Assembly: GCA_963846915.1 (NCBI GenBank)
Contig: CAWJXV010000008.1
Coordinates: 135,310 to 199,309, forward strand
Length of the DNA: 64,000 nt
DNA from: an uncultured Actinomycetes bacterium
GTDB taxonomy: Bacteria; Actinomycetota; Thermoleophilia; Gaiellales; Gaiellaceae
Direction of reading: 5' to 3'
In this document: in pieces, positions 1 through 64,000 of the stretch
How positions within the stretch are numbered: the first letter of the stretch is position 1
Layout: each line of letters starts with the position of its first letter
The notes under the pieces: generated by a model
What the model was told of the DNA's origin: nothing
Database searches by the model: none
What the model saw: only the letters and a program-made list of their open reading frames with translations
Translations under genes and position numbers: made by a program

Positions 1-268
1 AGCCCGTCTGGATGTCGCGCGCGAGGTCGGTGCCCGCGTTCATCGTCGAGAACAGCGCGCCCTGGATGAAGGGCACGGCGATCGCGAAGGCGAGGAACGA
101 GTTCGTCGGGAATCCGTGGAGGGCCGTCGACGGCCGCAGGCCCGCCGCGTTCACGGCCACGAGGAGGGTCGGGAAGACGAGCGGCGGAATGACGTAGGCG
201 GGCTGGCGCAGGGTACGCACGATGCTCCGCCGCGCGAGATTGCCGATCTGCGTCCTGGTCGAGCTCAC
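1..268 (-). CDS. ABC-2 type transporter permease, N-terminal part (gene runs off the window start)
   Basis: Reverse-strand reading from GTG at 268 gives (M)SSTRTQIGNLARRSIVRTLRQPAYVIPPLVFPTLLVAVNAAGLRPSTA..., a typical ABC-2/DrrB-like permease N-terminus. Its GTG overlaps the TGA of the upstream ATPase gene (GTGA at 265-268). Absent from the ORF track because it is truncated by the window edge. Confidence 0.7.
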   Translation of the reverse strand, partial: MSSTRTQIGNLARRSIVRTLRQPAYVIPPLVFPTLLVAVNAAGLRPSTALHGFPTNSFLAFAIAVPFIQGALFSTMNAGTDLARDIQTG

Positions 269-1260
269 TTGACGAGCTCGGCCTTCTGCTCCTCTTCCTC
301 CTCCTGCTCTTTCTCCGCGCCTTCGAGCGTTCGACCCGTCTTGGCGAGGAACACGTCGTCGAGGCTCGGCGCATGCAGCTGGAGCTGCTCGACCTCGAGG
401 CCTTCGGCGTCGAGCGCGCGGATCACCTCGGCGAGCCCGATGTCGTCGGCGGAGAGCAGCACGGCGATGCCGTGCGGCGAGCCCTGCGTCAGCTCGCCGA
501 ACTGCGAGAGCACGTCGGCGACCCGGTCGCGCTGCTCGTGATCCTTGGGGACGACGTCGACCGTGGAGCGTGCGATCGTCGCCTTCAGCTCGGTGAGGGT
601 CCCCTCGGCCACGATCTGGCCACGGTCGATGATGCCCACGCGGTCGCAGAGGACGTCGGCCTCCTCGAGGTACTGCGTCGTCAGGAAGACGGTGACGCCG
701 TCCTCCTTGGCGAGTCGCGCCACCTCCTGCCAGAGCGCGCTCCGCGACTGCGGGTCGAGGCCGGTCGTCGGCTCGTCCAGGAAGAGGATGCGAGGACGGT
801 GGACGAGCGCAAGCGCGAGGTCGAGGCGGCGCTTCATCCCGCCGGAGTACGTCTTCACCTTGCGGTCGGCGGCGGCCGTGAGCCCGACGCGCTCGAGCAG
901 CTCGTCGCCGCGCGGCTTGCGCTCCTCGCGCGGCAGGGCGTGGAGAGCCGTCTGAAGCCGCATGTGCTCGCGGCCGGTCAGGATCGGGTCGAGCGCTGCC
1001 TCCTGCAGCGCAGCGCCGATCGCCTTCCGGACGGCCGGGCCCTGCTTGACGATGTCGAACCCCGCGACGGTCGCCGTGCCCGAGCTCGGCGGCAGGAGCG
1101 TCGTCAGCATGTGGACGGTGGTCGATTTTCCCGCGCCGTTCGGGCCGAGGAAGCCGTAGATCTCGCCCTCGTCGACGTGGAGGTCGATGCCGGCGACCGC
1201 GACCACGCCGCTCTTGTACTCGCGGGCAAGCGACCGTGCTTCGATGCCCTTCGGGGCCAT
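265..1260 (-). CDS. ABC transporter ATP-binding protein (DrrA/ABC-2 type)
   Basis: ORF 265..1260. Walker A GPNGAGKST, signature YSGGMKRRL, Walker B ILFLDEPTTGLD. Glu-rich C-terminal tail. Confidence 0.95.
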   Translation of the reverse strand: MAPKGIEARSLAREYKSGVVAVAGIDLHVDEGEIYGFLGPNGAGKSTTVHMLTTLLPPSSGTATVAGFDIVKQGPAVRKAIGAALQEAALDPILTGREHMRLQTALHALPREERKPRGDELLERVGLTAAADRKVKTYSGGMKRRLDLALALVHRPRILFLDEPTTGLDPQSRSALWQEVARLAKEDGVTVFLTTQYLEEADVLCDRVGIIDRGQIVAEGTLTELKATIARSTVDVVPKDHEQRDRVADVLSQFGELTQGSPHGIAVLLSADDIGLAEVIRALDAEGLEVEQLQLHAPSLDDVFLAKTGRTLEGAEKEQEEEEEQKAELVK

Positions 1261-1281
1261 TCGCCGAGCCTACCGGCTCGA

Positions 1282-1989
1282 CTAGAGGTCGCCGCGGTAG
1301 GCCCGTGCCTGCTCGACGAGCTCCTCGAAGAGGCGCAGATCCTCGCCCTCCTCGGGGTGCCAGAGCACGCCGACTGCGAAGCGTCGAGACGGGTCCTCGA
1401 TCGCCTCGACGGTGTCGTCCTCCGCCCGCGCAGCCTCACGAAGCCCGTCCCCGAGCCGACCGTAGCCCTGGTGATGGTGGGACTTGACCGTCGGGCGCTC
1501 GCCGATCAACGGTGCCAGGCACGTGCCTGGCACCGCCTCGACGCCATGCTCCGAGAAGGTGCCCGGCACCTCGCGATGGCCCTCGTGGCCGACACGCTCG
1601 GGCACGTGCTGTTCGAGATCCCCGCCGAGCGCGACGTTCAGCACCTGCGAGCCGCGGCAGACGGCGAGGACGGGCATGTCCCGCTCGAGCGCGGCCGTCA
1701 GCAGGGCCAGCTCGGCACGGTCGCGGCCGGGCCGCGTGCCGAGCGTGGTCGGGTGCGCATCGGCGCCGTACGCCTCGGGGTCGATGTCGGAGCCGCCCGA
1801 GAAGACGATCCCGTCGAGCCGGTCGAGCGTCTCCTCGACGCCGTCCTCGGAGGGCGGGATCAGCAGCGCCCGACCGCCCGCGAGCTCCACCGAGCGCACG
1901 TACGAGAGCGGGATCAGCGCGGCCGGCAGCGTCCAGACACCCCACGTCGCCTCCTCGGCATACGCTGTGATCCCGATGACCGGCCGCAT
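1282..1989 (-). CDS. Class I glutamine amidotransferase / gamma-glutamyl-GABA hydrolase family (peptidase C26, PuuD-like)
   Basis: ORF 1282..2067 trimmed to ATG 1989 (MRPVIGITAYAEE...). Family-typical VLAVCRGSQVLNVALGG (nucleophile Cys), SHHHQGY and WHPE motifs. Confidence 0.85.
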   Translation of the reverse strand: MRPVIGITAYAEEATWGVWTLPAALIPLSYVRSVELAGGRALLIPPSEDGVEETLDRLDGIVFSGGSDIDPEAYGADAHPTTLGTRPGRDRAELALLTAALERDMPVLAVCRGSQVLNVALGGDLEQHVPERVGHEGHREVPGTFSEHGVEAVPGTCLAPLIGERPTVKSHHHQGYGRLGDGLREAARAEDDTVEAIEDPSRRFAVGVLWHPEEGEDLRLFEELVEQARAYRGDL

Positions 1990-2764
1990 CCTGCGATTGT
2001 CGCCGATCGCCCTGGTGCTCGTCGCGGCCGCGTGCGGAGGAGGAGGCGGGTCGAAGACGACGACCACCTCTTCGCCGACGACGACCCCGACGACGACGAC
2101 GGCAACGACTCCGACCGGAACGACGAGCTTCCGCGTCTACTTCCTGCTGAACGGAAAGGTGCAGCCGGTCGCGCGCACGGTGCCGAGCACGAGGGCCGTC
2201 GCGACCGCCGCGTACACGGAGCTCGTGAAGGGACCGACGCTGCAGGAGACGGGGATCGGGCTGACCACGTCGATGCCGGCCGACGCGGGCAGCGGCTGGA
2301 AGATCGGGATCGGCAGCGACGGCCTGCTCACGCTCGACTCCGACCCGCTCGCAGGCGCGGCGCTCGCCCAGGCCGTCTACACGCTGACCCAGTTCCCCGG
2401 GCGGCAGACGGTGGTCGTGAACGGCACGAAGCACACGCGCAACGATTTCGAGGACGTGACCCCCGCGATCCTGGTGGAGCTGCCGCTGCCGTTCGAGCGG
2501 GTCGCAGGCAAGCTCCGGCTCGCCGGCTCGTCGAACACGTTCGAGGCGACGTTCCAGTACGAGCTCGCGGACGCGTCCGGCACGGTGCTCGCGAAGCACT
2601 TCGTCACGGCGACGTCCGGAAACGGCGTCCGTGGCACGTTCGACGTCACGATCCCGTTCACCGTCGCCGGCGTGCAGGACGGCACGCTCGGCGTCTACGA
2701 GAACAGCGCCGCGACGGGAAAACGCGTACACGAGGTCGACATTCCACTGACGCTCCAACCCTGA
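1976..2764 (+). CDS. Lipoprotein with GerMN-like and Gmad2 Ig-like domains
   Basis: In-frame ATG 1976 inside ORF 1484..2764. MTGRILRLSPIALVLVAAACGGGG carries a lipobox Cys and is followed by a Thr/Pro-rich linker. Then FRVYFLLNGKVQPV... (GerMN-like) and a C-terminal Ig-like part (RLAGSSNTFEATFQYEL...GTFDVTIPF). It overlaps the divergent gene's start by 14 nt, so one start could be slightly different. Confidence 0.72.
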   Translation: MTGRILRLSPIALVLVAAACGGGGGSKTTTTSSPTTTPTTTTATTPTGTTSFRVYFLLNGKVQPVARTVPSTRAVATAAYTELVKGPTLQETGIGLTTSMPADAGSGWKIGIGSDGLLTLDSDPLAGAALAQAVYTLTQFPGRQTVVVNGTKHTRNDFEDVTPAILVELPLPFERVAGKLRLAGSSNTFEATFQYELADASGTVLAKHFVTATSGNGVRGTFDVTIPFTVAGVQDGTLGVYENSAATGKRVHEVDIPLTLQP

Positions 2765-2785
2765 TCCGGACGGCAGACTGGTGCG

Positions 2786-5083
2786 GTGAATCTCGCCGCG
2801 CGAGCCGGGCGCTGGAGCGCCGCCCACTGGAAGACCGCGTTCGTCGCCTGGATCTGCTTCGCCGCGGTCTTCTACTTCCTCGGGAACGCCGTCGGCTCGG
2901 TCAAGCTCGCCGACGCGGACACGGGCTCGGGTGAGACGGCACGGGCGCAGTCGATCCTCAAGCACGCGAACTTCACGCAGAGGGCGACCGAGGAGGTGCT
3001 CGTCCAGAGCCCGGCGCTGACCGTCGGCTCGCCCGCGTTCCGCCGGGCGATCCGCGACGTCGAGGCACGGCTACGGACGTTCCCGGTCATCGACCTGATC
3101 CGCTCGCCGCTCGACCCGAGCCGCAAGGGCATGGTCTCCGCCGACCGCCACTCGGCGCTCGTCCAGTTCGAGATGCGCGAGGTCGGCCAGGTCGCGCGCA
3201 AGCACGTCCAGCCGATCCTCGACGCGGTCGCCGCCGAAGAGAACGCGCACCCCGGCTTCAAGATCGAGGAGTTCGGCCTCGCGAGCTCGCAGCATGTCCT
3301 GAACAAGACCGTCGGCGACGACTTCCGCAAGGCGGAGCAGCTCACCGTGCCGATCACGCTGGTGATCCTGCTGTTCGCGTTCGGCGCGCTCGTCGCCGCA
3401 CTGCTCCCGGTCGGCCTCGCGTTCACCGGCTTCCTCGGCGCGCTTGGCTTCGCCGCCGTCGTCAGCCACTTGCAGCCGTCCTCGGACGCGACCAGCTCGG
3501 TGATCCTGCTCATGGGCATGGCGGTCGGCGTCGACTACTCGCTCTTCTATCTCCGGCGTGAGCGCGAGGAGCGGGCGCGCGGGCGGTCGCCACGCTCGGC
3601 GCTCAGCGTGACCGCGGCCACGTCGGGTCAGGCTGTGCTCGTCTCGGGCCTGACCGTCCTGATCGCGATGGCCGGGATGCTGCTCGCGGGCAACCCCGTG
3701 TTCACGTCGATCGGGATCGGGACGATGATCATGATCTCGGTGGCGATCGTCGGCTCGCTGACGATCCTTCCCGCCCTCCTCTCGAAGCTCGGCGACCGGG
3801 TCGACCGCGGCCGCGTTCCGTACGTCTCGCGGTTCGTCCGCGCCGACGGCGAGTCGCGCTTCTGGGGCGCGGTCGTCTCGGCCGTGATGCGGCGCCCGCT
3901 CGTCTCGCTCCTGCTGGCCGTGGCCGCGCTGCTCGCGATCGCCCTCCCGGCGACCGGCATGCACACCCGACTCCTGAGCTATACCGACCTGCCCCAGAAC
4001 CTGCCGGTGATCAAGGCCTACGCGGACATCCAGGCGGCCTTCCCGGGCGCTCAGACACCGGCCGAGATCGTCGTCAAGGCGCCGAACGTGCGCGCGCCGA
4101 AGGTCGTCGCCGCCGGGGAGGAGCTGGTCAGGCGGGCGCTCGCGACGCCGGACATGAAGCTGCCAGTCTCGGCGACAGTCAGCCCGGACGGAACCGTCGC
4201 CCGGATCAACATCCCGCTCGTCGGCAACGGCACCGACGCGAGCTCGGACCGCGCCCTCCAGCTGCTGCGCGGGAAGCTGATCCCCGAGACGCTTGGCAAA
4301 GTGCCGGACGTCGAGACCGCCGTGACCGGGATCACCGCCGGCACGAAGGACTTCAACGACCAGATGAAGAGCCGAGCGCCCCTCATCTTCGCGTTCGTGC
4401 TCGGGCTGGCGTTCTGCCTGCTCCTGCTCACCTTCCGCTCGATCGTGATCCCGATCAAGGCGATCCTGCTCAACCTGATCTCGGTCTTCGCCGCCTACGG
4501 CGCGCTGGTGCTGATCTTCCAGCACCACTGGGCGGAGGGCATCCTCGGCTTCCGCTCGAACGGCGCCGTCGTCTCGTGGCTTCCGATGTTCCTGTTCGTC
4601 GTCCTCTTCGCCCTGTCGATGGACTACCACATCTTCATCCTCACCCGGGTCAAGGAGCTCGTCGACGGAGGCGTGCCCACCGAGGAGGCCGTCGAGCGCG
4701 CCGTCAAGAGCACGGCCGGGACGGTGACGAGCGCGGCCGTCGTCATGGTCGCCGTCTTCGCGGTCTTCGCCACACTCCGCTCGCTCGACATCAAGCAGAT
4801 GGGCGTCGGCCTCGCGATCGCCGTCTTCCTGGATGCGACGATCGTGCGCGCCGTGCTGCTCCCGGCGGGGATGAAGCTGCTCGGCGACTGGAACTGGTAC
4901 CTGCCCCGCTGGCTCGACTGGCTGCCCTCGCTGTCGGCCGGCAGTCGGCCGGCGCCGCGTTCAGCGGACGAACTCGACCTCGCCGGACTCGACGGGGCGG
5001 CCGTCGACGATCAGCCGGCCCGCGCGGTCGAGCCCGCCGCCCACGCCTTCGAGGCCGTTGACCGAGACGCGGCGGCCACGTAG
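2786..5083 (+). CDS. MMPL family (RND superfamily) transporter
   Basis: ORF 2786..5083 (765 aa, GTG start). Two blocks of transmembrane helices separated by soluble loops. MMPL-typical stretches VILLMGMAVGVDYSLFYLRRERE and FALSMDYHIFILTRVKE. The 3' tail overlaps convergent birA by 123 nt. Confidence 0.9.
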   Translation: MNLAARAGRWSAAHWKTAFVAWICFAAVFYFLGNAVGSVKLADADTGSGETARAQSILKHANFTQRATEEVLVQSPALTVGSPAFRRAIRDVEARLRTFPVIDLIRSPLDPSRKGMVSADRHSALVQFEMREVGQVARKHVQPILDAVAAEENAHPGFKIEEFGLASSQHVLNKTVGDDFRKAEQLTVPITLVILLFAFGALVAALLPVGLAFTGFLGALGFAAVVSHLQPSSDATSSVILLMGMAVGVDYSLFYLRREREERARGRSPRSALSVTAATSGQAVLVSGLTVLIAMAGMLLAGNPVFTSIGIGTMIMISVAIVGSLTILPALLSKLGDRVDRGRVPYVSRFVRADGESRFWGAVVSAVMRRPLVSLLLAVAALLAIALPATGMHTRLLSYTDLPQNLPVIKAYADIQAAFPGAQTPAEIVVKAPNVRAPKVVAAGEELVRRALATPDMKLPVSATVSPDGTVARINIPLVGNGTDASSDRALQLLRGKLIPETLGKVPDVETAVTGITAGTKDFNDQMKSRAPLIFAFVLGLAFCLLLLTFRSIVIPIKAILLNLISVFAAYGALVLIFQHHWAEGILGFRSNGAVVSWLPMFLFVVLFALSMDYHIFILTRVKELVDGGVPTEEAVERAVKSTAGTVTSAAVVMVAVFAVFATLRSLDIKQMGVGLAIAVFLDATIVRAVLLPAGMKLLGDWNWYLPRWLDWLPSLSAGSRPAPRSADELDLAGLDGAAVDDQPARAVEPAAHAFEAVDRDAAAT

Positions 5084-5695
5084 AAAGTCACGCGAGCCGA
5101 TCCCGTCGAACACCGCGTCGAGCCCGCCCGCCACCCAGGCGTCGTAGTGCGCCTCGAGGCGGGTGAGCAGATCGGCGAGAAGCGAAGCCCGATCCCGCTC
5201 GACGCCGTCAACGGTGCGAAGCGAGGCCGCCGGAACACGCGCGTCCTCCGGAAGCTGCTCGCGCGTCTGGTTGACGTTGAGGCCGATCCCGAGCACGACG
5301 ATCCCGTCGCGCGCCTCGGCGAGCACGCCCGCGACCTTGCTCCGGTTGACCATGACGTCGTTCGGCCACTTGATCTGCGCCGAGAGGTCGAGCGCCTCCT
5401 CGACGGTCTCCGCGACGGCGAGGCCGCCGACGAGCGAGAGCTGCTGGATCGGCGCGCCTCGGGGCGGGCGGAGCAGCACCGAGGCGGTGATCGCGGTGCC
5501 GGGCGGCGCCGCCCAGCGGCGGCCGAGCCTGCCCCGGCCCGCGGTCTGGTGGTCGGCGGCCGCAACGGCTCCCTCCTCGTCGTCCAGGCCGAGAAGCGCC
5601 TGCGTCGTCTCGGCTTCGCCCGCGTAGCGGTACGGCCGGCCGAAGCGTCCCGTGAGCAGCGGCTCGACGGCCGGCGGAGCGAGCGAGTCCGCCAT
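4961..5695 (-). CDS. birA: Biotin--[acetyl-CoA-carboxylase] ligase
   Basis: C-terminal 244 aa of ORF 4961..6634, starting at ATG 5695 (MADSLAPP...). BirA motif HQTAGRGRLGRRW, then KWPNDV. The ATG overlaps the upstream gene's stop (ATGA). Confidence 0.85.
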   Translation of the reverse strand: MADSLAPPAVEPLLTGRFGRPYRYAGEAETTQALLGLDDEEGAVAAADHQTAGRGRLGRRWAAPPGTAITASVLLRPPRGAPIQQLSLVGGLAVAETVEEALDLSAQIKWPNDVMVNRSKVAGVLAEARDGIVVLGIGLNVNQTREQLPEDARVPAASLRTVDGVERDRASLLADLLTRLEAHYDAWVAGGLDAVFDGIGSRDFLRGRRVSVNGLEGVGGGLDRAGRLIVDGRPVESGEVEFVR

Positions 5696-6825
5696 CAGTG
5701 GAACTCGATCACGGTGCGGATGCCTTCCTGGCGCTCCATCGCGTGGAAGGCGTCGTTCACGTCGTCGAGGGCGACCCGGCTCGTGACGAGGCGGTCGACG
5801 TCGATCTCGCCGGCCAGCCAGCGGTCGACGAGCTGCGGGACCTGCGAGCGGCCCTTGACGCCGCCGAACGACGTTCCGGCCACGCGGCGGCCCGTGATCA
5901 GGAGGCGCGGAACGACGTCGAGTGTCTCGCCCTTGCCGGCGACGCCGCACATCGTCGCGAGACCCCAGGCCTCGCGCGCCGCCTCGGCGGCCTGCCGCAT
6001 CACCGCGACGTTGCCGGTCGCCTCGAAGGTGTAGTCGGCGCCGAAGCCGCCGGTCTCGCCGCGGATCCAGTCGACCGTGTCCTCGGCGGCGACACGCGTG
6101 TCGGTGGCTCCGTGGTGGCGCGCTTCCGAAAGCCGACCCTCGGAGAGATCGACCGCGACGACCCGCTCGGCGCCGGCGAGGCGGCAGCCGATCACGCAGC
6201 CGAGCCCGACGAGCCCGCAGCCGAAGACGACACAGGTCGAGCCGGGCTCGACCTTCGCCGTGTAGAGCGCGGCGCCGATGCCGGTCGAGAGGCCGCACGC
6301 GAACGGCGCGCAGCCGGCGAGCGGCGCCTCGCCGCTGACTTTCGCGAGCGCGATCTCGGGGATGACGGCGTACTCGGCGAACGTGGACGTGCCCATGAAG
6401 TGGCGTAGCGGCTCGCCGTCCCGCTCGAGCCGCGCGGTGCCGTCGGGCAGGAAGCCGAGGCCTTGCTGGTCGCGGATCGCGACGCAGCGGTTCGTCCGCG
6501 GGCTCAGGCAGTGAACGCACTCGCCGCACTCGGGCGCGAAGAGCGTCACGACGTGGTCGCCGGGAGCGACAAGGCTGCGGCCGCCCTCGCCGACGCGCTC
6601 GACGACGCCGGCGCCCTCGTGCCCGAGGACGCACGGCGCGTAGCCGGTCGGGTCGGCGCCTGATGCCGTGTACAGGTCGGTGTGGCAGACGCCGCAGGCG
6701 GCGAGCCGGACGAGCGCCTCACCAGCCTTCGGCTCGTTCAGCTCGACGTCCTGGACGACGAGCGGCTGGCCGAACTCCTCCAGCACCGCGGCGCGGATCC
6801 TCACGGTGCCAAGCGTAATCGCCAA
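5695..6825 (-). CDS. Zinc-dependent alcohol dehydrogenase, class III / NDMA- or mycothiol-dependent type
   Basis: ORF 5695..6825. CGVCHTDL, GHEGAGVVE, structural-zinc Cys cluster CGECVHC, Rossmann motif VFGCGLVGLG. The start could instead be GTG 6804 (VRIRAAVLEEF). Confidence 0.9.
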   Translation of the reverse strand: MAITLGTVRIRAAVLEEFGQPLVVQDVELNEPKAGEALVRLAACGVCHTDLYTASGADPTGYAPCVLGHEGAGVVERVGEGGRSLVAPGDHVVTLFAPECGECVHCLSPRTNRCVAIRDQQGLGFLPDGTARLERDGEPLRHFMGTSTFAEYAVIPEIALAKVSGEAPLAGCAPFACGLSTGIGAALYTAKVEPGSTCVVFGCGLVGLGCVIGCRLAGAERVVAVDLSEGRLSEARHHGATDTRVAAEDTVDWIRGETGGFGADYTFEATGNVAVMRQAAEAAREAWGLATMCGVAGKGETLDVVPRLLITGRRVAGTSFGGVKGRSQVPQLVDRWLAGEIDVDRLVTSRVALDDVNDAFHAMERQEGIRTVIEFH

Positions 6826-6928
6826 CCGTTGGCCGCCGCGACCGGCGTGACGGGCGCGGCTCGTTGCGGCGAGGCTACGGGGTCTGGGGGAACCCCAGAG
6901 GCGCAGCGCCGGATTGGCGCCAGCCAGG

Positions 6929-9664
6929 CTAGATCGGCTCGACGCGGACGGCGCTGACCTTGTACTCGGGCGTGCCGATCAGCGGGTCGCCCACGTCGTG
7001 CGTCAGCCAGTTCACCTTCGCCTGCGCGAAGTGGAGCGCCATCCAGACGAGACCCGGGTACACGCGGTCGGTGATGCTCGCGCGCGCCTCGAGGTCGCCG
7101 CGGCGAGACACCAGCCGCGCCCAGTCCCCGTCGGCGAGGCCCAGGGCGGACGCATCCTCGGCGGAGATCTCGAAGAACGGATCCTCCTGCTTGTCGGTGA
7201 TGCCCGCTTCCCGCATCGTCATCGTGGCCGAGTTGTAGTGGTAGAGCGTGCGCCCGGTCGAGAGCGTCAGCGGATACTCGTTGTCGGGAAGCTCGATCGG
7301 CGGCTGGTACTCGACCGGCCAGAGCTTGCCCTTGCCGTTCGGCCGTGACGGTCGCGGCGCGTGCAGGATCTTCGACCCGGGGTCGTCGCGGTCGAGGCAC
7401 GGCCACTGGATCCCTTGCTCCTCGAGCCGGTCGTAGCGGATCCCGTACCAGTTCGGCGAGAGGTCGGCGAGCTCGTTCCAGACCGACTCGGCGTCCGGGT
7501 ACGCGGGCCACGACGCGCCCATCGCACGCGCCAGCCCGACGACGATGTCCCGGTCGACCCGCGCCTCGCCGGGACACGGCACGCCGGCGCGGACGCGGTT
7601 CACGCGCCGCTCCGTGTTCGTGAACGTCCCGTCCTTCTCGGCGAAGCTCGACGCCGGGAAGACGACGTCGGCGTGCGCGGCCGTGAGTTCGTTCAGGAAG
7701 AGATCCTGCGCGACGACGAAGTCGAGATGCTCGAAGCCCTCCTCGACGTGCTTCGCGTTCGGCTCCGTGTGTGCGGGATTCTCGCCGACGAGGTACAGCG
7801 CCTTGATCCGTCCGTCGTGGAGGCCGGAGATCATCTGGTCGAGTCGGTAGCCGAGCGTCTCGGGCACGTCCACGCCCCACGCCGCAGCAAACTTGGCGCG
7901 TACCTCCGGGTCGTCAGCGGCCTGGTAGCCGGGGTAATAGGCCGGGTTGGCGCCCGAGTCGTTCAGGCCCTGGACGTTGTTCTGGCCGCGCAGCGCGTTG
8001 AGCCCGGTCGATTCGTAGCCGAGGTGGCCGGTCGCGAGCACCAGGTTCGAGAGCGACCAGATGTTGTCGACGGCGCAGGCGTGCTCGGTGATGCCAAGCG
8101 TGTAGAAGATCGCCGCGTACCGCTCTGACGCGTACTCGCGCGCCGTGGCGCGGATGTCCTCGGCCGGCACGCCCGTGACCTTCTCGGCCGCCTCCGGTGT
8201 GTAGCGCCGGACGATCTCGCGTACCGCGTCGACGCCCTCCGTGTGCTCGGCGAGGTACTCGTCGTTCTGCAGGCCCTCCTCGAAGATCACGTGCAGCATC
8301 GCGTTGATCAGCCAGACGTCCGAGCCCGGCCGCAGCTGCAGGTGGCGCTTGGCGATCTTCGTCAGCCAGATCTTCCGCGGGTCGGCCACGACCAGCGTCG
8401 CTCCCCTCCGCACCGCCTTCTTCATTCGCAGCGCGAGCACGGGGTGCGCCTCGGTCGTGTTCGAGCCGATCACGAGCAGGAAGCGACAGTCCTCGATCTC
8501 CGGGATCGAGTTGGTGCTGGCTCCTCTGCCCAACGACCTGACCAGGCCGTAAAGAGTCGGCGCGTGTCAGGTGGCTTCGCAGGAGTGGATCGAGTTGGTC
8601 CCGATCACCCCCCGCGCCAGCTTCTGCAGCAGGTAGTTCTCCTCGTTCGTCAGGCGCGCCGACGCGAGGATGCCGATCGACTGCGGGCCGTGTCGCTCGC
8701 GGACGAGGGACAGACCCTCGGCCGCGGCCCGGAGAGCCGTGTCCCAGTCGGCCGGGTGGAGCTCGCCGTCCTCGCCGCGGACGAGGGGCTGCGTCAACCG
8801 GTCCGGATGGTGGACGAAGTTGAAGGCGAAACGGCCCTTCACGCAGAGGTTGCCGTCGTTCGAGACGTAGCCCGGGTCGGACGTGACCTTGACGATTCGC
8901 TCGGTCTTCGGGTCGACGTTGAGGTCGATCTGGCACCCGACGCCGCAGAACGTGCAGGTCGTCTTCGTCTTGACGAGCGCCTGCTCGTGCCCGGCCGGCG
9001 CGCCCGCGAGGAACTGCTCGTGGATCGCCCCGGTCGGGCACACCGAGAGGCAGCCGCCGCAGAGCTCGCACTCGGTGTCGAGCCAGGAGTGGCCGTGCGT
9101 CGGCACGACGCGGGCCTCGGCACCGCGCCCCTCGAACACGAGCGCCGAGCACTGCATGACCTCCTGCGTGTAGCGCACGCAGCGGTTGCAGAGGATGCAC
9201 GCGTCGGGGTCGTAGCCCATGAGCTTGTTGCGGTCCGAGTACTGCTCGCGGCCTGCGTCGGGGAGCAGGAACGGCGCCTGCGCGTCGAGCTCCTCGGCAA
9301 GGTCGGTGAGCTCGTTCGGCCGCCCGCCCGGGCTCGGGCTCAGATGCTCGGCGAGCAGCATCTCGGTCAGCGTCTTCCGGAGCGCGCCGTTCTCGCCGTT
9401 GGTCGAGACGACCATTCCCTCGCGCACCCGTTGCGCGCACGCGGGCACGGGACGCGGTGCGCCCTCGAGGTCGACGAGGCACATGCGGCAGCCCCCGTAG
9501 GGGTCGAGCTTGTCGTCGTGGCAGAGAGTCGGGATGAAGGTGCCGACGCGCGCGGCGGCGTGCACGAGCAGCTCGCCCTCCTGGGCCGAGATCCGCTTCC
9601 CGTCGAGGGTGAACTCGACCACGGCCTGATCGTACTCCGCCGGGCCGGCGCCCACGATGCGCAT
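6929..9664 (-). CDS. fdhA: Formate dehydrogenase alpha subunit (NuoG-like N-terminus, molybdopterin enzyme) with in-frame UGA read as selenocysteine
   Basis: ORFs 8567..9910 and 6929..8533 are in the same frame and separated only by TGA (8567-8569). The joined sequence ...GTNSIHSCEAT-U-HAPTLYGLVRSLGRGASTNSIPEIEDCRFLLVIGSNTTEAHPV matches the FDH active-site region (E. coli FdhF ...ARV-U-HGPSVAGL...). The N-terminus has 2Fe-2S and 4Fe-4S Cys clusters (CRMC, CILCNRCVRYT, CELCGGCLSVCP). Start placed at ATG 9664 (MRIVGAGPAEYDQAVVEFTLDGK). Confidence 0.85.
8530..8569 (-). promoter_or_regulatory. UGA(Sec) codon plus candidate bacterial SECIS hairpin
   Basis: mRNA after the UGA reads CACGCGCCGACUCUUUACGGCCUGGUCAGGUCGUUGGGC. 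By-eye fold: inner stem GGCCU/AGGUC closing a GGUC loop, and outer helix CCGAC/GUUGG (with G-U pairs). No energy calculation was done. Confidence 0.45.
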
Positions 9665-9676
9665 AGACTCGCGCAG

Positions 9677-10465
9677 TTGCCGGGCAGGCGGATCCGCACG
9701 AGATCGGCGCAGGGCCTGGCGGTCCTGTTCACGCTCGTCTGCTGGACGGCGCTCTTCGGGCTCAGCGATCTCGCGGACGGGTTCAGCGGCTTCGTCGACG
9801 GCGGCCGGAACACCGCGCTGGACGCCGGCTGGGGCATTCTCTTCGGCATCGTCCTGCCCGTCGGCCTCCTCGCGCAGCTGCGGTCGTCCTCGAGAGTCGC
9901 GGGGGTGCACGTGCTGCTGATCGCCGGGATTTCACTCGCCGCCTGGGGCGCCGCCGGCGAGGCGTGGGGCTACCTGGTGCTCGGCTCGGCCACAGTCGCC
10001 CTCGCGGCGCTCTTCGTCGCGCTGAGCGGCGAGCGCGCGTCCGTCCTGCGCCGGCGCGTCCCGGTGTTGCCTCCCTTGCTGCTCCTCGGCGCAGCGGCGA
10101 CGGTGCCGGCCGGTCTCTACGCGGTGCGCATGAGCTCGAACGCTAGGCAGCATCTCCCTCCCACCGATGCCGTATCGCTCGGCATCCCCCACTGGCCGGC
10201 ACTCGGGGCGCTCGCCTCGACCGTGGTGCTGCTCACGGTCGCGGCCGGGCTCGGCGTCCGCGGGCGTCTACTCCTCGGAAGCCTGGCCGGGCTCGCGGCG
10301 TGCCTGTGGGGCGTGTCGTGCCTGCTCTACCCCGGCGTCGCGGGGAGCGAGGGCCGAGGCTGGGCAGCGGCGGCAATCGTGTGGGCGGCGATCACGCTGG
10401 CAACCGTCGCGGTCGAGCGGCAGCGCGACGGTGCGCGAGCGGCCCCGGCGCCCGGCCCGGCCTAG
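9677..10465 (+). CDS. Hypothetical integral membrane protein
   Basis: C-terminal about 260 aa of ORF 8243..10465. Several hydrophobic helices (LAVLFTLVCWTALFGL, GILFGIVLPVGLL, LLIAGISLAAWGAAG, LPPLLLLGAAATVPAGL, TVVLLTVAAGLGV, AAAAIVWAAITLATVAV). The start is uncertain (TTG 9677 proposed). Divergent from fdhA. Confidence 0.45.
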   Translation: MPGRRIRTRSAQGLAVLFTLVCWTALFGLSDLADGFSGFVDGGRNTALDAGWGILFGIVLPVGLLAQLRSSSRVAGVHVLLIAGISLAAWGAAGEAWGYLVLGSATVALAALFVALSGERASVLRRRVPVLPPLLLLGAAATVPAGLYAVRMSSNARQHLPPTDAVSLGIPHWPALGALASTVVLLTVAAGLGVRGRLLLGSLAGLAACLWGVSCLLYPGVAGSEGRGWAAAAIVWAAITLATVAVERQRDGARAAPAPGPA

Positions 10466-10807
10466 GCTGGCGGCGTCGAAGGTGACGACGAGCCGCGCGA
10501 TCCGGTCCCCGTCCCGGGTCAGCCGCAGATCGCCTGCAGCCCGCCTCTCGTCGCGCGACCACGCGTAGCGCGCGACGACCTCGTCGCCTTCCTCGGACGC
10601 CTCCAGCACCTCGATCTCGTCGTCCGGCGGCTGCTCCCGGTACGCGGCCGCGATCGCCTCTCGCCCGTGGAACGGGCCGACCGGCACGCCCTCGAATTCG
10701 AGCGTGGCGTCGTCGGCGAACAGCTCCACCATCGCCGCGAAGTCGCCCGAGCGCACGCCCGTGTTGAAGCGCTCGACGTGCTCCGCCAGCAGCTCGAGCC
10801 CGGTCAC
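10268..10807 (-). CDS. SnoaL-like / NTF2-fold protein
   Basis: Part of ORF 10268..11614 from GTG 10807: VTGLELLAEHVERFNTGVRSGDFAAMVELFADDATLEFEGVPVGPFHGREAIAAAYRE...RLVVTFD is NTF2-like. The last roughly 65 aa are an Arg-rich tail overlapping the convergent membrane gene, so the true 3' end is doubtful. Confidence 0.55.
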   Translation of the reverse strand: MTGLELLAEHVERFNTGVRSGDFAAMVELFADDATLEFEGVPVGPFHGREAIAAAYREQPPDDEIEVLEASEEGDEVVARYAWSRDERRAAGDLRLTRDGDRIARLVVTFDAASLGRAGRRGRSRTVALPLDRDGCQRDRRPHDCRRCPASALAPRDAGVEQARHAPQARREPGQASEE

Positions 10808-10870
10808 GGGCGCGAGCACACCCCTCGCTCGAGGTAGTGGAACCCCGGGCCTCGAGCCGATATCCGGGAC

Positions 10871-11551
10871 GTGAAGCTCGCCTCGATCGCTCTCGTCGCC
10901 GGGGCCGCCGCGATCCTGTCGACCGGGACCGCCGCCGCCCCGACGCCGCTCTCGCCTGCGCCCGGGAGCTCGACGACGTCGACGCATCCGACCTTCCGCT
11001 GGACGGTGAAGGCGCCCGAGGTGTCCGACTCGATCGCGATCGCGAAGTCGCCGCGGCTCACGGCAAGCGGCGAGTTCGTCACGGCCAACATCGTCGACGT
11101 CGCCGACCTCGAGGAGGACGCCACGAGCTGGTCGCCGACGAGGCCGCTGCCCGTCGGCACGTTCTACTGGCACGTCGGCTCGATCGACACGACCCCGGGC
11201 TCGAACGCGAAGACGTTCACGGCAGCGGCGAAGCTGACGATCCGCGCCTCGGTCGTCGCCCAGTCCTTCCAGCTCCAGTGGTCGGGCCGCCAGTTCCTGG
11301 AGACGCTGACGCTGAAGGCGAATGTGCAGCAGGTCAATGTCCTGGTGAAGCTCCTCGCGGGTACGCGCGTGCTCGGTGCGCACAGGGCGACGACGAACAA
11401 CTTCCTCGTCGACGCGCCCACGCGCGACCAAGGCGTGTTCACGGTTCCGACGTCGGTCAAGCGCGGCACGAAGCTCCGCCTCGTCGCGACGCTCACGGCC
11501 AAGGGCGACACGGCGAAGGCGACGGTGAGCAAGACCCTCCGCGCACCGTAG
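10871..11551 (+). CDS. Secreted hypothetical protein
   Basis: ORF 10871..11551 (GTG start). Signal peptide MKLASIALVAGAAAILSTGTAAA, then a beta-rich sequence with no motif I recognise. Confidence 0.6.
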   Translation: MKLASIALVAGAAAILSTGTAAAPTPLSPAPGSSTTSTHPTFRWTVKAPEVSDSIAIAKSPRLTASGEFVTANIVDVADLEEDATSWSPTRPLPVGTFYWHVGSIDTTPGSNAKTFTAAAKLTIRASVVAQSFQLQWSGRQFLETLTLKANVQQVNVLVKLLAGTRVLGAHRATTNNFLVDAPTRDQGVFTVPTSVKRGTKLRLVATLTAKGDTAKATVSKTLRAP

Positions 11552-11595
11552 GCGCCCGCGGCGGGACACCGACCGCGTTTTGATTGAATCGAGGG

Positions 11596-14352
<2,757 letters not shown>

Positions 14353-14426
14353 CCGAGCGCGTCCTCAACTGGGAGGGCTGCCTGAACGTCCGCGACCTGG
14401 GCGGGCATCCGACTGCCGACGGCAGC

Positions 14427-15083
14427 GTGACGAGCTTCGGCGCCGTCGTGCGGGCGGACAGCGTCCAGCACCTCACGGCGGCGGGGCAGCGTGCGCTGCT
14501 CGACTACGGCGTGCGCACGATCGTCGACCTGCGCCGCCACGACGAGCGAACCCGCGACGTGCCGCTCGAGCTGCCCGTGGAGCTCGTGCACGTCCCGCTC
14601 GACGACTGGCACCACGAGGCGATCCACCTCGTCTGGCGAGGCGAGGGCGACGACGAGGCCGGCGTCCGGGCCGCGTACGGGCTGATGACGGAGGAGCTCG
14701 CGCCGAAGTTCGTCCAGGCGATCGAGGCCGTCGCCGACGCGCCTCCGGGCGGGGTCGTCGTCCACTGCTACGCGGGCAAGGACCGGACCGGCCTGACGTG
14801 CGCCATGCTCCTGCGGCTCGCGGGCGTCGGGATCGAGGACATCGCCGCCGACTACGGGCTCTCGGGCGAGAACATCCGCCCGCTGATCGAGCCGTGGGCG
14901 AACGCCGCGCCGGACGACCGAGAGCGCGCGCTGCGGTTCCGGATCGGCTCGTCTCCCCCGCGCGTGATGACGGACGTGCTGGCCGCGCTCGAGGAGCGCC
15001 ACGGCGATGTGCGCGGCTACCTGCTCGACGCCGGTGCGGGCCCGGCCGCGCTCGACCGCGCGCGCGGGCGGCTGTTCGGATGA
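14427..15083 (+). CDS. Protein-tyrosine phosphatase family protein (Y_phosphatase3-like)
   Basis: ORF 14427..15083. CX5R P-loop VVVHCYAGKDRTGLT. The family's conserved N-terminal NxRDLGG motif (CLNVRDLGG) lies upstream of the first canonical start. The real start is therefore probably upstream (CTG 14349, see findings). Confidence 0.8.
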   Translation: MTSFGAVVRADSVQHLTAAGQRALLDYGVRTIVDLRRHDERTRDVPLELPVELVHVPLDDWHHEAIHLVWRGEGDDEAGVRAAYGLMTEELAPKFVQAIEAVADAPPGGVVVHCYAGKDRTGLTCAMLLRLAGVGIEDIAADYGLSGENIRPLIEPWANAAPDDRERALRFRIGSSPPRVMTDVLAALEERHGDVRGYLLDAGAGPAALDRARGRLFG

Positions 15084-15616
15084 GCGACCCGCCGCTGCTC
15101 GTCGTCGTCACGGGCATGCCGGCGGCCGGGAAGACGACGCTCGCGCGCGATCTCGCCGCGCGCCTCGAACTGCCACTCGTCGAGAAGGACGAGATCAAGG
15201 AGTCGCTCTTCGACACGCTCGGCGTCGGCGACGTCGATTGGTCGCGACGGCTCGGGAGCGCGGTCTACCCGCTGATCTTCCTGTTCGCGGGCCACGTACT
15301 CGCTGCGGGTCGCCCGGTGATCGCCGAGGCGAACTTCTTCCGCGGCGATCAGGAGCCCCGCTTCCGGGAGCTGCCCCCGCACCGCGTCGTCCAGATCCAC
15401 TGCCACGCGCCGCTCGACGTCCTGCTCGAGCGATACGGCGCGCGACCCGAACGCCATCCGGGGCACCTCGACGGCGTGCGCGCCGACGAGCTCGTCGAGC
15501 GGTACGAGAGCGGCCGCAACGGGCCGCTCGACCTCGACGGCGAGCTGATCGAGCTCGACACGAGCCGTCCTGTGGACGTGGGCACGCTCGCCGAGCGGCT
15601 GGGCGCCCTGCTCTAG
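15080..15616 (+). CDS. P-loop kinase / AAA family ATPase (chloramphenicol-phosphotransferase-like fold)
   Basis: ATG 15080 within ORF 14798..15616: MSDPPLLVVVTGMPAAGKTTLARDLA (Walker A). ATGA overlap with the phosphatase stop. Confidence 0.7.
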   Translation: MSDPPLLVVVTGMPAAGKTTLARDLAARLELPLVEKDEIKESLFDTLGVGDVDWSRRLGSAVYPLIFLFAGHVLAAGRPVIAEANFFRGDQEPRFRELPPHRVVQIHCHAPLDVLLERYGARPERHPGHLDGVRADELVERYESGRNGPLDLDGELIELDTSRPVDVGTLAERLGALL

Positions 15617-15619
15617 CAG

Positions 15620-18007
15620 TCAGTCGTCGCCGAAGAACCGGCTCCAGCGGTGCAGCGCCCAGCCCGGGATGAAGCGGTTGTCCGTGAGGACCAGGCCGCA
15701 GATCGCGAGGGCGGAGCCGCAGATGATCGCGAGCCACGAGAGCAGGCCGGGAACCTCGAGCGCGTAGAAGTGCCGTCCGAACGGCAAGATCAGGACGGCC
15801 GCGTAGACGCCGCCGAGCGCGGCGCAGAGCGCTCCGACCCAGGCGCCGCGCCGCGCCGTCGTCGACTCGAGTGCGAGGATCAGGTACAGGCCGACGATCA
15901 GCAGGACCGTGGCAGCCACCGTTCGCGACTCCTTCAACGAGTGGGCGAGCACCTCGTGGACGAACAGGTAGCTGGAGAGCACCCCGAGGCCGGCGGCTGT
16001 TCCCGCCGGAATCGCGAACCGTGCGATGTCCCGGAGGAAGCCCTTGATCCTGAAGTCGCCGACGCTCGGCGAGAGCGCCAGGAAGAAACCGGGAATCCCG
16101 ATCGCGAGCGAGGCGACCAGCGACAGATGACGCGGCAGCAGCGGGTAGGCGATCGGCGTCAGCCCGATCGACACGACGAGGAAGACCGCGAACGCCGACT
16201 TGGTCACGAACAGCTTCGTGACGCGCGTGAGGTTGCGCAGCACCTTCCGCCCCTCGACGATCATGTCCGGCACGGCACCGAAGTCGTTCTGCACGAGCAC
16301 GAGGTCGGCGACGCTTCTCGCCATCTGCGACCCCGAGCCCTGCGCGATCCCGAGGCGCGACGCCTTCAGCGCCGGTACGTCGTTGACGCCGTCGCCGATC
16401 ATCGCCACGTACCGGCCCTCGGCGCGCAGCGCCTCGACGACGCTCTTCTTCCCCTCCGGTGAGATGCGACCGATGACCGAGGTCCCGAGCACCGCCCTCG
16501 CGAGCTCGGGCGGGCTCGTCGGCAGGTCGCTCCCGTCGAGTGGCGGGCCCTTCTCCGGCACGCCGGCCTCGCGGGCGATCGCGGCCACGGTCTCCGGCCG
16601 ATCGCCGGAGAGCACGCGCAGCTCGATGTTCTGCGCGAGCAGGTACTCGACCGTCTCGCGCGCGTTCGGCCGCAACTCCTCGCCGATCAAGACGATGCCG
16701 ATCGGGCGCAGGTCGGGCGGTGGCCCGTCCTCGGGCTTCGCGTGCTCGAGGTCGGTCGTCGTGGTGCCGATCGCGACCACTCGGCGCCCCTCCGCCGCTT
16801 CGGATTCGGCCCGCTGCTTGAGTCCGTCGAGTGGGAACAGCTCCGGCGCCCCGAGCACGTACTTGTCGTCCCCGATCTCGATTGCGCTCCAGCGGCGGCT
16901 GGACGAGAACGGCACCTCGGTCGTCGGGCGCTCGGCCGCGGCCGGAAACGCCGTGTGGATCGCCTCGAGCGTCGACGTCCGGCTCGCTGCGTTCGACCCG
17001 TAGCGAGCGAGCGCCTGGTCGAGCTCGTCCTTCGTCGTTCCCGGCGCCGGCACGGTCCCTAGCACTTTCGGCTCCGGCTCGGTCAGCGTGCCCGTCTTGT
17101 CCGTGCAGACGAGGTCGACCGAGGCCAGCGACTCGAGCGCGTTCAGCTGCTGGACGAGCGCTCCCCGCCGTGCCATTCGCAGCGCTGCGACGGCAAAGGT
17201 CAGGCTCGTGAGCAGAATCAGTCCCTCCGGCACGATCGTGACCGTGGCCGCGACCGCAGTCGGCACCGCATCGCTCAGCCTGGTGTGCCGGTGGTAGAGC
17301 GCGTAGCCGAGGAGAAGGCCGAGCGGCACGATCACGGCGACGAGGATGAGCAGCAGGTTGTTGAGGGCCCGCTCGAGCGGTGAGCGCGGATGCCTGAACG
17401 AGCGTGCCTCGCCGGCGATCTTCGACGCGTAGCTCTCCTCGCCGACAGCCGTCACCTCGAACTCGCCGATGCCTTCGGCCACGAACGAGCCGGAGCGCAC
17501 CTCCTCCGAGGGTCCACGATCCACAGGTCGCGACTCTCCCGTCAGGATCGACTCGTCGACCCTGAGGCCGGAAGCGGTCCTGACGTGCCCGTCCGCGACG
17601 ATCTGGTCGCCTGCCTGCACGCGGAGCAGGTCGCCGACGACGACCTTGTCGACGCTGACGTGCCGGGCAGCGCCGTCCCTGACAACGGACGCCGTCGGCG
17701 CGACGAGCGCGGCCAGCCGGTCCAGCGCCCGCTTGGCCCTCACCTCCTGGACGATCCCGATCGTCGTGTTGAAGAACAGGATCCCGAGGAAGAGGGCGTC
17801 CTGCCACTCGCCGAAGGCGATCGTCACCGCCCCGGCGACGGCCAGGATCAGGTTGAAGATCGTGAAGACGTTGGCGCGGACGATGCTCGCGTACGACCGG
17901 CTCGTCGCGAGCTTCCGCTGCGGCCCCCGGGCCTGGAGGCGCCGCGCCGCCTCGGCCTCGGTGAGCCCGCTCGGCGGCACCGCCACAGCCGTCGTCGCGG
18001 TCGCCAT
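15620..18007 (-). CDS. Cation-translocating P-type ATPase (HAD superfamily)
   Basis: ORF 15620..18007. TGESRPV, phosphorylation site CTDKTGTLTE, hinge GDGVNDVPALK, about 10 transmembrane helices. No N-terminal CxxC metal-binding domain and no CPC motif, so it is not a CopA type. Confidence 0.93.
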   Translation of the reverse strand: MATATTAVAVPPSGLTEAEAARRLQARGPQRKLATSRSYASIVRANVFTIFNLILAVAGAVTIAFGEWQDALFLGILFFNTTIGIVQEVRAKRALDRLAALVAPTASVVRDGAARHVSVDKVVVGDLLRVQAGDQIVADGHVRTASGLRVDESILTGESRPVDRGPSEEVRSGSFVAEGIGEFEVTAVGEESYASKIAGEARSFRHPRSPLERALNNLLLILVAVIVPLGLLLGYALYHRHTRLSDAVPTAVAATVTIVPEGLILLTSLTFAVAALRMARRGALVQQLNALESLASVDLVCTDKTGTLTEPEPKVLGTVPAPGTTKDELDQALARYGSNAASRTSTLEAIHTAFPAAAERPTTEVPFSSSRRWSAIEIGDDKYVLGAPELFPLDGLKQRAESEAAEGRRVVAIGTTTTDLEHAKPEDGPPPDLRPIGIVLIGEELRPNARETVEYLLAQNIELRVLSGDRPETVAAIAREAGVPEKGPPLDGSDLPTSPPELARAVLGTSVIGRISPEGKKSVVEALRAEGRYVAMIGDGVNDVPALKASRLGIAQGSGSQMARSVADLVLVQNDFGAVPDMIVEGRKVLRNLTRVTKLFVTKSAFAVFLVVSIGLTPIAYPLLPRHLSLVASLAIGIPGFFLALSPSVGDFRIKGFLRDIARFAIPAGTAAGLGVLSSYLFVHEVLAHSLKESRTVAATVLLIVGLYLILALESTTARRGAWVGALCAALGGVYAAVLILPFGRHFYALEVPGLLSWLAIICGSALAICGLVLTDNRFIPGWALHRWSRFFGDD

Positions 18008-18060
18008 CGAGAGAACCTACTGCGATTCGGGCTCCTCGGGGATCCGAGCGCCTCGGTCGA

Positions 18061-18094
18061 GTGCCTGGCACGTGCCAGGCAGGTGCCTGGCACC
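18061..18094. promoter_or_regulatory. Array of three GTGCCWGGCAC palindromic units (candidate operator)
   Basis: GTGCCTGGCAC GTGCCAGGCA G GTGCCTGGCAC C lies between the ATPase start (18007, minus strand) and the regulator start (18127, plus strand). 18062-18081 is a perfect 20-bp palindrome. AT-rich stretch TAAATCGTGCTAAGGTGTTTTTAG follows. Confidence 0.4.
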
Positions 18095-18126
18095 GATTCG
18101 GTCTAAATCGTGCTAAGGTGTTTTTA

Positions 18127-18843
18127 GTGGACGCTCTGTCGGGGATCGCACAGCCGGAACTGCGGGAGATGGTGCTCTTCGCGCGCGCACAGGCGCACGC
18201 CGTGAGCGCGGACGACGTCGCAGGGCGCTTTCGCATCCATCGCACCGTCGCGCGGGCCCGGCTCGAGCGACTCGCCGCGGCCGGGCTCCTCACCGTCTCC
18301 TTCGAGCGGCGCTCAGGCAGGTCCGGCCCGGGAGCGGGCCGGCCGACGAAGCTGTACAGCGTGCCGCCGGAGACGAGCGCGATCGAGTTCCCGCAGCGCC
18401 ACTACGACCGGCTGCTCGGGCACCTCGTCGACGCGATACCCGAGGAGGAGCGCCGAATTGCACTCACCCGAGCCGGCGTCTCGTTCGGCGCCGATCTCGC
18501 CGAGACGGCCGGCCTCACGCGCACAAAGGGCATCCGCTCGGCGGCCGAGCGGGCCTGCGCGGCGCTCGGCAAGCTCGGCTTCCAGGCCTCCGTGGCCGAG
18601 TCCACCGAGGACAGCGTGACGATCGCGACGCCGACGTGTCCGCTGCGCCCGCTCGTCGTCGCCAACCCGGAAGCAGCGATCGTCGACCGGGGCATGTGGA
18701 TGGGGCTCCTCGACGCCTACCTTCCGCGCAGCCGGCCCTGCAGCGTGAGCTGCGAGACGCGAGGATGTCTCGACAGCCACGAATCGTGCCGGGTCCTACT
18801 CAGGTTCGAGACCGACAGTCCAAATACCATCCGGCACTCGTAA
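18127..18843 (+). CDS. Winged-helix transcriptional regulator with Cys-rich C-terminal domain
   Basis: ORF 18061..18843 trimmed to GTG 18127 (VDALSGIAQPELREMVLFA...). wHTH-like region ADDVAGRFRIHRTVARARLERLAAAGLLTVSFERR...GRPTKLY. C-terminal Cys residues (TPTCPLRP, CSVSCETRGC, HESC). Divergent from the P-type ATPase. Confidence 0.6.
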   Translation: MDALSGIAQPELREMVLFARAQAHAVSADDVAGRFRIHRTVARARLERLAAAGLLTVSFERRSGRSGPGAGRPTKLYSVPPETSAIEFPQRHYDRLLGHLVDAIPEEERRIALTRAGVSFGADLAETAGLTRTKGIRSAAERACAALGKLGFQASVAESTEDSVTIATPTCPLRPLVVANPEAAIVDRGMWMGLLDAYLPRSRPCSVSCETRGCLDSHESCRVLLRFETDSPNTIRHS

Positions 18844-18865
18844 GAAGCCCGAGGAAGGAGAACCC

Positions 18866-20005
18866 GTGAGCTCGTACCGCTATCTGATCGTCGGAGGAGG
18901 CATGACCGGCGATGCCGCCTGCCGCGGGATCCGCGAGTACGACGGCGACGGCTCGATCGGGCTCGTCGGCGCCGAGCCGCACCCGCCCTACGATCGGCCG
19001 CCGCTCTCGAAAGCGCTCTGGCAGGGCAAGGACGAGAGCTCGATCTGGCGCGGGACGGAGGAGCTCGGGGCCGAGCTGCACGCCGGCCGCCGGATCGTCT
19101 CGCTCGACCTCGAACGCCGCACCGCGACCGACGACCAGGGCGACGAATACGGCTACGAGCGCATCCTGCTGGCGACGGGCGGCAAGCCGCGTCAGATCGA
19201 CGGCCTCGACGATGCGATCTACTTCCGCACCTTCGACGACTACCAGCGCCTTCGCCGGCTCTCCGGCGACGACGGGCGGTTCGTCGTCGTGGGCGGCGGC
19301 TTCATCGGCTCCGAGATCGCGGCGGCGCTCCAGTCGAGCGGCGCGAACGTGACCATGCTCTTCCCCGACGACGGGATCTGCGCCCGCCTCTTCCCCGCCG
19401 CGCTCTCGCAGTTCGTCACCGACTACTACCGCGAGAAGGGCGTCGAGGTGCTGACGGGCGAGCGGGTCCAGGCCGGCGACTCCCGGCTCGACGGCGCGGA
19501 GGCCGTCGTCGCGGGGCTCGGCATCGAGCCCGACACGGCGCTCGCCTCCGAGGCCGGCCTCCCGGTCGACAACGGCATCGTCGTCGACAGCTACGGGCGC
19601 GTCGGCCGCAACGACGTCTACGCAGCGGGCGACGTCGCGCGGTTCCCCGTCCCGGCGCTCGGCACCGAGATGCGCGTCGAGCACGAGGACCACGCACGCG
19701 CTCACGGCAGGGCGGTCGGCGCGAACATGGCCGGCGCGAACACGCCCTACGACCATCTGCCCTTCTTCTACTCCGACCTGTTCGACCTCGGCTACGAGGC
19801 GGTCGGCGAGGTCTCCTCGCGCCACGACACCGTCGAGCACTGGAAGGAGCCGGGGCGCGAAGGCGTTGTGGCGTACGTGGACGACCGGCTCGAGCCGCGT
19901 GGATTCCTGCTCTGGAACGTCTGGGGCAAGGTCGACGCCGCCCGCGACCTGATCCGCGCCGCGCAGCCGGTCGACGAGTCGACCGTGAGGGAGCTCGCCG
20001 GCTAG
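18866..20005 (+). CDS. FAD-dependent pyridine nucleotide-disulfide oxidoreductase (ferredoxin reductase / AIF-like)
   Basis: ORF 18866..20005 (GTG start). Dinucleotide folds YLIVGGGMTGDAA and FVVVGGGFIGSEIAA. YAAGDVA motif. Confidence 0.88.
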   Translation: MSSYRYLIVGGGMTGDAACRGIREYDGDGSIGLVGAEPHPPYDRPPLSKALWQGKDESSIWRGTEELGAELHAGRRIVSLDLERRTATDDQGDEYGYERILLATGGKPRQIDGLDDAIYFRTFDDYQRLRRLSGDDGRFVVVGGGFIGSEIAAALQSSGANVTMLFPDDGICARLFPAALSQFVTDYYREKGVEVLTGERVQAGDSRLDGAEAVVAGLGIEPDTALASEAGLPVDNGIVVDSYGRVGRNDVYAAGDVARFPVPALGTEMRVEHEDHARAHGRAVGANMAGANTPYDHLPFFYSDLFDLGYEAVGEVSSRHDTVEHWKEPGREGVVAYVDDRLEPRGFLLWNVWGKVDAARDLIRAAQPVDESTVRELAG

Positions 20006-20823
20006 TGACGGTCGCTGCCCACGCCGACCTCTACCGGCGCTCGATCAAGCGCCGGCCCGGAACCGAATTCGTCTGCGAGTACGTCTTCCGGCCCGCGGCG
20101 CAGCTCGTCGTGCTCGCGCTGCGGCCCTTGCGGGTCGCCCCGCCTGCGGTCGTGCTCGCGAACGCCGCCTGCGGCTTCGCCGGAGCGGTCGCGATCGCGC
20201 GAGGGAACCTGGTTGCAGGCGCACTGCTCCTGCAGGCGAAGACGCTGCTCGACAACGCCGACGGTCAACTCGCGCGAGCCACCGGCCGCGTCTCCGTCCT
20301 CGGCCGCTATCTCGACTCGGAGTCGGACCTGCTCGTGAACGCCGCCGTCCTCGCCGCGGTCGGCTACGCGGTCGACGGCCCCCTGCTCGCGCTCGCAGCG
20401 TTCGTCGTACTGACGATGGTGCTCAGCCTCGACTTCGACCTCGAGCGCCTGTTCCGGCGCGAGCACGGAGACGAGCGCGACCCGGCGCCGCCCGCCACGC
20501 AAGGCCTGGCCGGCCTGCTCGCGCGCGTCTACGCCGTGGTCTACGGCACGCAGGACCGGCTGATCGAGCGCTTCGTCGACTGGCGGCTGCGCGGCGCCGG
20601 CCCTGCCGAGCGCCTCGCCTACCACGACCGCGCCACGCTTCAGGTCCTGGCCAACTTCGGGCTCTCGACGCAGCTCGCCGCGCTCGGTCTTTGCCTGGCG
20701 ATCGGGCGTCCCGAGATCTACCTGTACGTCGTGCTCGGCTGCGGTGTCGCGGCCATGCTGCTCCTTCTGCGGAGAGAACTGCTCGCACACCGGGCCGGAC
20801 GCGTATCGACCACGAGGAGGTAA
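20005..20823 (+). CDS. CDP-alcohol phosphatidyltransferase family protein
   Basis: ORF 20005..20823. Exact family motif D-x2-DG-x2-AR-x8-G-x3-D-x3-D in DNADGQLARATGRVSVLGRYLDSESD. Multi-pass membrane protein. GTG overlaps the upstream TAG (TAGTG). Confidence 0.82.
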   Translation: MTVAAHADLYRRSIKRRPGTEFVCEYVFRPAAQLVVLALRPLRVAPPAVVLANAACGFAGAVAIARGNLVAGALLLQAKTLLDNADGQLARATGRVSVLGRYLDSESDLLVNAAVLAAVGYAVDGPLLALAAFVVLTMVLSLDFDLERLFRREHGDERDPAPPATQGLAGLLARVYAVVYGTQDRLIERFVDWRLRGAGPAERLAYHDRATLQVLANFGLSTQLAALGLCLAIGRPEIYLYVVLGCGVAAMLLLLRRELLAHRAGRVSTTRR

Positions 20824-20826
20824 CGA

Positions 20827-21477
20827 GTGCAGAGTGAGAACGTCGTCGATCTTCGGGAGGCCATCTCCCACCGGGCCGAGCCCGCGCCGCGAGAGATCGG
20901 CTCCGACGAGTGGCGGCGCTACGAGGAGTACATGCAGGAGATCTTCACCGCGCTCGGCATGGAGCCGGACACGCCCGGCACCCGCGAGACGCCGGCCCGG
21001 TTCCTGCGCGCGCTCTACGACGCGACCGCCGGCTACGACGGCGACGCGAAGCTGCTGACAGCCTTCCCGGCCGAGGGCCGCGGCGGCCCCGACAGCCTGG
21101 TCAGCCAGGTGGTCGAGGGGCCGATCTCGTTCCACTGTTTGTGCGAGCACCACGCGCTGCCGTTCTTCGGCGCCGCTCACGTCGCCTATGTCCCCCGGGA
21201 CGAGATCATCGGCATCTCCAAGCTGACGCGGCTCGTCCAGCTCTACGCACGGCGCTTCACCGTGCAGGAGCGGCTCGGCGAGCAAATCGCGGACTCGCTC
21301 GTCGACCTGATCGAGCCGCACGGCGTCGCCGTCCACCTCGAGGCGGCGCACCTCTGCACGCAGATGCGTGGCGTGCGCGAGGAGAACTCCCGGACCGTGA
21401 CGACGTTCTGGCGCGGCGGCTACTCGGACGACCAGGCGCTGCGACAGGACTTCCTCGCGCTCGTCCAGCGCTCGTGA
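20827..21477 (+). CDS. folE: GTP cyclohydrolase I
   Basis: ORF 20827..21477. FHCLCEHHALPFFG, GISKLTRLV, RFTVQERL, HLCTQMRGV. Confidence 0.93.
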   Translation: MQSENVVDLREAISHRAEPAPREIGSDEWRRYEEYMQEIFTALGMEPDTPGTRETPARFLRALYDATAGYDGDAKLLTAFPAEGRGGPDSLVSQVVEGPISFHCLCEHHALPFFGAAHVAYVPRDEIIGISKLTRLVQLYARRFTVQERLGEQIADSLVDLIEPHGVAVHLEAAHLCTQMRGVREENSRTVTTFWRGGYSDDQALRQDFLALVQRS

Positions 21478-22286
21478 ATCCGCTCGAGCTCCTCTACGAA
21501 ATCGACGGCCTCCCCGCCTTCGACCTTCCCGAGGAGCTCGAGCAACAGTACGGCGGGCGGTTCGGCATCGCGCCGCCGCTGCTCTACACGAACTTCGTCG
21601 AGACGCTCGACGGCGTCGTCGCGATCCGCTCGGAGCCGCTCACGAACCGGCTCGTGAGTGGCAACAGCGACGCAGATCGCTTTGTGATGGGCCTCCTGCG
21701 GGCGTGCGCCGACTGCGTGCTCCTCGGCTCGGGCACGCTGCACGGGTCGCCGAAGTCCGTCTGGACGGCGGAGCGCGCCTACCCCGACGGGGCCGCCGCG
21801 TTCGCCGAGCTGCGCCGCCGGCTCGGGCTGCCCGCCGAACCCGAGCTCGCCGTGATCACCGCGAGCGGCGCGCTCGACCCAGACCATCCCGCGCTCGAGC
21901 GGGGGGCGGTCGTGCTGACGACGAAGCACGGCGCATCCACCTGCCGGGGGCGGCTTTCCAGCGCGGTCGAGATCGTCGTGCTCGAGGGCGAGTCGGCCAT
22001 CGACCCGGCCGAGGCGGTCGACGTCCTGCGACGGCGGGAACGCCGGTCGATCCTCTCGGAGGCAGGCCCGCACGTCTTCGGCTCGCTGCTCGCGGCAGGG
22101 CTCGTCGACGAAATGTTCCTGACGGTCTCGCCGCTCCTCGCCGGCCGCTCGCCGCTCGCCGAGCGACTCGGGCTGGTCGAAGGACAGGAGCTCCTCCCCG
22201 GCCGGGCCGAACAGGCGCGCCTGCTGGGCGTCCGCCGCGACGAGGCGCATCTCTTCCTGCGCTACGGGCTATCGTCCGGCGCGTGA
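21474..22286 (+). CDS. RibD C-terminal domain / dihydrofolate-reductase-like reductase family protein
   Basis: GTG 21474 within ORF 20910..22286 (GTGA overlap with the folE stop). VETLDGVVA..., ADCVLLGSGT, ILSEAGPHVFGSLLAAGLVDEMFLTVSPLLAG are typical of the RibD_C fold. Confidence 0.78.
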   Translation: MNPLELLYEIDGLPAFDLPEELEQQYGGRFGIAPPLLYTNFVETLDGVVAIRSEPLTNRLVSGNSDADRFVMGLLRACADCVLLGSGTLHGSPKSVWTAERAYPDGAAAFAELRRRLGLPAEPELAVITASGALDPDHPALERGAVVLTTKHGASTCRGRLSSAVEIVVLEGESAIDPAEAVDVLRRRERRSILSEAGPHVFGSLLAAGLVDEMFLTVSPLLAGRSPLAERLGLVEGQELLPGRAEQARLLGVRRDEAHLFLRYGLSSGA

Positions 22287-23747
22287 CGACCGGGCTGAAC
22301 GAGCTTCCGCGCGAGCGCACGCAGCTCCTCGACAACCTCGGCTGGATCCGCCGGAACCTCGGCCCGGTCACGCCCGAGCTCTCGGACGCGCTCGCCGACC
22401 ACATGAACATCCGCCGCGGCGAGGTGGCCGAGGTGGCCTCGTTCTACTCGTACCTGCGCCTGCCGGCCGACGTCGTCCGGGTCTGCACGGGGCCGGTGTG
22501 CGACTGCCTCGGCGGCCGCGCGCTGCTCGAGCAGAGCCCGGGCGCGGTCGAGGTGCCGTGCATCGGCCACTGCGACCTCGCTCCCGCGATGATGCGCGGC
22601 GACGAGGTCGTGCCCGGCGTGACGCACGCGGCGAATCACGGTCGGTCGATCGACCTGCTCGCGCCGGACGAGCCGCGCGACCCGCCCGCGCTCGATCCCG
22701 ACCGGATCGTGGCCGAGCTCGAGGCCTCCGGGCTCGTCGGCTACGGCGGCGCCGGATTCCCGACCTTCCGGAAGTGGGCCGCGGTGCGCGACTACCCCGG
22801 CCCGCGCGTCGTGATCGTGAACGCCGACGAGGGCGAGCCCGGGACGATCAAGGACCGCTACGTCATGGAGCTGCGGCCGCACCTGCTCGTCGAGGGGATC
22901 GAGATCGCGATGCGGTTCGCGGAGGCCGACGAGGGCTACGTCTACCTCCGGGAGGAGTACACGACGGCGCGGGAGCGCCTGTCCGCGGCGCTGGCCGCAC
23001 GTGGGCTCCCGGTCACGATCGTCACCGGCGCCGGCTCGTACGTCTGCGGCGAGGAGACGGCGATGCTCGAGTCGATGGAGGGCCGCCGCGGCATGCCCCG
23101 CCTGCGCCCGCCGTTCCCGGTCGAGGCCGGCTTCCTCGGCCGCCCGACGCTGATCAACAACGTCGAGACGCTCGCTCACATCCCGGCCGTCCTGCGCCTC
23201 GGCGGCGCGAGTCTGGCCGCGCGTCCGTCTCTGGTCGGTCTCGGGCGCGGTCGCGAAGCCGGGCTGCTACGAGGCGCCGGTCGACGCCACCGCCCGGCAG
23301 CTGATCGACGACTACGCGGGCGGCGCGACCGGGGACATCGGCGCCGTCGTACCGGGCGGCGCCGCGTCCGGGATTGTCCCGCCCGCTGCGCTCGACGCGC
23401 CGCTCACGCGCGAGGGCCTGGCGCCGTGGGGCTCCGGCCCCGGCTCGGCCGGCCTCCAGGTCTTCCCCGCGTCCTACTCCGTGCTGCGGCTCCTGCGCGA
23501 GACCATGCGGTTCTTCGCCGAGGAGTCGTGCCAGAAATGTACGCCGTGCCGCATCGGCACGCGCGGGCTCGAGCACGTCCTCCACGAGCTGGAGGAAGGC
23601 AGACCGGCGATGCCCGGCTGGCAGCTCGAGGAGTGGCTCGTCGCGATGGAGAAGGGCTCGATCTGTGGGCTCGGCCAGGGCGCGCCCATCCCCCTGCGCG
23701 GCGCGATGCGCCACTGGCCGGAGCTCTTCACGCCGCTCGCCAGCTAA
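22283..23747 (+). pseudogene. NuoE/NuoF-like (FdsB-type) NAD(H)-FMN iron-sulfur protein, reading frame broken once near 23207-23229
   Basis: GTG 22283 (GTGA overlap). N-terminal thioredoxin-like part (EVASFYSYLRL, CTGPVCDC, CIGHCDLAP). NuoF core GYGGAGFPTFRKW, VIVNADEGEPGTIKDR, GAGSYVCGEETAMLESMEG, PFPVEAGFLGRPTLINNVETLAHIPAVLRLGG. The conserved continuation LWSVSGAVAKPGCYEAP...FFAEESCQKCTPCRIG...GSICGLGQGAP then runs in the +1 frame (ORF 23481..23747 is its end). Total length 1465 nt is not a multiple of 3. Confidence 0.8.
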
Positions 23748-23844
23748 GCAAGCGCAGGTCCGATACGGTGGTGTCAATCGTTACATTTCCGGGCTGGGAC
23801 TTCGGGCTGGGTCAACCTGACCGGTTCGCTTATCAGGAGGCGCC

Positions 23845-24579
23845 ATGCGTGGTGGTGTAAGGGTCGTCCTCTTTGCAGCTCTGGCGGTGGCTGGTCTTGC
23901 CGCGGGAGTGTTCGTACCGGGCGGCGAGGCTGGCTCCACAACCTCGCACGCGAGATCCCATGCGGAGGCGACGACCCGCGTGACGGTCATTGCCAGAGAC
24001 TCCAGGTTCACGCTCTCGAGGCGCAGCGCCCCCATCGGAAAGGTGATCTTCGCCGTCACCAACAAGGGCAAGATCTCCCACGATTTCAAGATCGCCGGGA
24101 AGAAGACTCCTCTCCTCGCACCCAGGCACTCCGCGACGTTGCGGGTCACGTTCTCGAAGAAAGGCCGGTACCCCTACCTCTCCACCGTTACCGGACAGGC
24201 AACCGCCGGCATGAACGGTGTCTTCACGGTTGTGGCCGCGGTCGCGCCCACACCCACACCACCCCCACCCCCTCCGTACGCCCCGCCGACCGGGCCGGTC
24301 GGAACGGCCAGCACGACGGTCACCGTCACACTGTCCGACATCAGGTTCCCCGGCCGCATCGATCTCTCTCAGACGACGATGCCGTCGGGCATGGTCACGT
24401 TCGTGATCACGAACCACTGCTCCGATCAGTGCAGCTTCGACCTCGAGGGCATCAAGGCGGGCGCGATACTCAACACCGGCCAGTCCGAGACGTGGACGGT
24501 GCCGCTGCCGGGAGGCACGTACCAATACCACTGCGACGTAGACCCCAACATGAAGGGGTCGTTCACCGTCACGCCCTGA
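23845..24579 (+). CDS. Secreted tandem cupredoxin-like domain protein
   Basis: ORF 23845..24579. AGGAGG lies 7 nt upstream of the ATG. Signal peptide. Two repeats of a cupredoxin-like module (VIFAVTNKGKISHDFKI...GRYPYLS and VTFVITNHCSDQCSFDL...GTYQYHCDVDPNMKG) joined by a Pro-rich linker. The type-1 Cu ligand set is incomplete. Confidence 0.72.
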   Translation: MRGGVRVVLFAALAVAGLAAGVFVPGGEAGSTTSHARSHAEATTRVTVIARDSRFTLSRRSAPIGKVIFAVTNKGKISHDFKIAGKKTPLLAPRHSATLRVTFSKKGRYPYLSTVTGQATAGMNGVFTVVAAVAPTPTPPPPPPYAPPTGPVGTASTTVTVTLSDIRFPGRIDLSQTTMPSGMVTFVITNHCSDQCSFDLEGIKAGAILNTGQSETWTVPLPGGTYQYHCDVDPNMKGSFTVTP

Positions 24580-24587
24580 ACCCGTGC

Positions 24588-25787
24588 CTAGAGCAGGCCG
24601 AGCTCGCGACCGACGCGCTCGAATGCCTCGAGCGCCCGGTCGAGGTGCTCGTCCTCGAGCGCGGCCGACATCTGCACCCGGATCCGCGCCGTTCCCTCCG
24701 GCACGACCGGGAAGCCGAAGCCGGTGACGAAGATCCCTTCGTCGAGCAGCCGCCGGGACATCCTGATCGCGAACGCGGTCTCGCCGACGATGATGGGGAT
24801 GATCGCCGCCTCGCCGTCGAGCGGCGAGTAGCCGATCTCCCGAAGCTGCTGCCGGAAGCGCGCCGTGATCTCTTGCAGCCGCTCGACGAGCGCCGGCTCG
24901 CGGCGGAGGACGCGGACGGCCTCGAGTGCCGAGCACGCAACCGTCGGAGGCAGCGCGTTCGAGAACAGGTGCGGCCGCGAGCGTTGGAAGAGCACGTCGC
25001 AGACCTCCTCGCTGGCCGCGACGTACCCACCGGCCGCGCCGCCGAGCGCCTTGCCGAGCGTGCTCGTGATCACGTCTACCTCGCCGAGGACGCCGAAGTG
25101 CTCGGCCACGCCGCGGCCCGTCTCGCCCATCACGCCCGTCCCGTGCGAGTCGTCGACGAGGACGACGGCCTCGTGCTCGCGCGCCAGCTCGAGGATGTCG
25201 GGGACCCGCGCCAGGTCGCCCTCCATCGAGAAGACACCGTCCGTGATCACGAGCTTGCGCTGCCCCGACTCGCAGGACACGAGCCCGGCGCGCAGCTCGT
25301 CCATCGAGGAATGGCTGTAGATCACCTTCCGCGCGGGCTTCGAGAGCCGGATCGCGTCGATGATCGAGGCATGGTTGAGCGCATCGGAGAGGATGACCGT
25401 GTTCTCGTCGGTCAGGCTCGGGATCGACGCCTCGTTCGCGTTCCAGCACGAGACGTACGTGAGCGACGCGTCGGTGCCCGAGAAGTCGGCGAGCTCGCGC
25501 TCGAGCTCGAGATGCGGCTCGAAGGTGCCGCAGATGAAGCGCACCGAGCCCGTACCGGCGCCGTAGCGGCGCAGTCCCTCGATCCCCGCCTCGACCACCT
25601 CGGGATGCCCGGCGAGGCCGAGGTAGTTGTTCGAGGAGAGCACGAGCACCTCGCCGCGCCCCTCCATCTCGACCACCGGCCCCTGCGGCGACCGGAGCAC
25701 GTTGGGATGCTTGTACGTGCCCGCCTCCCGGAGCCCGTCGAGCTCCGCGCCGAGCGCGTGGTCGAGCCCTGTTCCGGCAGCGCTCAC
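24588..25787 (-). CDS. kbl: Glycine C-acetyltransferase (2-amino-3-ketobutyrate CoA ligase)
   Basis: ORF 24588..25787. SSNNYLGLAGHPEV, DDSHGTGVMG, TSTLGKALGG (PLP Lys). GTGA overlap with the tdh stop. Confidence 0.93.
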   Translation of the reverse strand: MSAAGTGLDHALGAELDGLREAGTYKHPNVLRSPQGPVVEMEGRGEVLVLSSNNYLGLAGHPEVVEAGIEGLRRYGAGTGSVRFICGTFEPHLELERELADFSGTDASLTYVSCWNANEASIPSLTDENTVILSDALNHASIIDAIRLSKPARKVIYSHSSMDELRAGLVSCESGQRKLVITDGVFSMEGDLARVPDILELAREHEAVVLVDDSHGTGVMGETGRGVAEHFGVLGEVDVITSTLGKALGGAAGGYVAASEEVCDVLFQRSRPHLFSNALPPTVACSALEAVRVLRREPALVERLQEITARFRQQLREIGYSPLDGEAAIIPIIVGETAFAIRMSRRLLDEGIFVTGFGFPVVPEGTARIRVQMSAALEDEHLDRALEAFERVGRELGLL

Positions 25788-26908
25788 CTATGCGTCCACC
25801 TCCCCGGCCCGGACGTCGCCTCGACCGGCTCGCGCACCGGGCTCTCGGCGGGCTGGACCGCGCTCGGGCGGCCGCCGGGATAGACCACGATCTTGCATGC
25901 CTCGCCCGCCTCGAGCTTCTCGAACGCCTCCTCGAAGTCGTCGAGCGGGATCTCGTCGGTGATCAGCGGCCTCAGGTCGACGACGCCGCTCTCGAGAAGC
26001 CAGCGGGTCTTGTACCAGGTAGCGAAGATCCGGCGGCCGTTGACGGCGAGCACGTCGAGGTTCTTGAAGATCAGCGACTCGGCGACGTCGATCTCGACCG
26101 GGCGCGACGGGATGCCGAACAGCAGCACCCGGCCGCCGTTGCGTGCGATCCGGAACGCGTCGGCGATCGCGCGCGGCGAGCCGGACATCTCGAAGACGAC
26201 GTCGAAGCCGTGGCCCTCGTTGCGCTCGCGGAACCACGTCGCGGCGTCGGGCGTCTCCTCGACGTTCACGGTCGTGTGCGCCCCCATCGTCTCGGCCAAC
26301 GCGAGCCGGAACGGCGTCCGGTCGGAGGCAGAGACGACCGCAGCGCCGGACGCGCGGGCGATCGCGATCGTGAACAGGCCGATCGGGCCACAGCCGAGCA
26401 CGGCGACCGAGCGCCCCGCGAGGTCCTGCTCGCTCGTCGCGAAGACGGCGTTGCCGAACGGCTCCTGCAGCGTCGCGATCTCGGGCGGCAGCTTCGTCCG
26501 GTCGTTCTGCCAGATCACCGACTCCGGGACGGCGACGTAGCGTGCGAAGGCGCCCTCGCGGTCGACGCCGAGAATGCGCGTCCGCTCGCACATGTGCGCC
26601 TGGCCGGTGCGGCACTGGAAGCACATGCCGCAGGTGATGTGGCTCTCGGCCGAGACGTAGTCGCCCACCTGGACGTGGTCGACGTCGTCCCCGATCTCGA
26701 CGACGGTGCCTGCGAACTCGTGGCCGAGCGTGAGCGGCGGATGGATGCGCTGCTGCGACCACTCGTCCCACTTCTTGATGTGCAGGTCGGTGCCGCAGAT
26801 CGACGCGGCCTCGACCTCGACGACGACCTCCCCCGTCCCCGCGACCGGGTCCGGAATCTCGGCGAGCTCCAGCCCGGGCCCCGACTCGACCTTCCGCAAC
26901 GCCAGCAT
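25784..26908 (-). CDS. tdh: L-threonine 3-dehydrogenase
   Basis: ATG 26908 within ORF 25784..27721 (MLALRKVESGPGLELAEIPDP...). ICGTDLHIKKWDEW, GHEFAGTVVEIG, CGMCFQCRTG, VLGCGPIGL. Confidence 0.93.
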   Translation of the reverse strand: MLALRKVESGPGLELAEIPDPVAGTGEVVVEVEAASICGTDLHIKKWDEWSQQRIHPPLTLGHEFAGTVVEIGDDVDHVQVGDYVSAESHITCGMCFQCRTGQAHMCERTRILGVDREGAFARYVAVPESVIWQNDRTKLPPEIATLQEPFGNAVFATSEQDLAGRSVAVLGCGPIGLFTIAIARASGAAVVSASDRTPFRLALAETMGAHTTVNVEETPDAATWFRERNEGHGFDVVFEMSGSPRAIADAFRIARNGGRVLLFGIPSRPVEIDVAESLIFKNLDVLAVNGRRIFATWYKTRWLLESGVVDLRPLITDEIPLDDFEEAFEKLEAGEACKIVVYPGGRPSAVQPAESPVREPVEATSGPGRWTHR

Positions 26909-26949
26909 GACGGCGTCACTTTCGCACAACCGTACGGCTCGGCCCCGCG

Positions 26950-27495
26950 TCAGTGACTGCTGCGACGGCGCTTGCCGATGCGCAGGCCGCCGAGCTCGGC
27001 TGGATGGTAGATCTGCGGCTCGTCCTTCTTGAACATGGAGATCGTCCCGTTCGTCTCCAGGATCGCCGTGTGCACCTCGCCGAGGTCGTCGTAGCCCTGC
27101 CGGCGCGCGATCGCGCGCAGCTCCGGAAGGGAGATCCCCGCGCGGAAGAGCGCCTTTTCGACCGGCTTGCCCTTCTCGATCAACAGCGTCGGGTCGCCCT
27201 CGAGAACGCGTGACAGCCACGGGAACGTGTACTCGGCCCGGTTCAGCGCCTCGTTGACGGCGAAGAGCGTGGACGCCGCGATGACGGCGCCGGTGACCGT
27301 GTTGTCGTTGCCGATGATCCCGTTCTGCACGGCGTTCGCGACGAGGAGCAGCACGATCAGGTCGAGCGTGTTCGACTGGCCGAGCTCGCGCTTGCCGACG
27401 ACGCGGAGCGCGACGACCATGAAGGCGTAGATCAGAACGGCCCGGATGACCCGCTCGCTCGCCGGGATGCCCAGGTGGAAGATCGAGGACCACAC
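26950..27495 (-). CDS. DUF421 (YetF-like) membrane protein
   Basis: ORF 26950..27495. N-terminal transmembrane helices, GKRELGQ(S)[17 protein letters not shown], and a C-terminal soluble domain. Confidence 0.85.
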
Positions 27496-27536
27496 GGGTC
27501 GAAGGTGCGACGCGGAAGGGCCGTCTCCTTCCGTTC

Positions 27537-27553
27537 ATACCCGTAGGGGGTAT
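27537..27553. promoter_or_regulatory. CsoR-type operator ATACCC-N5-GGGTAT
   Basis: ATACCCGTAGGGGGTAT is a perfect 6-N5-6 dyad lying 11 nt upstream of the copA ATG. It overlaps a TATACT -10-like hexamer. It matches the GC-rich ATACCC/GGGTAT dyads reported for CsoR repressors in Bacillus and Streptomyces. Confidence 0.6.
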
Positions 27554-27563
27554 ACTGCAGACG

Positions 27564-29654
27564 ATGGAGCGCGCCACGCTCGAGATCCAGGGCATGACCT
27601 GCGCCTCGTGCGCGGCCGGGATCGAGAAGCGGCTCGGCACGCTCGACGGCGTCGAGTCGTGCTCGGTCAACTTCGCCACGCACGAGGCGTCGGTCGCCTT
27701 CGACCCGGCGCAGGTCGACACGGGGCGGCTGGTGTCCGCCGTCGAGGACGTCGGCTACGGCGCCTCGCTGCCCGGCGAGCACGACCACGCGCACGTGCAC
27801 GACCATGGCCCCGACGTCCGCCTGCTCGTCTTCTCCGCCGCGCTGACGCTGCCGCTCGCGCTCGTCGCGATGATCCCGGCGCTCCACTTCTCCGGCTGGG
27901 AGTGGTTCGCCTTCGCGCTCGCGACGCCCGTCGTCCTCGTCGGCGGTTTCCCCTTCCACCGCGTGACGCTCATGCAGGCGCGCCACGGCCGGGCGACGAT
28001 GGACACGCTGATCTCGATCGGCACGCTCGCTGCCTGGGGCTGGTCGACAGTCGTTCTCTTCGCCTCGCTCGACGCGGACACGTACTTCGAGGTCGCCGGC
28101 GTGATCACGACGCTGATCCTGCTCGGCCGCTACCTCGAGGCGCGCGCGACGCGGCGCGCGGGCGCGGCACTGCGCGCGCTGCTCGAGCTGGGCGCACGCG
28201 ACGCGAGCGTGCTGCGCGACGGTGTCGAGGTCCGCGTGCCCGTCGACCGGCTGGAGGTCGGCGACGTCTTCGTCGTCCGGCCCGGCGAGAAGATCGCCAC
28301 CGACGGCGTCGTCGTCGAGGGCCGCTCGTCGGTCGACCGCTCGATGCTCACCGGCGAGCCCGTCCCCGTCGAGACCGAGCCCGGAGACGATGTCGCGGGT
28401 GCGACGATCAACGCCGACGGCCGGCTCGTCGTGCGCGCGACCCGGGTCGGGGCCGAGACTGCCGTGGCGCAGATCGCGCAGATGGTCGCCGACGCGCAGG
28501 CAGGGAAGGCGAGCGTGCAGCGGCTCGCCGACCGCGTCTCGGCGGTGTTCGTGCCGATCGTGATCGGCATCGCGCTCGCGACGCTCGCGGGCTGGCTGGC
28601 GGTGACCGGCGACGCGTCGAGCGCCTTCACGGCCGCCGTCTCGGTGCTGATCATCGCCTGCCCCTGTGCGCTCGGCCTGGCGACGCCCGTTGCACTGATG
28701 GCCGGGACCGGCCGCGGCGCACAGCTCGGCATCCTCGTCCGCGGGCCGGAGGTGCTGGAGCAGACGCGCCGGATCACGACGGTCGTGCTCGACAAGACCG
28801 GCACGGTCACGGAGGGCCACATGGTGCTGACCGGCGTCGAGCCCCTGAACGGCGCCAGCCGGGAGGACGTGCTGCGTCTCGCCGGGGCGCTCGAGGACGC
28901 GAGCGAGCATCCGATCGGGCGGGCGGTCGCGACCGCAGCCCGCGCGGAGGTCGGCGCGCTGCCCCAGGTCGAGTCCTTCCTGAACCGGCCGGGCACCGGC
29001 GTCTCCGGGCGGGTCGAAGGACATGACGTCGAGGTCGGGCGCTCCGACGGTCGCCTCGTCGTCGGCTGGGACGGCGTGCCACGCGCCGAGCTCGTGGTCG
29101 AGGACACGGTCAAGCCGACGAGCGCGGAAGCCGTTCGCGCACTCGAGCAGCTCGGGCTGACGCCGGTCCTCCTGACCGGCGACGCGGAGGAGAGCGCGCA
29201 CCGGATCGCCCGCGCCGTCGGGATCGAGCGGGTCGTGGCCGAGGCGCTTCCCGGCGACAAGCTCGCCGAGATCGCGCGGCTGCAAGCCGCAGGCGAGGTC
29301 GTCGCGATGGTCGGCGACGGTGTCAACGACGCGCCGGCGCTCGCCCAGGCCGACCTGGGCATCGCGATCGGCACGGGCACGGACGTCGCTGTCGAGGCGA
29401 GCGACCTGACGCTCGTCTCGGGTGACCTGCGCGCCGCCGCCGACGCAATCCGGCTCGCGCGGCGGACGCTGCGGACGATCGAGGGGAACCTGTTCTGGGC
29501 CTTCGCGTACAACGTGGCCGCGATCCCGCTCGCCGTCGCCGGCCTGCTCAATCCGATCGTGGCGGCGGCGGCGATGGCCGGGTCGAGCCTGTTCGTGGTC
29601 GGCAACTCGCTCCGGCTGAAGCGGTTCCGGAGCCGACGGGAGGAAACGCGATGA
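27564..29654 (+). CDS. copA: Copper-translocating P-type ATPase
   Basis: ORF 27564..29654. N-terminal HMA domain [13 protein letters not shown], transmembrane CPC motif [32 protein letters not shown]. Confidence 0.95.
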
Positions 29655-29941
29655 CGCACGGGTATGCGGAGAACAAGGAGGCCCTCGTCAAGCGCCTGCA
29701 CCGCATCGAGGGCCAGGTGCGCGGGATCGAGCGCATGGTCGAGGAGGATCGCTACTGCATCGACATCCTCACCCAGCTCGGCGCCGTCACGACCGCGCTC
29801 GAGAGCGTGGCCTTCCGGATCCTCGACGACCACGTCCAGCACTGCGTGGCGGGAGCGCTCGCGTCAGGCGACGCGGCCGAGGCCGACGCGAAGAGCAAGG
29901 AGCTCCTCGACGCCGTCCACCGCTTCACGCGCACGCGCTGA
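29651..29941 (+). CDS. csoR: Copper-sensing transcriptional repressor, CsoR family
   Basis: ORF 29651..29941. [28 protein letters not shown] and HVQHC (Cys-His-Cys ligand pattern). ATGA overlap with the copA stop. Confidence 0.9.
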
Positions 29942-30132
29942 AAGCATCCCTCGAACGGGGGATTCCCGAAGGGAAGAAACCGTCTCAAGCTCAGAGCATG
30001 ACCGCACGCCTTCGAACCAGGCAGTCCACAGGCGAGCGGGCCCGGCCGGACATCTTGGGCGAGGCCGGCTACTAGCACACGGCGACGGAGCGCGGACTGC
30101 GGCCCCGCGCTCCTCCCCGTTCCTCCCGTCGC

Positions 30133-30339
30133 CTACTCGCGCGCGAGCAGCACCTCGGTGGCCTTGATCACCACCGTGATCGTGTCGCCCTCCTTCAGGC
30201 CGAGATTCTCGGCGCTCTTCCGGGTGACCACGGAGACGAGCTCCTGGCCGTTCACGTCGACGGTGACCTCGGCCATCACCCCTCCGAGCAGGATGCCCGT
30301 GACCGTTCCCTTGAGCTGGTTGCGAGCGCTCAGTTCCAT
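30133..30339 (-). CDS. mop: Molybdenum-pterin-binding protein (Mop, single TOBE domain)
   Basis: ORF 30133..30339, 68 aa. MELSARNQLKGTVTGI...VTVDV...LKEGDTITVVIKATEVLLA is a canonical TOBE/Mop module. Confidence 0.85.
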   Translation of the reverse strand: MELSARNQLKGTVTGILLGGVMAEVTVDVNGQELVSVVTRKSAENLGLKEGDTITVVIKATEVLLARE

Positions 30340-30380
30340 GCTTGTCTCTCCTTTGCCGATCGAAGAGGATCATAGGCTGC

Positions 30381-30397
30381 TAGTCATCCACTGACTA
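30381..30397. promoter_or_regulatory. Dyad TAGTCA-N5-TGACTA, copy 1 (candidate molybdate-regulon operator)
   Basis: TAGTCATCCACTGACTA lies between divergent mop (start 30339) and the CBS gene (start 30404). Confidence 0.4.
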
Positions 30398-30403
30398 TCG
30401 GCG

Positions 30404-30817
30404 ATGAGCGCACTGCTCGGTGAGTACGATCCCAGGGTGGCTGCCGAGAGCGAACGCGTGACGGAGGTGATGCTGCGCCGTCCGAAGACCCTGCCCTCGA
30501 GCGCGACGGTGGGAGACGTCCGCGCGTTTTTCCAGAACCCACACGTCATGACGGCGCTGCTCGTCGACGACGGCGACTTTCGTGGGGCGATCGACCGCGG
30601 AGGCCTGCCCGCCGACGCTCCCGACGGAGTGAGCGCGCTCGAGTACGCGGCGGCCGACACGCCGACGATCTCACCGGACGCCGGGGTCGAGGACGCTCTC
30701 GCGGCGCTTCGGGGTGTTGCGTCGCGACGCCTCGTCGTCCTCGACGCAGACGGCGCCAGGCTCCTCGGACTCGTCTGCCTGAACACGACCGGCACCCGGT
30801 TCTGCACCAAGCCGTGA
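30404..30817 (+). CDS. CBS domain-containing protein
   Basis: ORF 30404..30817. Tandem CBS-like halves (VTEVMLRRPKTLPSSATVGDVRAFF... and ...RRLVVLDADGARLLGLVC). Confidence 0.78.
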   Translation: MSALLGEYDPRVAAESERVTEVMLRRPKTLPSSATVGDVRAFFQNPHVMTALLVDDGDFRGAIDRGGLPADAPDGVSALEYAAADTPTISPDAGVEDALAALRGVASRRLVVLDADGARLLGLVCLNTTGTRFCTKP

Positions 30818-30854
30818 CCATCAGCACGGCCGGTCCGGTCGCGTTCGCTGCGAC

Positions 30855-31346
30855 GTGAGCGAGGTCGTCTACCGGCCGATCGGCGTCGTGCGATCTCCCT
30901 TCACGGCGCTCGAAGGAATGCCGCTCCAATCAGTTGCGGCCGAGGACGTCCGCGGCACGATCGAGATCGACCCCGCCTTCGCCGACGGCCTCCGCGACCT
31001 CGACGGCTTCTCGCACCTCTACGTCCTCAGCCATCTCCATCGAGCGCGGCCCGAGGGCCTGATGGTCACGCCGTTTCTCGACGACACTCCACGCGGCGTC
31101 TTCGCGACCCGGTCGCCGCGACACCCCAACCCGGTTGGGCTATCGGTGGTCCGGCTCGACCGTGTGGGGCGAACAACGTTGCACGTCACGGGCCTCGATC
31201 TCCTCGACGGCACGCCGGTCATCGACCTCAAGCCTTATGTCCCTGCCTTCGACAGCATCGTTGCCGAGCGAATCGGCTGGTTCGCCGGCAAGACCGATCG
31301 GGTGCACGAGGTCAGAGCCGACGGTCGCTTCGACGACCGGCGCTGA
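30855..31346 (+). CDS. trmO: tRNA (N6-threonylcarbamoyladenosine(37)-N6)-methyltransferase TrmO (YaeB family)
   Basis: ORF 30855..31346. IGVVRSPF, GFSHLYVLSHLH, RSPRHPNPVGLSVVRL, LDLLDGTPVIDLKPY. Confidence 0.9.
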   Translation: MSEVVYRPIGVVRSPFTALEGMPLQSVAAEDVRGTIEIDPAFADGLRDLDGFSHLYVLSHLHRARPEGLMVTPFLDDTPRGVFATRSPRHPNPVGLSVVRLDRVGRTTLHVTGLDLLDGTPVIDLKPYVPAFDSIVAERIGWFAGKTDRVHEVRADGRFDDRR

Positions 31347-31368
31347 GCAGGTCGCCCGCGCGAAGCCT

Positions 31369-31710
31369 CTAGTTCCGGCTCGCTCGACCAGCGTGATCCG
31401 CGACGGTCCGGTGACCGTCGCACTGGATCTCGGTCACCTCGGCCCACCACCTCGGCCCGTACACGGACCGGAACACTCTCGTAACGGTCGCCAGGACTTC
31501 ATCGACGCTGTCCGACCTGAGCTCGAGCGAGTAACGCCTCTCCTGCTCGATCGCGATGCTGAGGCTGCCGGCCCCAGCCTGAGCGAGCGCCGTGAGCAGC
31601 CGCGAGTCTGTTTCCGGGTCGTCGGCTCCCGGATGCAGGCCGACAACGACGCAGAAACGTCTCGACGCCGCAGAAGGCTCGTTGTCCGGATCCTTCCTTT
31701 CGCCGGCCAC
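31369..31710 (-). CDS. Hypothetical protein (113 aa)
   Basis: ORF 31369..31710. No motif recognised. The start lies 13 nt from dyad copy 2. Coding status rests only on ORF length and position. Confidence 0.4.
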   Translation of the reverse strand: MAGERKDPDNEPSAASRRFCVVVGLHPGADDPETDSRLLTALAQAGAGSLSIAIEQERRYSLELRSDSVDEVLATVTRVFRSVYGPRWWAEVTEIQCDGHRTVADHAGRASRN

Positions 31711-31722
31711 AGTCTGGGATGG

Positions 31723-31739
31723 TAGTCAAGAATTGACTA
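31723..31739. promoter_or_regulatory. Dyad TAGTCA-N5-TGACTA, copy 2
   Basis: TAGTCAAGAATTGACTA is perfect in both arms. It lies in the AT-richer gap between ORF 31369..31710 (minus strand) and ORF 31753..32082 (plus strand). Confidence 0.4.
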
Positions 31740-31752
31740 AAGTCCGGGAGAC

Positions 31753-32082
31753 GTGGGTGCCTCGCCTCACGAAGGTCAGGACGGTCTCCGGGCGCGGGCC
31801 GACCTGTTCAGCGCCGTCGTATCGTCGTGTCAGGGCTGCGGGGCGATGTTCGGGGATCCTCACTGGCCAGGCTGTCCGATCGACATGTTCGACCTGGGTG
31901 ACGCAATGCGGACGTGCCGGGAGCGTGGCTGGGCCGTGGCGTATGTGGACGAGCAAGGTTTCCGGCCCTGCCATCCAGACGAGCCGGGCGGCTCACCGGA
32001 TCGGGATCAGGCGTGTTCCCGCGGCCTTGAAGGACGCGATCACTCGTTGCCCGGTGGCGAGCTGCAGGCGCTCCACCGATGA
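31753..32082 (+). CDS. Candidate small Cys-rich protein (very uncertain)
   Basis: ORF 31753..32082. SSCQGCGAMFGDPHWPGCP...CRERGW...PCHPDE. Third-position GC looks lower than in neighbouring genes. The last 90 nt overlap the convergent modC 3' end. Confidence 0.25.
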   Translation: MGASPHEGQDGLRARADLFSAVVSSCQGCGAMFGDPHWPGCPIDMFDLGDAMRTCRERGWAVAYVDEQGFRPCHPDEPGGSPDRDQACSRGLEGRDHSLPGGELQALHR

Positions 32083-33024
32083 GGCCGTCACCTCGGCCAC
32101 GAGAGGCCCCAGCCCGACCCGCACGCGGTTGGCGACCGGGACGAGCGACGTGATCTCGGCCCAGATGTGGTTGAGCGCCGAGTCCGAGACCGGCTCGTGG
32201 GCGATCGAGATCTCCCAGGGGTAGACGATGGCGTTGACGTCTCCCTCCACCTCGTCGGTCGAGTAGATCCGCTCGCCGCCGGCGAGGGTGACCTCCGCGA
32301 GGCCGTTCCCGCTGCGCCTGGCGACGCCGCGCAGCACGTTGGCGCCGCCCAGGCTGGCCACGAACGAGTCGGCAGGCGACGCCACGAGCTCGGCCGGCGA
32401 CGCGAGCTGGACGAGCTTCCCATCGACGACGACGCCGACCCGGTCGGCGAGCGTCGCCGCGTCCTCGAAGTCGTGCGTGACGAGGATCGTCGGCAGGCCG
32501 CAGTTCTCCAGCAGCTCGTGCAGCTCTCCGCGAACGCGCGTCTTCGTGTGCGCGTCGAGCGCCGACAGAGGCTCGTCGAGGAGCAGCACCGCCGGGTCGC
32601 GGGCCAGGGCACGCGCGAGGGCGACCCGCTGGCGCTCGCCCCCCGACAGCTTGGTCGGACGGGCACCTGCGAGGTGGTCGATCCGGAACCGCTGCAGGAG
32701 CCCGTCGACGTTGCCGTCGCCGCCGAAGGCGACGTTGCGGCGGACGTCGAGATGCGGGAACAGCGCGTACTCCTGGAAGACGAGGCCGACGGAGCGCTCC
32801 TCGGGCGGCAGGAAGACACCCTGCTCGCTGTCGAACCAGCTCTGGCCGCCACAGCTGATCCGCCCGCGCTCGGGCCGCGCGAGGCCCGCGATCGCCCGCA
32901 GCACGCTGGTTTTCCCGGCCCCCGAAGGCCCGACGAGCGCGACTGTCTCGTTCCCGACCTCGAGGGCTAGCTCGAGGACGAACGAGCGAAGAGGAAGGGA
33001 GATGTCGAATCGGAGCGTGTCCAT
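31993..33024 (-). CDS. modC: Molybdate ABC transporter ATP-binding protein
   Basis: ORF 31993..33024. GPSGAGKTS, LSGGERQRVALARAL, LLLDEPLSALD, C-terminal TOBE domain. Confidence 0.92.
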   Translation of the reverse strand: MDTLRFDISLPLRSFVLELALEVGNETVALVGPSGAGKTSVLRAIAGLARPERGRISCGGQSWFDSEQGVFLPPEERSVGLVFQEYALFPHLDVRRNVAFGGDGNVDGLLQRFRIDHLAGARPTKLSGGERQRVALARALARDPAVLLLDEPLSALDAHTKTRVRGELHELLENCGLPTILVTHDFEDAATLADRVGVVVDGKLVQLASPAELVASPADSFVASLGGANVLRGVARRSGNGLAEVTLAGGERIYSTDEVEGDVNAIVYPWEISIAHEPVSDSALNHIWAEITSLVPVANRVRVGLGPLVAEVTASSVERLQLATGQRVIASFKAAGTRLIPIR

Positions 33025-33806
33025 GCGGGCCGGAGCTTGACTGCCAGCAGGATCATGGCGCTGATCAGGACGAGCAGGGCGCTGATCGTCAGGGCGACGT
33101 CGAAGTTGACGTCGAACTCCGCGTAGATCGCGAGCGGCAGGGTCTGGGTGACGCCCTGGAAGCTGCCTGCGAACATGATCGTCGCGCCGAACTCGCCGAT
33201 ACCGCGGGCAAACGCCAGAGCTGCACCGGCGCTGAGACCGGCCATCGCGAGTGGCAGCGCCACCCGGAAGAAGACCCGGGCCGGTGATGCTCCGAGCGTG
33301 CGGGCGGCGTCGATCAGATTCTGGTCGAGGGTTTCGAATGCGGCGATTCCCTGGCGCAGATAGAACGGGCTGGCGACGAAGGCGATCGCCATCACCACGG
33401 CGACCTGGCTGAACGGGATCTGGACGCCGAGCCAGTCGATCGGAGTCCCAAGCAGACCGACGCGGCCGAACGCTGCGAGGAGCCCGATGCCGGCGACGGC
33501 GGGCGGCAGGACGAGCGGCAGCTCGACGAGCGTGAGTGCGAAGCTCCGCCCGCGAAAGCGCCGCGTCCCGATCAGGTACGCCGTCGGTGTGCCGAGCAGG
33601 AGGATCAGCGCCATCGCGATCGCATTCGTCTTCAGGGTGACGAGGAGCGCGTCGGTGACGACCGGGTCGCCGAGCTGTCCGATCAGCTTGCCGGGCGGGA
33701 CACGCAGGAAGATCGCGAGCAGCGGCAGCAGCAGGAACAGCGCCGCTATCCCGGTGGCGAGGAAGAGGCCGAAGCTGAACAGCCGCCTGCTGAGCGTAGG
33801 CGCTAC
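32967..33806 (-). CDS. modB: Molybdate ABC transporter permease
   Basis: 3' 280 codons of ORF 32967..34574. PLVLPPAVAGIGLL, EAA-loop region DAARTLGASPARVFFRVALPLA, ARGIGEFGATIMFAGS. No ATG/GTG/TTG near the expected N-terminus. The upper boundary is placed at the GTA codon overlapping the modA TAG, so the start is unresolved. Confidence 0.85.
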   Translation of the reverse strand, partial: VAPTLSRRLFSFGLFLATGIAALFLLLPLLAIFLRVPPGKLIGQLGDPVVTDALLVTLKTNAIAMALILLLGTPTAYLIGTRRFRGRSFALTLVELPLVLPPAVAGIGLLAAFGRVGLLGTPIDWLGVQIPFSQVAVVMAIAFVASPFYLRQGIAAFETLDQNLIDAARTLGASPARVFFRVALPLAMAGLSAGAALAFARGIGEFGATIMFAGSFQGVTQTLPLAIYAEFDVNFDVALTISALLVLISAMILLAVKLRPAWTRSDSTSPFLFARSSSS

Positions 33807-34591
33807 TTCTTGACCGTCCCCTTCGGGCCGCCGAAGCCGGCTGCCTTGAGGAGCTTCTGCCCCGGCTTCGAGAGCACCTTGGCGATGAACGCGGCCGCCG
33901 CCGTCTGGTTCGACGAGCTCTTGAGGACGGCGATCTCGTACTTCACGTGCGGCTGCGCCCACCCGGGCAGGAACATCGTCTTCACCTTGCCGGGCACCGT
34001 CTTCGCGTCGGTGATGTAGACGAAGCCCGCGTCGGCCTCGCCGAGCGAGACCTTCGTGAGGATGTCGCGAACGTTCTGCTCGTTCGAGACGACGTGCGTC
34101 AGCACGCACTGCAGGCCGAGGTTGGTCAGGACCTGCCGCGTGTAGGAGCCGATCGGCACGGCCTTGTCGCCGATGTCGACCTTGACTCCCGACTTGCACA
34201 GGTCGTAGGCGTTCCTGATCCCGGCAGGGTTCGAGGTCGGCGTGATCAGGACCAGCCGGTTGGTCGCGAACACGACGGGCTTGAGCACGAGACCCTTCTG
34301 GAACAGCTGCTCCGGGTACTTCGGGCTCGCCGCGGCGAACACGTCGGCCGGCGCACCCTGCTGGATCTGGGCCGCCAGCGTGTCCGAGCCGCCGAACGAG
34401 TACTTGTTCGCCGAGTCGATCTGCGGGAACACGTTCGTCAGGGAGGAGGCCGCAAGCACGGTCAGTCCCGAGTTCGCCTTGCCCGACCGGGCAGGGCCGG
34501 CGCTCGCTGCACCGGCGAAGGCAGAGGCGACTCCGACCAGAACGAGGACTGAAGCGGCGACGTGCAGCCGCCACCGGACAGGACTTCTCAC
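33803..34591 (-). CDS. modA: Molybdate ABC transporter substrate-binding protein
   Basis: ORF 33803..34591 (GTG start). Signal peptide, then LTVLAASSLTNVF, GGSDTLAAQIQQGAPADVFAAAS, ADAGFVYITDA. Confidence 0.92.
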   Translation of the reverse strand: MRSPVRWRLHVAASVLVLVGVASAFAGAASAGPARSGKANSGLTVLAASSLTNVFPQIDSANKYSFGGSDTLAAQIQQGAPADVFAAASPKYPEQLFQKGLVLKPVVFATNRLVLITPTSNPAGIRNAYDLCKSGVKVDIGDKAVPIGSYTRQVLTNLGLQCVLTHVVSNEQNVRDILTKVSLGEADAGFVYITDAKTVPGKVKTMFLPGWAQPHVKYEIAVLKSSSNQTAAAAFIAKVLSKPGQKLLKAAGFGGPKGTVKK

Positions 34592-34612
34592 GTCGACCCC
34601 CTCCTCTGACGG

Positions 34613-34990
34613 TTAGCGCTGGACCATGACCGAGGTCGCCTTGACGACCGCGGTCGCATCCATCCCGGGGCGAATCCCGAGCTCCTCCAGTGACTCGCGC
34701 GTGATGATCGAGACGACTCGACCGGGCTCGGTGACCTCGATGTCGACCTGGGCGAGCAGCCCGTCGACCTTGATCTCGCGGACGATGCCGCGAAACCGGT
34801 TGCGGGCGCTGAGCGTTCCGTCGCCGTCAGCTCCGCGGATGCGCTCGATCTCGGCCGCGGCGACGACACGCCGGTTGCCTCGATCGCGGCTCGTTTCGAT
34901 CCGGCCGTCGCGGTCCCAGCGCCGGATCGTGTCGATGCTGACACCGAGTGCACGGGCGGCCTCGCCGATCGAATACTGCTGCTTAGGCAC
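34613..34990 (-). CDS. Molybdate-responsive transcription regulator candidate (MerR/excisionase-type HTH fused to a TOBE domain)
   Basis: ORF 34613..34990 (GTG start). HTH region YSIGEAARALGVSIDTIRRWDRDG. TOBE region SARNRFRGIVREIKVDGLLAQVDIEV...ATAVVKATSVMV. Sits directly upstream of modABC. Confidence 0.85.
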   Translation of the reverse strand: MPKQQYSIGEAARALGVSIDTIRRWDRDGRIETSRDRGNRRVVAAAEIERIRGADGDGTLSARNRFRGIVREIKVDGLLAQVDIEVTEPGRVVSIITRESLEELGIRPGMDATAVVKATSVMVQR

Positions 34991-35021
34991 TGCCTAGAAC
35001 CTATCAGCCGGCCTCGGACGG

Positions 35022-35621
35022 TCACGAGATGAAAGGATCGAGCGCCGCCGAGCCGTCCTCGACGCTGAGCGGAACCGGGAACGACAGCCCGATCGGTCTG
35101 TCGAGGACGATTCGCGAAAACACGCTCAGATGCTGGGCATGGCTAGCAGCGATGCGCGCGAACGCGCCGCGCGTGCCGGCATCTTGCAGCGATCCTGCAC
35201 CGCCCAGGTAGATGCCCAGGAACGCCGTCTCGAGCTGGAGGCCGAGCTGCGCCGTGCTGCGCCTCGTCGCGAACGCCTTGGCCGGGAAGGTGAAGTCGAA
35301 GTCGCCGGCCTGACCCGGCGTCTGGCCGGCGTCGGTCAGGAACTTGGCGGTCGCGGTGTAGTGCTCGCCCTCGTTCGAGAGCGCCCGCTTCAGGTATCGG
35401 GTCTCGTTCCCGCCGAAGACCTTCGCAGCCAGTGCCTGTGTGTAGAACTCGGCTCCGAGGAGCTCCGCTGCGAGCGCCAGCGTCACCACCGGGATGTCCC
35501 CCGGGCCGATCGCCTCGGCGCCGGCCGCTGCTTCGGACGCAAAGACGCCGCCGGTCAGCGCGAAGGCGGCGCCCCCTGCCGCGGTCCGAGCCAGCAGTTG
35601 ACCCCGAGTCAGTCCTGTCAC
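35022..35621 (-). CDS. Ferritin-like domain protein with N-terminal export signal
   Basis: ORF 35022..35621. LTRGQLLARTAAGGAAFALTGGVFA signal-like N-terminus. LALAAELLGAEFYTQAL...NEGEHY...IAASHAQH resembles ferritin-like (Ferritin_2/DUF4439-type) helices. Confidence 0.7.
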   Translation of the reverse strand: MTGLTRGQLLARTAAGGAAFALTGGVFASEAAAGAEAIGPGDIPVVTLALAAELLGAEFYTQALAAKVFGGNETRYLKRALSNEGEHYTATAKFLTDAGQTPGQAGDFDFTFPAKAFATRRSTAQLGLQLETAFLGIYLGGAGSLQDAGTRGAFARIAASHAQHLSVFSRIVLDRPIGLSFPVPLSVEDGSAALDPFIS

Positions 35622-35670
35622 CCGCTCTCCTCTCCCACGACCTAGGCAATGCCTGGCTACAGGCGCAGGA

Positions 35671-35687
35671 TAGTAACAGACTGACTA
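35671..35687. promoter_or_regulatory. Dyad TAGTAA-N5-TGACTA, copy 3 (one mismatch)
   Basis: TAGTAACAGACTGACTA lies 50 nt upstream of the ferritin-like gene that heads the ferritin-like / HTH-TOBE / modABC gene string. An extra half-site TGACTA occurs at 35699-35704. Confidence 0.35.
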
Positions 35688-35701
35688 CTGCCCTGGGCTG
35701 A

Positions 35702-36286
35702 CTATCGCACTCGGGCGGTGAGCAGGAAGCGCAGGACGGCGCGGGTGGACTCGAGCCGCCACTCCACGAGCGTCCGTTCGAAGCCCTCGAGCTCGCGCGC
35801 CTGCTCCTCCAGCGCCTCCGCAACCGGCTCGAGCAGCGCCTGCTCGGCCTCGAGCAACGGCGCCGGATCGCCGCCGGAGCGGTCGAGGAAGAGGAGCTTG
35901 AGCATCAGCAGCGAGCGAACGTCGCGCACGTGCTCCACGGGCTCGTTCAACCACCGGCCCAGACGGCGGCGTCCGAGCGCCGTCGCCCGGATCGATCTCC
36001 GGTCCGGACCCCGATCGCTCGGCTCGACGGCTCCCTTCTCCACGAGCCCGGCCTCGACCAGCTCGTCGAGCGCGCGATACACGAGCGGCCGGGAGAGCGA
36101 CCACACGCGCCCGATCTCGCCGTCGGAGCCGAGCGCCTTCGCGACCGCGAACCCGTGCGTCGGGCCCTCCGCGGTCAGCGCGAGCACGGCCCACGCGCCG
36201 GCGCCCAGCGATTTCTCGGCCACGGAGAGACCATAACTTCCCCATCCCTGGATCGAGGGATGCCGGGCCGTGGCCGGCTGGTCCAT
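35702..36286 (-). CDS. PadR family transcriptional regulator
   Basis: ORF 35702..36286. WAVLALTAEGPTHGFAVAKAL...WSLSRPLVYRALDELVEAGLV is PadR wHTH, followed by a C-terminal coiled region. The start may be GTG 36223. Confidence 0.85.
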   Translation of the reverse strand: MDQPATARHPSIQGWGSYGLSVAEKSLGAGAWAVLALTAEGPTHGFAVAKALGSDGEIGRVWSLSRPLVYRALDELVEAGLVEKGAVEPSDRGPDRRSIRATALGRRRLGRWLNEPVEHVRDVRSLLMLKLLFLDRSGGDPAPLLEAEQALLEPVAEALEEQARELEGFERTLVEWRLESTRAVLRFLLTARVR

Positions 36287-36644
36287 GCTGAGGAGTGGCG
36301 TGACGTTCGTCTACCTCGCTCACCGGCGCTCGCAGGACGTGCTCACGGCGTTCCAGGCGCGGCCGATGATCGTGTCGCTCCGCACCCAGCGCCGGCTCAT
36401 CTCGGCGACCGACGCGCACTTCCTGGTGACAGAGCTCGCCCGCCTCCCTGAGACACGCTGGCCGGCGGCCCCGGCGCTCAGGGAGCGCATGGTCACGGGC
36501 CTCGCGAGGGGCTGGCCGATCACGCTGACCGCGGACGAGGAGCCGACGTTGCTCCGCGCGGTCGCGGGTGCCCGAACGCGGCGCCCGCTCACGGCGGGCC
36601 TGCGCCTCCTGCGCGATGCGCTCGCTCCCGGCAGCGTCGGTTAG
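36270..36644 (+). CDS. Hypothetical protein
   Basis: ORF 36270..36644, divergent from PadR. No recognisable motif. An alternative ATG lies at 36285. Confidence 0.4.
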   Translation: MAGWSMLRSGVTFVYLAHRRSQDVLTAFQARPMIVSLRTQRRLISATDAHFLVTELARLPETRWPAAPALRERMVTGLARGWPITLTADEEPTLLRAVAGARTRRPLTAGLRLLRDALAPGSVG

Positions 36645-36645
36645 A

Positions 36646-36732
36646 GTCTCGTCACCGGGGTGCCCCGGCGGGTCCGGGGCTGAGATCACACCCGCTGAAC
36701 CTGATCCGGTTCGTACCGGCGAAGGGAGGCGT
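36646..36732 (+). promoter_or_regulatory. TPP (THI-box) riboswitch
   Basis: GUCUCGUCACCGGGGUGCCCCGGCGGGUCCGGGGCUGAGAUCACACCCGCUGAACCUGAUCCGGUUCGUACCGGCGAAGGGAGGCGU. It contains the conserved GGGGUGC, CUGAGA, ACCC..GAACCUGAUC.GG...ACC.GCG.AGGGA elements. Candidate P1 is GUCUC/GAGGC, whose 3' strand overlaps the GGGAGG Shine-Dalgarno of the ATG at 36733. Confidence 0.85.
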
Positions 36733-36936
36733 ATGAGCGTAGGCTCGACGGAGCTCACGGAGGAGCGGAGGCGGTGGCTCCGCCGCCGCCGGGAGCGGGC
36801 ATGAGCGTAGGCTCGACGGAGCTCACAGAAGAGCGGAGGCGGTGGCTCCGCCGCCGCCGGGAGCGGGCATGAGCGTAGGCTCGACGGAGCTCACAGAAGA
36901 GCGGAGGCGGTGGCTCTGCCGCCGCCGGGAGCGGGA
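36733..36936 (+). repeat. Tandem repeat, 3 x 68 bp
   Basis: Units 36733-36800, 36801-36868 and 36869-36936. Unit 1 vs unit 2 has 2 substitutions (ACG/ACA, GAG/GAA). Unit 2 vs unit 3 has 2 substitutions (CGC/TGC, GCA/GAA). Each unit starts with ATGAGCGTAGGCTCGACGGAGCTCAC. Confidence 0.95.
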
Positions 36937-36940
36937 ATGA
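36733..36940 (+). other. Three chained 23-codon mini-ORFs (MSVGSTELTEERRRWL[R/C]RRRER[A/E]) between the riboswitch and cytX
   Basis: ORFs 36733-36804, 36801-36872 and 36869-36940. Each TGA overlaps the next ATG (ATGA), and the last overlaps the cytX ATG at 36937. A GGGAG lies 5 nt before every ATG. Translation is not demonstrated. Confidence 0.35.
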
Positions 36941-38286
36941 GCTCGGAAACGCCTCCGTGGGGCATCGAGCCCGTCCCCGACAGGCTCCGCGTCCTCGGCT
37001 TCCTCGACTCGCTCCTGCTCTGGGGGAACCTCTCCGTCTCGCTGCTCGTGATCGTGATCGGCGCCCTGCTCGTGCCGGCGCTCTCGCTTCGCGACGCGCT
37101 GCTCGCGATCGTGGTCGGCGCGATCGCCGGCAGCGCACTCCTGGCCGCCGCGGCGCTGATCGGCGCCGACGGCCGCGTGCCGGGAATGGTGCTGCTGCGC
37201 GCGCCGCTCGGGAGGCAGGGCTCGTACGCGCCGACCGTCCTCAACATCGCGCAGAACGTCGGCTGGTCGACCTTCGAGCTGATCATCATCGCCGCCGCCG
37301 CCGGCGCGCTCTCGAAGCACCTGTTCGGCTGGCAGGGCACGTGGTTCTGGACGATCGTGTTCGGACTGCTCTCCTGGGCGCTCGGGATGCTCGGGCCGAT
37401 CGGGTTCGTGCGCCGCTACGTGCGGAAGTTCGCGTCGTGGGCGCTGATCTTCGCGATGGCGTACCTGACCTACTGGGCGATCGAGAAGGCCAACCTCCAT
37501 GCGTTCTGGGCGCAGCCGGGCAAGGGCGGCTTCCCGACGTTCGGCCAGGCGATCGACCTCGTGATCGCGAGCGTCGTCTCCTGGACACCGCTCGCCGCCG
37601 ACTACACACGCTTCTCGCGCTCACGGCGCGGCGCCTTCTGGGGCGCGGGGCTCGGCTACGTCGTGCCGACGATCTGGTGCATCGGGCTCGGCATCCTCGT
37701 CGTCCTCGCGCGGGGGATCGCCGATGCGCAGTCGCTGCCGGCCGGCGTCGCGGCGGCGGGAGGTGTCGCGCTCGTCGCCCTCGCGGCGATCACGATCGAC
37801 GAGAGCGAGAAGGCGTTCGCCGACATCTACTCGACCGCGGTGTCGATCCAGAACCTGCTCCCGCGCGTGTCGCAGCGGCTCCTGATCACGCTCGTCTCCG
37901 CGGCGGCGACCGGGCTCGCGCTCGCGCTCGACCTCGGCAACTACCAGAACTTCCTCTACCTGCTCGGGTCGTGCTTCGTCCCGCTCTTCGGCGTGCTGCT
38001 CGCCGACTGGCTCGTCGCCGGCGCGCACTACCGGGAGCAGGACATCTTCGGCGCGCCCGCCTTCCGGTTCGAGCAGATCGCGGCGTGGGTCGTCGGCTTC
38101 TGCCTCTACCAGTGGCTGTCGCCGGTCGGGCCGAACTGGTGGACCCACCTCGTCGCCCACACGCATCCGGGCTACGTGAGCTTCACCGCCTCGTTACCGG
38201 CCTTCGGAGCCTCGTTCGCGCTCGCGGCGGCCGGCGCGTTCGTCTATCGGCGCGTCCGCACGCGCAGCGCGCTGGCCGAGGCCTGA
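36937..38286 (+). CDS. cytX: NCS1-family transporter, CytX-like (putative hydroxymethylpyrimidine/thiamine-precursor permease)
   Basis: ORF 36910..38286 trimmed to ATG 36937 (MSSETPPWGIEPVPDRLRVLGFLDSLLLWGNLSVSLL...). 12 transmembrane helices. Lies downstream of the TPP riboswitch, as is usual for cytX. Confidence 0.85.
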   Translation: MSSETPPWGIEPVPDRLRVLGFLDSLLLWGNLSVSLLVIVIGALLVPALSLRDALLAIVVGAIAGSALLAAAALIGADGRVPGMVLLRAPLGRQGSYAPTVLNIAQNVGWSTFELIIIAAAAGALSKHLFGWQGTWFWTIVFGLLSWALGMLGPIGFVRRYVRKFASWALIFAMAYLTYWAIEKANLHAFWAQPGKGGFPTFGQAIDLVIASVVSWTPLAADYTRFSRSRRGAFWGAGLGYVVPTIWCIGLGILVVLARGIADAQSLPAGVAAAGGVALVALAAITIDESEKAFADIYSTAVSIQNLLPRVSQRLLITLVSAAATGLALALDLGNYQNFLYLLGSCFVPLFGVLLADWLVAGAHYREQDIFGAPAFRFEQIAAWVVGFCLYQWLSPVGPNWWTHLVAHTHPGYVSFTASLPAFGASFALAAAGAFVYRRVRTRSALAEA

Positions 38287-38324
38287 GCGGACTAAACCGC
38301 CCGCGAGTCGTCTAAGTTCTCGGC

Positions 38325-39185
38325 ATGGCGACTCGCCGGAACCTCTGGCTCGCGGGCGCGCTGCTCGGCCTGGTCGTGCTCGTCGCGGTCGCGAGTCGCG
38401 GGCACTCTCCGGCCGGCGGGGGCGGGACGCACGGGGTCGACTCCAACCTCATCTGGGAGTTCATCCTGATCGGCTTCTTCGGGCTGTTCCTGCTCTGCCT
38501 GCCCGTGGCGATCTGGGTCGTCGTCACCACGCGTCTCGACGCGCCGCCGAATCGCAGGAAGAAGAAGAACCGCACCGTCGGAATCGCGATCGCCCTTGCA
38601 ATCTTCCTGTTCGCGATCGTCGTCGCGGCGGAGCGCTATTACGCAAACAACAACCATGGAAACAAGCAGCCGAAGCAGCAACAGCTGCTCCAGAATGGGC
38701 CGATCAAGCCGAACAAGCTCGGCAAGAAGGTTCCGTTCGACTGGCTGCCGGCGATCGTGATCCTGTCGATCGCGGGCGTCGGCGGGGTCGTGGTCGGCTA
38801 CACGCTCTTCCGCAAGCCCTACAGGCGCGTGCCGACCCAGGCCGAGCTCGCGGCGCAGCTCTCTGCGGTACTCGACGACTCGCTCGACGATCTGCGCGCC
38901 GAGAGGGACCCGCGCCGGGCGGTGATCGCGACCTACGCGCGGATGGAGCGGACGCTCGCCGGCGCCGGCCTGCCGCGTGAGGCGTCCGAGACGCCGCTCG
39001 AGTACCTCGGGCGCGTGCTGCGCGAGCTCCTGCACGCGAGCGCCGACGCGGTCGCGCGGCTGACCGCCCTCTTCGAGCGGGCGAAGTTCAGCCCCCACGA
39101 GATCGACAGCGCCATGAAGCGCGACGCGATCAACGCACTCGTCGCGGTTCGCGACGAGCTGCGGGCGGAGGCGACCGCGGCGTGA
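38325..39185 (+). CDS. DUF4129 domain-containing membrane protein
   Basis: ORF 38325..39185. N-terminal transmembrane helices. C-terminal ETPLEYLGRV...LTALFERAKFSPHEID is typical of DUF4129 proteins that accompany MoxR/DUF58. Confidence 0.78.
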   Translation: MATRRNLWLAGALLGLVVLVAVASRGHSPAGGGGTHGVDSNLIWEFILIGFFGLFLLCLPVAIWVVVTTRLDAPPNRRKKKNRTVGIAIALAIFLFAIVVAAERYYANNNHGNKQPKQQQLLQNGPIKPNKLGKKVPFDWLPAIVILSIAGVGGVVVGYTLFRKPYRRVPTQAELAAQLSAVLDDSLDDLRAERDPRRAVIATYARMERTLAGAGLPREASETPLEYLGRVLRELLHASADAVARLTALFERAKFSPHEIDSAMKRDAINALVAVRDELRAEATAA

Positions 39186-39715
39186 ACGAGAAGCCGAAGC
39201 GGCCCTGGGTCCGCCTCGCCGTCGTCTGCGTGTTCGGCGCCGTCGCACTCACGGTGGCGCTCGTCGTCCGGCCCGGAGACGCGAGCCTGGCGGCCGAGGC
39301 GTTCGTCCTCTTCCTCGGCGCGCTCGGCGCAGCCGTGCTCACCCGCGCGACGTCGACGGCGTTCGCGGCGCCGACCGAGTCGCAGGTTGCCGTCGCGCTG
39401 CGCCCGCGGCGCCCGAAGGTCCGGCGCGTCCCCGAGCTCGAGCGGCTCGAGCGCGAGCTCGAGATGTCGACGCAGAGCGCCTACGACACGCACTACCGGC
39501 TGCGGCCGATCCTCCGCGAGATCGCCGCCGGCCGGCTCGGTCACAGCGCCGTCGAGCTCGACCGGCCCGGGAGCCGCGCCGAGGAGCTGCTCGGCCCCGA
39601 CGCGTGGGCGCTCGTCCGTCCGGACTCGCAGCGCCCCGCCGACCACCACGCTCCCGGGGCCAGCCTGGCGGAGATCGAGCGCGCGATCGATGCGCTGGAA
39701 GCGGTCGGCCGATGA
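39182..39715 (+). CDS. Hypothetical membrane protein
   Basis: ORF 39182..39715 (GTGA overlap with the upstream stop). Two N-terminal transmembrane helices. No motif recognised. Confidence 0.5.
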   Translation: MNEKPKRPWVRLAVVCVFGAVALTVALVVRPGDASLAAEAFVLFLGALGAAVLTRATSTAFAAPTESQVAVALRPRRPKVRRVPELERLERELEMSTQSAYDTHYRLRPILREIAAGRLGHSAVELDRPGSRAEELLGPDAWALVRPDSQRPADHHAPGASLAEIERAIDALEAVGR

Positions 39716-39814
39716 GCGTCGCTCGCTGTCGCTCGCCCCACGACCCTCGAGGCCGATTCGCTGGGAACCTTCCGGTTCCCCTGGACCCCCACCCTCATCG
39801 GCCAGGGTCGGCCG

Positions 39815-39821
<7 letters not shown>
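39703..39821 (+). repeat. 16-bp direct repeat GGTCGGCCGATGAGCG flanking an 87-bp spacer with a hairpin
   Basis: Copies at 39703-39718 and 39806-39821 (period 103). The first contains the upstream gene's TGA. The second contains the MoxR ATG. The spacer holds GGGAACC-TTCC-GGTTCCC (39763-39780). Confidence 0.8.
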
Positions 39822-40794
<973 letters not shown>

Positions 40795-40798
<4 letters not shown>

Positions 40799-42069
40799 GG
40801 CGCTCCGCCGCGCCGAAGCTCGGCGCGTACGCGGCGCTCGCCGGGCTCGGGCTGCTCGCAGCGCTCGTCCTCGGACAGCCGCTCCTCGTGACGATGGCGG
40901 CGCCGTTCGCCCTCGTCCTCGTCGGCGGGCTGATCCTCGGCGACGATCCCGGGCTGCGCGCGAGCGTCGAGCTCGACCGCGAACGGGTGCTCGAGGGCGA
41001 CGAGATCGTGCTCGAGCTCGAGGTGTGGGCGGTGCGCGGTATCCCGCGGCTCGACATCCTCGTGGGCGTGCCGGAAGGCCTCGTCGTCGAGAGTGGGCGC
41101 AACCCGGTGTCGATCAGGCTCGAGCCGCGCGAGCCGCAGACGGTCGAGCTCCGTCTGCGGGCGAGCCGTTGGGGCGCCTACCTCCTCGGCGACGTCCTCC
41201 TCCGTGGGCACGACACGCTCGGCGTGTTCCGATTCGACCAGGCGCTGCCGCGTGACCGGCAGCTACGCGTCTTCCCGCGCGAGGAGCAGCTGCGCAAGCT
41301 GCTGCGCCCGCGCGACACGCAGCCGTACGCGGGCGACGAGGTGGCGCGCCGGCGCGGCGACGGGATCGAGTTCTCGGACATCCGCCCGTTCGCGTTCGGC
41401 GACCAGGTGACGCGCGTCAACTGGCGCGCGACGGCGCGGCGCGGCGAGCTGTGGGTGAACGACCGCCATCCCGAGCGGAACAGCGACATCGTGCTCTTCC
41501 TGGACACGTTTACCGAGGCGCGCCGCGGCAGCGCGAGCACGCTCGACCACGCGCTGCGCGCAGCCGCCACGCTCGCGCGTGGGTACATCGGCTCGCGCGA
41601 CCGGGTCGGGCTCGTCAGCTTCGGCGGCGCACTCCGCTGGCTGAAGCCGGGGACGGGCGAGGCGCAGCTCTACCGGATCTGCGAGGCGCTGCTCGACACG
41701 CAGATCCTGCTCAACTACGCGTGGCGCGACATCGCCATCGTGCCCGCCCGCGTGCTGCCGCCGCAGTCGCTCGTCGTCGCCCTGACGCCGCTCCTCGACG
41801 AGCGCAGCGTCGGCGCCCTCTTCGACCTGCGGGCGCGCGGCCACGACATCGCGGTGATCGAGACGTCGCCCGTCCCGTACATGGATCCGGGGCGGACGGC
41901 GGCGGAGCGGCTCGCGTTCCGTCTCTGGCGGCTGCGCCGCGACGCGCTGCGTGACCGGCTGCGCCAGGGCGGGGTGGCGGTGGTCGAGTGGCAGGAGGGG
42001 ATGCCGTTGGCAGTCGGGATCGAGGAGGCGGGCGCATTCAGGCGCCACGCATTCGCCGGCCGCGGTTGA
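40795..42069 (+). CDS. DUF58 domain-containing protein
   Basis: ATG 40795 within ORF 40372..42069 (ATGA overlap). N-terminal transmembrane helices. GDGIEFSDIRPFAFGDQVTRVNWRATARRGELWV is the DUF58 signature. VWA-like remainder. Confidence 0.9.
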
Positions 42070-42587
42070 GCTTCCGCTGGCCGCGCCTCAGCCGGGCGAC
42101 CGGAGCGCTCGCCTGCGCTGGCGCGCTCGCCGCCTACCCCGCGGCCGCGACTGCGCGACTCGGCTGGATGCTCGCGACGCTCGGCGTGATCGCCTTCGGA
42201 ACGCTGGCGGTCGGCCTCGTCCTCCGGCGTGGCCAGCTCTTCGTCTGGGCACTCGTCCTCCTCGGCGCCGAGTACGCCGTCTGGCTCGAGCTCGGGACGC
42301 ACGCGCTCGACCAACGCGCGCCGATCGTCGGCGCCGGCCTCTTGCTGACGGCCGAGCTCGCGTTCGACTCGCTGGAGCCGGAGATCGGCTCGCTCAGGTC
42401 GACCGCCGTGCTGGCGCGGACGATCGCGCTCGCCGTCGTCATCCTCGCATCCGTCGGAATCGGAGCGCTCGTGATCGGCGCCGCGTCGATCCCGATCAGC
42501 GGCGGCGTCGCGCTCACCGGCGGCGGCGTGGTCGCCGCCGTCCTCGCGCTCGCGTTGATCACCCGGCTCGCGACCGCACGCCGCTAG
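42066..42587 (+). CDS. Hypothetical integral membrane protein
   Basis: TTG 42066 within ORF 41988..42587 (TTGA overlap with the DUF58 stop). Four or five hydrophobic helices. Confidence 0.5.
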   Translation: MSFRWPRLSRATGALACAGALAAYPAAATARLGWMLATLGVIAFGTLAVGLVLRRGQLFVWALVLLGAEYAVWLELGTHALDQRAPIVGAGLLLTAELAFDSLEPEIGSLRSTAVLARTIALAVVILASVGIGALVIGAASIPISGGVALTGGGVVAAVLALALITRLATARR

Positions 42588-42591
42588 CCAG

Positions 42592-42996
42592 ATGGCGAGC
42601 GCGTCCGTGCTGACCGTCGAGGGCGTCTACCTCGTCGACCTCGAGGACGCGACCGTGCTCGGCCCCTCCGCCGACGCTGTCTTCGATCCGCCGCCCGCGC
42701 AGGCGACGCGCCCGTTCCTGCCTCGCCTGGTCGCCGCGTCGAGTGTCGGCTCGACGGTGGCGGCCGTCGTCGACGCCAGGCCCCCGCTCCTCGTCTCGCA
42801 CGACGCCGGCGTGACGTGGAAGGACTCGGGTCGCGGCCTGCCGCCCGGCCACGCGGTCGCCGTCTCCTCCGACGATCCCGACCGGCTCCTCTACGCCGCC
42901 CGCAACCGCCTCTACCTCTCGACCGACGGCGGGCGCTTCTGGCGCTCGCTCGAGATCGAGCTGCCCGACATCGAGAACGTGGCCTTCGCCGAATAG
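42592..42996 (+). CDS. Small BNR/Asp-box repeat protein
   Basis: ORF 42592..42996. Two Asp-box-like motifs, SHDAGVTW and STDGGRFW. Confidence 0.6.
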   Translation: MASASVLTVEGVYLVDLEDATVLGPSADAVFDPPPAQATRPFLPRLVAASSVGSTVAAVVDARPPLLVSHDAGVTWKDSGRGLPPGHAVAVSSDDPDRLLYAARNRLYLSTDGGRFWRSLEIELPDIENVAFAE

Positions 42997-43035
42997 CCTC
43001 AGGCCCTCGTCCCTGCCGTGTGAGAGCCTGCCTGC

Positions 43036-44721
43036 TTGGGCAGAGCTCGATCCACACGAGTCGTCCAGGTCTTCGCAACGATCGCGAGGAACCCCGAGCT
43101 GCGGCGCCTCCAGCTTGCGTTCTTCGGGTTCAACGCGTCGGAGTGGGCGGTCTGGATCGCGATGCTCGTCTACGCCTACGACCACGGAGGCGCGACCGAG
43201 GCGGGCCTGGTCGCGGTGATCCAGCTCGTCCCGGCGGCGATCCTCGGCCCCGTCCTCGCCGTGCTCGCGGACCGCGAGTCGCCCGCGCACACGCTCCGGC
43301 GCGGCTACCTCGTCCAGGCCACGCTGATGGCGATCGTGGCTGCGGTCCTGATCGCCGGCGGGAACCGCTATCTCGTCTACGCCCTCGCGGCCCTCGCCGC
43401 AACGGCCATGACGATCACGCGCCCCGCACAGACGGCGCTCGTGCCGCATCTCGCCCGCCGGCCCGAGGAGCTGACCGCCTCGAACGTCGTCTCGGGGTGG
43501 ACGGAGAGCGTCGCCATGCTGACCGCACCGGCCGTTGCCGGCGTGCTCCTCGCGACCACGGGCCCCGGCTGGGTGTTCGCGGTCATGGCCGTCGCGACGC
43601 TCGGCTCGTCGCTGCTCGTCGCGCCGCTCGACACGGCCACAGCTGCCGTGCACGACGACGAGGACGAGCCCGCCGAGGAGGCGCAGGCGAGCGTACGCGC
43701 CGAGCTTGCCGCCGGCATCCACGTCCTGCGCACGGAGCGGGCGGCGCGGATGCTCGTGATCCTGCTCGGCATCCAGTTCGCCGCGATCGGGGCGCTCGAC
43801 GTGATCACCGTCGTCATCGCGCTCTCGGTCCTCCACCTCGGCCAGGGCGGCTCCGGCTACCTGAACGCGGTCTTCGGCCTCGGCGGTGTGCTCGCGATCC
43901 TGCTGACGGCGACGTTCGTGGGCAGCAAGAAGCTGATCCCCTGGCTGGTCGGCGCGGCAATCGCCTGGGGCAGCGCGTTCCTCGTCCTCGGCCTGCGCCC
44001 GACGGTGGCCGGCGCCGTGCTCCTGCTGATCGTGGCCGGCGTCAGCTACATGCTCTTCGACGTCGCCGGGCGGACGCTGCTGCAGCGCTGTGCTCCCGCC
44101 GACGTCGTCTCGCGCATCTTCGGCCTGCTCGAAGGCGTCTCGGCGGCCGGCATTGCCGCCGGCTCCCTGCTCGTACCCGTGCTCGTGTCGGTGCTCGGCA
44201 CGAAGGCGGCGGTGATCGGGACCGGAGCGGTGCTGCCGCTGGCCGTCCTGCTCTGCGGCAAGTCGCTGTTCGAGGTCGACGCCTCGGCGACGGTGCCGGT
44301 GGTGGAGATCGCGCTGCTCCGGTCCGTGGCGTTCCTGCAGCAGCTGCCCGCGCCGACGGTCGAGAGCCTGGCGCGAAGCCTGATCCCGATCGACGCCGCC
44401 CCCGGTGACGTGCTGATCGCGGAGGGCGACGTCGGTGACCGCTTCTACGTGATCGCCGATGGCGAGGTGGAGAGCACTGCCGGCGGCAGGGAGCTCGGCC
44501 GGCTCGGCCGCGGCGACGGCTTCGGTGAGATCGCGCTCCTCCAGGACGTGCCCCGGACGGCGACCTGCACCGCCGTCGGCCGCGTCCGGCTGTACGCGCT
44601 CGAGCGCGAGACCTTCCTCGCCGCCGTGTCCGGGCATCGCCGGTCACTCCACGCGGCCGCGCGGCTCGTCGAGCGGCGCCTCGCGAACACGCCCGCTGCG
44701 GCTCCGGCCGCCGAGGGCTAG
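43036..44721 (+). CDS. MFS transporter fused to a C-terminal cyclic-nucleotide-binding domain
   Basis: ORF 43036..44721 (TTG start, uncertain). 12 transmembrane helices. The cNMP-binding module is [12 protein letters not shown]...[22 protein letters not shown]...[21 protein letters not shown]. Confidence 0.85.
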
Positions 44722-45564
44722 CAGCGAGAACTCGCCGCGCGCGACGATCACTGCGCTGCCGCCGACGTCGACGCGCGCGATCGCATCCGGCGTGCCCTCG
44801 ACCCGGGCGTAGAGCCTGGACGGCCGGTCGATCTCGACGCCCTGCGTGATCTCGATCTCCTCGCCCGGTTCGACGCGGCCGTGGCGGACGAGGTGGACGG
44901 CGAGCGGGCCTGCCGCCGAGCCCGTCGCGGGATCCTCCGAGACGCCGGCGCCGGGCGCGAACATGCGCGTCTTCCACGCATTGCCGGAGCCGGCGAAGCA
45001 GTTGATCCCGAGGACCTTGCCGAACTCGGCCAGGCGCGACATGTCCGGTCGCAGCGCCGCAACGTCGTCCGTGGACGGCAGGCACACGTACACGTTGCGC
45101 ATGCCGTTGTCGTAGAGCTCGACCGGGAGCTCGGAGCGCTCGACGCCGACCGCGGCGAGCAGCGCCTCCGCGTCGTCGAACGGCTCGACCGACGGGAGCG
45201 GCTGCGACATCCACCCGAACACGATCCGCGCACCCTCACGTTCGAGCAGGACGGGAACGACGCCGGAGCCCGTCTCGAGCAGGATCTCGACGAGCTGCAG
45301 CGGGCCGCCGAGCACGAACGCGGTGCCGAGCGTCGGATGCCCGGCAAACGGGATCTCGACCGCAGGCGTGAAGATGCGCATACGCGCGTGCCCGCCGTTC
45401 TCGGCCGGATAGACGAACACCGTCTCGGAGTAGTTCATCTCCCGCGCTAGCGGTTGCAGCGTGTCCTCGGGCAGGTCGCGCGCGTCGGTGAAGACCGCGA
45501 GCTGGTTGCCCTCGAGCGGCGTGTCCGTGAAGACGTCGCAGACGACGTAGCGGAACCGTGCCAT
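44644..45564 (-). CDS. PhzF family isomerase
   Basis: ORF 44644..45564. [46 protein letters not shown]. The 3' tail overlaps the convergent MFS gene by 78 nt. Confidence 0.9.
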
Positions 45565-45610
45565 GCGGGCAATCTACTGTCCGGCCCCGGAGCCAATCCG
45601 GAAGCCTTGG

Positions 45611-45902
45611 CTACGGCATGGCGGACTGCTCGTACTGCGGCACGATCGAGATCGACACCGATGCCGCCTCGTTGTAGGGATCGGGTCGAGGCCGCCGGTG
45701 ATCTTGAAGAACGCGCGCGTGCCGGGCAGGAGCTTGAAGTAGCCGCTGCCGACTTCGCGCGGCCGCCCGGATCGACCTCGAGCCTGGAGATCGCCGGTGC
45801 GCCGACGAAGCCGATCTCGCCGCCGAGGTCGTACTGCGAGCCGGCGTTGATGATCGGGATCGTGGCACTGGCCGATCCGATCAGGTGGTTGCCAGGCAGC
45901 AC
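45611..45902 (-). pseudogene. Frame-broken ORF remnant of unknown family
   Basis: Protein-like segments sit in three different frames. They are VLPGNHLIGSASATIPIINAGSQYDLGGEIGFVGAPAISRLEVDPGG, then EVGSGYFKLLPGTRAFFKITGGLDPIP, then YNEAASVSISIVPQYEQSAMP-stop. No family assignment is possible by eye. Confidence 0.3.
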
Positions 45903-45943
45903 GATGTTGATCAGGACGCCGAACGAGGGAACGCGGCGAGGCT

Positions 45944-46387
45944 TTACGAGTCTTGCTCGGGCGGCCAGCTCAGGTCGGCGCCCGGGATCGGGTCGCCGTG
46001 CGGATCGCGCGTCGGGAAGCCGAGCGACTCGTCGATCCGGGCTTCCAGCTCCTCCGAGAGCGCGTGCTCGAGCCGTTCCGCCTCGGCGTGCACGTCGTCG
46101 AGGGGCAGGCCGAGCGTCTCCGACAGGTACTGCTCGAGCAGACGGTGGTGCCTGATCACCTCGATGGCCGCCTTCTCACCGGCCCGGGTCAGCGTGACGC
46201 CGTGATACCGCTCGTGCCGGACGAGCTTGAGCTCGGCGAGCTTCTTCAGCATCGCCGTCGCCGACGGCGGCGAGACGCCCACGCGCTCGGCCAGGGCGGA
46301 GGTCGTGGCGCGCCCCTGCTCGGTCTGCAGCTTGTAGATCTCCTTGAGGTAGTCCTCGGCCGTCTGGCTGAGCGGCGCGGTCGTCAT
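45944..46387 (-). CDS. DtxR/MntR family metal-dependent transcriptional regulator (two-domain, no SH3 domain)
   Basis: ORF 45944..46393, start at ATG 46387. [33 protein letters not shown], metal-site region [10 protein letters not shown]-terminal [12 protein letters not shown]. Confidence 0.88.
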
Positions 46388-46396
46388 GCACACAAG

Positions 46397-46412
46397 TTTA
46401 GACGCGGCTAAA
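46397..46412. promoter_or_regulatory. Palindrome TTTAG-N6-CTAAA just upstream of the MntR-like gene
   Basis: TTTAGACGCGGCTAAA lies in the 54-bp divergent gap (46394-46447). Candidate autoregulatory box; weak evidence. Confidence 0.25.
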
Positions 46413-46447
46413 GGTCATCCTGCCCGGCGCGAAACTATCCTGGGCTC

Positions 46448-46852
46448 GTGCGGCTCTATCTCGTCCGTCACGCAGAGGCTGCGGCCGGTGAGCCCGACGA
46501 CCTGCGCCCGCTGACCGCCACCGGCCGCCGGCAGGCGCGGGAGCTCGGCGCGAGGCTCGCCGCGGAGGGCGCCGCGGGTGCCGCGGTGATCACGAGCCCG
46601 CTCCTGCGGGCCCGCGAGACGGGAGAGGAGATCGCTCGGGCGCTCGGCACAGAAGCCCGCCCCGACGAGCGGCTCGCGCCCGGCGCAACCGCGAGCAGCG
46701 TCCGCGAGGCCGTCGAGGAGGAGCACGGCGACGCAGTGGTCGCGGTCGGCCACCAGCCCGATTGCGGCCGCATCGCCGCGGAGCTGACAGGCGGCCCCGA
46801 GCCGCGCTTCCACACGGCCGGCACGGTCGTGATCGAGCTCGCCGACGCATGA
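46448..46852 (+). CDS. sixA: Phosphohistidine phosphatase SixA / histidine phosphatase family
   Basis: ORF 46448..46852 (GTG start). LYLVRHAEA (RHG-type motif), SPLLRARETGE, VGHQPD. Confidence 0.8.
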   Translation: MRLYLVRHAEAAAGEPDDLRPLTATGRRQARELGARLAAEGAAGAAVITSPLLRARETGEEIARALGTEARPDERLAPGATASSVREAVEEEHGDAVVAVGHQPDCGRIAAELTGGPEPRFHTAGTVVIELADA

Positions 46853-47697
46853 CGCCAGCCATCACCGTCAGCGACCTGCGCAAGTCGTACGGCCAGGTCG
46901 AGGCCGTTCGCGGCGTCAGCTTCGAGATCGAGCAGGGCGAGGTCTTCGGGCTGCTGGGCCCGAACGGCGCCGGGAAGACGACGACCGTCGAGGTCCTCGA
47001 GGGCTACCGCAAGCGCGACGGGGGCAGCGTCTCCGTGCTCGGCGTCGACCCTCAGCACGCCGGGGGCGACTGGCGCGAGCGGATCGGCATCGTCCTCCAG
47101 TCCTCGGCGATGTACCCGAACCTCACCGTCGACGAGCACGTGCGCGTGTTCGCCGGCTACTACTCGCGGCCGCGCGACCCGGGCGAGGTGATCGCGCTCG
47201 TCGGGCTCGAGGAGAAGCGGAGCGCGCGCGTGAAGACGCTCTCGGGCGGCCAGCAGCGTCGGCTCGACCTCGCCCTCGGCCTGGTCGGCGACCCCGAGCT
47301 GATCTTCCTCGACGAGCCCACGACGGGCTTCGACCCGCAGGCCCGGCGGGCCGCGTGGGAGATGATTCGCTCGCTGCGGGAGCTCGGCAAGACCGTCCTC
47401 CTGACGACGCACTACCTCGACGAGGCGGAGCAGCTCTCCGATCGCGTAGCCGTGCTGCGCGAGGGCCAGATCGTCGCGCTCGGGAAGCCGTCGGAGCTCG
47501 CCGGAGCGCGCGTCGCGACCGAGGTCAGGTACCGGCTCGACGGCCAGGAGGTCGTCGTCGAGACGCACGAGCCGACGAAGCTGCTCCACGAGCTGACCGG
47601 CCGGGCGCTGGCCGAGGGCAAGGAGCTCGAGTCGCTCGAGGTGCGGCGGCCGACGCTCGAGGAGATCTACCTCTCGCTGACGGGGAGCGACGAATGA
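46849..47697 (+). CDS. ABC transporter ATP-binding protein
   Basis: ATG 46849 within ORF 46762..47697 (ATGA overlap). GPNGAGKTT, LSGGQQRRLDLALGL, LIFLDEPTTGFD. Confidence 0.93.
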   Translation: MTPAITVSDLRKSYGQVEAVRGVSFEIEQGEVFGLLGPNGAGKTTTVEVLEGYRKRDGGSVSVLGVDPQHAGGDWRERIGIVLQSSAMYPNLTVDEHVRVFAGYYSRPRDPGEVIALVGLEEKRSARVKTLSGGQQRRLDLALGLVGDPELIFLDEPTTGFDPQARRAAWEMIRSLRELGKTVLLTTHYLDEAEQLSDRVAVLREGQIVALGKPSELAGARVATEVRYRLDGQEVVVETHEPTKLLHELTGRALAEGKELESLEVRRPTLEEIYLSLTGSDE

Positions 47698-48443
47698 GCG
47701 ACCTCCTCCACGAGCTCCGCACCGAGCAGCTCCTCTTCTGGCGCAGCCGCGAGCTCGCGTTCTTCACCTTCCTGCTGCCGATCATCTTCTTCGTCCTCCT
47801 CGGATCCGTGTACGGCACGGACAAGATCGAGCACGTGAAGGGCTCCAGCTACCTGCTGGCGGGCATGCTCGGGTACGGCGTCGTCGCGACGGCCTTCGCG
47901 GGGCTCGCGATCACGATCACGATCAGGCGCGAGTCGGGCGTGCTCAAGCGCCTCCGCGGCACGCCGCTTCCGGCCTGGGCATACGTGGGCGGGGTGCTCG
48001 GCTCGACCATCGCCGTCTATGCGATCGAGGCTGCGGCGCTGATCGTGCTCGGCAGGGCGCTGTTCGACGTCCCGTTCCCGGACCGCTGGTTCTCGCTCGT
48101 GCTGACCCTGCTGCTCGGGGCGGTCGCGTTCGCGGCGCTCGGCATCGGCCTGACGGCCGTGATCCGCTCGGCCGAGGGCTCGTCGGCGCTCGTGAACGCG
48201 ATCTACCTGCCGATGGCCTTCATCGCCGGCGCCTTCTTCTCGCCGCACTCGTTCCCGCAGTTCCTGCGCGGAATCGCGGACGTGCTGCCGCTCACCTACT
48301 TCATCCGCCTCGTGCGCGACGTCCTGCTGCACGGTGAGCAGATCTGGGATCAGCCCGAGGCGGTGGCCGTGATCGCCGCCTGGGGCGCGTTCGGCGCGCT
48401 GGTCGCGTTCCGCCGCTTCCGCTGGGAGCCGCGGGAGGCGTAG
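47694..48443 (+). CDS. ABC-2 type transporter permease
   Basis: ATG 47694 within ORF 47355..48443 (ATGA overlap). Six transmembrane helices. GVLKRLRGTPLP is typical of ABC-2 permeases. Confidence 0.9.
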   Translation: MSDLLHELRTEQLLFWRSRELAFFTFLLPIIFFVLLGSVYGTDKIEHVKGSSYLLAGMLGYGVVATAFAGLAITITIRRESGVLKRLRGTPLPAWAYVGGVLGSTIAVYAIEAAALIVLGRALFDVPFPDRWFSLVLTLLLGAVAFAALGIGLTAVIRSAEGSSALVNAIYLPMAFIAGAFFSPHSFPQFLRGIADVLPLTYFIRLVRDVLLHGEQIWDQPEAVAVIAAWGAFGALVAFRRFRWEPREA

Positions 48444-48473
48444 AAGCCGTTGGGACGGGGAACCGGGTCCCCC

Positions 48474-48857
48474 ATGCTGCGCACCGACGTCCCGATTGCG
48501 TTCGTTGCGCCGGATGGAGAGCCGTCGGAGCTCGAGATCCGGATCAACTTCGGCGTCCTCGCAGGCCGTGAGGCGACGCCGGCCGAGCTGGACGAGCTCG
48601 GCCGCGCGGTCATGGCCGAGGTCGAGCACGTGACGCTGGTCTCGGAGCACCGGCACGAGCTCGAACGCGACAGCGAGACGTCGCTCCACCAGGTGCGGAT
48701 GGACATCCCGGAGGCCGCGCTGCCCGTCGACACAGCCGAGGCCGAGTGGACGCGCGACCGCATCCTCAGGCTGGCCGAGCGCTGGACGCAGAGCTGCTTC
48801 GACGCCCGCCACGCCGAAGTGATCGAGCTGTTCCCGGACGAGCCGCGCCGGCGGTAG
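48474..48857 (+). CDS. Hypothetical protein
   Basis: ORF 48450..48857, ATG 48474 preferred. Acidic soluble protein with no motif recognised. Confidence 0.45.
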   Translation: MLRTDVPIAFVAPDGEPSELEIRINFGVLAGREATPAELDELGRAVMAEVEHVTLVSEHRHELERDSETSLHQVRMDIPEAALPVDTAEAEWTRDRILRLAERWTQSCFDARHAEVIELFPDEPRRR

Positions 48858-48871
48858 CGCGACGAAGGCTC

Positions 48872-50260
48872 CTAGCGCGCGGCCCGGACGCGGGGGCGTC
48901 CGGCGCGCGCGGCCTTGAGGGCGAAGCGCGTCATCGCCGAGGGCATCTTCTGCGCGCGGGCGACGACCTGGTCGAGCGCGTCGGCGAACCAGTCCACGTC
49001 CTCCTCGGACAGGATGAGCGGGGGCATGGCCCGGACGACGTTCATGTTGTGGCCCGCGACCTGGATCAGCACGCGATGGTCGGAAAAGAGCGGCACGACG
49101 ACGAGCTGCGAGAAGATCCCCGGCTGCAGGCGCTCGAGCATCCGCCACGTCGTCGAGCTCCCGGGCTCGCCGAACTCGATCGCCCAGAAGAGGCCGAGCC
49201 CGCGGACGTCGCGGACGACGCCGTAGCGCTCGATCAGCGGGCGCGTGCGCTCGAGCAGCAGCGCGCCGATGCGCTCCGCCCGCGCGACCAGCCCCTCCGA
49301 CTCGAGCTCGTGGAGCGTGGCGAGGCCGGCGACGACGCCGAGGTCGTTCGGCGCGAACGTCGACCCGTGGCTGAGCGCGTGCTCCATCGAGTCGAAGACG
49401 GCGTCGAACACCTCCGGCGTGAACAGCGTCGCGCCGATCGGGACGTAGCCGCCGGAGAGCGCCTTCGACACCGTCATCACGTCGGGCTCGAGCCCCCAGT
49501 GCTCGCATGCGAACAGCCGACCGGTGCGGCCGAAGCCGGTCGCCACCTCGTCGACGCAGAAGAGCGTGCCGTAGCGTCGGCACAGCGCCTGCGCGCCCTC
49601 GAGGTAGCCGGGCTCGGGGAGCCGGACGCCGTGACCGACGATCGGCTCGGTGACGAACATCGCCACGTCCTCGGTGCGCAGCGCCGCCTCGAGCGCGTCG
49701 AGGTCGTTGAAGGGAACCTGTGAGAAGCCCGGGACGAGCGGCGCGAAGCGGGACGTGAAGGCGTCGCCGCCGTTCGCGGAGAGCGCTCCCAGCGTGAGCC
49801 CGTGAAAGCCGTGCTCGACGGAGACGACGCGCGAGCGCCCGGTGGCGGCGCGGCCGATCTTGAGCGCCGCCTCGATCGACTCGGCGCCCGAGCTCGTGAA
49901 CAGGACGCGTCCGAGCCCGCTCGGCGCGCGTTCGATCAGCGCCTCGGCGAGCGCGCCCGCGGGCTGCGTGATCCCGAGCGCGACCCGGCCGGGGAGCTCG
50001 AGGTCGAGCGTCTCGTGCAACGCCGCCCGGACACGCGGGTTGGAGCGGCCGACGTTGTACATCCCGAAGCCGCCGAGCATGTCCAGAAAGCGGTTGCCGT
50101 CCGTGTCGTAGAGGTAGGCGCCCTCGCCGCGGGCCCAGTGCCGGTCGAAGCCGATCGTGCGCAGCATGCGCAGGAATTGCGGGTTGATCGTGCGCCCGTG
50201 CAGCTCCAGCTCGCTGCCCTCGCCCTCCTCGATGAGCGTGCGGATGCTGAACTCGCTCAC
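48872..50260 (-). CDS. Class-III pyridoxal-phosphate-dependent aminotransferase
   Basis: ORF 48872..50260. FTSSGAESIEAALK, FHGLTLGALS, CVDEVATGFGRTG, TVSKALSGGYVPIG (PLP Lys). Confidence 0.92.
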   Translation of the reverse strand: MSEFSIRTLIEEGEGSELELHGRTINPQFLRMLRTIGFDRHWARGEGAYLYDTDGNRFLDMLGGFGMYNVGRSNPRVRAALHETLDLELPGRVALGITQPAGALAEALIERAPSGLGRVLFTSSGAESIEAALKIGRAATGRSRVVSVEHGFHGLTLGALSANGGDAFTSRFAPLVPGFSQVPFNDLDALEAALRTEDVAMFVTEPIVGHGVRLPEPGYLEGAQALCRRYGTLFCVDEVATGFGRTGRLFACEHWGLEPDVMTVSKALSGGYVPIGATLFTPEVFDAVFDSMEHALSHGSTFAPNDLGVVAGLATLHELESEGLVARAERIGALLLERTRPLIERYGVVRDVRGLGLFWAIEFGEPGSSTTWRMLERLQPGIFSQLVVVPLFSDHRVLIQVAGHNMNVVRAMPPLILSEEDVDWFADALDQVVARAQKMPSAMTRFALKAARAGRPRVRAAR

Positions 50261-50293
50261 GCACTGAGCCTAGCGCGCGTCATACTGGTCCGC

Positions 50294-50536
50294 ATGAGCA
50301 CGCCCGAAGGCTGGAGCGAGGTCGACGGGGCGCTGCAGCGCGAATTCCGATTCCCGGACTTCGCCGAGGCGCTCGCGTTCGTGAACCGCGTCGGCGAGCT
50401 GGCGGAGGCCGAGAACCACCATCCAGACATCGAGCTCGGCTGGGGCCGGGTGCTCCTGCGCTGGCGGACCCACTCCGCGGACGCGATCACCGACCGCGAC
50501 CGCGACATGGCAGCTCGCTCGGCCGCCCTCGCCTAG
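50294..50536 (+). CDS. phhB: 4a-hydroxytetrahydrobiopterin dehydratase (pterin-4-alpha-carbinolamine dehydratase)
   Basis: ATG 50294 within ORF 49802..50536. FRFPDFAEALAFVNRVGELAEAENHHPDIELGWGRVLLRWRTHS is the PCD signature. Confidence 0.88.
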   Translation: MSTPEGWSEVDGALQREFRFPDFAEALAFVNRVGELAEAENHHPDIELGWGRVLLRWRTHSADAITDRDRDMAARSAALA

Positions 50537-50576
50537 CCCGTCGCGGGCGCTGCGGCCGTCCGCGCACACCCCTCAC

Positions 50577-50593
50577 CCGGTGTCAGACACCGG
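50577..50593. terminator. Palindrome between convergent genes (candidate bidirectional terminator hairpin)
   Basis: CCGGTGTC-A-GACACCGG is foldable as a 6-7 bp stem with a 3-5 nt loop. No U-tract, so support is weak. Confidence 0.3.
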
Positions 50594-50641
50594 TTGGCGC
50601 AGGCCTGGAAGAGACCTGGCCGGAGGGGACTCGAGAGCGTG

Positions 50642-51695
50642 TTACCCGGGGAGGCAGCAGCCGGGCTGGCAGACGTCGTGGCTCGGGCCGAAGCGGCCGA
50701 GTGCGCGTCGCGGAACCTGCGGGTCGAGCCGTTCCTGGATGAGCTCGCGGATCATCGCCACGAAGGCCGGGTGCGTGCCGGCCGTCGGCGCGCGGACGAG
50801 ACCGACGCCAACCTCCTCTGCCGCCTCGCGCGCCTCGACGTCGAGGTCGAACAGCACCTCCACGTGGTCGGAGATGAAGCCGATCGGCGAGAGGACGACG
50901 TCGCGAACGCCTCGCTCGGCGAGCCCCCGGATGTGGTCGCAGACATCCGGCTCCAGCCACGGCGCCCGCGGCGAGCCGCTGCGGCTCTGGTAGACGACCG
51001 CCCGGTCGGAAACGCCCACCTCGTCCGCCACCAGCCGGGACGCCTCCTCGAGCTGGCTCTCGTACCGGGACTGCCTCGCCATCGCAAGCGGAATCGAGTG
51101 CGCAGTGAAGGCGAGGTGCACGCCCGCACGCCGGTCCTCGGGCACGGCAGCTGAGCGCATCCGCGACGTGCTCCGCGTTCGCCTGGACGAATCCCGGGTG
51201 GTTGTAGAACATGCGCGTCCGCGCGACCTCGGGCGCGTCCGGACCGACCTCGGCCTGCGCGGCGAGGATGTTCTCGCGGTACTGACGGCAGCTCGAGTAC
51301 GAGCTGAAGCCGCTCGTGAAGAAGGCGAGCGCACGCCGCACCCCGTCGTCCCGCATCTCGCGCAGCGTGTCCGCGAGGAACGGGCGCCAGTTGCGGTTGC
51401 CGAGATAGATCGACAGGTCGATCCCGTGCCCGGTGAGCTCCGGATGGAGCGCCTCGATCAGCGCCCGGTTCTGCTCGTTGATCGGGCTGACGCCGTCGAA
51501 GCGCGCGTAGTGATGAGCGACCTCCTCGAGCCGCTCCGGCGGAACGCTCCGCCCCCGCGTCACGTTCTCGAGGAACGGCATCACGTCGTCCATCCCCTCG
51601 GGTCCGCCGAACGCGACGACGAGGATCGCGTCGAAGGTCTCGGGCTCGGAGCCGCGGACGCCGTCGGCAGGCGGCTTCGGCGTCGTCGTGGCCAT
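50642..51695 (-). pseudogene. hemH: Ferrochelatase (coproporphyrin-type, C-terminal Cys cluster), frame broken once near 51150
   Basis: The N-terminal half from ATG 51695 is in the frame of ORF 50583..53867 (FDAILVVAFGGPEGMDDVMPFLENVT...MFYNHPGFVQANAEHVADAL). The C-terminal half is in the frame of ORF 50642..51334 (AVPEDRRAGVHLAFTAHSIPLAMA...SRSGSPRAPWLEPDV...SPIGFISDHVEVLFDLD...CQPGCC). Length 1054 nt is not a multiple of 3. Confidence 0.8.
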
Positions 51696-51791
51696 ACGAT
51701 TGACGCTAGCTGAACAGCAGCCCCGGAAGGCCGGAGACGCGGAAAAGAGCCGCAGCGGTGGCGAACCGATGAACCGAATGAAAGGAGCACC

Positions 51792-52235
51792 ATGGCCCCC
51801 ATCACGGCAACGATCGAGATCGCGCGGACGCCGCAGGACGTCTTCGACTACGTGGCCGACATCGAGCGGCAGGGCGAGTGGCAGGAGGCGATCGTGAGCG
51901 TCGAGGTCGAGACGGAGGGCCCCACACGCGTCGGCACCAGGGCGGTCGAAACCCGGAAGGTGCCCGGCGCCACCCGGACGTTCCCGTTCGAGGTGACCGA
52001 GCACGATCCGCCGAGCCGCACGAGCTTCAAGGTGACCGGCGGGCCTGTTCGGCCGGAAGGGACGATGACGTTCGCGCCGCTCGACGGCGGAACGCGCACG
52101 CGGGTCGACTTCGAGATCGAGTTCCACGGGCACGGCCTCGGCGTGCTGCTCCTGCCGATCGTGAACCGCGACGCGAAGAAGCTCGTCCCGCAAGACCTCG
52201 CGCTCCTGAAGCAACGGCTCGAGTCCGCGGGCTGA
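51792..52235 (+). CDS. SRPBCC family protein (polyketide cyclase/dehydrase-like)
   Basis: ORF 51792..52235. IEIARTPQDVFDYVADIERQGEWQ and the overall START/Bet v1-like pattern. Confidence 0.82.
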   Translation: MAPITATIEIARTPQDVFDYVADIERQGEWQEAIVSVEVETEGPTRVGTRAVETRKVPGATRTFPFEVTEHDPPSRTSFKVTGGPVRPEGTMTFAPLDGGTRTRVDFEIEFHGHGLGVLLLPIVNRDAKKLVPQDLALLKQRLESAG

Positions 52236-52276
52236 CGAGCTCGCCAGCTCGACGGTGCGGATCTGTGCGCAGCGCG

Positions 52277-53375
52277 TCACTGATTCGTTAGCACTCGCCG
52301 GACGTCGTGGGCGATCTGGAGGTCTTCGCGAGCCTTGATGACGAAGGCGCGCACCGGTGCGTCTGGTGCTCCGATCTCTGTGTCGAGCTGCGGCGCGGCC
52401 GTTTCGCGCAGGGTCGAGCCTGACGCCGAGAAAGCCAAGACCGGCCGCGGAGCGGGCACGGATCGCCGGGGCGTTTTCGCCGACGCCACCGGTGAAGACG
52501 AGTGCGTCGAGGCCGTCCATCGCGGCCGCCATCGCGGCGATGCCTGCGCGAAGGCGGTGGACGTAGACGCCGATTGCGAGTGTCGCGTCAGCATCACCGT
52601 TCTCCTCCGCCGCGAGGATCGCTTGCATGTCGGCAGTGCCGGCGAGCCCGAGCAGGCCGGAGCGGTATTCGAGCGCAACGGCAAGCTCTGCTGGAGGGAT
52701 GCCGACGTGTTCCTCCAGCCAGAGGATCAGCCCTGGGTCGAGCGAACCAGAGCGGGTCGCCATCACGAGCCCCTCGAGCGGCGTGAAGCCCATGGTGGTG
52801 TCGACCGATACCCCGTATTCGACCGCAGCCAGCGAGGCGCCCGCACCGAGATGGCAGATGACCATTCTCAATCCCTCGAGGCGCTGCTGCATCAGCTCCG
52901 CGGCGCGCCGGGAGGCGTATGCATGCGAGAGGCCGTGGAAGCCGAAGCGGCGCAGGTCCCAGCGATTGCGCCACTCGGGCGGCAGCGCGTAGGTCGAAGC
53001 GGCGGCTGGGAGGTGTGCATGAAAGGCGGTGTCGAAGCAGCCGACCTGCGGAAGATCGAGAAGAACCCGGCTGACCAGCTCCAGCGCGCGCAGCGACTTG
53101 GGCTGGTGCAAAGGAGCGAGATCAACCAGCGCCTGCAGTCGGCTCAGCACCGGTTCGTCGATCAGAACCGGCTCGACGAACTCGCTGCCTCCGTGAACGA
53201 TCCGGTGACCGACGGCATCGACCCCTCCGGCCCGGTCGAGCTCCGCGCGTAGCGCTTGCTCGTCGACCTGTCCGCTCGACGAGGGCAGGCTGCTCGAGAA
53301 CAGCGGTCGATCCTCCGCACTGAGCAGCGACAGCTTGAGGCTGCTCGAGCCGGCGTTCACAACCAGGACCCGCAC
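52277..53375 (-). pseudogene. ackA: Acetate kinase, frame broken once near 52385-52415
   Basis: From GTG 53375, VRVLVVNAGSSSLKLSLL...HRIVHGG...DTAFH...RRFGFHGLSH...HLGAGASL...TRSGSLDPG...VFTGGVGEN...LGVRLDPARN runs in the frame of ORF 50583..53867. The conserved C-terminus APDAPVRAFVIKAREDLQIAHDV runs in the frame of ORF 52277..52684. Length 1099 nt is not a multiple of 3. Confidence 0.8.
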
Positions 53376-53522
53376 GCAAGCCAGCGTACGCGCAGCGCTC
53401 GGCTCCAGCGGCGCACCTGACGCCCGACTTCCTTTCATTGGCGGTCCGGCGTAAGATCCTGGCCTCGGCAGTCTTCTCTGGAGCCGAGGCGACAGTCCGG
53501 ACGTGCCCGACGGGAGGCGAGG

Positions 53523-53951
53523 TTGGAACACCACTTCTCGGTTTCGACAGGCGCGCGCAAGCGTTTCCAGATCGTGGTCGTCCGGGGCGACCTGGACGCG
53601 GCGCCTGCGGCGGAGTTGGACGATGCAATCGACGGCTGCCAAGACGGCCGGCCTGTGATCATCGATCTGAGTGGGGTCGACTTCATCTCGTCGGCGGGCC
53701 TGGACGTCTTGTTGCGCGATCGACGTGCGGGGACGGCGCTCGTCTGCCCGCCGGGGAATGTCACGCGACTGTTCGAGGTCGTGCGCACAAACCGCCGCGT
53801 CCCGATCTTCGAGGATCTGGACAGCGCGATCCAGAGCATTGCGCTCGGCCGAAGCGCGAAGCCTCATGCGCCGTCGCGCAACACCTCGCGGGTAGGCACG
53901 CGGAAGCCCGTTCGTGCGCGTGAAGCGACTCAGCCTCCGGCCTACGTCTGA
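53523..53951 (+). CDS. STAS domain protein (anti-sigma-factor antagonist family)
   Basis: ORF 53523..53951 (TTG start). VVRGDLDAAPAAELDDAI...VIIDLSGVDFISSAGLDVLL is the SpoIIAA-like signature. Confidence 0.78.
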   Translation: MEHHFSVSTGARKRFQIVVVRGDLDAAPAAELDDAIDGCQDGRPVIIDLSGVDFISSAGLDVLLRDRRAGTALVCPPGNVTRLFEVVRTNRRVPIFEDLDSAIQSIALGRSAKPHAPSRNTSRVGTRKPVRAREATQPPAYV

Positions 53952-54046
53952 GGTCCCGGTTCGTCTGATGCCTGAGAGTCGCGGTCCTCCTCAGCCCGTT
54001 CGGATGGTCTTACTCGAGTCAGACGTGCAATAGACGGGAGGCTGGT

Positions 54047-55069
54047 ATGCAGCTCGGGATGATCGGTCTGGGGCGGATGGGTGCGAACATGGTCAGGCGC
54101 CTGATCAAGGACGGCCACGACTGCGTCGTCTTCGACGTGAACCAGGACACCGTCTCGCAGCTCGAGTCGGAGGGCGCGGCGGGTTCAGCCTCCCTCGCGG
54201 AGTTCGTCTCGAAGCTCGAAAAGCCGCGCTCGGCGTGGATCATGGTGCCGGCGGCGCTCGTCGGCCGAGTCGTGGACGAACTGATGGACCACCTCGAGCC
54301 CGGCGACGCGATCATCGACGGCGGCAACAGTTACTACCGCGACGACATCGACCGGGCCGCCTTGCTGGCTCCGAACGGCGTTCACCTCGTCGACGTCGGC
54401 ACCTCCGGCGGTGTCCACGGTCTCGAGCGCGGCTTTTGCCTGATGATCGGCGGCGACGACGAGCCCGTGCAGCGCCTCGAGCCGATCTTCGCGTCGCTCG
54501 CGCCCGGCGTCGATACGGCGCCGCGCACCGAGGGCAAGACGGGCGACCCGTCCCCGGCCGAGCAGGGCTATCTCCACTGTGGGCCGAACGGCGCCGGCCA
54601 CTTCGTGAAGATGGTGCACAACGGCATCGAGTACGGGATCATGGCCGCCTACGCAGAGGGGCTGAACGTGCTCAACAAGGCAAACGCCGGCAAGCTCCAG
54701 CCGACAGAGGCGAGCGCAGAGGTGACACCGCTTCGTCAGCCCGAGTACTACCAGTACGACATTCCCGTGCCCGACGTGGCGGAGGTCTGGCGACGCGGCT
54801 CGGTGGTCGCCTCGTGGCTTCTCGACCTGACCGCGCACGCGCTCTCCGAGTCGCCCGAGCTGGAGGACTTCGGGGGGTTCGTGTCGGACTCGGGCGAGGG
54901 CCGCTGGACCGTGCTCGCCGCCGTCGAGGAAGCCGTACCCGTCCCGGTGCTGTCGAGCGCGCTCTACGAGCGATTCTCGTCCCGCGGCGAGGCGCAGTTC
55001 GCCGACAAGCTGCTCTCGGCGATGCGCAAGGAGTTCGGCGGCCACACCGAGATGTCCATCGACAGTTGA
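54047..55069 (+). CDS. gnd: 6-phosphogluconate dehydrogenase, decarboxylating (short YqeC-like form)
   Basis: ORF 54047..55069. MQLGMIGLGRMGANMVRRL, IIDGGNSYY, DVGTSGGVHGLERG, GAGHFVKMVHNGIEYG. Confidence 0.93.
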   Translation: MQLGMIGLGRMGANMVRRLIKDGHDCVVFDVNQDTVSQLESEGAAGSASLAEFVSKLEKPRSAWIMVPAALVGRVVDELMDHLEPGDAIIDGGNSYYRDDIDRAALLAPNGVHLVDVGTSGGVHGLERGFCLMIGGDDEPVQRLEPIFASLAPGVDTAPRTEGKTGDPSPAEQGYLHCGPNGAGHFVKMVHNGIEYGIMAAYAEGLNVLNKANAGKLQPTEASAEVTPLRQPEYYQYDIPVPDVAEVWRRGSVVASWLLDLTAHALSESPELEDFGGFVSDSGEGRWTVLAAVEEAVPVPVLSSALYERFSSRGEAQFADKLLSAMRKEFGGHTEMSIDS

Positions 55070-55234
55070 CCCCGCCGGGACTTCGACCCCTCGTCTCTTA
55101 CACGCTCTAAGCTCCCGGGATGGACCGTGATCACCCGGATCCTCGCCGTCCCCGGGCCTCGCGGGAGCCTGACGCTGGAGGCGAGCTGATCCCCGTCGAC
55201 GAGCTGCTGGACTGTCTTCCGGGGTAGCGCCGTC

Positions 55235-55831
55235 GTGTTCATCGTCCTTGCCCGGCACGCGTACTCGGAGTTGAACGTCGAGCATCGAGTCAACGGCGAC
55301 CCGTCGCTGCCGGTGCACATCACCGACGAGGGCCGGGAACAGGCCAGTGTGCTCGGGCTTCAGCTTTCGAACCTGCCGTTCGATCTCTGCGTGCACACAC
55401 GCTTCGGGCGCACACGGGAGACGGCGGCGCTGGCCCTGGCCGGCCGGGATGTCCCGGTTGAAGTCGACCCGCTGCTCGACGACGTGTACGTCGGCGAGCT
55501 CGAGGGCGTGTCTCTCGATGAGTTCCGTGCGTGGAAGGCAGAGCACACTCGCGCGGACCGATTCCCCGGCGGGGAAAGCCTCGACGACGCGGCGCGCCGC
55601 TACGCGGAGGCCTACCGGAGGTTGCTCGGAAGCGGCCGGCGCTGTGCGCTCGTCGTCTGCCACGAGATTCCGATCCGATACGCGCTCAACGCCGCGGCGG
55701 GCTCGACCAACCTCGACGGTCCGGCGCACGCGATTCCGAACGCAAAGCCTTTCCTCTTCGACGCGGTGTCGCTCGAACGGGCTGCAGACCGGATCGAGGA
55801 GCTGAGCCGGGCGACCGGCGCGCCGGTCTAG
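55235..55831 (+). CDS. Histidine phosphatase family protein (phosphoglycerate-mutase-like)
   Basis: ORF 55235..55831 (GTG start). LARHAYSELN (RHG-type motif), TRFGRTRETA, VVCHEIPIRY. Confidence 0.85.
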   Translation: MFIVLARHAYSELNVEHRVNGDPSLPVHITDEGREQASVLGLQLSNLPFDLCVHTRFGRTRETAALALAGRDVPVEVDPLLDDVYVGELEGVSLDEFRAWKAEHTRADRFPGGESLDDAARRYAEAYRRLLGSGRRCALVVCHEIPIRYALNAAAGSTNLDGPAHAIPNAKPFLFDAVSLERAADRIEELSRATGAPV

Positions 55832-57841
55832 CGGACCCGGATCAGCAGCCGCTGGACGATCTTGCTCCCGGCCCGCAGCTCGGCCGTCCAGTTGCCCTTG
55901 GGGAGTGAGTCGGCGGCCGGCACCCGGATGAAGCTGACGATCGTCGGGCGGTTCGACTTCTTGATCGAGCCGAGGAGCTTGCCGTTCGGCCAGTACCAGC
56001 GCACCGTCACGGCCTTGCCGCGCACGGGCTGGGTCTGGAGGACGAAGTTCGCATACGCCTGGCGCCCGCTCGCCGGGACGGACCTCAGCGGCTTCGTCGC
56101 CTGCGCCGCGCTCAGGTAGGCGGTTCGCACCACGCCTTCGGGCGGCGCGGGCAGCGTCACGGTCTGGATCTGCAGCGGCATCTTCAGCCTGCCGCTCGTG
56201 CCCGTCAGCGAGATCATGAAACCGCCCGGGAAGAGCTTGGCGCCGTGGGCGAGCAGACCGGGGAGCAGCTTGGGCAGGAGCACGAATTTCCCCGCGTCGA
56301 GCGTCTGCGTCTCCGTGAGGAGCGCCCCGCCGTGCGGGCGGCGGAGCTGGACCTTCGCGAGCGCCGGCTTTCCGACTGCCCCAGAGACCCTGAGCAGGCC
56401 GCGGCCGATGCTCGCCCTCCACGCGACCCGGAACCGGGGCGCGGGCGCGAGGCCGGCCGCGAACGTGCTCGACGCGACCTTGGGAGCGAAGTGCGCCGAC
56501 ACCGTCCGCGCGCCGGCAAGCCCGACCTGGCACGAGACGCCCTTGACGGTGCACGGGCCGCTCCAGCCGACGAACTTGTACCCCGGCCCCGCCTTGGCCA
56601 GCAGGACCAGGACGGCCCCGGGGGTCACCGTCGTGTAGCACTGGAAGCCGGCCAGCCCGCACTTGACCGGGGCGGGAGCCGCCGACGCCCGGCCGGCGAC
56701 CGAGAGGTTGCGCGAGGCCACGCTGACCACGGAGCCGTCACCGGACACGTTCACCGACAGAGCCGAGCTCGGGGGCGGATACTTCGGCGGCAGCTGCGGT
56801 GTCTGGGCGTCGCCGATCGTCGGAGCGGGCTCGAAGTCGGCCGTCACGTCCTTGCTCCCGTTCATCGTCAGGCTGCACGTCGACGTCGTTCCCGAGCAGT
56901 CGCCCTTCCAGCCCGCGAAGAAGAACGCCTTCGACTCCGGCGTCGCCGTCAGCACGACTGCCTGACCGTTCTTGAACGACGGCCGTGCACGTGCCGCCGC
57001 AGGAGATCCCGGCCGGGCTGCTCGAGACGGATCCCTTGCCCGCGCCCGTCGTGTGGACGGTCAGCCGGCTCGATCCCGGCGGGGGCGGAGGCGGAGGCGG
57101 CGGCGGAGGCGGCGGCGGGGGCGGAGGAGGCGGGGGCGGGGGCGGAGGCGGCGGCGATCCTGCGGTCGAGAACGACGCGTCCACGATCAGGTCGAAGTTC
57201 ATCTGCACCGTGCACTGCGACGACGTCCCGGAGTTCAGCAGGCGCCGCCCCAGCCGGTGAACGACGCGCCGGTGCTCGGAGTCTCGGTGAGCGTGACCGA
57301 GCTGCCCTGCGGATAGCTCGCCTGGCACGTCCCCGGGCAGCTGATCCGCGGACCGCCACGGTGCCGTCGCCGCTGACGTTGACCGTCAGCGTTCGCGTCG
57401 CTTGCAGAACGTCGCGGTGACGGAGTCGCTGTCAGGCCCATCGAGCTTGCCGAAGTCGACAGGGTGCAGTCCGAGCCCGAGCAGTCCCCGCCCCAGCCCG
57501 CGAAGGTCGTAGCCCGAGTCGGGAGACGCGTGATGAGCGTGCACGCCGAACTGGTAGAGGTCGGAGCACTGGGACGGACAGTGATCTGTGCGTCGTCGGT
57601 CACGTTTCCAGTATGCCGTCAGAAGACGCTGCTGCACGCCGTTACCGTGACGGCGACCCTGGCAGCACAGCTGCTCCGCTGGGAAGCAGGCTGCGTGCGT
57701 AAGGGCGGACGCGGGCGACAGGAAGAACGCGCACGCCACGAGTCCGGCGAGGAGCACGAGCCCGAGCAGGCGCACCCGCGAGGCCTTCCCCCCGATCCCC
57801 CGCCGCAGCTTTTCGAGCCTGGTGAACTCGAATCGCGTCAT
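55828..57841 (-). pseudogene. Secreted multi-domain protein with divergent InlB-B-repeat-like modules and a poly-Pro linker; reading frame broken about six times
   Basis: Signal peptide from ATG 57841 (MTRFEFTRLEKLRRGIGGKASRVRLLGLVLLAGLVACAFFLSPASA). Repeat-module pieces follow in alternating frames: ASPDSGYD / FAGWGGDCSGSDCTL / VDFGKLDGPDSDSVTATF / TLTVNVSGDGTVAV / ISCPGTCQASYPQGSSVTLTETPSTGASFTGWGGAC / SGTSSQCTVQMNFDLIVDASF-(P)26-SRLTVHTTGAGKGSVSSSPAGISCGGTCTA / SFKNGQAVVLTATPESKAFFFAGWKGDCSGTTSTCSLTMNGSKDVTADF. The 3' 1.1 kb (ORF 55828..56955) is intact. Confidence 0.7.
57077..57154 (-). repeat. Low-complexity GGN tract (plus strand) encoding about 26 consecutive prolines on the minus strand
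   Basis: 78 nt of GGC/GGA/GGG triplets, bounded on both sides by GGATCG (Gly-Ser) on the coding strand. Confidence 0.9.
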
Positions 57842-60425
57842 AACTCTGAGCGCCGCAATCTACCCGATCGTCGGCGTCGTCGGCGGCGGAGGCGGCGGCA
57901 GGAGACACGGGTGGTGGAGGGGAAGGCGGGGACACGGGCGGTGGAGTCGGAGGCGGGGAGACGGGCGGGGACACGGGCGGGGGCGGCGGCGAGGGCGCTG
58001 CGGCCTTCGTGAACACGAGCGCGACGGACCGGCGGTCCGGGGCGAGGTTCACGGCCAGGTGGGTGAAGGCTCCCTTGTTCGCCGCGGCGGTCACGATCAG
58101 CCGGCCCGGCTGCGGCGCGAACGCGATCTTCACCCCGGACCCTTGCCGAGGGCCGACCTTCGTCACGATGCCGCCCTGCCACATCGCGACCGTGGCGTTG
58201 CCGAGGTTGATCCGGTCGTCCTTGGTGACGAGACCCTGGGCGGCGAGGGTGCCACCGTCCAGGTGGATGACGGCGGTCACCTTCCGGCCGGCGCTCGTGA
58301 ACGTGACGTCGCTGACCTTCAGGGCAGGCGGCGTCGCCTGCTTCAGCGCACCGACCACCCTCGAGATGACGACCCTGCCCGTCAGCGGGTCGAGCCGCGC
58401 GACCCGCCCGTTCGCCTGGTTGGCGACATAGACCGCCTCGTCGCCGGAGGCGAGCCGGCCCCCGCCGAGCGATGCGGCTCCTTTCCCGACCACGATCAGC
58501 CGGGGCCGGAGCGACGGTGCCGTCACGTCGGCGACGGCGACCTTGCCGAGGCTCGGGAGGGCGGCGAACAGGCGCCCCGTCGTGGCGACCCAGATGTCGC
58601 TCGGGCGTGCGGGAAGCTTGATCGTCCGCTTGAGGCTCCCGCTCGTGAGATCGAGGACCGCGACGCCGCCGGCGACCGGCACGAACAGGTTGTCGCGGAA
58701 CGCGATCAGCCTGCCGGCGGGTTGCGAGCCCGCGGCGTGCTCGGAGCCGGCCACGAGCTGTCCACGTCGGACGGTCAGCTGCTCGACCATGCCGCCGTCG
58801 CGGTCGGCGACGAGTACGCGGCCGCCGGAGGCGACGCCGAGGCCCGCCGGTGCGAAGCCGGCCGTGTCCACGCACGGCTCGAGCATCCTCGTGGGATCGG
58901 TCGCGGTCGCGTGGACGACGCAGATGCGACCGCCCGCCGGTCCGGTCGTCCGGGCGATCGCGATCGGGGCGTTCGTGGCTCCCGCGGCGAGAATCGGCTT
59001 CGACCCGAAGCCCGCCGCGCCGACCGGCGTGAAGTTGGGCGTCCGGTACGCGGTGACCGTCTGGTCGTTGGCGGTGACGATCCTGTTGCCGCTCGCCACC
59101 ATCGCCCGCGGGTGGGAGGGATCCGGGATCGCGTTGACCTGACGGAGCGTGGCCGGATCGAGCTGCGCGATCGCCCCCTTCGGGTTCGTGGCGTACAGCG
59201 AGCCGCCGGCGCTCGCCAGCCAGGGCCGAGCCGTCGTCGGGACGACCGCACCGGCGCCGGTACCCGCCGGGGGAGGCGGCGGCGGCGTCGAGCTGCTCGA
59301 GCCTCCCCGCGTGGCGAGGACGGCGACGGCGGCGGCCACGGCCGCGAGCACGACGACGCCGACGACGATCAGCGTTCGGCGCGACAACGGGAGTCGACGA
59401 GCGGCTTTGCCCGCGACCGTCGGCTCCGCCTGCTCGCCCTCGACCAGAGGGGAGGCCTCGGTCGGTAGAGCCGTCTCGGGGGCCGCCACCGTCTCAGGCG
59501 CAGGCAGCACGACGGCCTCGACCGTCTCTGTGGCCTCAGCCTCCCGCGATGGACCGGTGGGCGCAGCGACCGTCTCGGTCTGCGGTGCCGTCATGGCTTC
59601 GTGGGCGGCGGTCACGAGCTCGCCCGCCGTCTGGTAGCGATCGTCCGGCCGCTTGGCCATCGCCTTGCCGATAACCGCGTCGATAGCCGGCGGCAGGTTC
59701 CCGCGAACCGAGGAGATCGTCGGCGGAGGATCGAGCAAATGCGCGGTGATCACGGCGACATCGGAGTCCTTGTCATACGGGGGCCGCCCCGCCAGACAGT
59801 GGAAGAGCACTCCCCCGAGCGCGTAGATGTCCGAGCGGGCATCGATGGTCTTGCCCTCGATCTGCTCGGGCGAGCAGTAGTCGACGGTCCCGACGAAGAA
59901 CCCGGTGCGCGTGAGCCCCGGAGCCGCCAGCCGCTTCGCCACCCCGAAGTCGGTCAGGTACACGTGGTTCCCGCCACCCGCGATGAGGATGTTCGCGGGC
60001 TTGACGTCGCGGTGGACGAGGCCAGACGCATGTGCAGCGTCGAGTGCCGAGCCTGCCTGGCCGATCACGGAGACGGCCAGCGCCGGGTCGAGCGCGCCGT
60101 CGCGACGGAGCATCGATCCCAGGTCCTCGCCCTCGATGAACCGCATCGCGATGTAGAGGACGCCGTCCTCCTCGTCCGAGTCGTAGACGGGCACGATGTT
60201 CGGGTGCTCGAGCGACGCCGCGAGCTGCGACTCGCGGATGAACCGCTCCCTGAAGCTCTCGTCTGCGGCCAGCTCCGGCAGGAGCACCTTGATCGCAACC
60301 CTGCGCTCGAGCCGGAGATGCGTCGCCAGATACACCGCGCCCATGCCGCCGTGGCCGAGCACGGAATCGATGCGGTATCCACGGAAGACACTTCCGATTT
60401 CGAGCCCGGATGCGACCCCCGCCAT
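57642..60425 (-). CDS. Ser/Thr protein kinase with transmembrane helix and extracellular beta-propeller-like repeat domain (PknD-like)
   Basis: ORF 57642..60425. GHGGMGAVY, VAIKVL, HRDVKPANILI, DFG, SPEQ. Transmembrane helix LIVVGVVVLAAVAAAVAVLA. Long repeat-rich ectodomain and Pro-rich tail. The 3' end as read overlaps the next gene by 200 nt and is doubtful (see findings). Confidence 0.9.
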   Translation of the reverse strand: MAGVASGLEIGSVFRGYRIDSVLGHGGMGAVYLATHLRLERRVAIKVLLPELAADESFRERFIRESQLAASLEHPNIVPVYDSDEEDGVLYIAMRFIEGEDLGSMLRRDGALDPALAVSVIGQAGSALDAAHASGLVHRDVKPANILIAGGGNHVYLTDFGVAKRLAAPGLTRTGFFVGTVDYCSPEQIEGKTIDARSDIYALGGVLFHCLAGRPPYDKDSDVAVITAHLLDPPPTISSVRGNLPPAIDAVIGKAMAKRPDDRYQTAGELVTAAHEAMTAPQTETVAAPTGPSREAEATETVEAVVLPAPETVAAPETALPTEASPLVEGEQAEPTVAGKAARRLPLSRRTLIVVGVVVLAAVAAAVAVLATRGGSSSSTPPPPPPAGTGAGAVVPTTARPWLASAGGSLYATNPKGAIAQLDPATLRQVNAIPDPSHPRAMVASGNRIVTANDQTVTAYRTPNFTPVGAAGFGSKPILAAGATNAPIAIARTTGPAGGRICVVHATATDPTRMLEPCVDTAGFAPAGLGVASGGRVLVADRDGGMVEQLTVRRGQLVAGSEHAAGSQPAGRLIAFRDNLFVPVAGGVAVLDLTSGSLKRTIKLPARPSDIWVATTGRLFAALPSLGKVAVADVTAPSLRPRLIVVGKGAASLGGGRLASGDEAVYVANQANGRVARLDPLTGRVVISRVVGALKQATPPALKVSDVTFTSAGRKVTAVIHLDGGTLAAQGLVTKDDRINLGNATVAMWQGGIVTKVGPRQGSGVKIAFAPQPGRLIVTAAANKGAFTHLAVNLAPDRRSVALVFTKAAAPSPPPPPVSPPVSPPPTPPPVSPPSPPPPVSPAAASAADDADDRVDCGAQSYDAIRVHQARKAAAGDRGEGLAGAPARARAPRRTRGVRVLPVARVRPYARSLLPSGAAVLPGSPSR

Positions 60426-60430
60426 CGCGC

Positions 60431-61951
60431 CTAGTCTGCCAGCAGCGTCCCCGCAGCGCGAATCTCGAGCCTGTCCTGCATGTCTCCCCGGACGCTCGTA
60501 GGAGCCGGCTCCAGCGCGTCCATCTCGTCGCCGAGCCAGGCGAAGACGTCGTGCCGGGCGACCCGCTCGGCCATGCGCTCGATGCGCGTCCGGCGGTCGT
60601 CCTCGTCGAGGATCAACGCCTCGGCCAGGACACCGGCCAGGCCCTCGACGTCGAACGGGTTGCAGGGCAGCGCCTCGAGCAGTTCCTCGGAAGCGCCTGC
60701 GAACTCGCTGAGGACGAGCACACCCGCCTCCTGCCCCGCACCCTGGCAGACGACGAACTCCTTCGCGACGAGATTCATCCCGTCGCGCAACGACGTCACC
60801 AGGCAGACATCCGCCAGGCGATAGTAGGCGAGCAGCCGGGTCGGCGAAACGCCGCGATAGAGGTAGTGGACGGGGACGTCCTCGCCGGACCGCGTGAAGC
60901 GTCCGTTGATCCGGCCCACCATCTCCTCGACCTCGGAGCGCAACTCTCGGTACTCGCGGATGTCACCGCGACTCGGCACGGCGATCTGGACGAAGGCGAT
61001 CCTGCTGCGCAGGTCGCGTCGCTCCTGGAGCAGTAGCTCGATCGCGCGCAGCCGCTCGACGATTCCCTTCGTGTAGTCGAGGCGATCGACGCCGATGAGG
61101 ACGCGCCTCCCGGCGAACTGTGCCCGCAGTCGTTCGACCGCGCGCTCGACCGCCTCCGACTGGGCCTGGGCACGAATCCCGTGCGCGTCGATCGAGATCG
61201 GATGCGTCGCCGTCAGGACCGATCGTCCGTCGCCGAGACGCAGCACCGCGCCCTCCGCCGTGGCGTCCGGCCGCAGCCGCAGGCACGCTCGGAGGAAGTT
61301 CTCCCGATACTCCTCGGTCTGGAACGACACGACATCTGCCCCGAGAAGACCCTCGAGCAAGGTCTCGCGCCACGGCAGGCGTGCAAAGAGTTCCTGGGCC
61401 GGGAACGGAATGTGCAGGAAGAAACCGATCGGCTGGGTCGCCCCTAGCGTCCGGAGCATCAGCGGGACGCAGGCGAGTTGGTAATCGTGGACCCAGAAGA
61501 CCGCGTCCGGGGACGCCGTCTCGATCGCCCGCTCCGCGAAGCGCAGGTTCACGGCGCGGTACTGGTGCCACCAGCGTCCGTTGATCGTCACCCGGTCTGG
61601 CAGGCAATGAAAGAGCGGCCACAGGGTGCTGTTCGAGAAGCCGTGGTAGTGGCCCTCGACGTCCTTCCGCGTCAACGGCACCTGCACGAGCTCCGCGCCG
61701 AGGCCCGGCACCTTTCGCGGAGGACCGGAGGGATGCCCCGCCCAGCCGATCCACACGCCGCGTCTCGACTCGAACGCGGGCTTGAGAGCGGCCACGAGAC
61801 CGCCTGGGGCGGTGCGCCAGCCCGCCGGTGTCTTCACGACCGGCAGACGATTGGCGAGCAGGACAAGCTGAGACTGGACGTCGAGAGCTCCGACGGACAG
61901 GCGGTCGAATGTCCGGATGCGACTACCGGTCCGTGGTTCCGTCAGCGTCAA
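60431..61951 (-). CDS. otsA: Alpha,alpha-trehalose-phosphate synthase (GT20)
   Basis: ORF 60431..61951. LLANRLPV, GGLVAAL, YHGFSNSTLWPLFH, WVHDYQL, FLHIPFP, LRDGMNLVAKEF. Confidence 0.93.
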   Translation of the reverse strand: MTLTEPRTGSRIRTFDRLSVGALDVQSQLVLLANRLPVVKTPAGWRTAPGGLVAALKPAFESRRGVWIGWAGHPSGPPRKVPGLGAELVQVPLTRKDVEGHYHGFSNSTLWPLFHCLPDRVTINGRWWHQYRAVNLRFAERAIETASPDAVFWVHDYQLACVPLMLRTLGATQPIGFFLHIPFPAQELFARLPWRETLLEGLLGADVVSFQTEEYRENFLRACLRLRPDATAEGAVLRLGDGRSVLTATHPISIDAHGIRAQAQSEAVERAVERLRAQFAGRRVLIGVDRLDYTKGIVERLRAIELLLQERRDLRSRIAFVQIAVPSRGDIREYRELRSEVEEMVGRINGRFTRSGEDVPVHYLYRGVSPTRLLAYYRLADVCLVTSLRDGMNLVAKEFVVCQGAGQEAGVLVLSEFAGASEELLEALPCNPFDVEGLAGVLAEALILDEDDRRTRIERMAERVARHDVFAWLGDEMDALEPAPTSVRGDMQDRLEIRAAGTLLAD

Positions 61952-62158
61952 ATCCGGCTCGACTTCATGTGACCTCTCTCACGAACGGAGCCAGAACCTA
62001 CCATGATCGAGGCGGATTCGGCGGAATCCGACATGGGCATCTGGAGGGCGCAGTCCTCGATCTCGAACCCGAGATCGTCGAGCATCGCCCGGTCGCCCGG
62101 GCGCCCTGACCCTCCGTGGTCAGTTCCGGCGCGCGCCGCCCAGTCGGCCGTCAGCAGC

Positions 62159-62659
62159 TCAGTCAGACGACACCTCCCGGATCGCACCGCTCCCCACGTC
62201 GTAGACGAAGCCGGTCACCCCGTACGAGTCCGGCAGGAACGGGCACTCCCGAACTCGCTGCATGCTCGTGCGCACGGCTCGCTCCAGATCGTCGAAGGGC
62301 AGGAAGTCGATGTCGCCTGCGTCGTGGCCGGTCTGCTCCTGGAGCGTCCGGCGGAAATCGTGGTTCGAGAACGCGAGCATGCCGCAGCCCTCGTGCGCGA
62401 CGACGACGACCTCCTGCGTACCGAGATGCCAGTGGGAGATGATGAGCGAGCGCAGCGCATCGTCGGTGACGAGTCCGCCGGCGTTGCGGATGACGTTCGC
62501 GTCGCCGGGCTCGAGCCCGAGGAACCTCGCCGGGTCGAGGCGCGCGTCCATGCAGGTGACGACGGCGAAGCGGCGGACGGGGGGAGCCGCCAGGCCCCCG
62601 TTCGCGAAGGTCGACGCGTACGCCTGGTTTGCGGCTCGAACTTGCGGGACGACGCTCAT
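62159..62659 (-). CDS. Beta-class carbonic anhydrase
   Basis: ATG 62659 within ORF 62159..63208 (MSVVPQVRAANQAYASTF...). VVTCMDARLDP, VIRNAGG, VVAHEGCGM (Cys-His-Cys zinc ligands). ATGA overlap with the fba stop. Confidence 0.9.
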   Translation of the reverse strand: MSVVPQVRAANQAYASTFANGGLAAPPVRRFAVVTCMDARLDPARFLGLEPGDANVIRNAGGLVTDDALRSLIISHWHLGTQEVVVVAHEGCGMLAFSNHDFRRTLQEQTGHDAGDIDFLPFDDLERAVRTSMQRVRECPFLPDSYGVTGFVYDVGSGAIREVSSD

Positions 62660-63687
62660 CGGGCCGCGATCGACTTGCCCGCCGATCCGAGCTCCTCGCA
62701 CGCCTGGACGACGCGCGCCGCCATCGACGCCTCGCCCTTCCGCCCCCAGGCCCGCGGGTCGTAGGCCTTCTTGTCCCCGACGCCGCCGTCGACCTTGAGG
62801 ACGCCGGAGTACGACTCGAGCATGTGGCCGGCGATCGGCCGCGTGAAGGCGTACTGCATGTCGGTGTCGACGTTCATCTTCACGACGCCGTAGGAGACCG
62901 CCTCGGCGATCATCTCCGGCTCGGAGCCCGAGCCTCCGTGGAAGACGAAGTCGAAGGAAACGCCCTCTCCGTATCGCCCGGCGAGCGCCTGCTGACCCTC
63001 GAGCAGCACCTCCGGCCGGAGCTTGACGCTCCCCGGCGCGTAGACGCCGTGGACGTTCCCGAAGGTCGCGGCGAGCAGATAGCGGCCGCGCTCGCCGGTG
63101 CCCAGCACCTCGGCGACGCGGAGCAGGTCCTCGGGCGTCGTGTAGAGCTTCTCGCTCGGGGCGTCCTCCCCGGAGACGCCGTCTTCCTCGCCGCCGACGA
63201 CACCGCACTCGACCTCGAGGATGATGTCAGCCTCCACGCACTCGTCGAGCAGTGCCGAGGCGATCTCGAGGTTCTCGTCGAGCGGCAACGTGGAGCCGTC
63301 GAACATGTGCGAGTTGAAGAGCGGGCTCTCGCCGCGACGTCGGCGCTCGAGCGAGATCGCGAGCAGCGGCCTCAGATATCCGTCGAGCTTGTCGGCGGTG
63401 CAGTGATCCGTGTGCAGCCCGACCAGCACCGGGCATCGCCCGCCGACGACCTTGGCGAACGTGGCCAGCGCCTGGGCGCCGAGCGACATGTCCCTGGCGA
63501 GGCCGGAGGCGAACTCGCCGCCCCCCGTGGACACCTGGACGATTCCGTCCGAGCCGGCCTCGGCGAACCCCTGGAGAGCAGCGTTGAGCGTCTCGGACGA
63601 GCTGACGTTCACGGCCGGGAACGCGAACCGTCCGGCTTTCGCGGCATCGATCATCTCCACGTACTGGGCGTGGGTCGCGATCGGCAT
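62656..63687 (-). CDS. fbaA: Class II fructose-bisphosphate aldolase
   Basis: ORF 62656..63687. FAFPAVNVSS, VGLHTDHC, FNSHMFDGS, LEVECGVVGGEEDG, GNVHGVY, VFHGGSGS. Confidence 0.95.
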   Translation of the reverse strand: MPIATHAQYVEMIDAAKAGRFAFPAVNVSSSETLNAALQGFAEAGSDGIVQVSTGGGEFASGLARDMSLGAQALATFAKVVGGRCPVLVGLHTDHCTADKLDGYLRPLLAISLERRRRGESPLFNSHMFDGSTLPLDENLEIASALLDECVEADIILEVECGVVGGEEDGVSGEDAPSEKLYTTPEDLLRVAEVLGTGERGRYLLAATFGNVHGVYAPGSVKLRPEVLLEGQQALAGRYGEGVSFDFVFHGGSGSEPEMIAEAVSYGVVKMNVDTDMQYAFTRPIAGHMLESYSGVLKVDGGVGDKKAYDPRAWGRKGEASMAARVVQACEELGSAGKSIAAR

Positions 63688-63724
63688 CAGGCCTTCCTTC
63701 CTTCGTGTCCTGCCGGTCTGCTCG

Positions 63725-64000
63725 CTAGCTCGAGGACCACTTCCATTCCTGGATCTCCGGCATGTCGTCGCCGTACCGGCGGACGTAGTGGTGGTGATCG
63801 ACGAGCTTGTCGCGCAGCTCCTGCTTGACGTACGCGGCGGATGCGCCGAGGCCGGGCACCCGGTCGATGACGTCCTCGGCGAGGTGGAAGCGGTCCAGAT
63901 CGTTCCGCACGACCATGTCGAAGGGTGTCGTGGTCGTGCCCTCCTCCTTGTATCCGCGAGCGTGAAGATTCACGTGCCCCGCACGGCGGTACATGAGGCG
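63725..64000 (-). CDS. Phosphoketolase (xylulose-5-P/fructose-6-P), C-terminal end; gene continues past window end
   Basis: ORF 63725..63994 and beyond. [42 protein letters not shown]...[13 protein letters not shown] matches the conserved phosphoketolase C-terminus. Confidence 0.85.

What the first reader, a model, noticed from the sequence alone, without database searches (positions are those of the whole stretch)
6929..9664. In-frame UGA at the catalytic position of a NuoG-type formate dehydrogenase: predicted selenoprotein with a SECIS-like GGUC-loop hairpin
The two track ORFs (8567..9910 and 6929..8533) share a frame and are separated by a single TGA at 8567-8569. The joined protein reads SCEAT-U-HAPTLYGLVRSLGRGASTNS. 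This aligns, from memory, with the E. coli FdhF Sec region CARV-U-HGPSVAGLHQSVGNGAMSN. In the 40 nt after the UGA I can draw a stem GGCCU/AGGUC closing a GGUC loop, extended by CCGAC/GUUGG. As far as I recall, the E. coli fdhF SECIS also has a GGUC apical loop. The enzyme has the NAD-linked FdsA/NuoG-like N-terminus, not the minimal FdhF form. If the host is an actinobacterium, as gene content suggests, Sec usage there is confined to few lineages. No selA, selB, selC or selD is visible in this window.
Basis: partly seen in the sequence, partly recalled or inferred. Interest (0 to 1): 0.7.

Follow-up and report, generated by a model that had tools for sequence, protein, structure and literature searches.

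The report
Selenocysteine formate dehydrogenase gene in Gaiellaceae
An apparent stop codon in the middle of a formate dehydrogenase gene of a soil actinobacterium (family Gaiellaceae) almost certainly encodes selenocysteine, an ordinary kind of recoding that public gene calls for this family miss.

Summary
On the minus strand, 9664..6929 is one 911-codon gene for a formate dehydrogenase alpha subunit (TIGR01591, 747 bits). It is interrupted only by TGA at 8569..8567 (codon 366). That codon aligns with the Mo-ligand Cys386 of Rhodobacter capsulatus FdsA and with Sec140 of E. coli FdhF.

The same TGA is present in 80 of 80 species-level Gaiellaceae/Gaiellales genomes and in 114 metagenome orthologues. 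More distant homologues that span the junction have Cys at this position.

The 18 nt at 8551..8534 include a 6-bp hairpin with a GGUC loop, and they are identical in all 195 sequences. Six synonymous third positions and a rare AGG codon are among them. Elsewhere in the gene only 11% of comparable codons are fixed. The hairpin meets the published bacterial SECIS rules.

A different lower helix (8555..8551 with 8527..8523) fits the variation better.

No conserved restart codon follows the TGA, so a split enzyme is unlikely.

selA, selB, selD and tRNA-Sec are absent from the window and from about 2.4 Mb of related loci. I could show them only in a cultured member of the same class (Miltoncostaea oceani), not in a Gaiellaceae genome.

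Verdict: a real selenoprotein gene, and a new member of a well-known kind.

The parts
6929..9664 (-). fdhA: a single recoded coding sequence of 911 codons (ATG 9664, Sec codon 366, stop 6931..6929). It encodes a formate dehydrogenase alpha subunit of the FdsA/NuoG-like type.
   Evidence: One frame. TIGR01591 scores 747 bits against a cut-off of 666. Pfam finds Fer2_4, Fer4_Nqo3, Molybdop_Fe4S4, Molybdopterin and Molydop_binding. Best solved structure is 6tg9_A, E 2e-193. Third-position G+C is 0.90 before and 0.93 after the TGA.
8567..8569 (-). In-frame TGA, the predicted selenocysteine codon (residue 366).
   Evidence: It aligns with Cys386 of R. capsulatus FdsA and Sec140 of E. coli FdhF. TGA is present in 80/80 genome orthologues and 114/114 metagenome orthologues. 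Cys occupies this position in more distant homologues.
8534..8549 (-). SECIS apical hairpin, nt 21-36 after the U of UGA: CGGCCU-GGUC-AGGUCG. It has a 6-bp stem and a GGUC loop at 8543..8540.
   Evidence: RNAalifold consensus. All six pairs are present in 61/61 distinct sequences. Energy is -6.5 kcal/mol, z -2.4. Every base is invariant in 81 + 114 sequences.
8534..8551 (-). Invariant 18-nt block TAC GGC CTG GTC AGG TCG (codons +6 to +11). Its six synonymous third positions are fixed and it includes the rare codon AGG.
   Evidence: This is the longest run of nucleotide-invariant codons in the gene (6 codons; the next longest is 3). Only 41 of 381 codons with an invariant amino acid and a choice of codons are fixed gene-wide. 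AGG makes up 6% of Arg codons in the window.
8551..8555 (-). Proposed 5' arm of the lower SECIS helix (nt 15-19, YCUYU).
   Evidence: It pairs with nt 43-47 in 99% of cells. Variation is only C<->U opposite G. ACT and CTT are used in 37% and 53% of orthologues, against 1.9% and 2.9% in window genes. There is no double compensatory change, so this helix is an inference.
8523..8527 (-). Proposed 3' arm of the lower SECIS helix (nt 43-47, AGAGG). It contains the rare Arg codon AGA.
   Evidence: AGA is kept in 79/81 orthologues, although it makes up only 1.7% of Arg codons in the window.
8807..9625 (-). N-terminal NuoG-like iron-sulfur region: a [2Fe-2S] Fer2_4 domain, 4Fe-4S domains and Molybdop_Fe4S4.
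   Evidence: Pfam matches to residues 14-286. The region aligns with the N-terminus of FdsA in 6tg9.
5695..6825 (-). Downstream neighbour on the same strand: a class III alcohol / S-(hydroxymethyl)thiol (formaldehyde) dehydrogenase-like gene. Context only.
   Evidence: TIGR02818 scores 419 bits, below its cut-off of 544. This position is occupied in only 6 of 80 relatives.
22280..23759 (+). Homologue of the fused NuoE/NuoF diaphorase gene. In 68 of 80 relatives this gene sits directly upstream of fdhA. Here it lies 12.6 kb away and is split by a frameshift near 23221-23226.
   Evidence: tblastn finds two pieces in different frames. Pfam 2Fe-2S_thioredx + Complex1_51K. nuoF_fam hit to half of the model. 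Synteny in relatives.

Best explanation
The region 9664..6929 (minus strand) is one gene for a molybdenum- or tungsten-bis-PGD formate dehydrogenase alpha subunit of the FdsA type, with a NuoG-like N-terminus. Its metal-ligand residue is selenocysteine, encoded by UGA at 8569..8567.

Proposed mechanism, with the status of each step:

1. Shown: the UGA lies in frame at the catalytic position, and protein-level purifying selection continues straight through it.
2. Shown: an RNA-level constraint fixes an 18-nt stretch. This stretch forms a 6-bp hairpin with a GGUC loop 23 nt downstream of the UGA.
3. Inferred from the E. coli and Moorella paradigm: this hairpin is the SECIS. It is probably seated on a 5-bp lower helix that starts 11 nt after the UGA. 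It binds the C-terminal domains of SelB carrying Sec-tRNA(Sec) while the ribosome has UGA in its A site, so that Sec is inserted instead of release factor 2 terminating the chain.
4. Inferred: selA, selB, selC and selD are encoded elsewhere in the genome.
5. Inferred from synteny in relatives: the enzyme works with a fused NuoE/NuoF-like diaphorase, oxidising formate with NAD(P)+.
For: Family and position:
- TIGR01591 scores 747 bits against a cut-off of 666, and the Pfam architecture fits.
- The TGA aligns with Cys386-His387 of 6tg9 FdsA and with Sec140-His141 of E. coli FdhF.
- The motif U-H-A-P fits the published FdhA motif UHxP.

Conservation:
- 80/80 Gaiellaceae/Gaiellales species genomes (76-94% protein identity) have TGA here. 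They come from both long-read and short-read assemblies.
- 114/114 metagenome orthologues also have it.
- Public gene calls split every close orthologue at this point.
- Junction-spanning homologues at 47-56% identity read HCARLCH(A/S), that is, Cys.

Translation through the TGA:
- Codons +1 to +5 vary synonymously while the peptide HAPTL stays fixed.
- The first possible restart codon lies at +12, +32, +43 or +30 in different orthologues.

SECIS:
- nt 19-36 are invariant in 195 sequences, while flanking third positions vary.
- Only 41 of 381 comparable codons are fixed gene-wide. This 6-codon run is the longest; the next is 3.
- The rare codons AGG and AGA are retained, and pyrimidines are enriched at nt 15 and 18 (ACT 37% against 1.9%, CTT 53% against 2.9%).
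- The hairpin meets all four published rules for bacterial SECIS elements.
- GGUC loops occur in the E. coli fdhF and Tsukamurella fdnG SECIS.

Genetic code and machinery:
- UGA is an ordinary stop in this genome, ending 9 of 17 genes checked.
- Sec machinery exists in the class Thermoleophilia: selD-selA-selB-tRNA(Sec) in Miltoncostaea oceani.
Against: - No selA, selB, selD or tRNA-Sec lies in the window, in 80 genome loci (about 1.6 Mb) or in 120 metagenome loci (0.76 Mb). None of the SelA homologues found elsewhere could be assigned to a Gaiellaceae genome.
- The hairpin shows no covariation, because it never varies. The structure therefore rests on invariance, not on compensatory change.
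- Folding energy is not exceptional for this G+C content.
- No Rfam SECIS family matches. SECIS_2 does detect the E. coli control, and SECIS_3 gives only a weak, below-threshold hit on Tsukamurella fdnG.
- The loop lies 5 nt further from the UGA than in E. coli.
- An alternative 7-bp helix that buries the UGA is the minimum-energy fold of the 68-nt stretch.
- In this window the diaphorase gene is not adjacent and is frameshifted.
Confidence: 0.9

Rival explanations
1. The UGA is read through, but not by the SelB/tRNA(Sec) pathway. One option is near-cognate or suppressor decoding as Cys, Trp or Arg. Another is an unknown recoding system in which the conserved hairpin acts as a read-through stimulator.
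For: No Sec machinery could be tied to any Gaiellaceae genome. The element matches no Rfam SECIS family. The loop position differs from E. coli.
Against: The UGA sits exactly at the Sec/Cys metal-ligand position of the most widespread bacterial selenoprotein family. The hairpin satisfies the bacterial SECIS rules and has the same GGUC loop motif as known SelB-dependent elements. A sister order in the same class has the full sel cluster. Low-efficiency suppression would hardly be maintained in about 200 lineages when a TGC codon is one mutation away.
Confidence: 0.05
2. The enzyme is genuinely split. Translation ends at the UGA and a second polypeptide is started downstream, so that two subunits assemble.
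For: Every public gene call shows two ORFs. A TTG lies 12 codons after the TGA in this window.
Against: That TTG is present in only 31 of 81 sequences. The first possible start lies at +12, +32, +43 or +30 in different orthologues. The peptide between the TGA and those starts (HAPTLYGLVRS...) is nearly invariant, with synonymous variation, which shows that it is translated. A split would also remove the metal-ligand residue itself.
Confidence: 0.03
3. The TGA is a pseudogene lesion or a sequencing or assembly error.
For: The window comes from a long-read metagenome assembly. It contains at least one apparent frameshift elsewhere.
Against: The identical TGA is found in 80/80 independent species genomes, including short-read (k141) assemblies, and in 114 metagenome contigs. 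Coding signal and amino-acid conservation are intact on both sides.
Confidence: 0.01

Closest known systems
E. coli formate dehydrogenase H (FdhF, Sec140) and its fdhF SECIS (Rfam SECIS_2)
   Same: Same Mo-bis-PGD catalytic module (1aa6, E 1.6e-155). UGA at the homologous position, followed by His. Hairpin directly downstream with a GGUC tetraloop.
   Different: FdhF lacks the NuoG-like N-terminus. Its loop is at nt 22-25 with a bulged U in the stem, whereas here the loop is at nt 27-30 on a perfect 6-bp stem. SECIS_2 scores 87 bits on E. coli and gives no hit here.
NAD-dependent FdsABG(D) formate dehydrogenases of Rhodobacter capsulatus (PDB 6tg9) and Cupriavidus necator
   Same: Best full-length structural relatives: E 2e-193 over residues 9-908, with the same N-terminal [2Fe-2S]/[4Fe-4S] NuoG-like region. 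In 68 of 80 relatives a NuoE/NuoF-like gene precedes fdhA.
   Different: Those enzymes have Cys386 where this one has UGA. Here NuoE and NuoF are fused in one gene. In this window that gene is 12.6 kb away and frameshifted.
Actinobacterial Sec-containing FdnG-type formate dehydrogenases with a linked sel cluster (Mycobacterium spp., PMC13449736; Tsukamurella tyrosinosolvens plasmid NZ_LR134459.1)
   Same: Same phylum, a Sec-UGA followed by His, and a GGUC-containing SECIS loop.
   Different: These belong to a different FDH subfamily: membrane-bound FDH-N type, with only partial matches to TIGR01553 and NF041513 here. Their selD, tRNA-Sec, selA and selB lie next to the FDH genes, whereas none lies within 10 kb here. 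SECIS_3 hits Tsukamurella weakly but does not hit this window.
Moorella thermoacetica NADP-dependent tungsten-selenium formate dehydrogenase (recalled from my own knowledge, not tested here)
   Same: As I recall, its alpha subunit has a NuoG-like Fe-S N-terminus, contains Sec and partners with a NuoF-like subunit. If so, the combination 'NuoG-type plus Sec' is not new.
   Different: Firmicute, anaerobic acetogen. No sequence comparison was made here.

Membership tests
Selenocysteine-containing formate dehydrogenase alpha subunit (FdhA selenoprotein family) | Protein belongs to the FDH alpha family of Mo/W-bis-PGD enzymes | tested here: met
   TIGR01591 scores 747 bits against a curated cut-off of 666. 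Pfam domains fit. PDB relatives are FDHs.
Selenocysteine-containing formate dehydrogenase alpha subunit (FdhA selenoprotein family) | In-frame UGA at the metal-ligand Sec/Cys position, motif U-H-x-P | tested here: met
   The TGA aligns with Cys386 of 6tg9 and Sec140 of FdhF. The sequence reads T-U-H-A-P.
Selenocysteine-containing formate dehydrogenase alpha subunit (FdhA selenoprotein family) | Homologues with Cys at the same position (Sec/Cys pair) | tested here: met
   HCARLCH(A/S) in P0122, P0130, P0131, P0151, P0181 and P0201. Cys in FdsA.
Selenocysteine-containing formate dehydrogenase alpha subunit (FdhA selenoprotein family) | UGA and the flanking reading frame conserved among orthologues | tested here: met
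   80/80 genome loci and 114/114 metagenome loci. Codon-level conservation on both sides.
Selenocysteine-containing formate dehydrogenase alpha subunit (FdhA selenoprotein family) | selA, selB, selC (tRNA-Sec) and selD present in the same genome | not testable with these tools
   Absent from the window and from about 2.4 Mb of related loci. The rest of the genome could not be read. The machinery is present in the same class, in Miltoncostaea oceani.
Selenocysteine-containing formate dehydrogenase alpha subunit (FdhA selenoprotein family) | Selenium actually incorporated at the UGA | not testable with these tools
   Needs 75Se labelling or mass spectrometry.
Bacterial SECIS consensus model (bSECISearch rules as given in PMC13188914) | Apical loop of 3-9 nt on an upper stem of 4-16 bp | tested here: met
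   4-nt loop and 6-bp stem (7 bp with A20-U37).
Bacterial SECIS consensus model (bSECISearch rules as given in PMC13188914) | G in one of the first two loop positions, usually followed by G or U | tested here: met
   The loop is G27 G28 U29 C30.
Bacterial SECIS consensus model (bSECISearch rules as given in PMC13188914) | 16-37 nt between the UGA and the apical loop | tested here: met
   23 nt, nt 4-26.
Bacterial SECIS consensus model (bSECISearch rules as given in PMC13188914) | Minimum free energy of -7.5 kcal/mol or lower | tested here: met
   -9.9 kcal/mol for nt 15-47 and -16.0 for nt 4-50. The bare 16-nt hairpin gives only -6.5. The bSECISearch program itself was not run.
Rfam curated SECIS families (SECIS_2 RF01988, SECIS_3 RF01989) | Match to the covariance model | tested here: not met
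   No SECIS hit on 8450-8620 even at E<=10. Controls: SECIS_2 scores 87 bits on E. coli fdhF, and SECIS_3 scores 31 bits on Tsukamurella fdnG.
NAD(P)-linked FdsABG-type formate dehydrogenase | Alpha subunit with a NuoG-like [2Fe-2S]/[4Fe-4S] N-terminal extension | tested here: met
   Fer2_4, Fer4_Nqo3 and Molybdop_Fe4S4. Aligned over the full length with FdsA of 6tg9.
NAD(P)-linked FdsABG-type formate dehydrogenase | NuoF/NuoE-like diaphorase subunit genes in the same operon | tested here: inconclusive
   A fused NuoE/NuoF gene lies directly upstream in 68 of 80 relatives. It is not adjacent in this window, where the homologue at 22280-23759 is frameshifted.

The most novel reading that the evidence does not exclude
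The invariant 18-nt element may be more than a SelB landing site. Its 3' half (GUCAGGU, 8542..8536) is a perfect 7-bp complement of ACCUGAC (8572..8566), which contains the UGA. This alternative helix is the minimum-energy fold and excludes the SECIS hairpin. It could act as a switch that couples Sec insertion or termination to ribosome arrival or to selenium supply. This would occur in a family whose sel genes are unlinked and have not yet been seen. A more extreme form of the same reading is that Gaiellaceae decode this UGA without a canonical SelB.
Probability: 0.06. Interest if true: 0.55.

Novelty: new member of a known kind. Interest (0 to 1): 0.25.

Why it matters
Formate dehydrogenase alpha is already the most widespread bacterial selenoprotein: 822 organisms in the 2016 survey. 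The mechanism is therefore textbook.

What is new is modest but useful.

- The gene is a fixed trait of Gaiellaceae/Gaiellales, an abundant and almost uncultured soil actinobacterial lineage. I found no paper in the searched library that links this lineage to selenocysteine.
- In the two protein searches, every close relative among the hits listed was split into a roughly 350-aa 'YjgC/NuoG' piece and a roughly 540-aa 'FDH alpha' piece. Metabolic reconstructions of these MAGs therefore mis-annotate or miss a complete NAD-linked formate dehydrogenase.
- The result implies that formate oxidation by these soil bacteria depends on selenium.
- It adds a SECIS sequence class that current Rfam models do not detect.

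Tried and rejected
1. Rfam scans of the window and of 8450-8620 gave no SECIS or tRNA-Sec hit.
2. ARAGORN on the window, on 80 genome loci and on 120 metagenome loci found no tRNA-Sec.
3. tblastn with SelA, SelB and SelD of E. coli, Tsukamurella and Miltoncostaea against the window and all related loci gave no hit.
4. I tried to tie Sec machinery to Gaiellaceae by stepping through relatives.
   - An E. coli SelA search of plasmids led to the Tsukamurella sel cluster.
   - A second plasmid search led to the Miltoncostaea oceani (Thermoleophilia) sel cluster.
   - A protein search with its SelA gave 120 homologues at 60-97% identity.
   - Contig look-ups and cluster look-ups gave no organism names.
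   - The ENA 'sample' identifiers turned out to be whole metagenome assemblies, not bins.
   - Result: inconclusive.
6. I searched for covariation in the hairpin by collecting 114 more orthologues from metagenomes with a peptide-based DNA pattern. All carry the identical 18 nt, so no compensatory changes exist to count.
8. Conserved synteny around fdhA in this window: only the closest relatives share the neighbours.
9. A plasmid search for a Thermoleophilia copy of this fdhA found nothing closer than 48% identity.
10. A scan for other TGA-interrupted genes in the window gave only chance same-frame neighbours at 2762 and 39713.
Full report
**Observation.** On the minus strand, the ORFs 8567..9910 and 6929..8533 are in the same frame. 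The only stop between them is TGA at 8569..8567. The conserved part of the protein starts at the ATG at 9664. This gives a 911-codon gene with the TGA as codon 366. The 82 codons upstream of that ATG, up to 9910, lie outside the part that relatives match. The DNA is 70.7% G+C. Third-position G+C is 0.90 before the TGA and 0.93 after it, so coding signal is continuous across it.

**What the protein is.**
- With Cys substituted at the TGA, the protein scores 747 bits on TIGR01591, formate dehydrogenase subunit alpha (cut-off 666).
- Its Pfam architecture is Fer2_4, Fer4_Nqo3, Molybdop_Fe4S4, Molybdopterin and Molydop_binding.
- The best solved relatives are the NAD-dependent FdsA subunits: 6tg9_A, E 2e-193 over residues 9-908.
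- In that alignment the TGA faces Cys386 in ...TCARVCHSPTGYGL.... From my own knowledge, Cys386 is the molybdenum ligand.
- In E. coli fdhF, fetched from NC_000913.3, the in-frame TGA is codon 140 in NVDCCARV*HGPSVAGLHQSVGNGAMSN.
- The motif U-H-A-P fits the published FdhA motif UHxP.

**Host and comparative evidence.**
- A scan of one genome per GTDB species returned 80 loci. All are MAGs labelled Gaiellaceae, Gaiella, Gaiellales, Thermoleophilia or unclassified Actinomycetota/Actinomycetes. Their FdhA is 76-94% identical to the window's.
- Every one of the 80 has TGA at the homologous codon. They include long-read assemblies and short-read (k141) assemblies, so a sequencing artefact is excluded.
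- A pattern scan of JGI metagenomes for the peptide C-E-(A/S)-T-TGA-H-A-P returned 118 usable hits. Of these, 114 are orthologues with the same TGA.
- In the public protein collection, all 120 best hits to the joined protein are 515-552-aa C-terminal pieces. A query spanning the junction returns mostly N-terminal pieces of up to about 366 aa. Gene callers split the gene everywhere.
- The few hits that do span the junction are 47-56% identical and read HCARLCH(A/S), with Cys at the TGA position. This is the classical Sec/Cys pair.
- TGA is otherwise a normal stop here, ending 9 of 17 genes checked. The genetic code is therefore not reassigned.

**Is the downstream part translated as a continuation?**
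- The five codons after the TGA keep the peptide HAPTL while varying at third positions (GCT/GCG, CCG/CCC/CCA, ACC/ACT/ACG, CTT/CTC).
- The first in-frame ATG, GTG or TTG after the TGA lies at codon +12 in 31 sequences, +32 in 30, +43 in 15 and +30 in 3.
- A separately initiated second subunit would need a conserved start and would lack the conserved peptide and the metal ligand. That rival is rejected.

**The hairpin.** I number from the U of UGA as nt 1, so that window coordinate = 8570 - n.
- nt 21-36 (8549..8534) form CGGCCU-GGUC-AGGUCG, a 6-bp stem with a GGUC loop.
- Stability alone is unremarkable in this G+C-rich DNA: z between -0.7 and -2.4.
- The decisive signal is at synonymous sites. 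nt 19-36 (TAC GGC CTG GTC AGG TCG) are identical in all 81 genome sequences and all 114 metagenome sequences. Third positions just outside the block (nt 9, 12, 15, 18, 39, 48, 51) vary freely.
- Gene-wide, only 41 of 381 codon columns with an invariant amino acid and a choice of codons use a single codon. This run of six invariant codons is the longest in the gene, and the next longest is three. At about 10% per codon, six in a row is expected with a probability of order 1e-6 per position.
- The block includes AGG, which makes up 6% of Arg codons in the window.

**The lower stem.**
In orthologues, however, pair 11-39 is broken in 36 of 61 distinct sequences and pair 12-38 in 15 of 61.
- A different helix, nt 15-19 (YCUYU) with nt 43-47 (AGAGG), is paired in 99% of cells. 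Its only variation is C<->U opposite G, or A->G opposite U.
- This helix explains three odd codon choices:
  - AGA is kept in 79/81 sequences although it makes up 1.7% of Arg codons.
  - ACT is used in 37% of orthologues against 1.9% in window genes, with the preferred ACG almost absent.
  - CTT is used in 53% against 2.9%.
- No pair shows a change on both sides. I therefore treat the apical hairpin as well supported by constraint, and the lower helix as a reasonable inference.

**Comparison with known SECIS elements.**
- The published bacterial model asks for a 3-9-nt loop on a 4-16-bp stem, a G in the first two loop positions (usually followed by G or U), 16-37 nt between the UGA and the loop, and an energy of -7.5 kcal/mol or lower.
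- This element has a 4-nt loop GGUC, 6-7 bp, a spacing of 23 nt, and -9.9 to -16 kcal/mol.
- The E. coli fdhF SECIS has the loop GGUC at nt 22-25. An actinobacterial fdnG (Tsukamurella) has GGUCU at nt 22-26. Here the loop is 5 nt further away, although the proposed lower helix starts at nt 15, the same distance as the E. coli mini-helix.
- Rfam SECIS_2 finds the E. coli element (87 bits), and SECIS_3 weakly finds the Tsukamurella one (31 bits). Neither matches the window even at E<=10. This is a bacterial SECIS by the general rules, but not a member of the curated Rfam families.

**Sec machinery.**
- The window has no tRNA, no Rfam tRNA-Sec, and no tblastn match to SelA, SelB or SelD of E. 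coli, Tsukamurella or Miltoncostaea. The same holds for the 80 genome loci and the 120 metagenome loci.
- Unlike in mycobacteria and Tsukamurella, where selD, tRNA-Sec, selA and selB flank the FDH genes, the sel genes are not linked to this fdhA.
- I could not read the rest of any Gaiellaceae genome.
- By stepping through plasmid records, I found a complete selD-selA-selB-tRNA(Sec) cluster in Miltoncostaea oceani, a cultured member of the same class, Thermoleophilia.
- I also found many SelA homologues at 60-76% identity with selB next door, on uncultured actinobacterial contigs of 67-77% G+C. None could be assigned to a genome that carries this fdhA.
- The machinery is thus shown for the class and inferred for the family. 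The literature shows that Sec-FDH is common in Actinobacteria. I found nothing on Gaiellales.

**Context.**
- In 68 of 80 relatives, a gene fusing NuoE-like and NuoF-like domains lies directly upstream of fdhA. This supports an NAD(P)-linked FdsGB-A enzyme.
- In the window and its closest relatives, that gene is not adjacent. A homologue lies at 22280-23759 on the plus strand and is split by a frameshift near 23221-23226. The window comes from a long-read assembly (ENA ERZ25039556 contig_32917, 794 kb), so this may be an assembly indel.
- Downstream of fdhA are a class-III alcohol/formaldehyde-dehydrogenase-like gene (5695-6825) and a BirA-like ligase gene (4970-5644).

**Verdict.** This is a selenocysteine-containing, NuoG-type formate dehydrogenase with a strongly constrained SECIS hairpin. 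It is fixed across Gaiellaceae and systematically mis-called as two genes. It is a new member of a very well-known kind. The open points are direct proof of the sel genes in these genomes and of selenium in the protein.

Noticed in passing
window 8566-8572 with 8536-8542 (minus strand): ACCUGAC, which contains the UGA, is a perfect 7-bp complement of GUCAGGU, the 3' half of the SECIS loop and stem. This pairing is the minimum-energy fold of the 68-nt stretch (-26.3 kcal/mol, z -2.3) and excludes the SECIS hairpin. Both arms are invariant in all orthologues, so covariation cannot be tested.
   Followed up: partly
window 22280-23759 (+): A NuoE/NuoF-fusion (diaphorase) homologue is split into two frames near 23221-23226. 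In 68 of 80 relatives the intact gene lies directly upstream of fdhA. This could be an assembly indel in a long-read contig or a real pseudogene.
   Followed up: partly
L084 6854-7321 (+), and 22 of the 80 related loci: A gene for the ribosome-rescue factor ArfB (NF006718, 111 bits) sits immediately upstream of the nuoEF-like/fdhA operon. A rescue factor next to a UGA-recoded gene may be coincidence.
   Followed up: no
window 5695-6825 (-): A class III alcohol / S-(hydroxymethyl)thiol dehydrogenase-like gene lies about 100 nt downstream of fdhA on the same strand (TIGR02818, 419 bits, below cut-off). It suggests a formaldehyde-to-formate-to-CO2 pair. It is present at this position in only 6 of 80 relatives. 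In most relatives a BirA-like ligase gene follows fdhA directly.
   Followed up: partly
window 36646-36745 (+): A TPP riboswitch (RF00059, 61.9 bits, above the gathering score) lies upstream of the ORF 36811-38286.
   Followed up: no
L028 and L038: One MAG (MFD09267.bin.2.72) carries two copies of this fdhA on different contigs. Both have the TGA and the identical hairpin.
   Followed up: no
L090, L091, L213, L214, L215: Uncultured actinobacterial contigs (67-70% G+C) share a conserved locus moaD-moaE-selA-TPR protein-selB-126-aa ORF-GCS2, which links Sec synthesis genes to molybdopterin synthase genes. ARAGORN found no tRNA-Sec in the fetched stretches. The 126-aa ORF is 65% identical to one in a Gaiellales MAG (L018). 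The family of these contigs is unknown.
   Followed up: partly
window 9665-9910 (-): The mechanical ORF extends 82 codons upstream of the conserved ATG at 9664. This stretch is Arg/Glu/Ala/Pro-rich, and relatives do not match it. It is probably untranslated leader.
   Followed up: partly

Follow-up and report, generated by a model that had tools for sequence, protein, structure and literature searches.

Can a run of five almost gapless genes in a soil actinobacterium represent a single pathway, and which molecule would result from such a mixture of enzyme families? This question is raised by a block of accessory genes within a window of 64 kb, the whole stretch of DNA that was analyzed. On the plus strand, the run comprises an AIF/ferredoxin-reductase-type FAD and NAD(H) oxidoreductase (gene 1; 18866..20005), a divergent CDP-alcohol phosphotransferase that is an integral membrane protein and the anchor of the module (gene 2; 20005..20823), an accessory copy of type IA GTP cyclohydrolase I (FolE, gene 3; 20827..21477), a RibD_C/DHFR-fold NADPH reductase (gene 4; 21474..22286) and a NuoE-NuoF fusion (gene 5; 22283..23747). 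The initial annotation described five tightly joined genes, and re-reading of the frames and of all four junctions agrees with this description: TAGTG connects genes 1 and 2 (20003-20007), genes 2 and 3 are spaced by 3 nt between TAA and GTG (20821-20829), and GTGA overlaps link gene 3 to gene 4 (21474-21477) and gene 4 to gene 5 (22283-22286). The spacing between the block genes is identical in the four nearest species. It is suggested here that the probable product of the module is a pterin linked to phosphate and perhaps anchored to a lipid. No published description of such a pterin product or module was found.

Conservation of the block in Gaiellaceae

Gene neighborhoods were counted for 64 species-level Gaiellaceae loci with enough flanking sequence. 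RibD_C stands beside the transferase in 63 of these loci and FolE in 61, which establishes the FolE/RibD_C/CDP-OH-transferase triad, initially only suspected to be a unit, as a conserved one. The conserved order is transferase, FolE, an optional short-chain dehydrogenase (SDR) and RibD_C, and the genes flanking the block vary from locus to locus. This core order is kept in more than 60 species, far beyond what is expected from chance compaction. The AIF-like flavoprotein (34/64 loci) and the SDR (21/64 loci) are nearly mutually exclusive, both being present in one locus only. A further regular member of the module, overlooked in the initial annotation, is pterin-4a-carbinolamine dehydratase (PCD), which is found in 48 of the 64 loci, directly upstream of the transferase and divergently oriented. 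In the genome studied here, the PCD gene (50294..50536, plus strand; PF01329, 89 bits) is displaced relative to other species and lies about 30 kb from the block, a distance that recurs in three further genomes (G023, G024 and G001). Its reading frame from 50297 to 50536, one codon inside the 50294 start, scores 82.3 against a cut-off of 80 for NF002017, and the copy at locus L009 scores 84.4. Within the genus, the transferase is present in 8 of 25 genomes; it occurs in none of 16 genomes from other families of the order and in 3 of 301 genomes of a phylum-wide sample. Incomplete versions of the module also exist and speak against a strict unit: some species, such as G011, lack the transferase but retain RibD_C, FolE and the AIF-like gene, and in one species (G008) both FolE and RibD_C are missing from beside the transferase and PCD.

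Enzyme families of the module

The transferase scores 41.8 bits against CDP-OH_P_transf (PF01066; cut-off 22). The motif that had been called perfect, D83-x2-D86-G87-x2-A90-R91-x8-G100-x3-D104-x3-D108, is present, presumably on transmembrane helices 2-3, and all of its residues are invariant in 54 homologs. A Foldseek search with an AlphaFold2 model (pLDDT 94) returned DIPPS, AF2299 and PIPS as the best structural matches (probability 1.0), with lipid-donor and soluble-donor enzymes matching about equally well. The protein stays under all NCBIfam equivalog cut-offs of the named phospholipid synthases (PIPS, AIPS, PssA, ClsA and DIPPS), the best scores being AIPS 43/180, PIPS 41.7/170 and PssA 32/107 bits. 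When sequence and structure are combined, the nearest families are PIPS, AIPS and DIPPS, enzymes whose acceptors are phosphorylated polyols. With PIPS/PgsA1, AIPS and DIPP synthase, the transferase has the multi-helix membrane fold as well as the catalytic motif in common, and dihydroneopterin phosphate, which presents a phosphorylated triol side chain, may be analogous to the acceptors of these enzymes. In contrast to them, the transferase carries conserved N-terminal and C-terminal motifs of its own and is accompanied by pterin genes, never by inositol genes, and TM-scores between the two sides reach only 0.47-0.60.

FolE scores 184 bits against GTP_cyclohydroI (PF01227; cut-off 27) and exceeds the NCBIfam cut-offs of NF006826 (179.9 vs. 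162) and NF006825 (176.7 vs. 174), while it falls slightly under that of TIGR00063 (175.6 vs. 181.6). Its translation contains FHCLCEHHALPF, HLCTQMRGV and VQERLGEQ, in which the zinc-ligand and catalytic motifs CEHH, HxCxxMRG and QERL can be recognized. Gene 4, one of five RibD_C paralogs in the genome, scores 70.2 bits against PF01872 (cut-off 24.1), and its nearest solved relative is Rv2671 of M. tuberculosis (4xrb, E 1.7e-18). The Rv2671-type pyrimidine reductase equivalog PRK14059 was rejected for this protein at 88.8 bits against a cut-off of 226. Rv2671, a protein of RibD_C fold that is treated as a DHFR analog, provides a precedent for reduction of a dihydropterin ring by this fold (PMC10530724), although its similarity to gene 4 is low and the genomic contexts differ. 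Gene 4 is proposed to be a dihydropterin-ring reductase.

The gene 1 product belongs to the AIF family according to its domain scores (Pyr_redox_2 166, Pyr_redox 58 and AIF_C 44.6 bits, the last against a cut-off of 25.9). AIF, putidaredoxin reductase and monodehydroascorbate reductase are its nearest solved relatives, and its scores are far under the NCBIfam cut-offs of the named equivalogs HcaD and AndAa. A role as reductase for oxidized (quinonoid) pterin is proposed. Upstream, a Cys-rich winged-helix protein without a Pfam or NCBIfam match and thus of no named family is encoded at 18127..18843 on the plus strand, ending 22 nt before gene 1; the longest ORF begins at 18061. In 5 of 80 loci a homolog immediately precedes the block; the same holds for G012, with a 4-nt overlap with the AIF-like gene. 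The block may be controlled by this candidate regulator.

A putative route to a phosphate-linked pterin

Tentatively, and with a little less than even confidence, the block is read as a dedicated accessory pterin module with its own redox recycling, whose product would contain a phosphodiester link, the simplest partner being the phosphatidyl moiety of CDP-diacylglycerol. FolE would convert GTP to 7,8-dihydroneopterin triphosphate, as indicated by its intact catalytic motifs and by the established reaction of the family; every later step is derived from family membership and gene context. The triphosphate would next be trimmed, a task for which the Deinococcota version contains a Nudix hydrolase, and the 7,8-dihydropterin ring may be reduced to the tetrahydro form by the RibD_C/DHFR-fold protein with NAD(P)H, as suggested by its fold, by its nearest relative Rv2671 and by the TmpR-type SDR that takes the same position elsewhere. 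The membrane transferase could then link a hydroxyl on the glycerol-like side chain of the pterin to a phosphate ester, freeing CMP. Since no dedicated cytidylyltransferase is encoded near the block, housekeeping CDP-diacylglycerol would be the simplest donor and would yield a membrane-anchored pterin of the phosphatidyl-neopterin type; a soluble CDP-alcohol is a possible alternative donor. Once the pterin is oxidized, PCD would dehydrate the 4a-hydroxy form, and the quinonoid form may be re-reduced by the AIF-like flavoprotein, or by the SDR in other species.

Several elements of this route are shared with the tetrahydromonapterin and tetrahydrobiopterin pathways (FolX/FolM or PTPS/SR; PhhA-PhhB), namely the FolE start, a pterin-ring reductase, PCD and a candidate quinonoid-pterin reductase. 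Unlike these pathways, the block holds no PTPS, FolX or FolM ortholog, its ring reductase has the RibD_C fold and its most constant partner is a membrane phosphotransferase. The module also differs from the PhhA/PhhB system, as no aromatic amino acid hydroxylase was found (Biopterin_H, 0/41 genomes). It speaks against the proposed route that no pterin-dependent oxygenase forming the 4a-hydroxy pterin was found. Cyanobacteria and green sulfur bacteria make pteridine glycosides, in which a glycosyltransferase decorates the pterin side chain. The proposed route follows the same idea of decorating a side-chain hydroxyl, and in two genomes (G020 and G003) a GT2 glycosyltransferase replaces the transferase between the AIF-like gene and FolE. 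The usual decorator in the module is a CDP-alcohol phosphotransferase, for which a phosphodiester link rather than a glycoside is expected.

More distant relatives of the transferase form a clade with it that includes Deinococcus, Trueperaceae and one unplaced genome (tree support 100/100), and these branches adjoin a Nudix hydrolase, a TmpR-type dihydropteridine reductase or FolE. Transferase, Nudix and SDR genes are joined by 4-nt overlaps in Deinococcus maricopensis, and the same triad occurs at loci L104 and L107, whose SDRs score 332 and 305 bits against the cut-off of 325 for NF012208, named 'dihydropteridine reductase/dihydrofolate reductase TmpR'. At L110, the transferase is followed by a 125-aa ORF, a TmpR-type SDR (337 bits) and FolE. 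Two family members without a pterin neighbor count against the reading: L102 belongs to the outgroup clade, and L109 to a branch within the clade that adjoins the phospholipid-synthesis gene PlsY, an adjacency that itself suggests a lipid link. The speculation that the locus makes a lipid- or phospho-alcohol-linked pterin is still the best reading, strengthened by the PCD linkage, the Deinococcota pterin neighbors and the glycosyltransferase in the transferase slot. Overall, the initial annotation is supported in part: its triad holds and its pterin reading stays the preferred one, whereas its five-gene unit did not survive and PCD had escaped it.

Alternative explanations and a possible membrane-anchored pterin

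In a pathway made up of all five genes, NuoEF would take electrons from NADH, and its iron-sulfur clusters would hand them on either to the pterin or to the AIF-like protein. This is very improbable, even though the GTGA overlap couples gene 4 to gene 5 and the same adjacency is seen in G001, G019, G023, G024, G020 and G003, since NuoEF adjoins the block only in the nearest relatives (4 of the 64 loci). The gene, located outside any nuo operon, encodes the domains 2Fe-2S_thioredx, Complex1_51K (FMN and NADH site) and NADH_4Fe-4S; an intact relative scores 318.6 against the NuoF equivalog TIGR01959 (cut-off 558.65). In this genome it is not the single open frame first described, because one inserted base at about 23210, extra in comparison to six related genomes, causes a +1 shift; intact relatives measure 486-489 aa. 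Most genomes of the genus have a full-length ortholog, among them at least nine that lack the transferase (73-76% identity), and elsewhere the gene directly follows the aconitase gene acnA (G011 and G013), precedes a formate/nitrite transporter (G015; PF01226, 266 bits) or lies 7 kb from the block (G012). The block has landed beside a genus-wide resident NuoEF gene that is not a core member and is probably outside the pterin module. The other proposal made for it, a partnership with formate dehydrogenase, fits its genus-wide presence and the transporter in G015 better than a five-gene unit does. It is also improbable that the block is a backup for folate, with the zinc-dependent FolE and a RibD_C substitute for DHFR aiding tetrahydrofolate synthesis and the transferase being an ordinary phospholipid synthase placed nearby by chance or compaction. 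Such a backup would suit an order without FolA (DHFR, PF00186, in 0/41 Gaiellales genomes), and TmpR, going by its NCBIfam name, has DHFR activity too; Rv2671, the solved protein closest to gene 4, is treated as a DHFR analog (PMC10530724). On the other hand, folate synthesis is universal and the block is accessory (8-10 of 25 genus genomes). Type IA FolE is patchy (10/25), and wherever it co-occurs with the transferase, in seven genomes, the two are neighbors; the block copy is the sole PF01227 gene in this genome. The search for a second, housekeeping GTP cyclohydrolase I, which the initial annotation had called for and whose absence would have counted against it, led to the type IB enzyme FolE2, encoded at C7:99040-99894 and near-universal in the genus (22/25). 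The block folE is thus the accessory second enzyme, and folate synthesis is served by FolE2 and the likewise near-universal FolP. Furthermore, the genome has four further RibD_C paralogs and four other PF01066 genes in addition to a transferase that scores under all named phospholipid synthase cut-offs, PCD, though linked to the block, plays no part in making folate, and the same linkage recurs in three arrangements and at least two phyla.

A further explanation, unlikely but with several observations in its favor, is that the module makes and recycles free tetrahydropterin for a pterin-dependent membrane oxygenase acting on the lipid or head-group alcohol that the transferase handles, a metabolic coupling without a pterin-phosphate bond. 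As PCD normally goes together with pterin-dependent hydroxylation, its linkage to the block in 48 of 64 loci leads one to expect a hydroxylase partner; a role in lipid synthesis is suggested by the PlsY neighbor of one branch, and some species, such as G011, keep the pterin genes without the transferase. Deinococcus and Thermus contain unusual alkylamine phospholipids, those of Deinococcota being of the glyceroyl-alkylamine kind, which also agrees with this explanation. The Deinococcota transferase could be the synthase of glyceroyl-alkylamine phospholipids; alkylamine phospholipids are mentioned in PMC3398001. What argues against free tetrahydropterin is that no known pterin-dependent oxygenase family is encoded in or near the block and that a soluble-cofactor route has no obvious need for a translationally coupled membrane transferase in two phyla. 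In addition, the glycosyltransferase in the transferase slot is more readily understood if both enzymes decorate one molecule in alternative ways.

Returning to the phosphate-linked pterin, its most specific form is possible, if rather doubtful: a phosphatidyl-linked tetrahydropterin that would act as a membrane-anchored redox cofactor or antioxidant, recycled by the dehydratase and the reductase. This would represent a lipid class undescribed so far; Gaiellaceae would have it, as would Deinococcus and Trueperaceae with their Nudix/TmpR version.

The operon and its conserved core

Five genes follow one another on the forward strand of the window (71% G+C). They encode an AIF-like flavoprotein (gene 1, 18866-20005; Pfam Pyr_redox_2 with AIF_C), a CDP-alcohol phosphotransferase (gene 2, 20005-20823; CDP-OH_P_transf), FolE (gene 3, 20827-21477; GTP_cyclohydroI), a RibD_C protein (gene 4, 21474-22286; RibD_C) and a NuoE-like 2Fe-2S domain fused to NuoF domains (gene 5, 22283-23747). 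The junctions described in the initial annotation (TAGTG, a 3-nt gap, GTGA and again GTGA) are borne out in the sequence of the run, as is the complete motif of the transferase, which is invariant across 54 homologues. No upstream riboswitch or other RNA was detected at E up to 0.1, and a scan for promoters and terminators gave no signal above background. The block is preceded by a gene for a Cys-rich winged-helix regulator of no named family (18127-18843, forward strand), homologues of which also precede it at the loci L015, L016, L020 and L081 and in genome G012; at L085 the homologue is upstream too, but on the opposite strand. The gene after the run (23845-24579, forward strand) encodes a secreted-looking protein with weak matches to EfeO and the cupredoxin-like CopI, and a copA-csoR pair lies 3 kb beyond it.

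The transferase falls below every NCBIfam equivalog cut-off. Its best partial matches there are archaetidylinositol-phosphate synthase, PIP synthase and DIPP synthase, and both a profile search against PDB sequences and a fold search (model pLDDT 94) return this same group, whose acceptors are phosphorylated polyols. The fold matches do not tell a lipid donor from a soluble one. The nearest solved relatives of gene 1 are AIF, putidaredoxin reductase and monodehydroascorbate reductase, NADH-dependent flavoproteins of which some reduce small organic molecules. The nearest solved relative of gene 4 is Mycobacterium tuberculosis Rv2671, which is regarded as an analogue of dihydrofolate reductase (DHFR; PMC10530724).

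A scan of one genome per species located 458 places encoding relatives of the transferase, and the best 80 of these all belong to Gaiellaceae, Gaiellales or Thermoleophilia-type metagenome-assembled genomes. The flanks of these 80 were searched with the window's proteins and with the pterin-4a-carbinolamine dehydratase (PCD) and short-chain dehydrogenase (SDR) sequences of the relatives. Among the 64 loci with enough flank, the transferase has RibD_C as a neighbour in 63, FolE in 61, PCD in 48 (usually divergent and directly upstream) and the AIF-like flavoprotein in 34, while an SDR lies between FolE and RibD_C in 21. A single locus combines the AIF-like gene with the SDR, which suggests that the two are alternatives for one role. 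The genes further out vary by locus (Calvin-cycle genes, succinyl-CoA ligase, or aconitase with a P-type ATPase), so the linkage of the block is not a matter of inherited synteny alone. In the window's genome, PCD is encoded 30 kb downstream of the block (50294-50536). The transferase block is an accessory feature of narrow distribution, carried by 8 of 25 genomes of the genus, none of 16 genomes in the order's other families and 3 of 301 genomes sampled from the phylum.

Two further genes accompany variants of the block. At 18 loci, nearly all of the SDR type, RibD_C is directly followed by a gene for a membrane protein of about 535 aa (L009:11308-12915 and L047:11193-12812, both on the forward strand, and 16 further loci). 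This protein has no Pfam, NCBIfam or PDB sequence match, and the top ten fold matches of its AlphaFold2 model (pLDDT 73) are GT-C-fold transferases only (AftD, STT3, ALG12), a group whose donors are lipid-phosphate-linked. In the genomes G020 and G003 the transferase is absent and a GT2 glycosyltransferase gene is found between the AIF-like gene and FolE, on the opposite strand (L099:7769-8488, reverse strand, PF00535 at 61.6 bits, in G020; a fragment, L100:9603-9845, in G003). Such an exchange of phosphotransferase for glycosyltransferase in an otherwise constant block, seen in two species only, is what would be expected if both enzymes decorate the same alcohol. Genome G011 carries FolE, the AIF-like gene and RibD_C with neither transferase nor GT2.

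An accessory folE and a resident NuoEF gene

The operon folE is the sole type IA GTP cyclohydrolase I gene in the genome. A second, housekeeping enzyme, whose presence the initial annotation had proposed to check, does exist, as the type IB enzyme FolE2 (PF02649) is encoded on another contig; FolP was also found. FolE2 is present in 22 of 25 genomes of the genus, and the three genomes that lack it are only 65-76% complete. Type IA FolE, by comparison, occurs in only 10 of the 25 and lies about 100-140 bp from the transferase in all seven genomes having both. The operon folE is therefore an accessory gene and not the housekeeping copy, so the case of a sole folE, which the initial annotation had named as refuting its reading, does not apply.

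The five-gene unit of the initial annotation does not hold for its last member. NuoEF adjoins the transferase in 4 of the 64 loci with enough flank, and most genomes in the genus encode a full-length NuoE-NuoF orthologue (73-100% identity), including nine or more that lack the transferase. NuoEF is thus a neighbour of the block and probably not a member. It directly follows acnA in G011 (L112) and G013 (L114), and in G012 a distance of 7 kb separates it from the block. Within the window's sub-clade, a phosphatase, a kinase-like gene, a P-type ATPase, a regulator and the pterin block stand between acnA and NuoEF. In the simplest history, the block arrived upstream of a NuoEF gene that was already resident. 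This history fits an alternative already raised in the initial annotation, in which NuoEF is a candidate partner of the selenocysteine formate dehydrogenase (6929-9910), which has no NuoE/F gene beside it. In G015 (L113:8266-10720) the gene after the NuoE-NuoF orthologue encodes a formate/nitrite transporter (PF01226, 266 bits). Near NuoEF, G013 has genes for a zinc alcohol dehydrogenase and a formate-tetrahydrofolate ligase, and G011 has the dehydrogenase gene alone.

Gene 5 is not a single open frame, as near 23210 the reading passes into frame +1. Aligned to six related genomes, the window shows one extra base (GCG-A-GTCTGG versus GCG-GCCTGG), and both halves are well conserved apart from this break. 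A programmed frameshift was rejected because the six relatives lack the extra base, which is either an assembly error or a real mutation. Several related long-contig genomes (G003 at locus L100, G005, G022 and G040) have many genes that frame shifts break into two to four pieces. Indel errors are thus frequent in this collection of genomes, a point relevant to the window's single frame break.

Distant relatives of the transferase

A profile search over 1.8 billion representative proteins delimits the transferase subfamily as 134 clusters at 50% identity (E up to 1e-30), members of which now carry the automatic annotation of PGP or archaetidylinositol-phosphate synthase. In a tree, the Gaiellaceae branch groups with several others in one clade with support of 100/100. 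In the Deinococcus branch the transferase is accompanied by a Nudix hydrolase and an SDR, and in cultured D. maricopensis (CP002454.1) the three genes overlap by 4 nt. A Trueperaceae-like branch has this triad too, flanked by other genes. The triad SDRs score 332 and 305 bits against NF012208 (cut-off 325), the NCBIfam model for the bifunctional dihydropteridine reductase/dihydrofolate reductase TmpR. A further branch, from an unplaced genome with 58% G+C (L110), combines the transferase with a 125-aa ORF, a TmpR-type SDR (337 bits) and a canonical FolE. This ORF (L110:6765-7142, forward strand) has no family match and lies between transferase and SDR, the position of the Nudix hydrolase in Deinococcota. 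From these contexts it follows that the clade is associated with pterin-ring reductases and with early enzymes of the pterin pathway, in three different arrangements and in two or more phyla. Within the clade, one branch adjoins PlsY, an enzyme of phospholipid synthesis, and a Calditrichota member of the outgroup lacks any pterin neighbour. As a control, PF01066 was matched in 13 of 14 genomes, the exception being Deinococcus radiodurans R1, even though the present transferase occurs in many species of that genus; this is either a miss of the first-look filter or a real absence.

A putative pterin phosphodiester pathway

By the established activity of its family, FolE makes 7,8-dihydroneopterin triphosphate. 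The triphosphate would then be trimmed, by the Nudix hydrolase in the Deinococcota version, and the pterin ring reduced by the RibD_C protein or the TmpR-type SDR. The transferase may subsequently move a phosphate-linked group from a CDP-alcohol onto a side-chain hydroxyl, and oxidised forms would be recycled by PCD together with the AIF-like flavoprotein or SDR. Since no cytidylyltransferase is encoded in the blocks, the simplest donor would be housekeeping CDP-diacylglycerol, giving a phosphatidyl-pterin. The block is probably a dedicated pterin module with a functional tie to the transferase. Whether the tie is a covalent phosphodiester to pterin is tentative, at slightly under an even chance, and a lipid product is rather unlikely.

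Other readings of the block can be compared with this pathway. A folate-related role is kept alive because no canonical DHFR (PF00186) was found in the 41 Gaiellales genomes, and one of the five RibD_C-domain genes of the window's genome may be the DHFR substitute of the order; however, four of these five are paralogues of gene 4, and the block itself is accessory. Deinococcota possess unusual alkylamine phospholipids, and the transferase could be the synthase of these lipids. The queuosine/7-deazaguanine pathway was rejected since no QueD, QueE or QueC domain occurs among the annotated neighbours. A weak point of the proposed pathway is the client of PCD, as the search for a known pterin-dependent hydroxylase in this role gave none, Biopterin_H being absent from the 41 genomes.

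The enzyme families are known, and their combination and implied product match no described pathway found. A literature search yielded no published link between the pterin pathway and a CDP-alcohol phosphotransferase, and no paper joining PCD, GTP cyclohydrolase I, gene cluster and membrane. Neopterin and CDP-diacylglycerol shared only one publication, a multi-omics study of aged macaques with one occurrence of each term, and the search on TmpR returned unrelated papers only. The Deinococcus version is present in cultured strains, which opens the hypothesis to direct test. The roles known for pterins are those of soluble cofactors, pigments and signals; if the proposal is true, a pterin that a CDP-alcohol phosphotransferase links through a phosphodiester, possibly to a lipid of the membrane, would open a new branch in pterin metabolism and perhaps represent a new class of lipid. 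An entire subfamily of 'CDP-alcohol phosphatidyltransferase family proteins' would then gain a function, and a physiological role other than the replacement of DHFR would be suggested for the TmpR-type reductase of Deinococcota.

What the first reader, a model, noticed from the sequence alone, without database searches (positions are those of the whole stretch)
30381..35704. Recurring 17-bp dyad TAGTCA-N5-TGACTA at three promoters around the molybdate genes: candidate operator of the HTH-TOBE regulator
I noticed the motif three times. (1) TAGTCATCCACTGACTA at 30381-30397, between divergent mop and a CBS gene. (2) TAGTCAAGAATTGACTA at 31723-31739, 13 nt upstream of hypothetical ORF 31369..31710. 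(3) TAGTAACAGACTGACTA at 35671-35687, upstream of the ferritin-like gene heading the ferritin-like / HTH-TOBE regulator / modA / modB / modC string, with an extra TGACTA half-site at 35699-35704. I did not do a systematic scan of the window for further copies. An AT-rich dyad stands out in a roughly 70 percent GC background. All three copies are intergenic and next to molybdate-related genes (Mop, ModABC, TOBE regulator). The regulator here is not E. coli-type ModE. It is a MerR/excisionase-like HTH fused to one TOBE domain, and I am not aware of a defined operator for that architecture. If correct, the dyad defines a small Mo regulon that also includes the CBS protein (possibly trmO downstream), the 113-aa hypothetical protein and the exported ferritin-like protein.
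Basis: partly seen in the sequence, partly recalled or inferred. Interest (0 to 1): 0.65.

Follow-up and report, generated by a model that had tools for sequence, protein, structure and literature searches.

The report
PadR-type operator around molybdate genes
The 17-bp palindrome at three promoters around the molybdate-uptake genes is real and recurs in a second phylum, but it most likely binds the neighbouring PadR-family repressor, not the molybdate-sensing HTH-TOBE regulator, which has a different operator of its own.

Summary
TAGTCA-N5-TGACTA occurs at 30381, 31723 and, with one mismatch, 35671. No copies are expected by chance, and all three are intergenic and overlap promoter cores.

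In 59 of 80 related Gaiellales loci the HTH-TOBE gene carries a different palindrome, CCTAGGCA-W-TGCCTAGG ("motif B"). In 39 loci it is centred exactly on the regulator's start codon. The window has two copies, at 34982-34998 and 35641-35657.

- Motif A is kept in relatives that have this PadR and has decayed in one that lost it.
- Where the HTH-TOBE gene is missing, motif A stays intact and motif B decays.
- Motif A recurs upstream of modA, or of padR-modA operons, in Thermomicrobiales and other metagenomic lineages.
- There are 14 exact matches in 275 kb of such loci, and none in 1.31 Mb of loci with HTH-TOBE but no PadR.

Its form, TAGT-N9-ACTA, fits the canonical PadR operator ATGT-N8-10-ACAT.

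The best reading is two repressors on the molybdate locus. No binding experiment exists. I found no paper linking PadR to molybdate.

The parts
30381..30397 (.). Motif A site 1: TAGTCATCCACTGACTA, a perfect dyad between the divergent mop and CBS-trmO genes
   Evidence: The only sigma-70-like promoter match in 30000-36500 is TAGTCA(30397-30392)-17 nt-TATGAT(30374-30369) for mop, so the dyad covers the -35 box and the spacer. Its centre is 15 nt from the CBS ATG and 50 nt from the mop ATG. L001 keeps a variant, TAATCATCCTTTGAGTA, at the same place.
31723..31739 (.). Motif A site 2: TAGTCAAGAATTGACTA, a perfect dyad between ORF 31710..31369 (minus, 113 aa) and ORF 31753..32082 (plus, 109 aa)
   Evidence: The centre is 21 and 22 nt from the two GTG starts. 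The outer TA of each arm begins a TAnnnT box (TACCAT, TAAAGT), read directly from the sequence. The flanking genes are absent from every related locus held, so this site is specific to the window.
35671..35687 (.). Motif A site 3: TAGTAACAGACTGACTA (gene strand TAGTCAGTCTGTTACTA), between the padR stop codon and the ferritin-like gene
   Evidence: It is identical (17 of 17) in L001, L002 and L177 and has decayed in L003, which lacks PadR. L013 has TAGTCTGACAATGACTA at the same 30-bp distance from motif B. The gene-strand sequence TACTAT/TATCCT looks like a -10 box lying inside or at the edge of the dyad.
35699..35704 (.). Extra TGACTA half-site; probably not functional
   Evidence: It overlaps the TAG stop codon of padR and is not conserved in L001, L002 or L177.
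35702..36286 (-). PadR-family (subfamily 1) regulator gene and proposed binder of motif A; the likely true start is the GTG at 36223 (174 aa)
   Evidence: Pfam PF03551, E 1e-9. The best solved-structure match is AphA 1yg2, E 3e-10. Homologues are 172-177 aa long. Homologues at 58-73% identity lie next to mod and HTH-TOBE genes in all five distinct contexts looked up (the sixth look-up returned the same gene order). The window protein is 31% identical (E 2e-14) to the PadR of Thermomicrobiales modA-padR operons.
35641..35657 (.). Motif B copy 1: CCTAGGCAATGCCTGGC (gene strand gCCAGGCATTGCCTAGG), the proposed HTH-TOBE operator in the ferritin-like gene's promoter or leader
   Evidence: Its centre is 30 bp from the centre of site 3. 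It is kept in L001, L002 and L003 and has decayed in L177, which lacks the HTH-TOBE gene.
34982..34998 (.). Motif B copy 2: gene strand TCTAGGCA-GTG-CCTAAG, centred on the GTG start codon (34990) of the HTH-TOBE gene
   Evidence: It sits in the same register as in 39 of 80 related loci, where the dyad centre is base 1 of the regulator's start codon.
34613..34990 (-). HTH(MerR/excisionase-like)-TOBE regulator, 125 aa; it keeps the molybdate-ligand motifs SARN and KATS
   Evidence: Pfam MerR 7e-12, HTH_17 3e-7, TOBE 2e-12; NCBIfam Mop 5e-18. S61, A62, R63, N64, K117, T119 and S120 are invariant in alignment A1. Only the TOBE part matches any solved structure.
35022..35621 (-). Ferritin_2-domain protein, first gene of the operon downstream of site 3
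   Evidence: Pfam PF13668, 1.6e-15. The same position is conserved in L001, L002, L003, L177 and L013.
31993..34591 (-). modA (34591..33803), modB (about 33790..32967, start not determined) and modC (33024..31993)
30133..30339 (-). mop, a 68-aa TOBE-only molbindin and target of site 1
   Evidence: Pfam TOBE 4e-21; NCBIfam Mop 8e-21. In relatives mop is often the last gene of the mod operon.
30404..31346 (+). CBS-domain gene (30404-30817) and TrmO/TsaA-like gene (30855-31346), transcribed away from site 1
   Evidence: A GACTAT -10-like box lies 6 nt before the CBS ATG, read directly from the sequence.

Best explanation
Motif A (here TAGTCA-N5-TGACTA; family consensus TAnTC[A/G]-N5-[C/T]GAnTA) is the operator of the PadR-family, subfamily-1 regulator encoded at 35702-36223/36286.

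Inferred mechanism: a PadR dimer places its two winged-helix recognition helices in successive major grooves, on half-sites whose centres are 11 bp apart. Because each dyad overlaps a -10 or -35 element, binding shuts several promoters at once. These are mop (dyad over the -35 box and spacer), CBS-trmO, the two small ORFs flanking site 2, and the ferritin-like/HTH-TOBE/modABC operon (dyad over the -10 box).

The HTH-TOBE protein is a second, separate repressor. It binds motif B (CCTAGGCA-W-TGCCTAGG) 30 bp downstream of site 3 and again on its own start codon. The molybdate-uptake operon is therefore under two locks.

Shown here: the sequences, their positions, their conservation, and their co-occurrence with the two regulator genes. 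Inferred: binding itself, repression, and the signal. The PadR effector is unknown. The constant company of modA, mop, XdhC and Moco genes argues that it is related to molybdenum.
For: 1. Reciprocal natural experiment in one alignment.
- The window, L001 and L002 have both genes and both motifs intact.
- L177 has PadR but no HTH-TOBE gene. Motif A is 17 of 17 identical, while motif B has decayed to ACGAGGCATGACCTGGG.
- L003 has HTH-TOBE but no PadR. Motif B is intact, while motif A has decayed to GGTGTCGGTCTGTTAGGA.

2. Among the 80 Gaiellales loci, PadR lies within 10 kb only in L001 and L002, and those two keep motif A. The 78 loci with HTH-TOBE but no PadR (1.31 Mb) hold 0 exact matches to TAnTCR-N5-YGAnTA. 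In 275 kb of PadR-bearing and Thermomicrobiales mod loci there are 14 exact matches, against 0-1 in shuffles, and all lie in padR, modA or mop promoter regions.

3. Recurrence in another phylum. All seven Thermomicrobiales/Chloroflexota loci (L163, L168-L173) have the dyad 25-45 nt upstream of modA, downstream of a TTGACA-N17-TACGCT-type promoter. Three of them have padR in the operon, as modA-modB-padR or modA-padR. None has an HTH-TOBE gene within 6 kb or a motif B in the promoter region.

4. Twelve of 80 Mop-anchored metagenome loci carry a PadR homologue beside modA or mop. Seven of them have a dyad of this family just upstream of padR or in the padR-mop intergenic region: L116, L118, L120, L123, L127, L130 and L162.

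5. PadR homologues at 58-73% identity lie next to mod or HTH-TOBE genes in all five distinct contexts looked up (one search repeated the gene order). L176 has two motif A copies 55-105 nt upstream of padR and a motif B at the head of the HTH-TOBE operon.

6. Geometry. Motif A reads TAGT-N9-ACTA. The canonical PadR operator is ATGT/ACAT separated by 8-10 nt, for both PadR subfamilies (PMC3506622).

7. Motif B is the better candidate for HTH-TOBE. There are 64 sites with at most one mismatch in 1.35 Mb (9-16 in shuffles). Of these, 61 lie at the operon start and 39 are centred on base 1 of the regulator's start codon.
Against: No binding or expression data exist; the whole case rests on association.
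- In the window, L001, L002 and L177 the dyad lies downstream of padR, not upstream, so this clade shows no classical autoregulation.
- L013 has motif A but no PadR in the stretch fetched. L163, L169, L171 and L172 also show the dyad without a padR in the stretch held. L163 is only 3.3 kb long.
- L174, L175, L090, L136, L141 and L157 have PadR but no match with at most one mismatch. L089's only one-mismatch match lies outside the padR, modA and mop promoter regions.
- The recognition helices differ between actinobacterial PadRs (SRPLVYRALD) and Thermomicrobiales PadRs (EQAMLYQHLKKL), although the half-sites are nearly the same.
- Characterised PadR proteins sense organic ligands that release them from DNA. 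A molybdenum-linked signal for a PadR has no precedent that I could find.
Confidence: 0.68

Rival explanations
1. One reading: motif A is the operator of the HTH(MerR/excisionase)-TOBE regulator, which binds it when loaded with molybdate. A softer version is that the protein binds both motif A and motif B.
For: The regulator is encoded in the operon headed by site 3 and keeps its molybdate ligands. All targets are linked to molybdenum. Motifs A and B share the 6-N5-6 geometry and a TAG core, and they sit at a conserved 30-bp distance. That spacing could allow one oligomer, such as a TOBE hexamer, to touch both.
Against: - There are 0 exact motif A matches in 1.31 Mb around 78 orthologous regulators, whose recognition helix (S-I/L-D-T-I/L-RRWD) is invariant.
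- Those same loci carry motif B on the regulator's own start codon.
- Motif A is unchanged in L177, where the regulator gene is absent, and has decayed in L003, where it is present.
- Motif A occurs in Thermomicrobiales loci with no such regulator within 6 kb.
- Aligned on their centres, the half-sites TAGTCA and CCTAGG share no position. Aligned on TAG, the spacing differs by 4 bp.
Confidence: 0.1
2. Motif A is bound by a third transcription factor encoded elsewhere in the genome, for example another molybdenum- or stress-responsive regulator. On this view PadR is only a frequent neighbour.
For: Several loci have the dyad without a padR in the stretch held (L013, L163, L169, L171, L172). Several PadR loci lack a clear dyad. 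The PadR recognition helices differ between phyla although the half-sites are alike. Only 10-20 kb per genome could be inspected.
Against: PadR is the only DNA-binding gene that recurs beside the dyad in three or more lineages. In many loci the dyad sits 20-40 nt upstream of padR-modA operons. Loss of padR coincides with decay of the dyad in L003. The dyad also fits the PadR operator form.
Confidence: 0.15
3. Motif A is not a protein operator. It would instead be a shared promoter element, a small repeat or mobile remnant, or a chance similarity.
For: The outer TA of each arm starts a TAnnnT box, and one arm serves as the -35 box of mop. Part of the conservation could therefore come from promoter function.
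Against: No copies are expected by chance. The symmetry is perfect at sites 1 and 2. The dyad symmetry is kept across phyla while positions 3 and 15 and the spacer vary, which is the signature of a dimer's binding site. No Rfam family covers the sites. No sequence beyond the 17 bp is repeated.
Confidence: 0.05

Closest known systems
PadR-family subfamily-1 repressors (B. subtilis PadR, V. cholerae AphA, Listeria LadR) and their ATGT-N8-10-ACAT operators
   Same: Both have a winged-helix PadR domain followed by a C-terminal domain of roughly 80-90 aa, for a total of about 175 aa. The operator is a short inverted repeat with a GT...AC core and a 9-nt inner spacer, placed on promoter cores next to the regulator gene.
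   Different: The half-site is TAGTCA or TAnTCR, not ATGT. The targets are molybdate uptake and storage genes rather than detoxification, efflux or virulence genes. The effector is unknown and may be inorganic or delivered by a protein. In this window the site lies downstream of padR. The operon also carries a second repressor site.
ModE and its Mo-box (E. coli, Azotobacter and Rhodobacter MopA/MopB)
   Same: It plays the same physiological role: repression of modABC and control of mop or molbindin genes according to molybdenum supply. That role is summarised in PMC11672702 and PMC12327845. Control of mop by MopA in Rhodobacter capsulatus is from my own knowledge.
   Different: ModE has a LysR-like winged HTH plus two Mop domains. 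Its box is AT-rich, of the TATAT-N7-TAYAT type (from my own knowledge). Neither regulator here has that architecture, and neither motif resembles that box.
TaoR family (HTH_17 plus a periplasmic-binding-protein-like domain; tungstate-responsive; Rajeev et al. 2019, cited in PMC11980592 and PMC12327845)
   Same: This comparison concerns the HTH-TOBE partner, not motif A. Both are regulators of Mo/W transport that carry an excisionase/MerR-like HTH_17 domain.
   Different: The sensor domain here is a single TOBE, not a PBP-like domain. The TaoR paper is not held, so I could not compare its operator.
MerR-family activators and HspR with its HAIR element
   Same: The HTH of the TOBE regulator scores against the MerR, MerR_1 and HspR models. 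Site 1 lies between the -35 and -10 boxes of mop, as MerR operators do.
   Different: The mop promoter has an optimal 17-bp spacer, not the 19-20 bp that MerR-type distortion needs. The protein has no MerR coiled-coil. Motif A does not follow the HTH-TOBE gene.

Membership tests
PadR-family regulator and operator pair | A regulator with a PadR winged-helix domain; subfamily 1 is about 180 aa with a multi-helix C-terminal domain of 80-90 aa | tested here: met
   PF03551, E 1e-9. AphA 1yg2, E 3e-10. Homologues are 172-177 aa. The subfamily definition is from PMC3506622. PF10400 hits the Thermomicrobiales homologues but not the window protein at E<0.01.
PadR-family regulator and operator pair | The operator is an inverted repeat of ATGT/ACAT type with an 8-10 nt spacer | tested here: inconclusive
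   Motif A reads TAGT-N9-ACTA, so the GT/AC core and the spacing fit, but the outer bases differ and the conserved part extends inward (TCA...TGA).
PadR-family regulator and operator pair | The operator lies next to the regulator gene or its operon (autoregulation or control of the neighbouring gene) | tested here: met
   Site 3 abuts the padR stop codon. The dyad lies upstream of padR or padR-containing operons in L116, L118, L120, L123, L127, L130, L162, L168, L170, L173 and L176. Caveat: the window has no copy upstream of padR itself.
PadR-family regulator and operator pair | The protein binds the DNA directly, and a ligand releases it | not testable with these tools
   This needs gel-shift or footprinting assays with purified protein.
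ModE / Mo-box regulon | A ModE-type regulator (LysR-like HTH plus two Mop domains) and an AT-rich Mo-box | tested here: not met
   No such protein is in the window. The TOBE regulator scores only 17 bits against the ModE model NF007957, whose cut-off is 369. Neither motif is of the TATAT type.
   There are 0 exact matches in 78 loci, 1.31 Mb. Motif B meets this test instead, in 59 of 80 loci.
MerR-type activator site | A dyad between -35 and -10 boxes separated by an over-long 19-20 bp spacer | tested here: not met
   The mop promoter spacer is 17 bp. The other sites overlap -10-like boxes.
Molybdate-binding TOBE/Mop domain (HTH-TOBE and Mop) | A TOBE fold with the SARN and K-A-T/S ligand motifs | tested here: met
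   TIGR00638 scores 64.9 and 73.9 bits against a cut-off of 55. SARN and KATS are invariant. The ligand residues are as described for ModE in PMC11672702.

The most novel reading that the evidence does not exclude
A widespread and so far undescribed subfamily of PadR regulators is a primary molybdenum-homeostasis regulator in Actinomycetota, Chloroflexota and other soil lineages, standing in for ModE. PadR has no oxyanion-binding domain of its own. The most novel version is that it senses molybdate indirectly, through the TOBE-only Mop protein that is almost always encoded beside it. That would make a split ModE: a PadR DNA-binding module plus a Mop sensor module. Where an HTH-TOBE regulator is also present, the two form a double lock on modABC, with operators 30 bp apart.
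Probability: 0.2. Interest if true: 0.75.

Novelty: new member of a known kind. Interest (0 to 1): 0.6.

Why it matters
Molybdate regulation is understood mainly through ModE, with TunR and TaoR in a few anaerobes. For most Actinomycetota and Chloroflexota, which dominate soils, no regulator or operator is defined.

This work yields two testable regulator-operator pairs.
- A mod-linked PadR with TAnTCR-N5-YGAnTA. I found no paper that links PadR to molybdenum.
- The very common HTH-TOBE protein, with more than 7,800 homologues, paired with CCTAGGCA-W-TGCCTAGG centred on its own leaderless start codon.

Both motifs can be used at once to reconstruct molybdenum regulons in metagenome-assembled genomes. 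Their targets include a secreted ferritin-like protein, a CBS protein, a TrmO-like protein and XdhC/Moco genes. Both could also serve as parts for molybdate biosensors. The case also shows that a correct motif can be given to the wrong neighbouring regulator when a second regulator gene is overlooked.

Tried and rejected
- Strict TAGTCA-N5-TGACTA scan of the 80 regulator loci. It gave almost nothing, which first looked like non-conservation. Relaxing positions 3 and 15, after seeing the Thermomicrobiales sites, recovered the L001 site 1 orthologue.
- One-mismatch hits in L067 and L071. They are unrelated: one lies at gene 3' ends, the other in a MarR/YceI intergenic region.
- Other regulators in the window as binders. 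CsoR and the DtxR/MntR-like protein have no dyad near their own genes.
- An RNA element. Rfam finds only a TPP riboswitch elsewhere in the window.
- HTH-TOBE homologues on actinomycete replicons in the plasmid collection (Streptomyces, Nonomuraea, Nocardia, Mycobacterium, Pseudonocardia, Rhodococcus). Only the Streptomyces locus L081 shows a clear related dyad, TGCATGCA-A-TGCTTGCA. The others were uninformative.
- Literature. Searches for a defined operator of MerR/HTH_17-TOBE regulators and for PadR with molybdate found nothing relevant. The TaoR paper is not held.
- Contigs of P0257 and P0267. Gene order was returned but no DNA.
- The palindrome GTAACAGTCTGTTAC in L021, present twice. It shares 12 nt with site 3, but its symmetry centre is shifted by 1 nt. 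It remains unexplained.

Full report
**Observation**

- Site 1: TAGTCATCCACTGACTA, 30381-30397.
- Site 2: TAGTCAAGAATTGACTA, 31723-31739.
- Site 3: TAGTAACAGACTGACTA, 35671-35687.

The pattern TAGTMA-N5-TGACTA finds only these three places in 64 kb, against 0.00 expected from shuffles. All six TGACTA hexamers of the window belong to them.

Pfam and NCBIfam confirm the surrounding genes:
- mop, 30339..30133, TOBE only;
- a CBS-domain gene, 30404-30817;
- a TrmO-like gene, 30855-31346;
- modC, modB and modA, 33024..31993 to 34591..33803;
- a 125-aa MerR/HTH_17-TOBE regulator, 34990..34613;
- a Ferritin_2-domain protein, 35621..35022.

Its stop codon lies inside the "extra half-site" next to site 3. 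Homologues are 172-177 aa long, so its real start is probably the GTG at 36223.

**Position on promoters**

The only sigma-70-like promoter match in 30000-36500 is TAGTCA-17 nt-TATGAT for mop. One arm of site 1 is therefore its -35 box. At the other sites the outer TA of an arm begins a TAnnnT box 6-9 nt before a start codon. These boxes are TAAAGT before the GTG at 31753, TACCAT before the GTG at 31710, and TACTAT/TATCCT before the ferritin-like gene. A GACTAT box lies 6 nt before the CBS ATG. I read these directly from the sequence. The dyad centres lie 15-22 nt from the nearest start codons, and 50 and 58 nt from mop and the ferritin-like gene. This is the layout of a repressor operator on promoter cores, several of which appear to drive leaderless transcripts. 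No Rfam family covers the sites.

**What the HTH-TOBE regulator's own promoters show**

The regulator has more than 7,800 homologues, and the closest named ones come from Gaiellaceae. I fetched 80 loci around orthologues with 62-90% identity, all from Gaiellales or Thermoleophilia metagenome-assembled genomes. In most of them the regulator is the first gene of a regulator-modABC operon.

The strict first-reader motif was nearly absent from these loci. A different palindrome stood out directly at the regulator's start. This is motif B, C[C/A]TAGG-N5-CCTA[G/T]G, or in full CCTAGGCA-W-TGCCTAGG.
- It occurs with at most one mismatch 64 times in 1.35 Mb, against 9-16 in shuffles.
- 61 of those sites, in 59 loci, lie at the operon start.
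- In 39 loci the centre of the dyad is base 1 of the start codon. Codons 2-3 (CCT AGG or CCT AAG, giving the conserved MPR/MPK N-terminus) then form the second half-site.

The window has two copies. One is centred on the regulator's GTG (gene strand TCTAGGCA-GTG-CCTAAG, 34982-34998). The other lies 30 bp downstream of site 3 (35641-35657). A Streptomyces homologue with 48% identity has TGCATGCA-A-TGCTTGCA upstream of its gene, which shares the GCA-W-TGC core. Motif B is thus the classical autoregulation signature of the HTH-TOBE protein. That protein keeps the SARN and KATS molybdate ligands.

**What motif A follows**

A metagenome scan anchored on Mop showed that mop is usually part of mod operons. 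One locus, L163, had a perfect TAGTCAATGGCTGACTA between divergent modA and mop genes. Its ModA homologues are named Thermomicrobiales or Chloroflexota.

In all six longer contigs of that group the same kind of dyad lies 25-45 nt upstream of modA, just downstream of a TTGACA-N17-TACGCT-type promoter:
- TACTCAGTAATTGAGTA;
- TACTCAAACCTTGAGTA;
- TAGTCAATGATTGAATA;
- TAGTCAATAGCTGAATA;
- TAATCAGTGATTGAGTA;
- TAATCACACATTGACTA.

Three of these contigs have a PadR gene in the operon, as modA-modB-padR or modA-padR. None has an HTH-TOBE gene within 6 kb or a motif B in the promoter region.

With the relaxed consensus TAnTCA-N5-TGAnTA, relative L001 shows TAATCATCCTTTGAGTA at the CBS/decayed-mop intergenic region. 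Site 1 is therefore conserved there.

Homologues of the window's PadR at 58-73% identity lie beside mod or HTH-TOBE genes in all five distinct contexts looked up. The sixth look-up returned the same gene order. In L176, two motif A copies lie upstream of padR and a motif B lies at the head of the HTH-TOBE operon.

Twelve of the 80 Mop-anchored loci also carry a PadR next to modA or mop. Seven of them have dyads of the same family just upstream of padR or in the padR-mop intergenic region, for example TACTCGATAAGCGAGTA, TATTCGGCAACCGAATA and CACTCAATGCGTGACTA.

In numbers, TAnTCR-N5-YGAnTA has 14 exact matches in 275 kb of these loci, against 0-1 in shuffles, and all lie in padR, modA or mop promoter regions. 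It has no exact match in 1.31 Mb of the 78 Gaiellales loci that have HTH-TOBE but no PadR.

**A natural two-by-two experiment**

The ferritin-like gene's promoter was aligned across five genomes.

| Genome | PadR gene | HTH-TOBE gene | Motif A | Motif B |
|---|---|---|---|---|
| window, L001, L002 | present | present | intact | intact |
| L177 | present | absent | 17 of 17 identical | decayed to CGAGGCATGACCTGGG |
| L003 | absent | present | five of twelve specified bases changed | intact |

L177 is syntenic with the window. Each motif is lost together with one regulator gene.

**Mechanism**

The best-supported model has two repressors on the molybdate locus.

A dimer of the PadR-subfamily-1 protein binds motif A. 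The closest solved structure is AphA. Motif A reads TAGT-N9-ACTA and fits the canonical PadR operator ATGT-N8-10-ACAT (PMC3506622). Binding would occlude the promoters of mop, CBS-trmO, the two small ORFs at site 2, and the ferritin-like/HTH-TOBE/modABC operon.

HTH-TOBE presumably binds motif B when molybdate bridges its TOBE domains, as in ModE and Mop. This would happen downstream of the ferritin-like gene's transcription start and on the regulator's own start codon.

The sequences, positions and co-occurrence are shown here. Binding, the direction of regulation and the signal are inferred.

The PadR effector is unknown. Its constant company of modA, mop, XdhC and MocA-like genes and Oxidored_molyb genes argues for a signal linked to molybdenum. 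One speculative option is that the Mop protein supplies the sensor function.

**Weak points**
- In this clade the dyad lies downstream of padR, not upstream.
- L013 and four Thermomicrobiales loci show the dyad without a padR in the stretch held.
- Several PadR loci lack a clear dyad.
- Recognition helices differ between phyla.
- Site 2 and its flanking ORFs are unique to the window.
- The 113-aa ORF is a real but rare protein. It has 11 homologues among 1.84 billion representatives, and the match starts near residue 15. Its GC3 is 0.80.
- The 109-aa ORF is less certain, with a GC3 of 0.73.
- The extra half-site is not conserved.

**Comparison with known systems**
- This is not a ModE/Mo-box system. 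The ModE model scores 17 bits against a cut-off of 369.
- It is not a MerR-type activator site, because the mop promoter spacer is 17 bp.
- The HTH-TOBE protein shares only the HTH_17 domain with TaoR.
- No solved structure covers the HTH-TOBE architecture.
- I found no paper that links PadR to molybdate or modA, and none that defines an operator for MerR/HTH_17-TOBE regulators.

**Verdict**

The regulon idea is supported. The regulator assignment is most likely wrong and should be replaced by PadR, with confidence 0.68. The HTH-TOBE operator is a different motif. In kind, this is a new regulator-operator pair within the known PadR family, with a new physiological role. Interest is 0.6.

Noticed in passing
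window 34982-34998 and 35641-35657; position 9993 in most of L001-L080: A second palindrome, CCTAGGCA-W-TGCCTAGG, is centred exactly on the start codon of the HTH-TOBE gene in 39 of 80 related loci. Codons 2-3 (CCT AGG or CCT AAG) form one half-site, so the DNA site may constrain the conserved MPR/MPK N-terminus. The mRNA appears to be leaderless.
   Followed up: yes
window 36646-36745 (+) and 36733-36942: A TPP riboswitch (RF00059, 61.9 bits) lies upstream of an NCS1-type permease (36910-38286). Directly after the aptamer, a 68-nt unit starting with ATGAGCG... is tandemly repeated 3.1 times at 97% identity and overlaps the permease start. The expression platform or start region may have been triplicated.
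   Followed up: partly
window 30855-31346; L091, L098, L100, L101, L104, L106: TrmO/TsaA-like (TrmO_N) genes lie next to mop in the window and in six Mop-anchored metagenome loci from other lineages. This hints at a molybdenum-linked role for this TrmO paralogue rather than tRNA methylation.
   Followed up: partly
L021 about 7595-7680: The perfect palindrome GTAACAGTCTGTTAC occurs twice, 60-130 nt upstream of that locus's regulator. It shares 12 consecutive bases (AGTAACAGACTG) with window site 3, but its symmetry centre is shifted by 1 nt. Its binder and its relation to motif A are unexplained.
   Followed up: no
L168 3787-5855; L171 3722-4569; L172 2766-5831: In Thermomicrobiales the mop gene divergent from modA heads operons that encode XdhC/CoxI-type Moco chaperones and a MocA-like nucleotidyltransferase, or an Oxidored_molyb enzyme with a second solute-binding protein. 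These genes are therefore likely members of the same dyad-controlled regulon.
   Followed up: no
L001 13466-13600: In the closest relative the mop gene next to CBS has decayed to a remnant (CTG GAA CTG AGC GCG CGG AAC CAG...), while CBS is intact. In L002 mop is fused to the end of the mod operon. The position of mop is highly fluid between close relatives.
   Followed up: partly
window 31369-31710 (-) and 31753-32082 (+): The two small ORFs flanking site 2 are absent from all related loci held. The 113-aa protein has only 11 distant homologues among 1.84 billion representatives. The 109-aa ORF is Cys-rich (CQGCG...HWPGCP) and overlaps the 3' end of modC by 90 nt in the antisense direction.
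   Followed up: partly
window 27564-29941 and 45944-46393: A CopA P-type ATPase with a CsoR repressor lies immediately beside the molybdate cluster, and the same synteny appears in L177 and on the contig of P0257. A DtxR/MntR-like regulator (149 aa) sits next to an ABC transporter. The region is a cluster of metal-homeostasis genes.
   Followed up: no
L131, L133, L140, L142-L144, upstream of mop: A conserved structured-looking leader of about 90 nt (…ctacggtgttccttagcg…gggtaccgg…caggaggcag) precedes mop in several metagenome loci. It may be a Moco-type riboswitch. It was not checked against Rfam.
   Followed up: no
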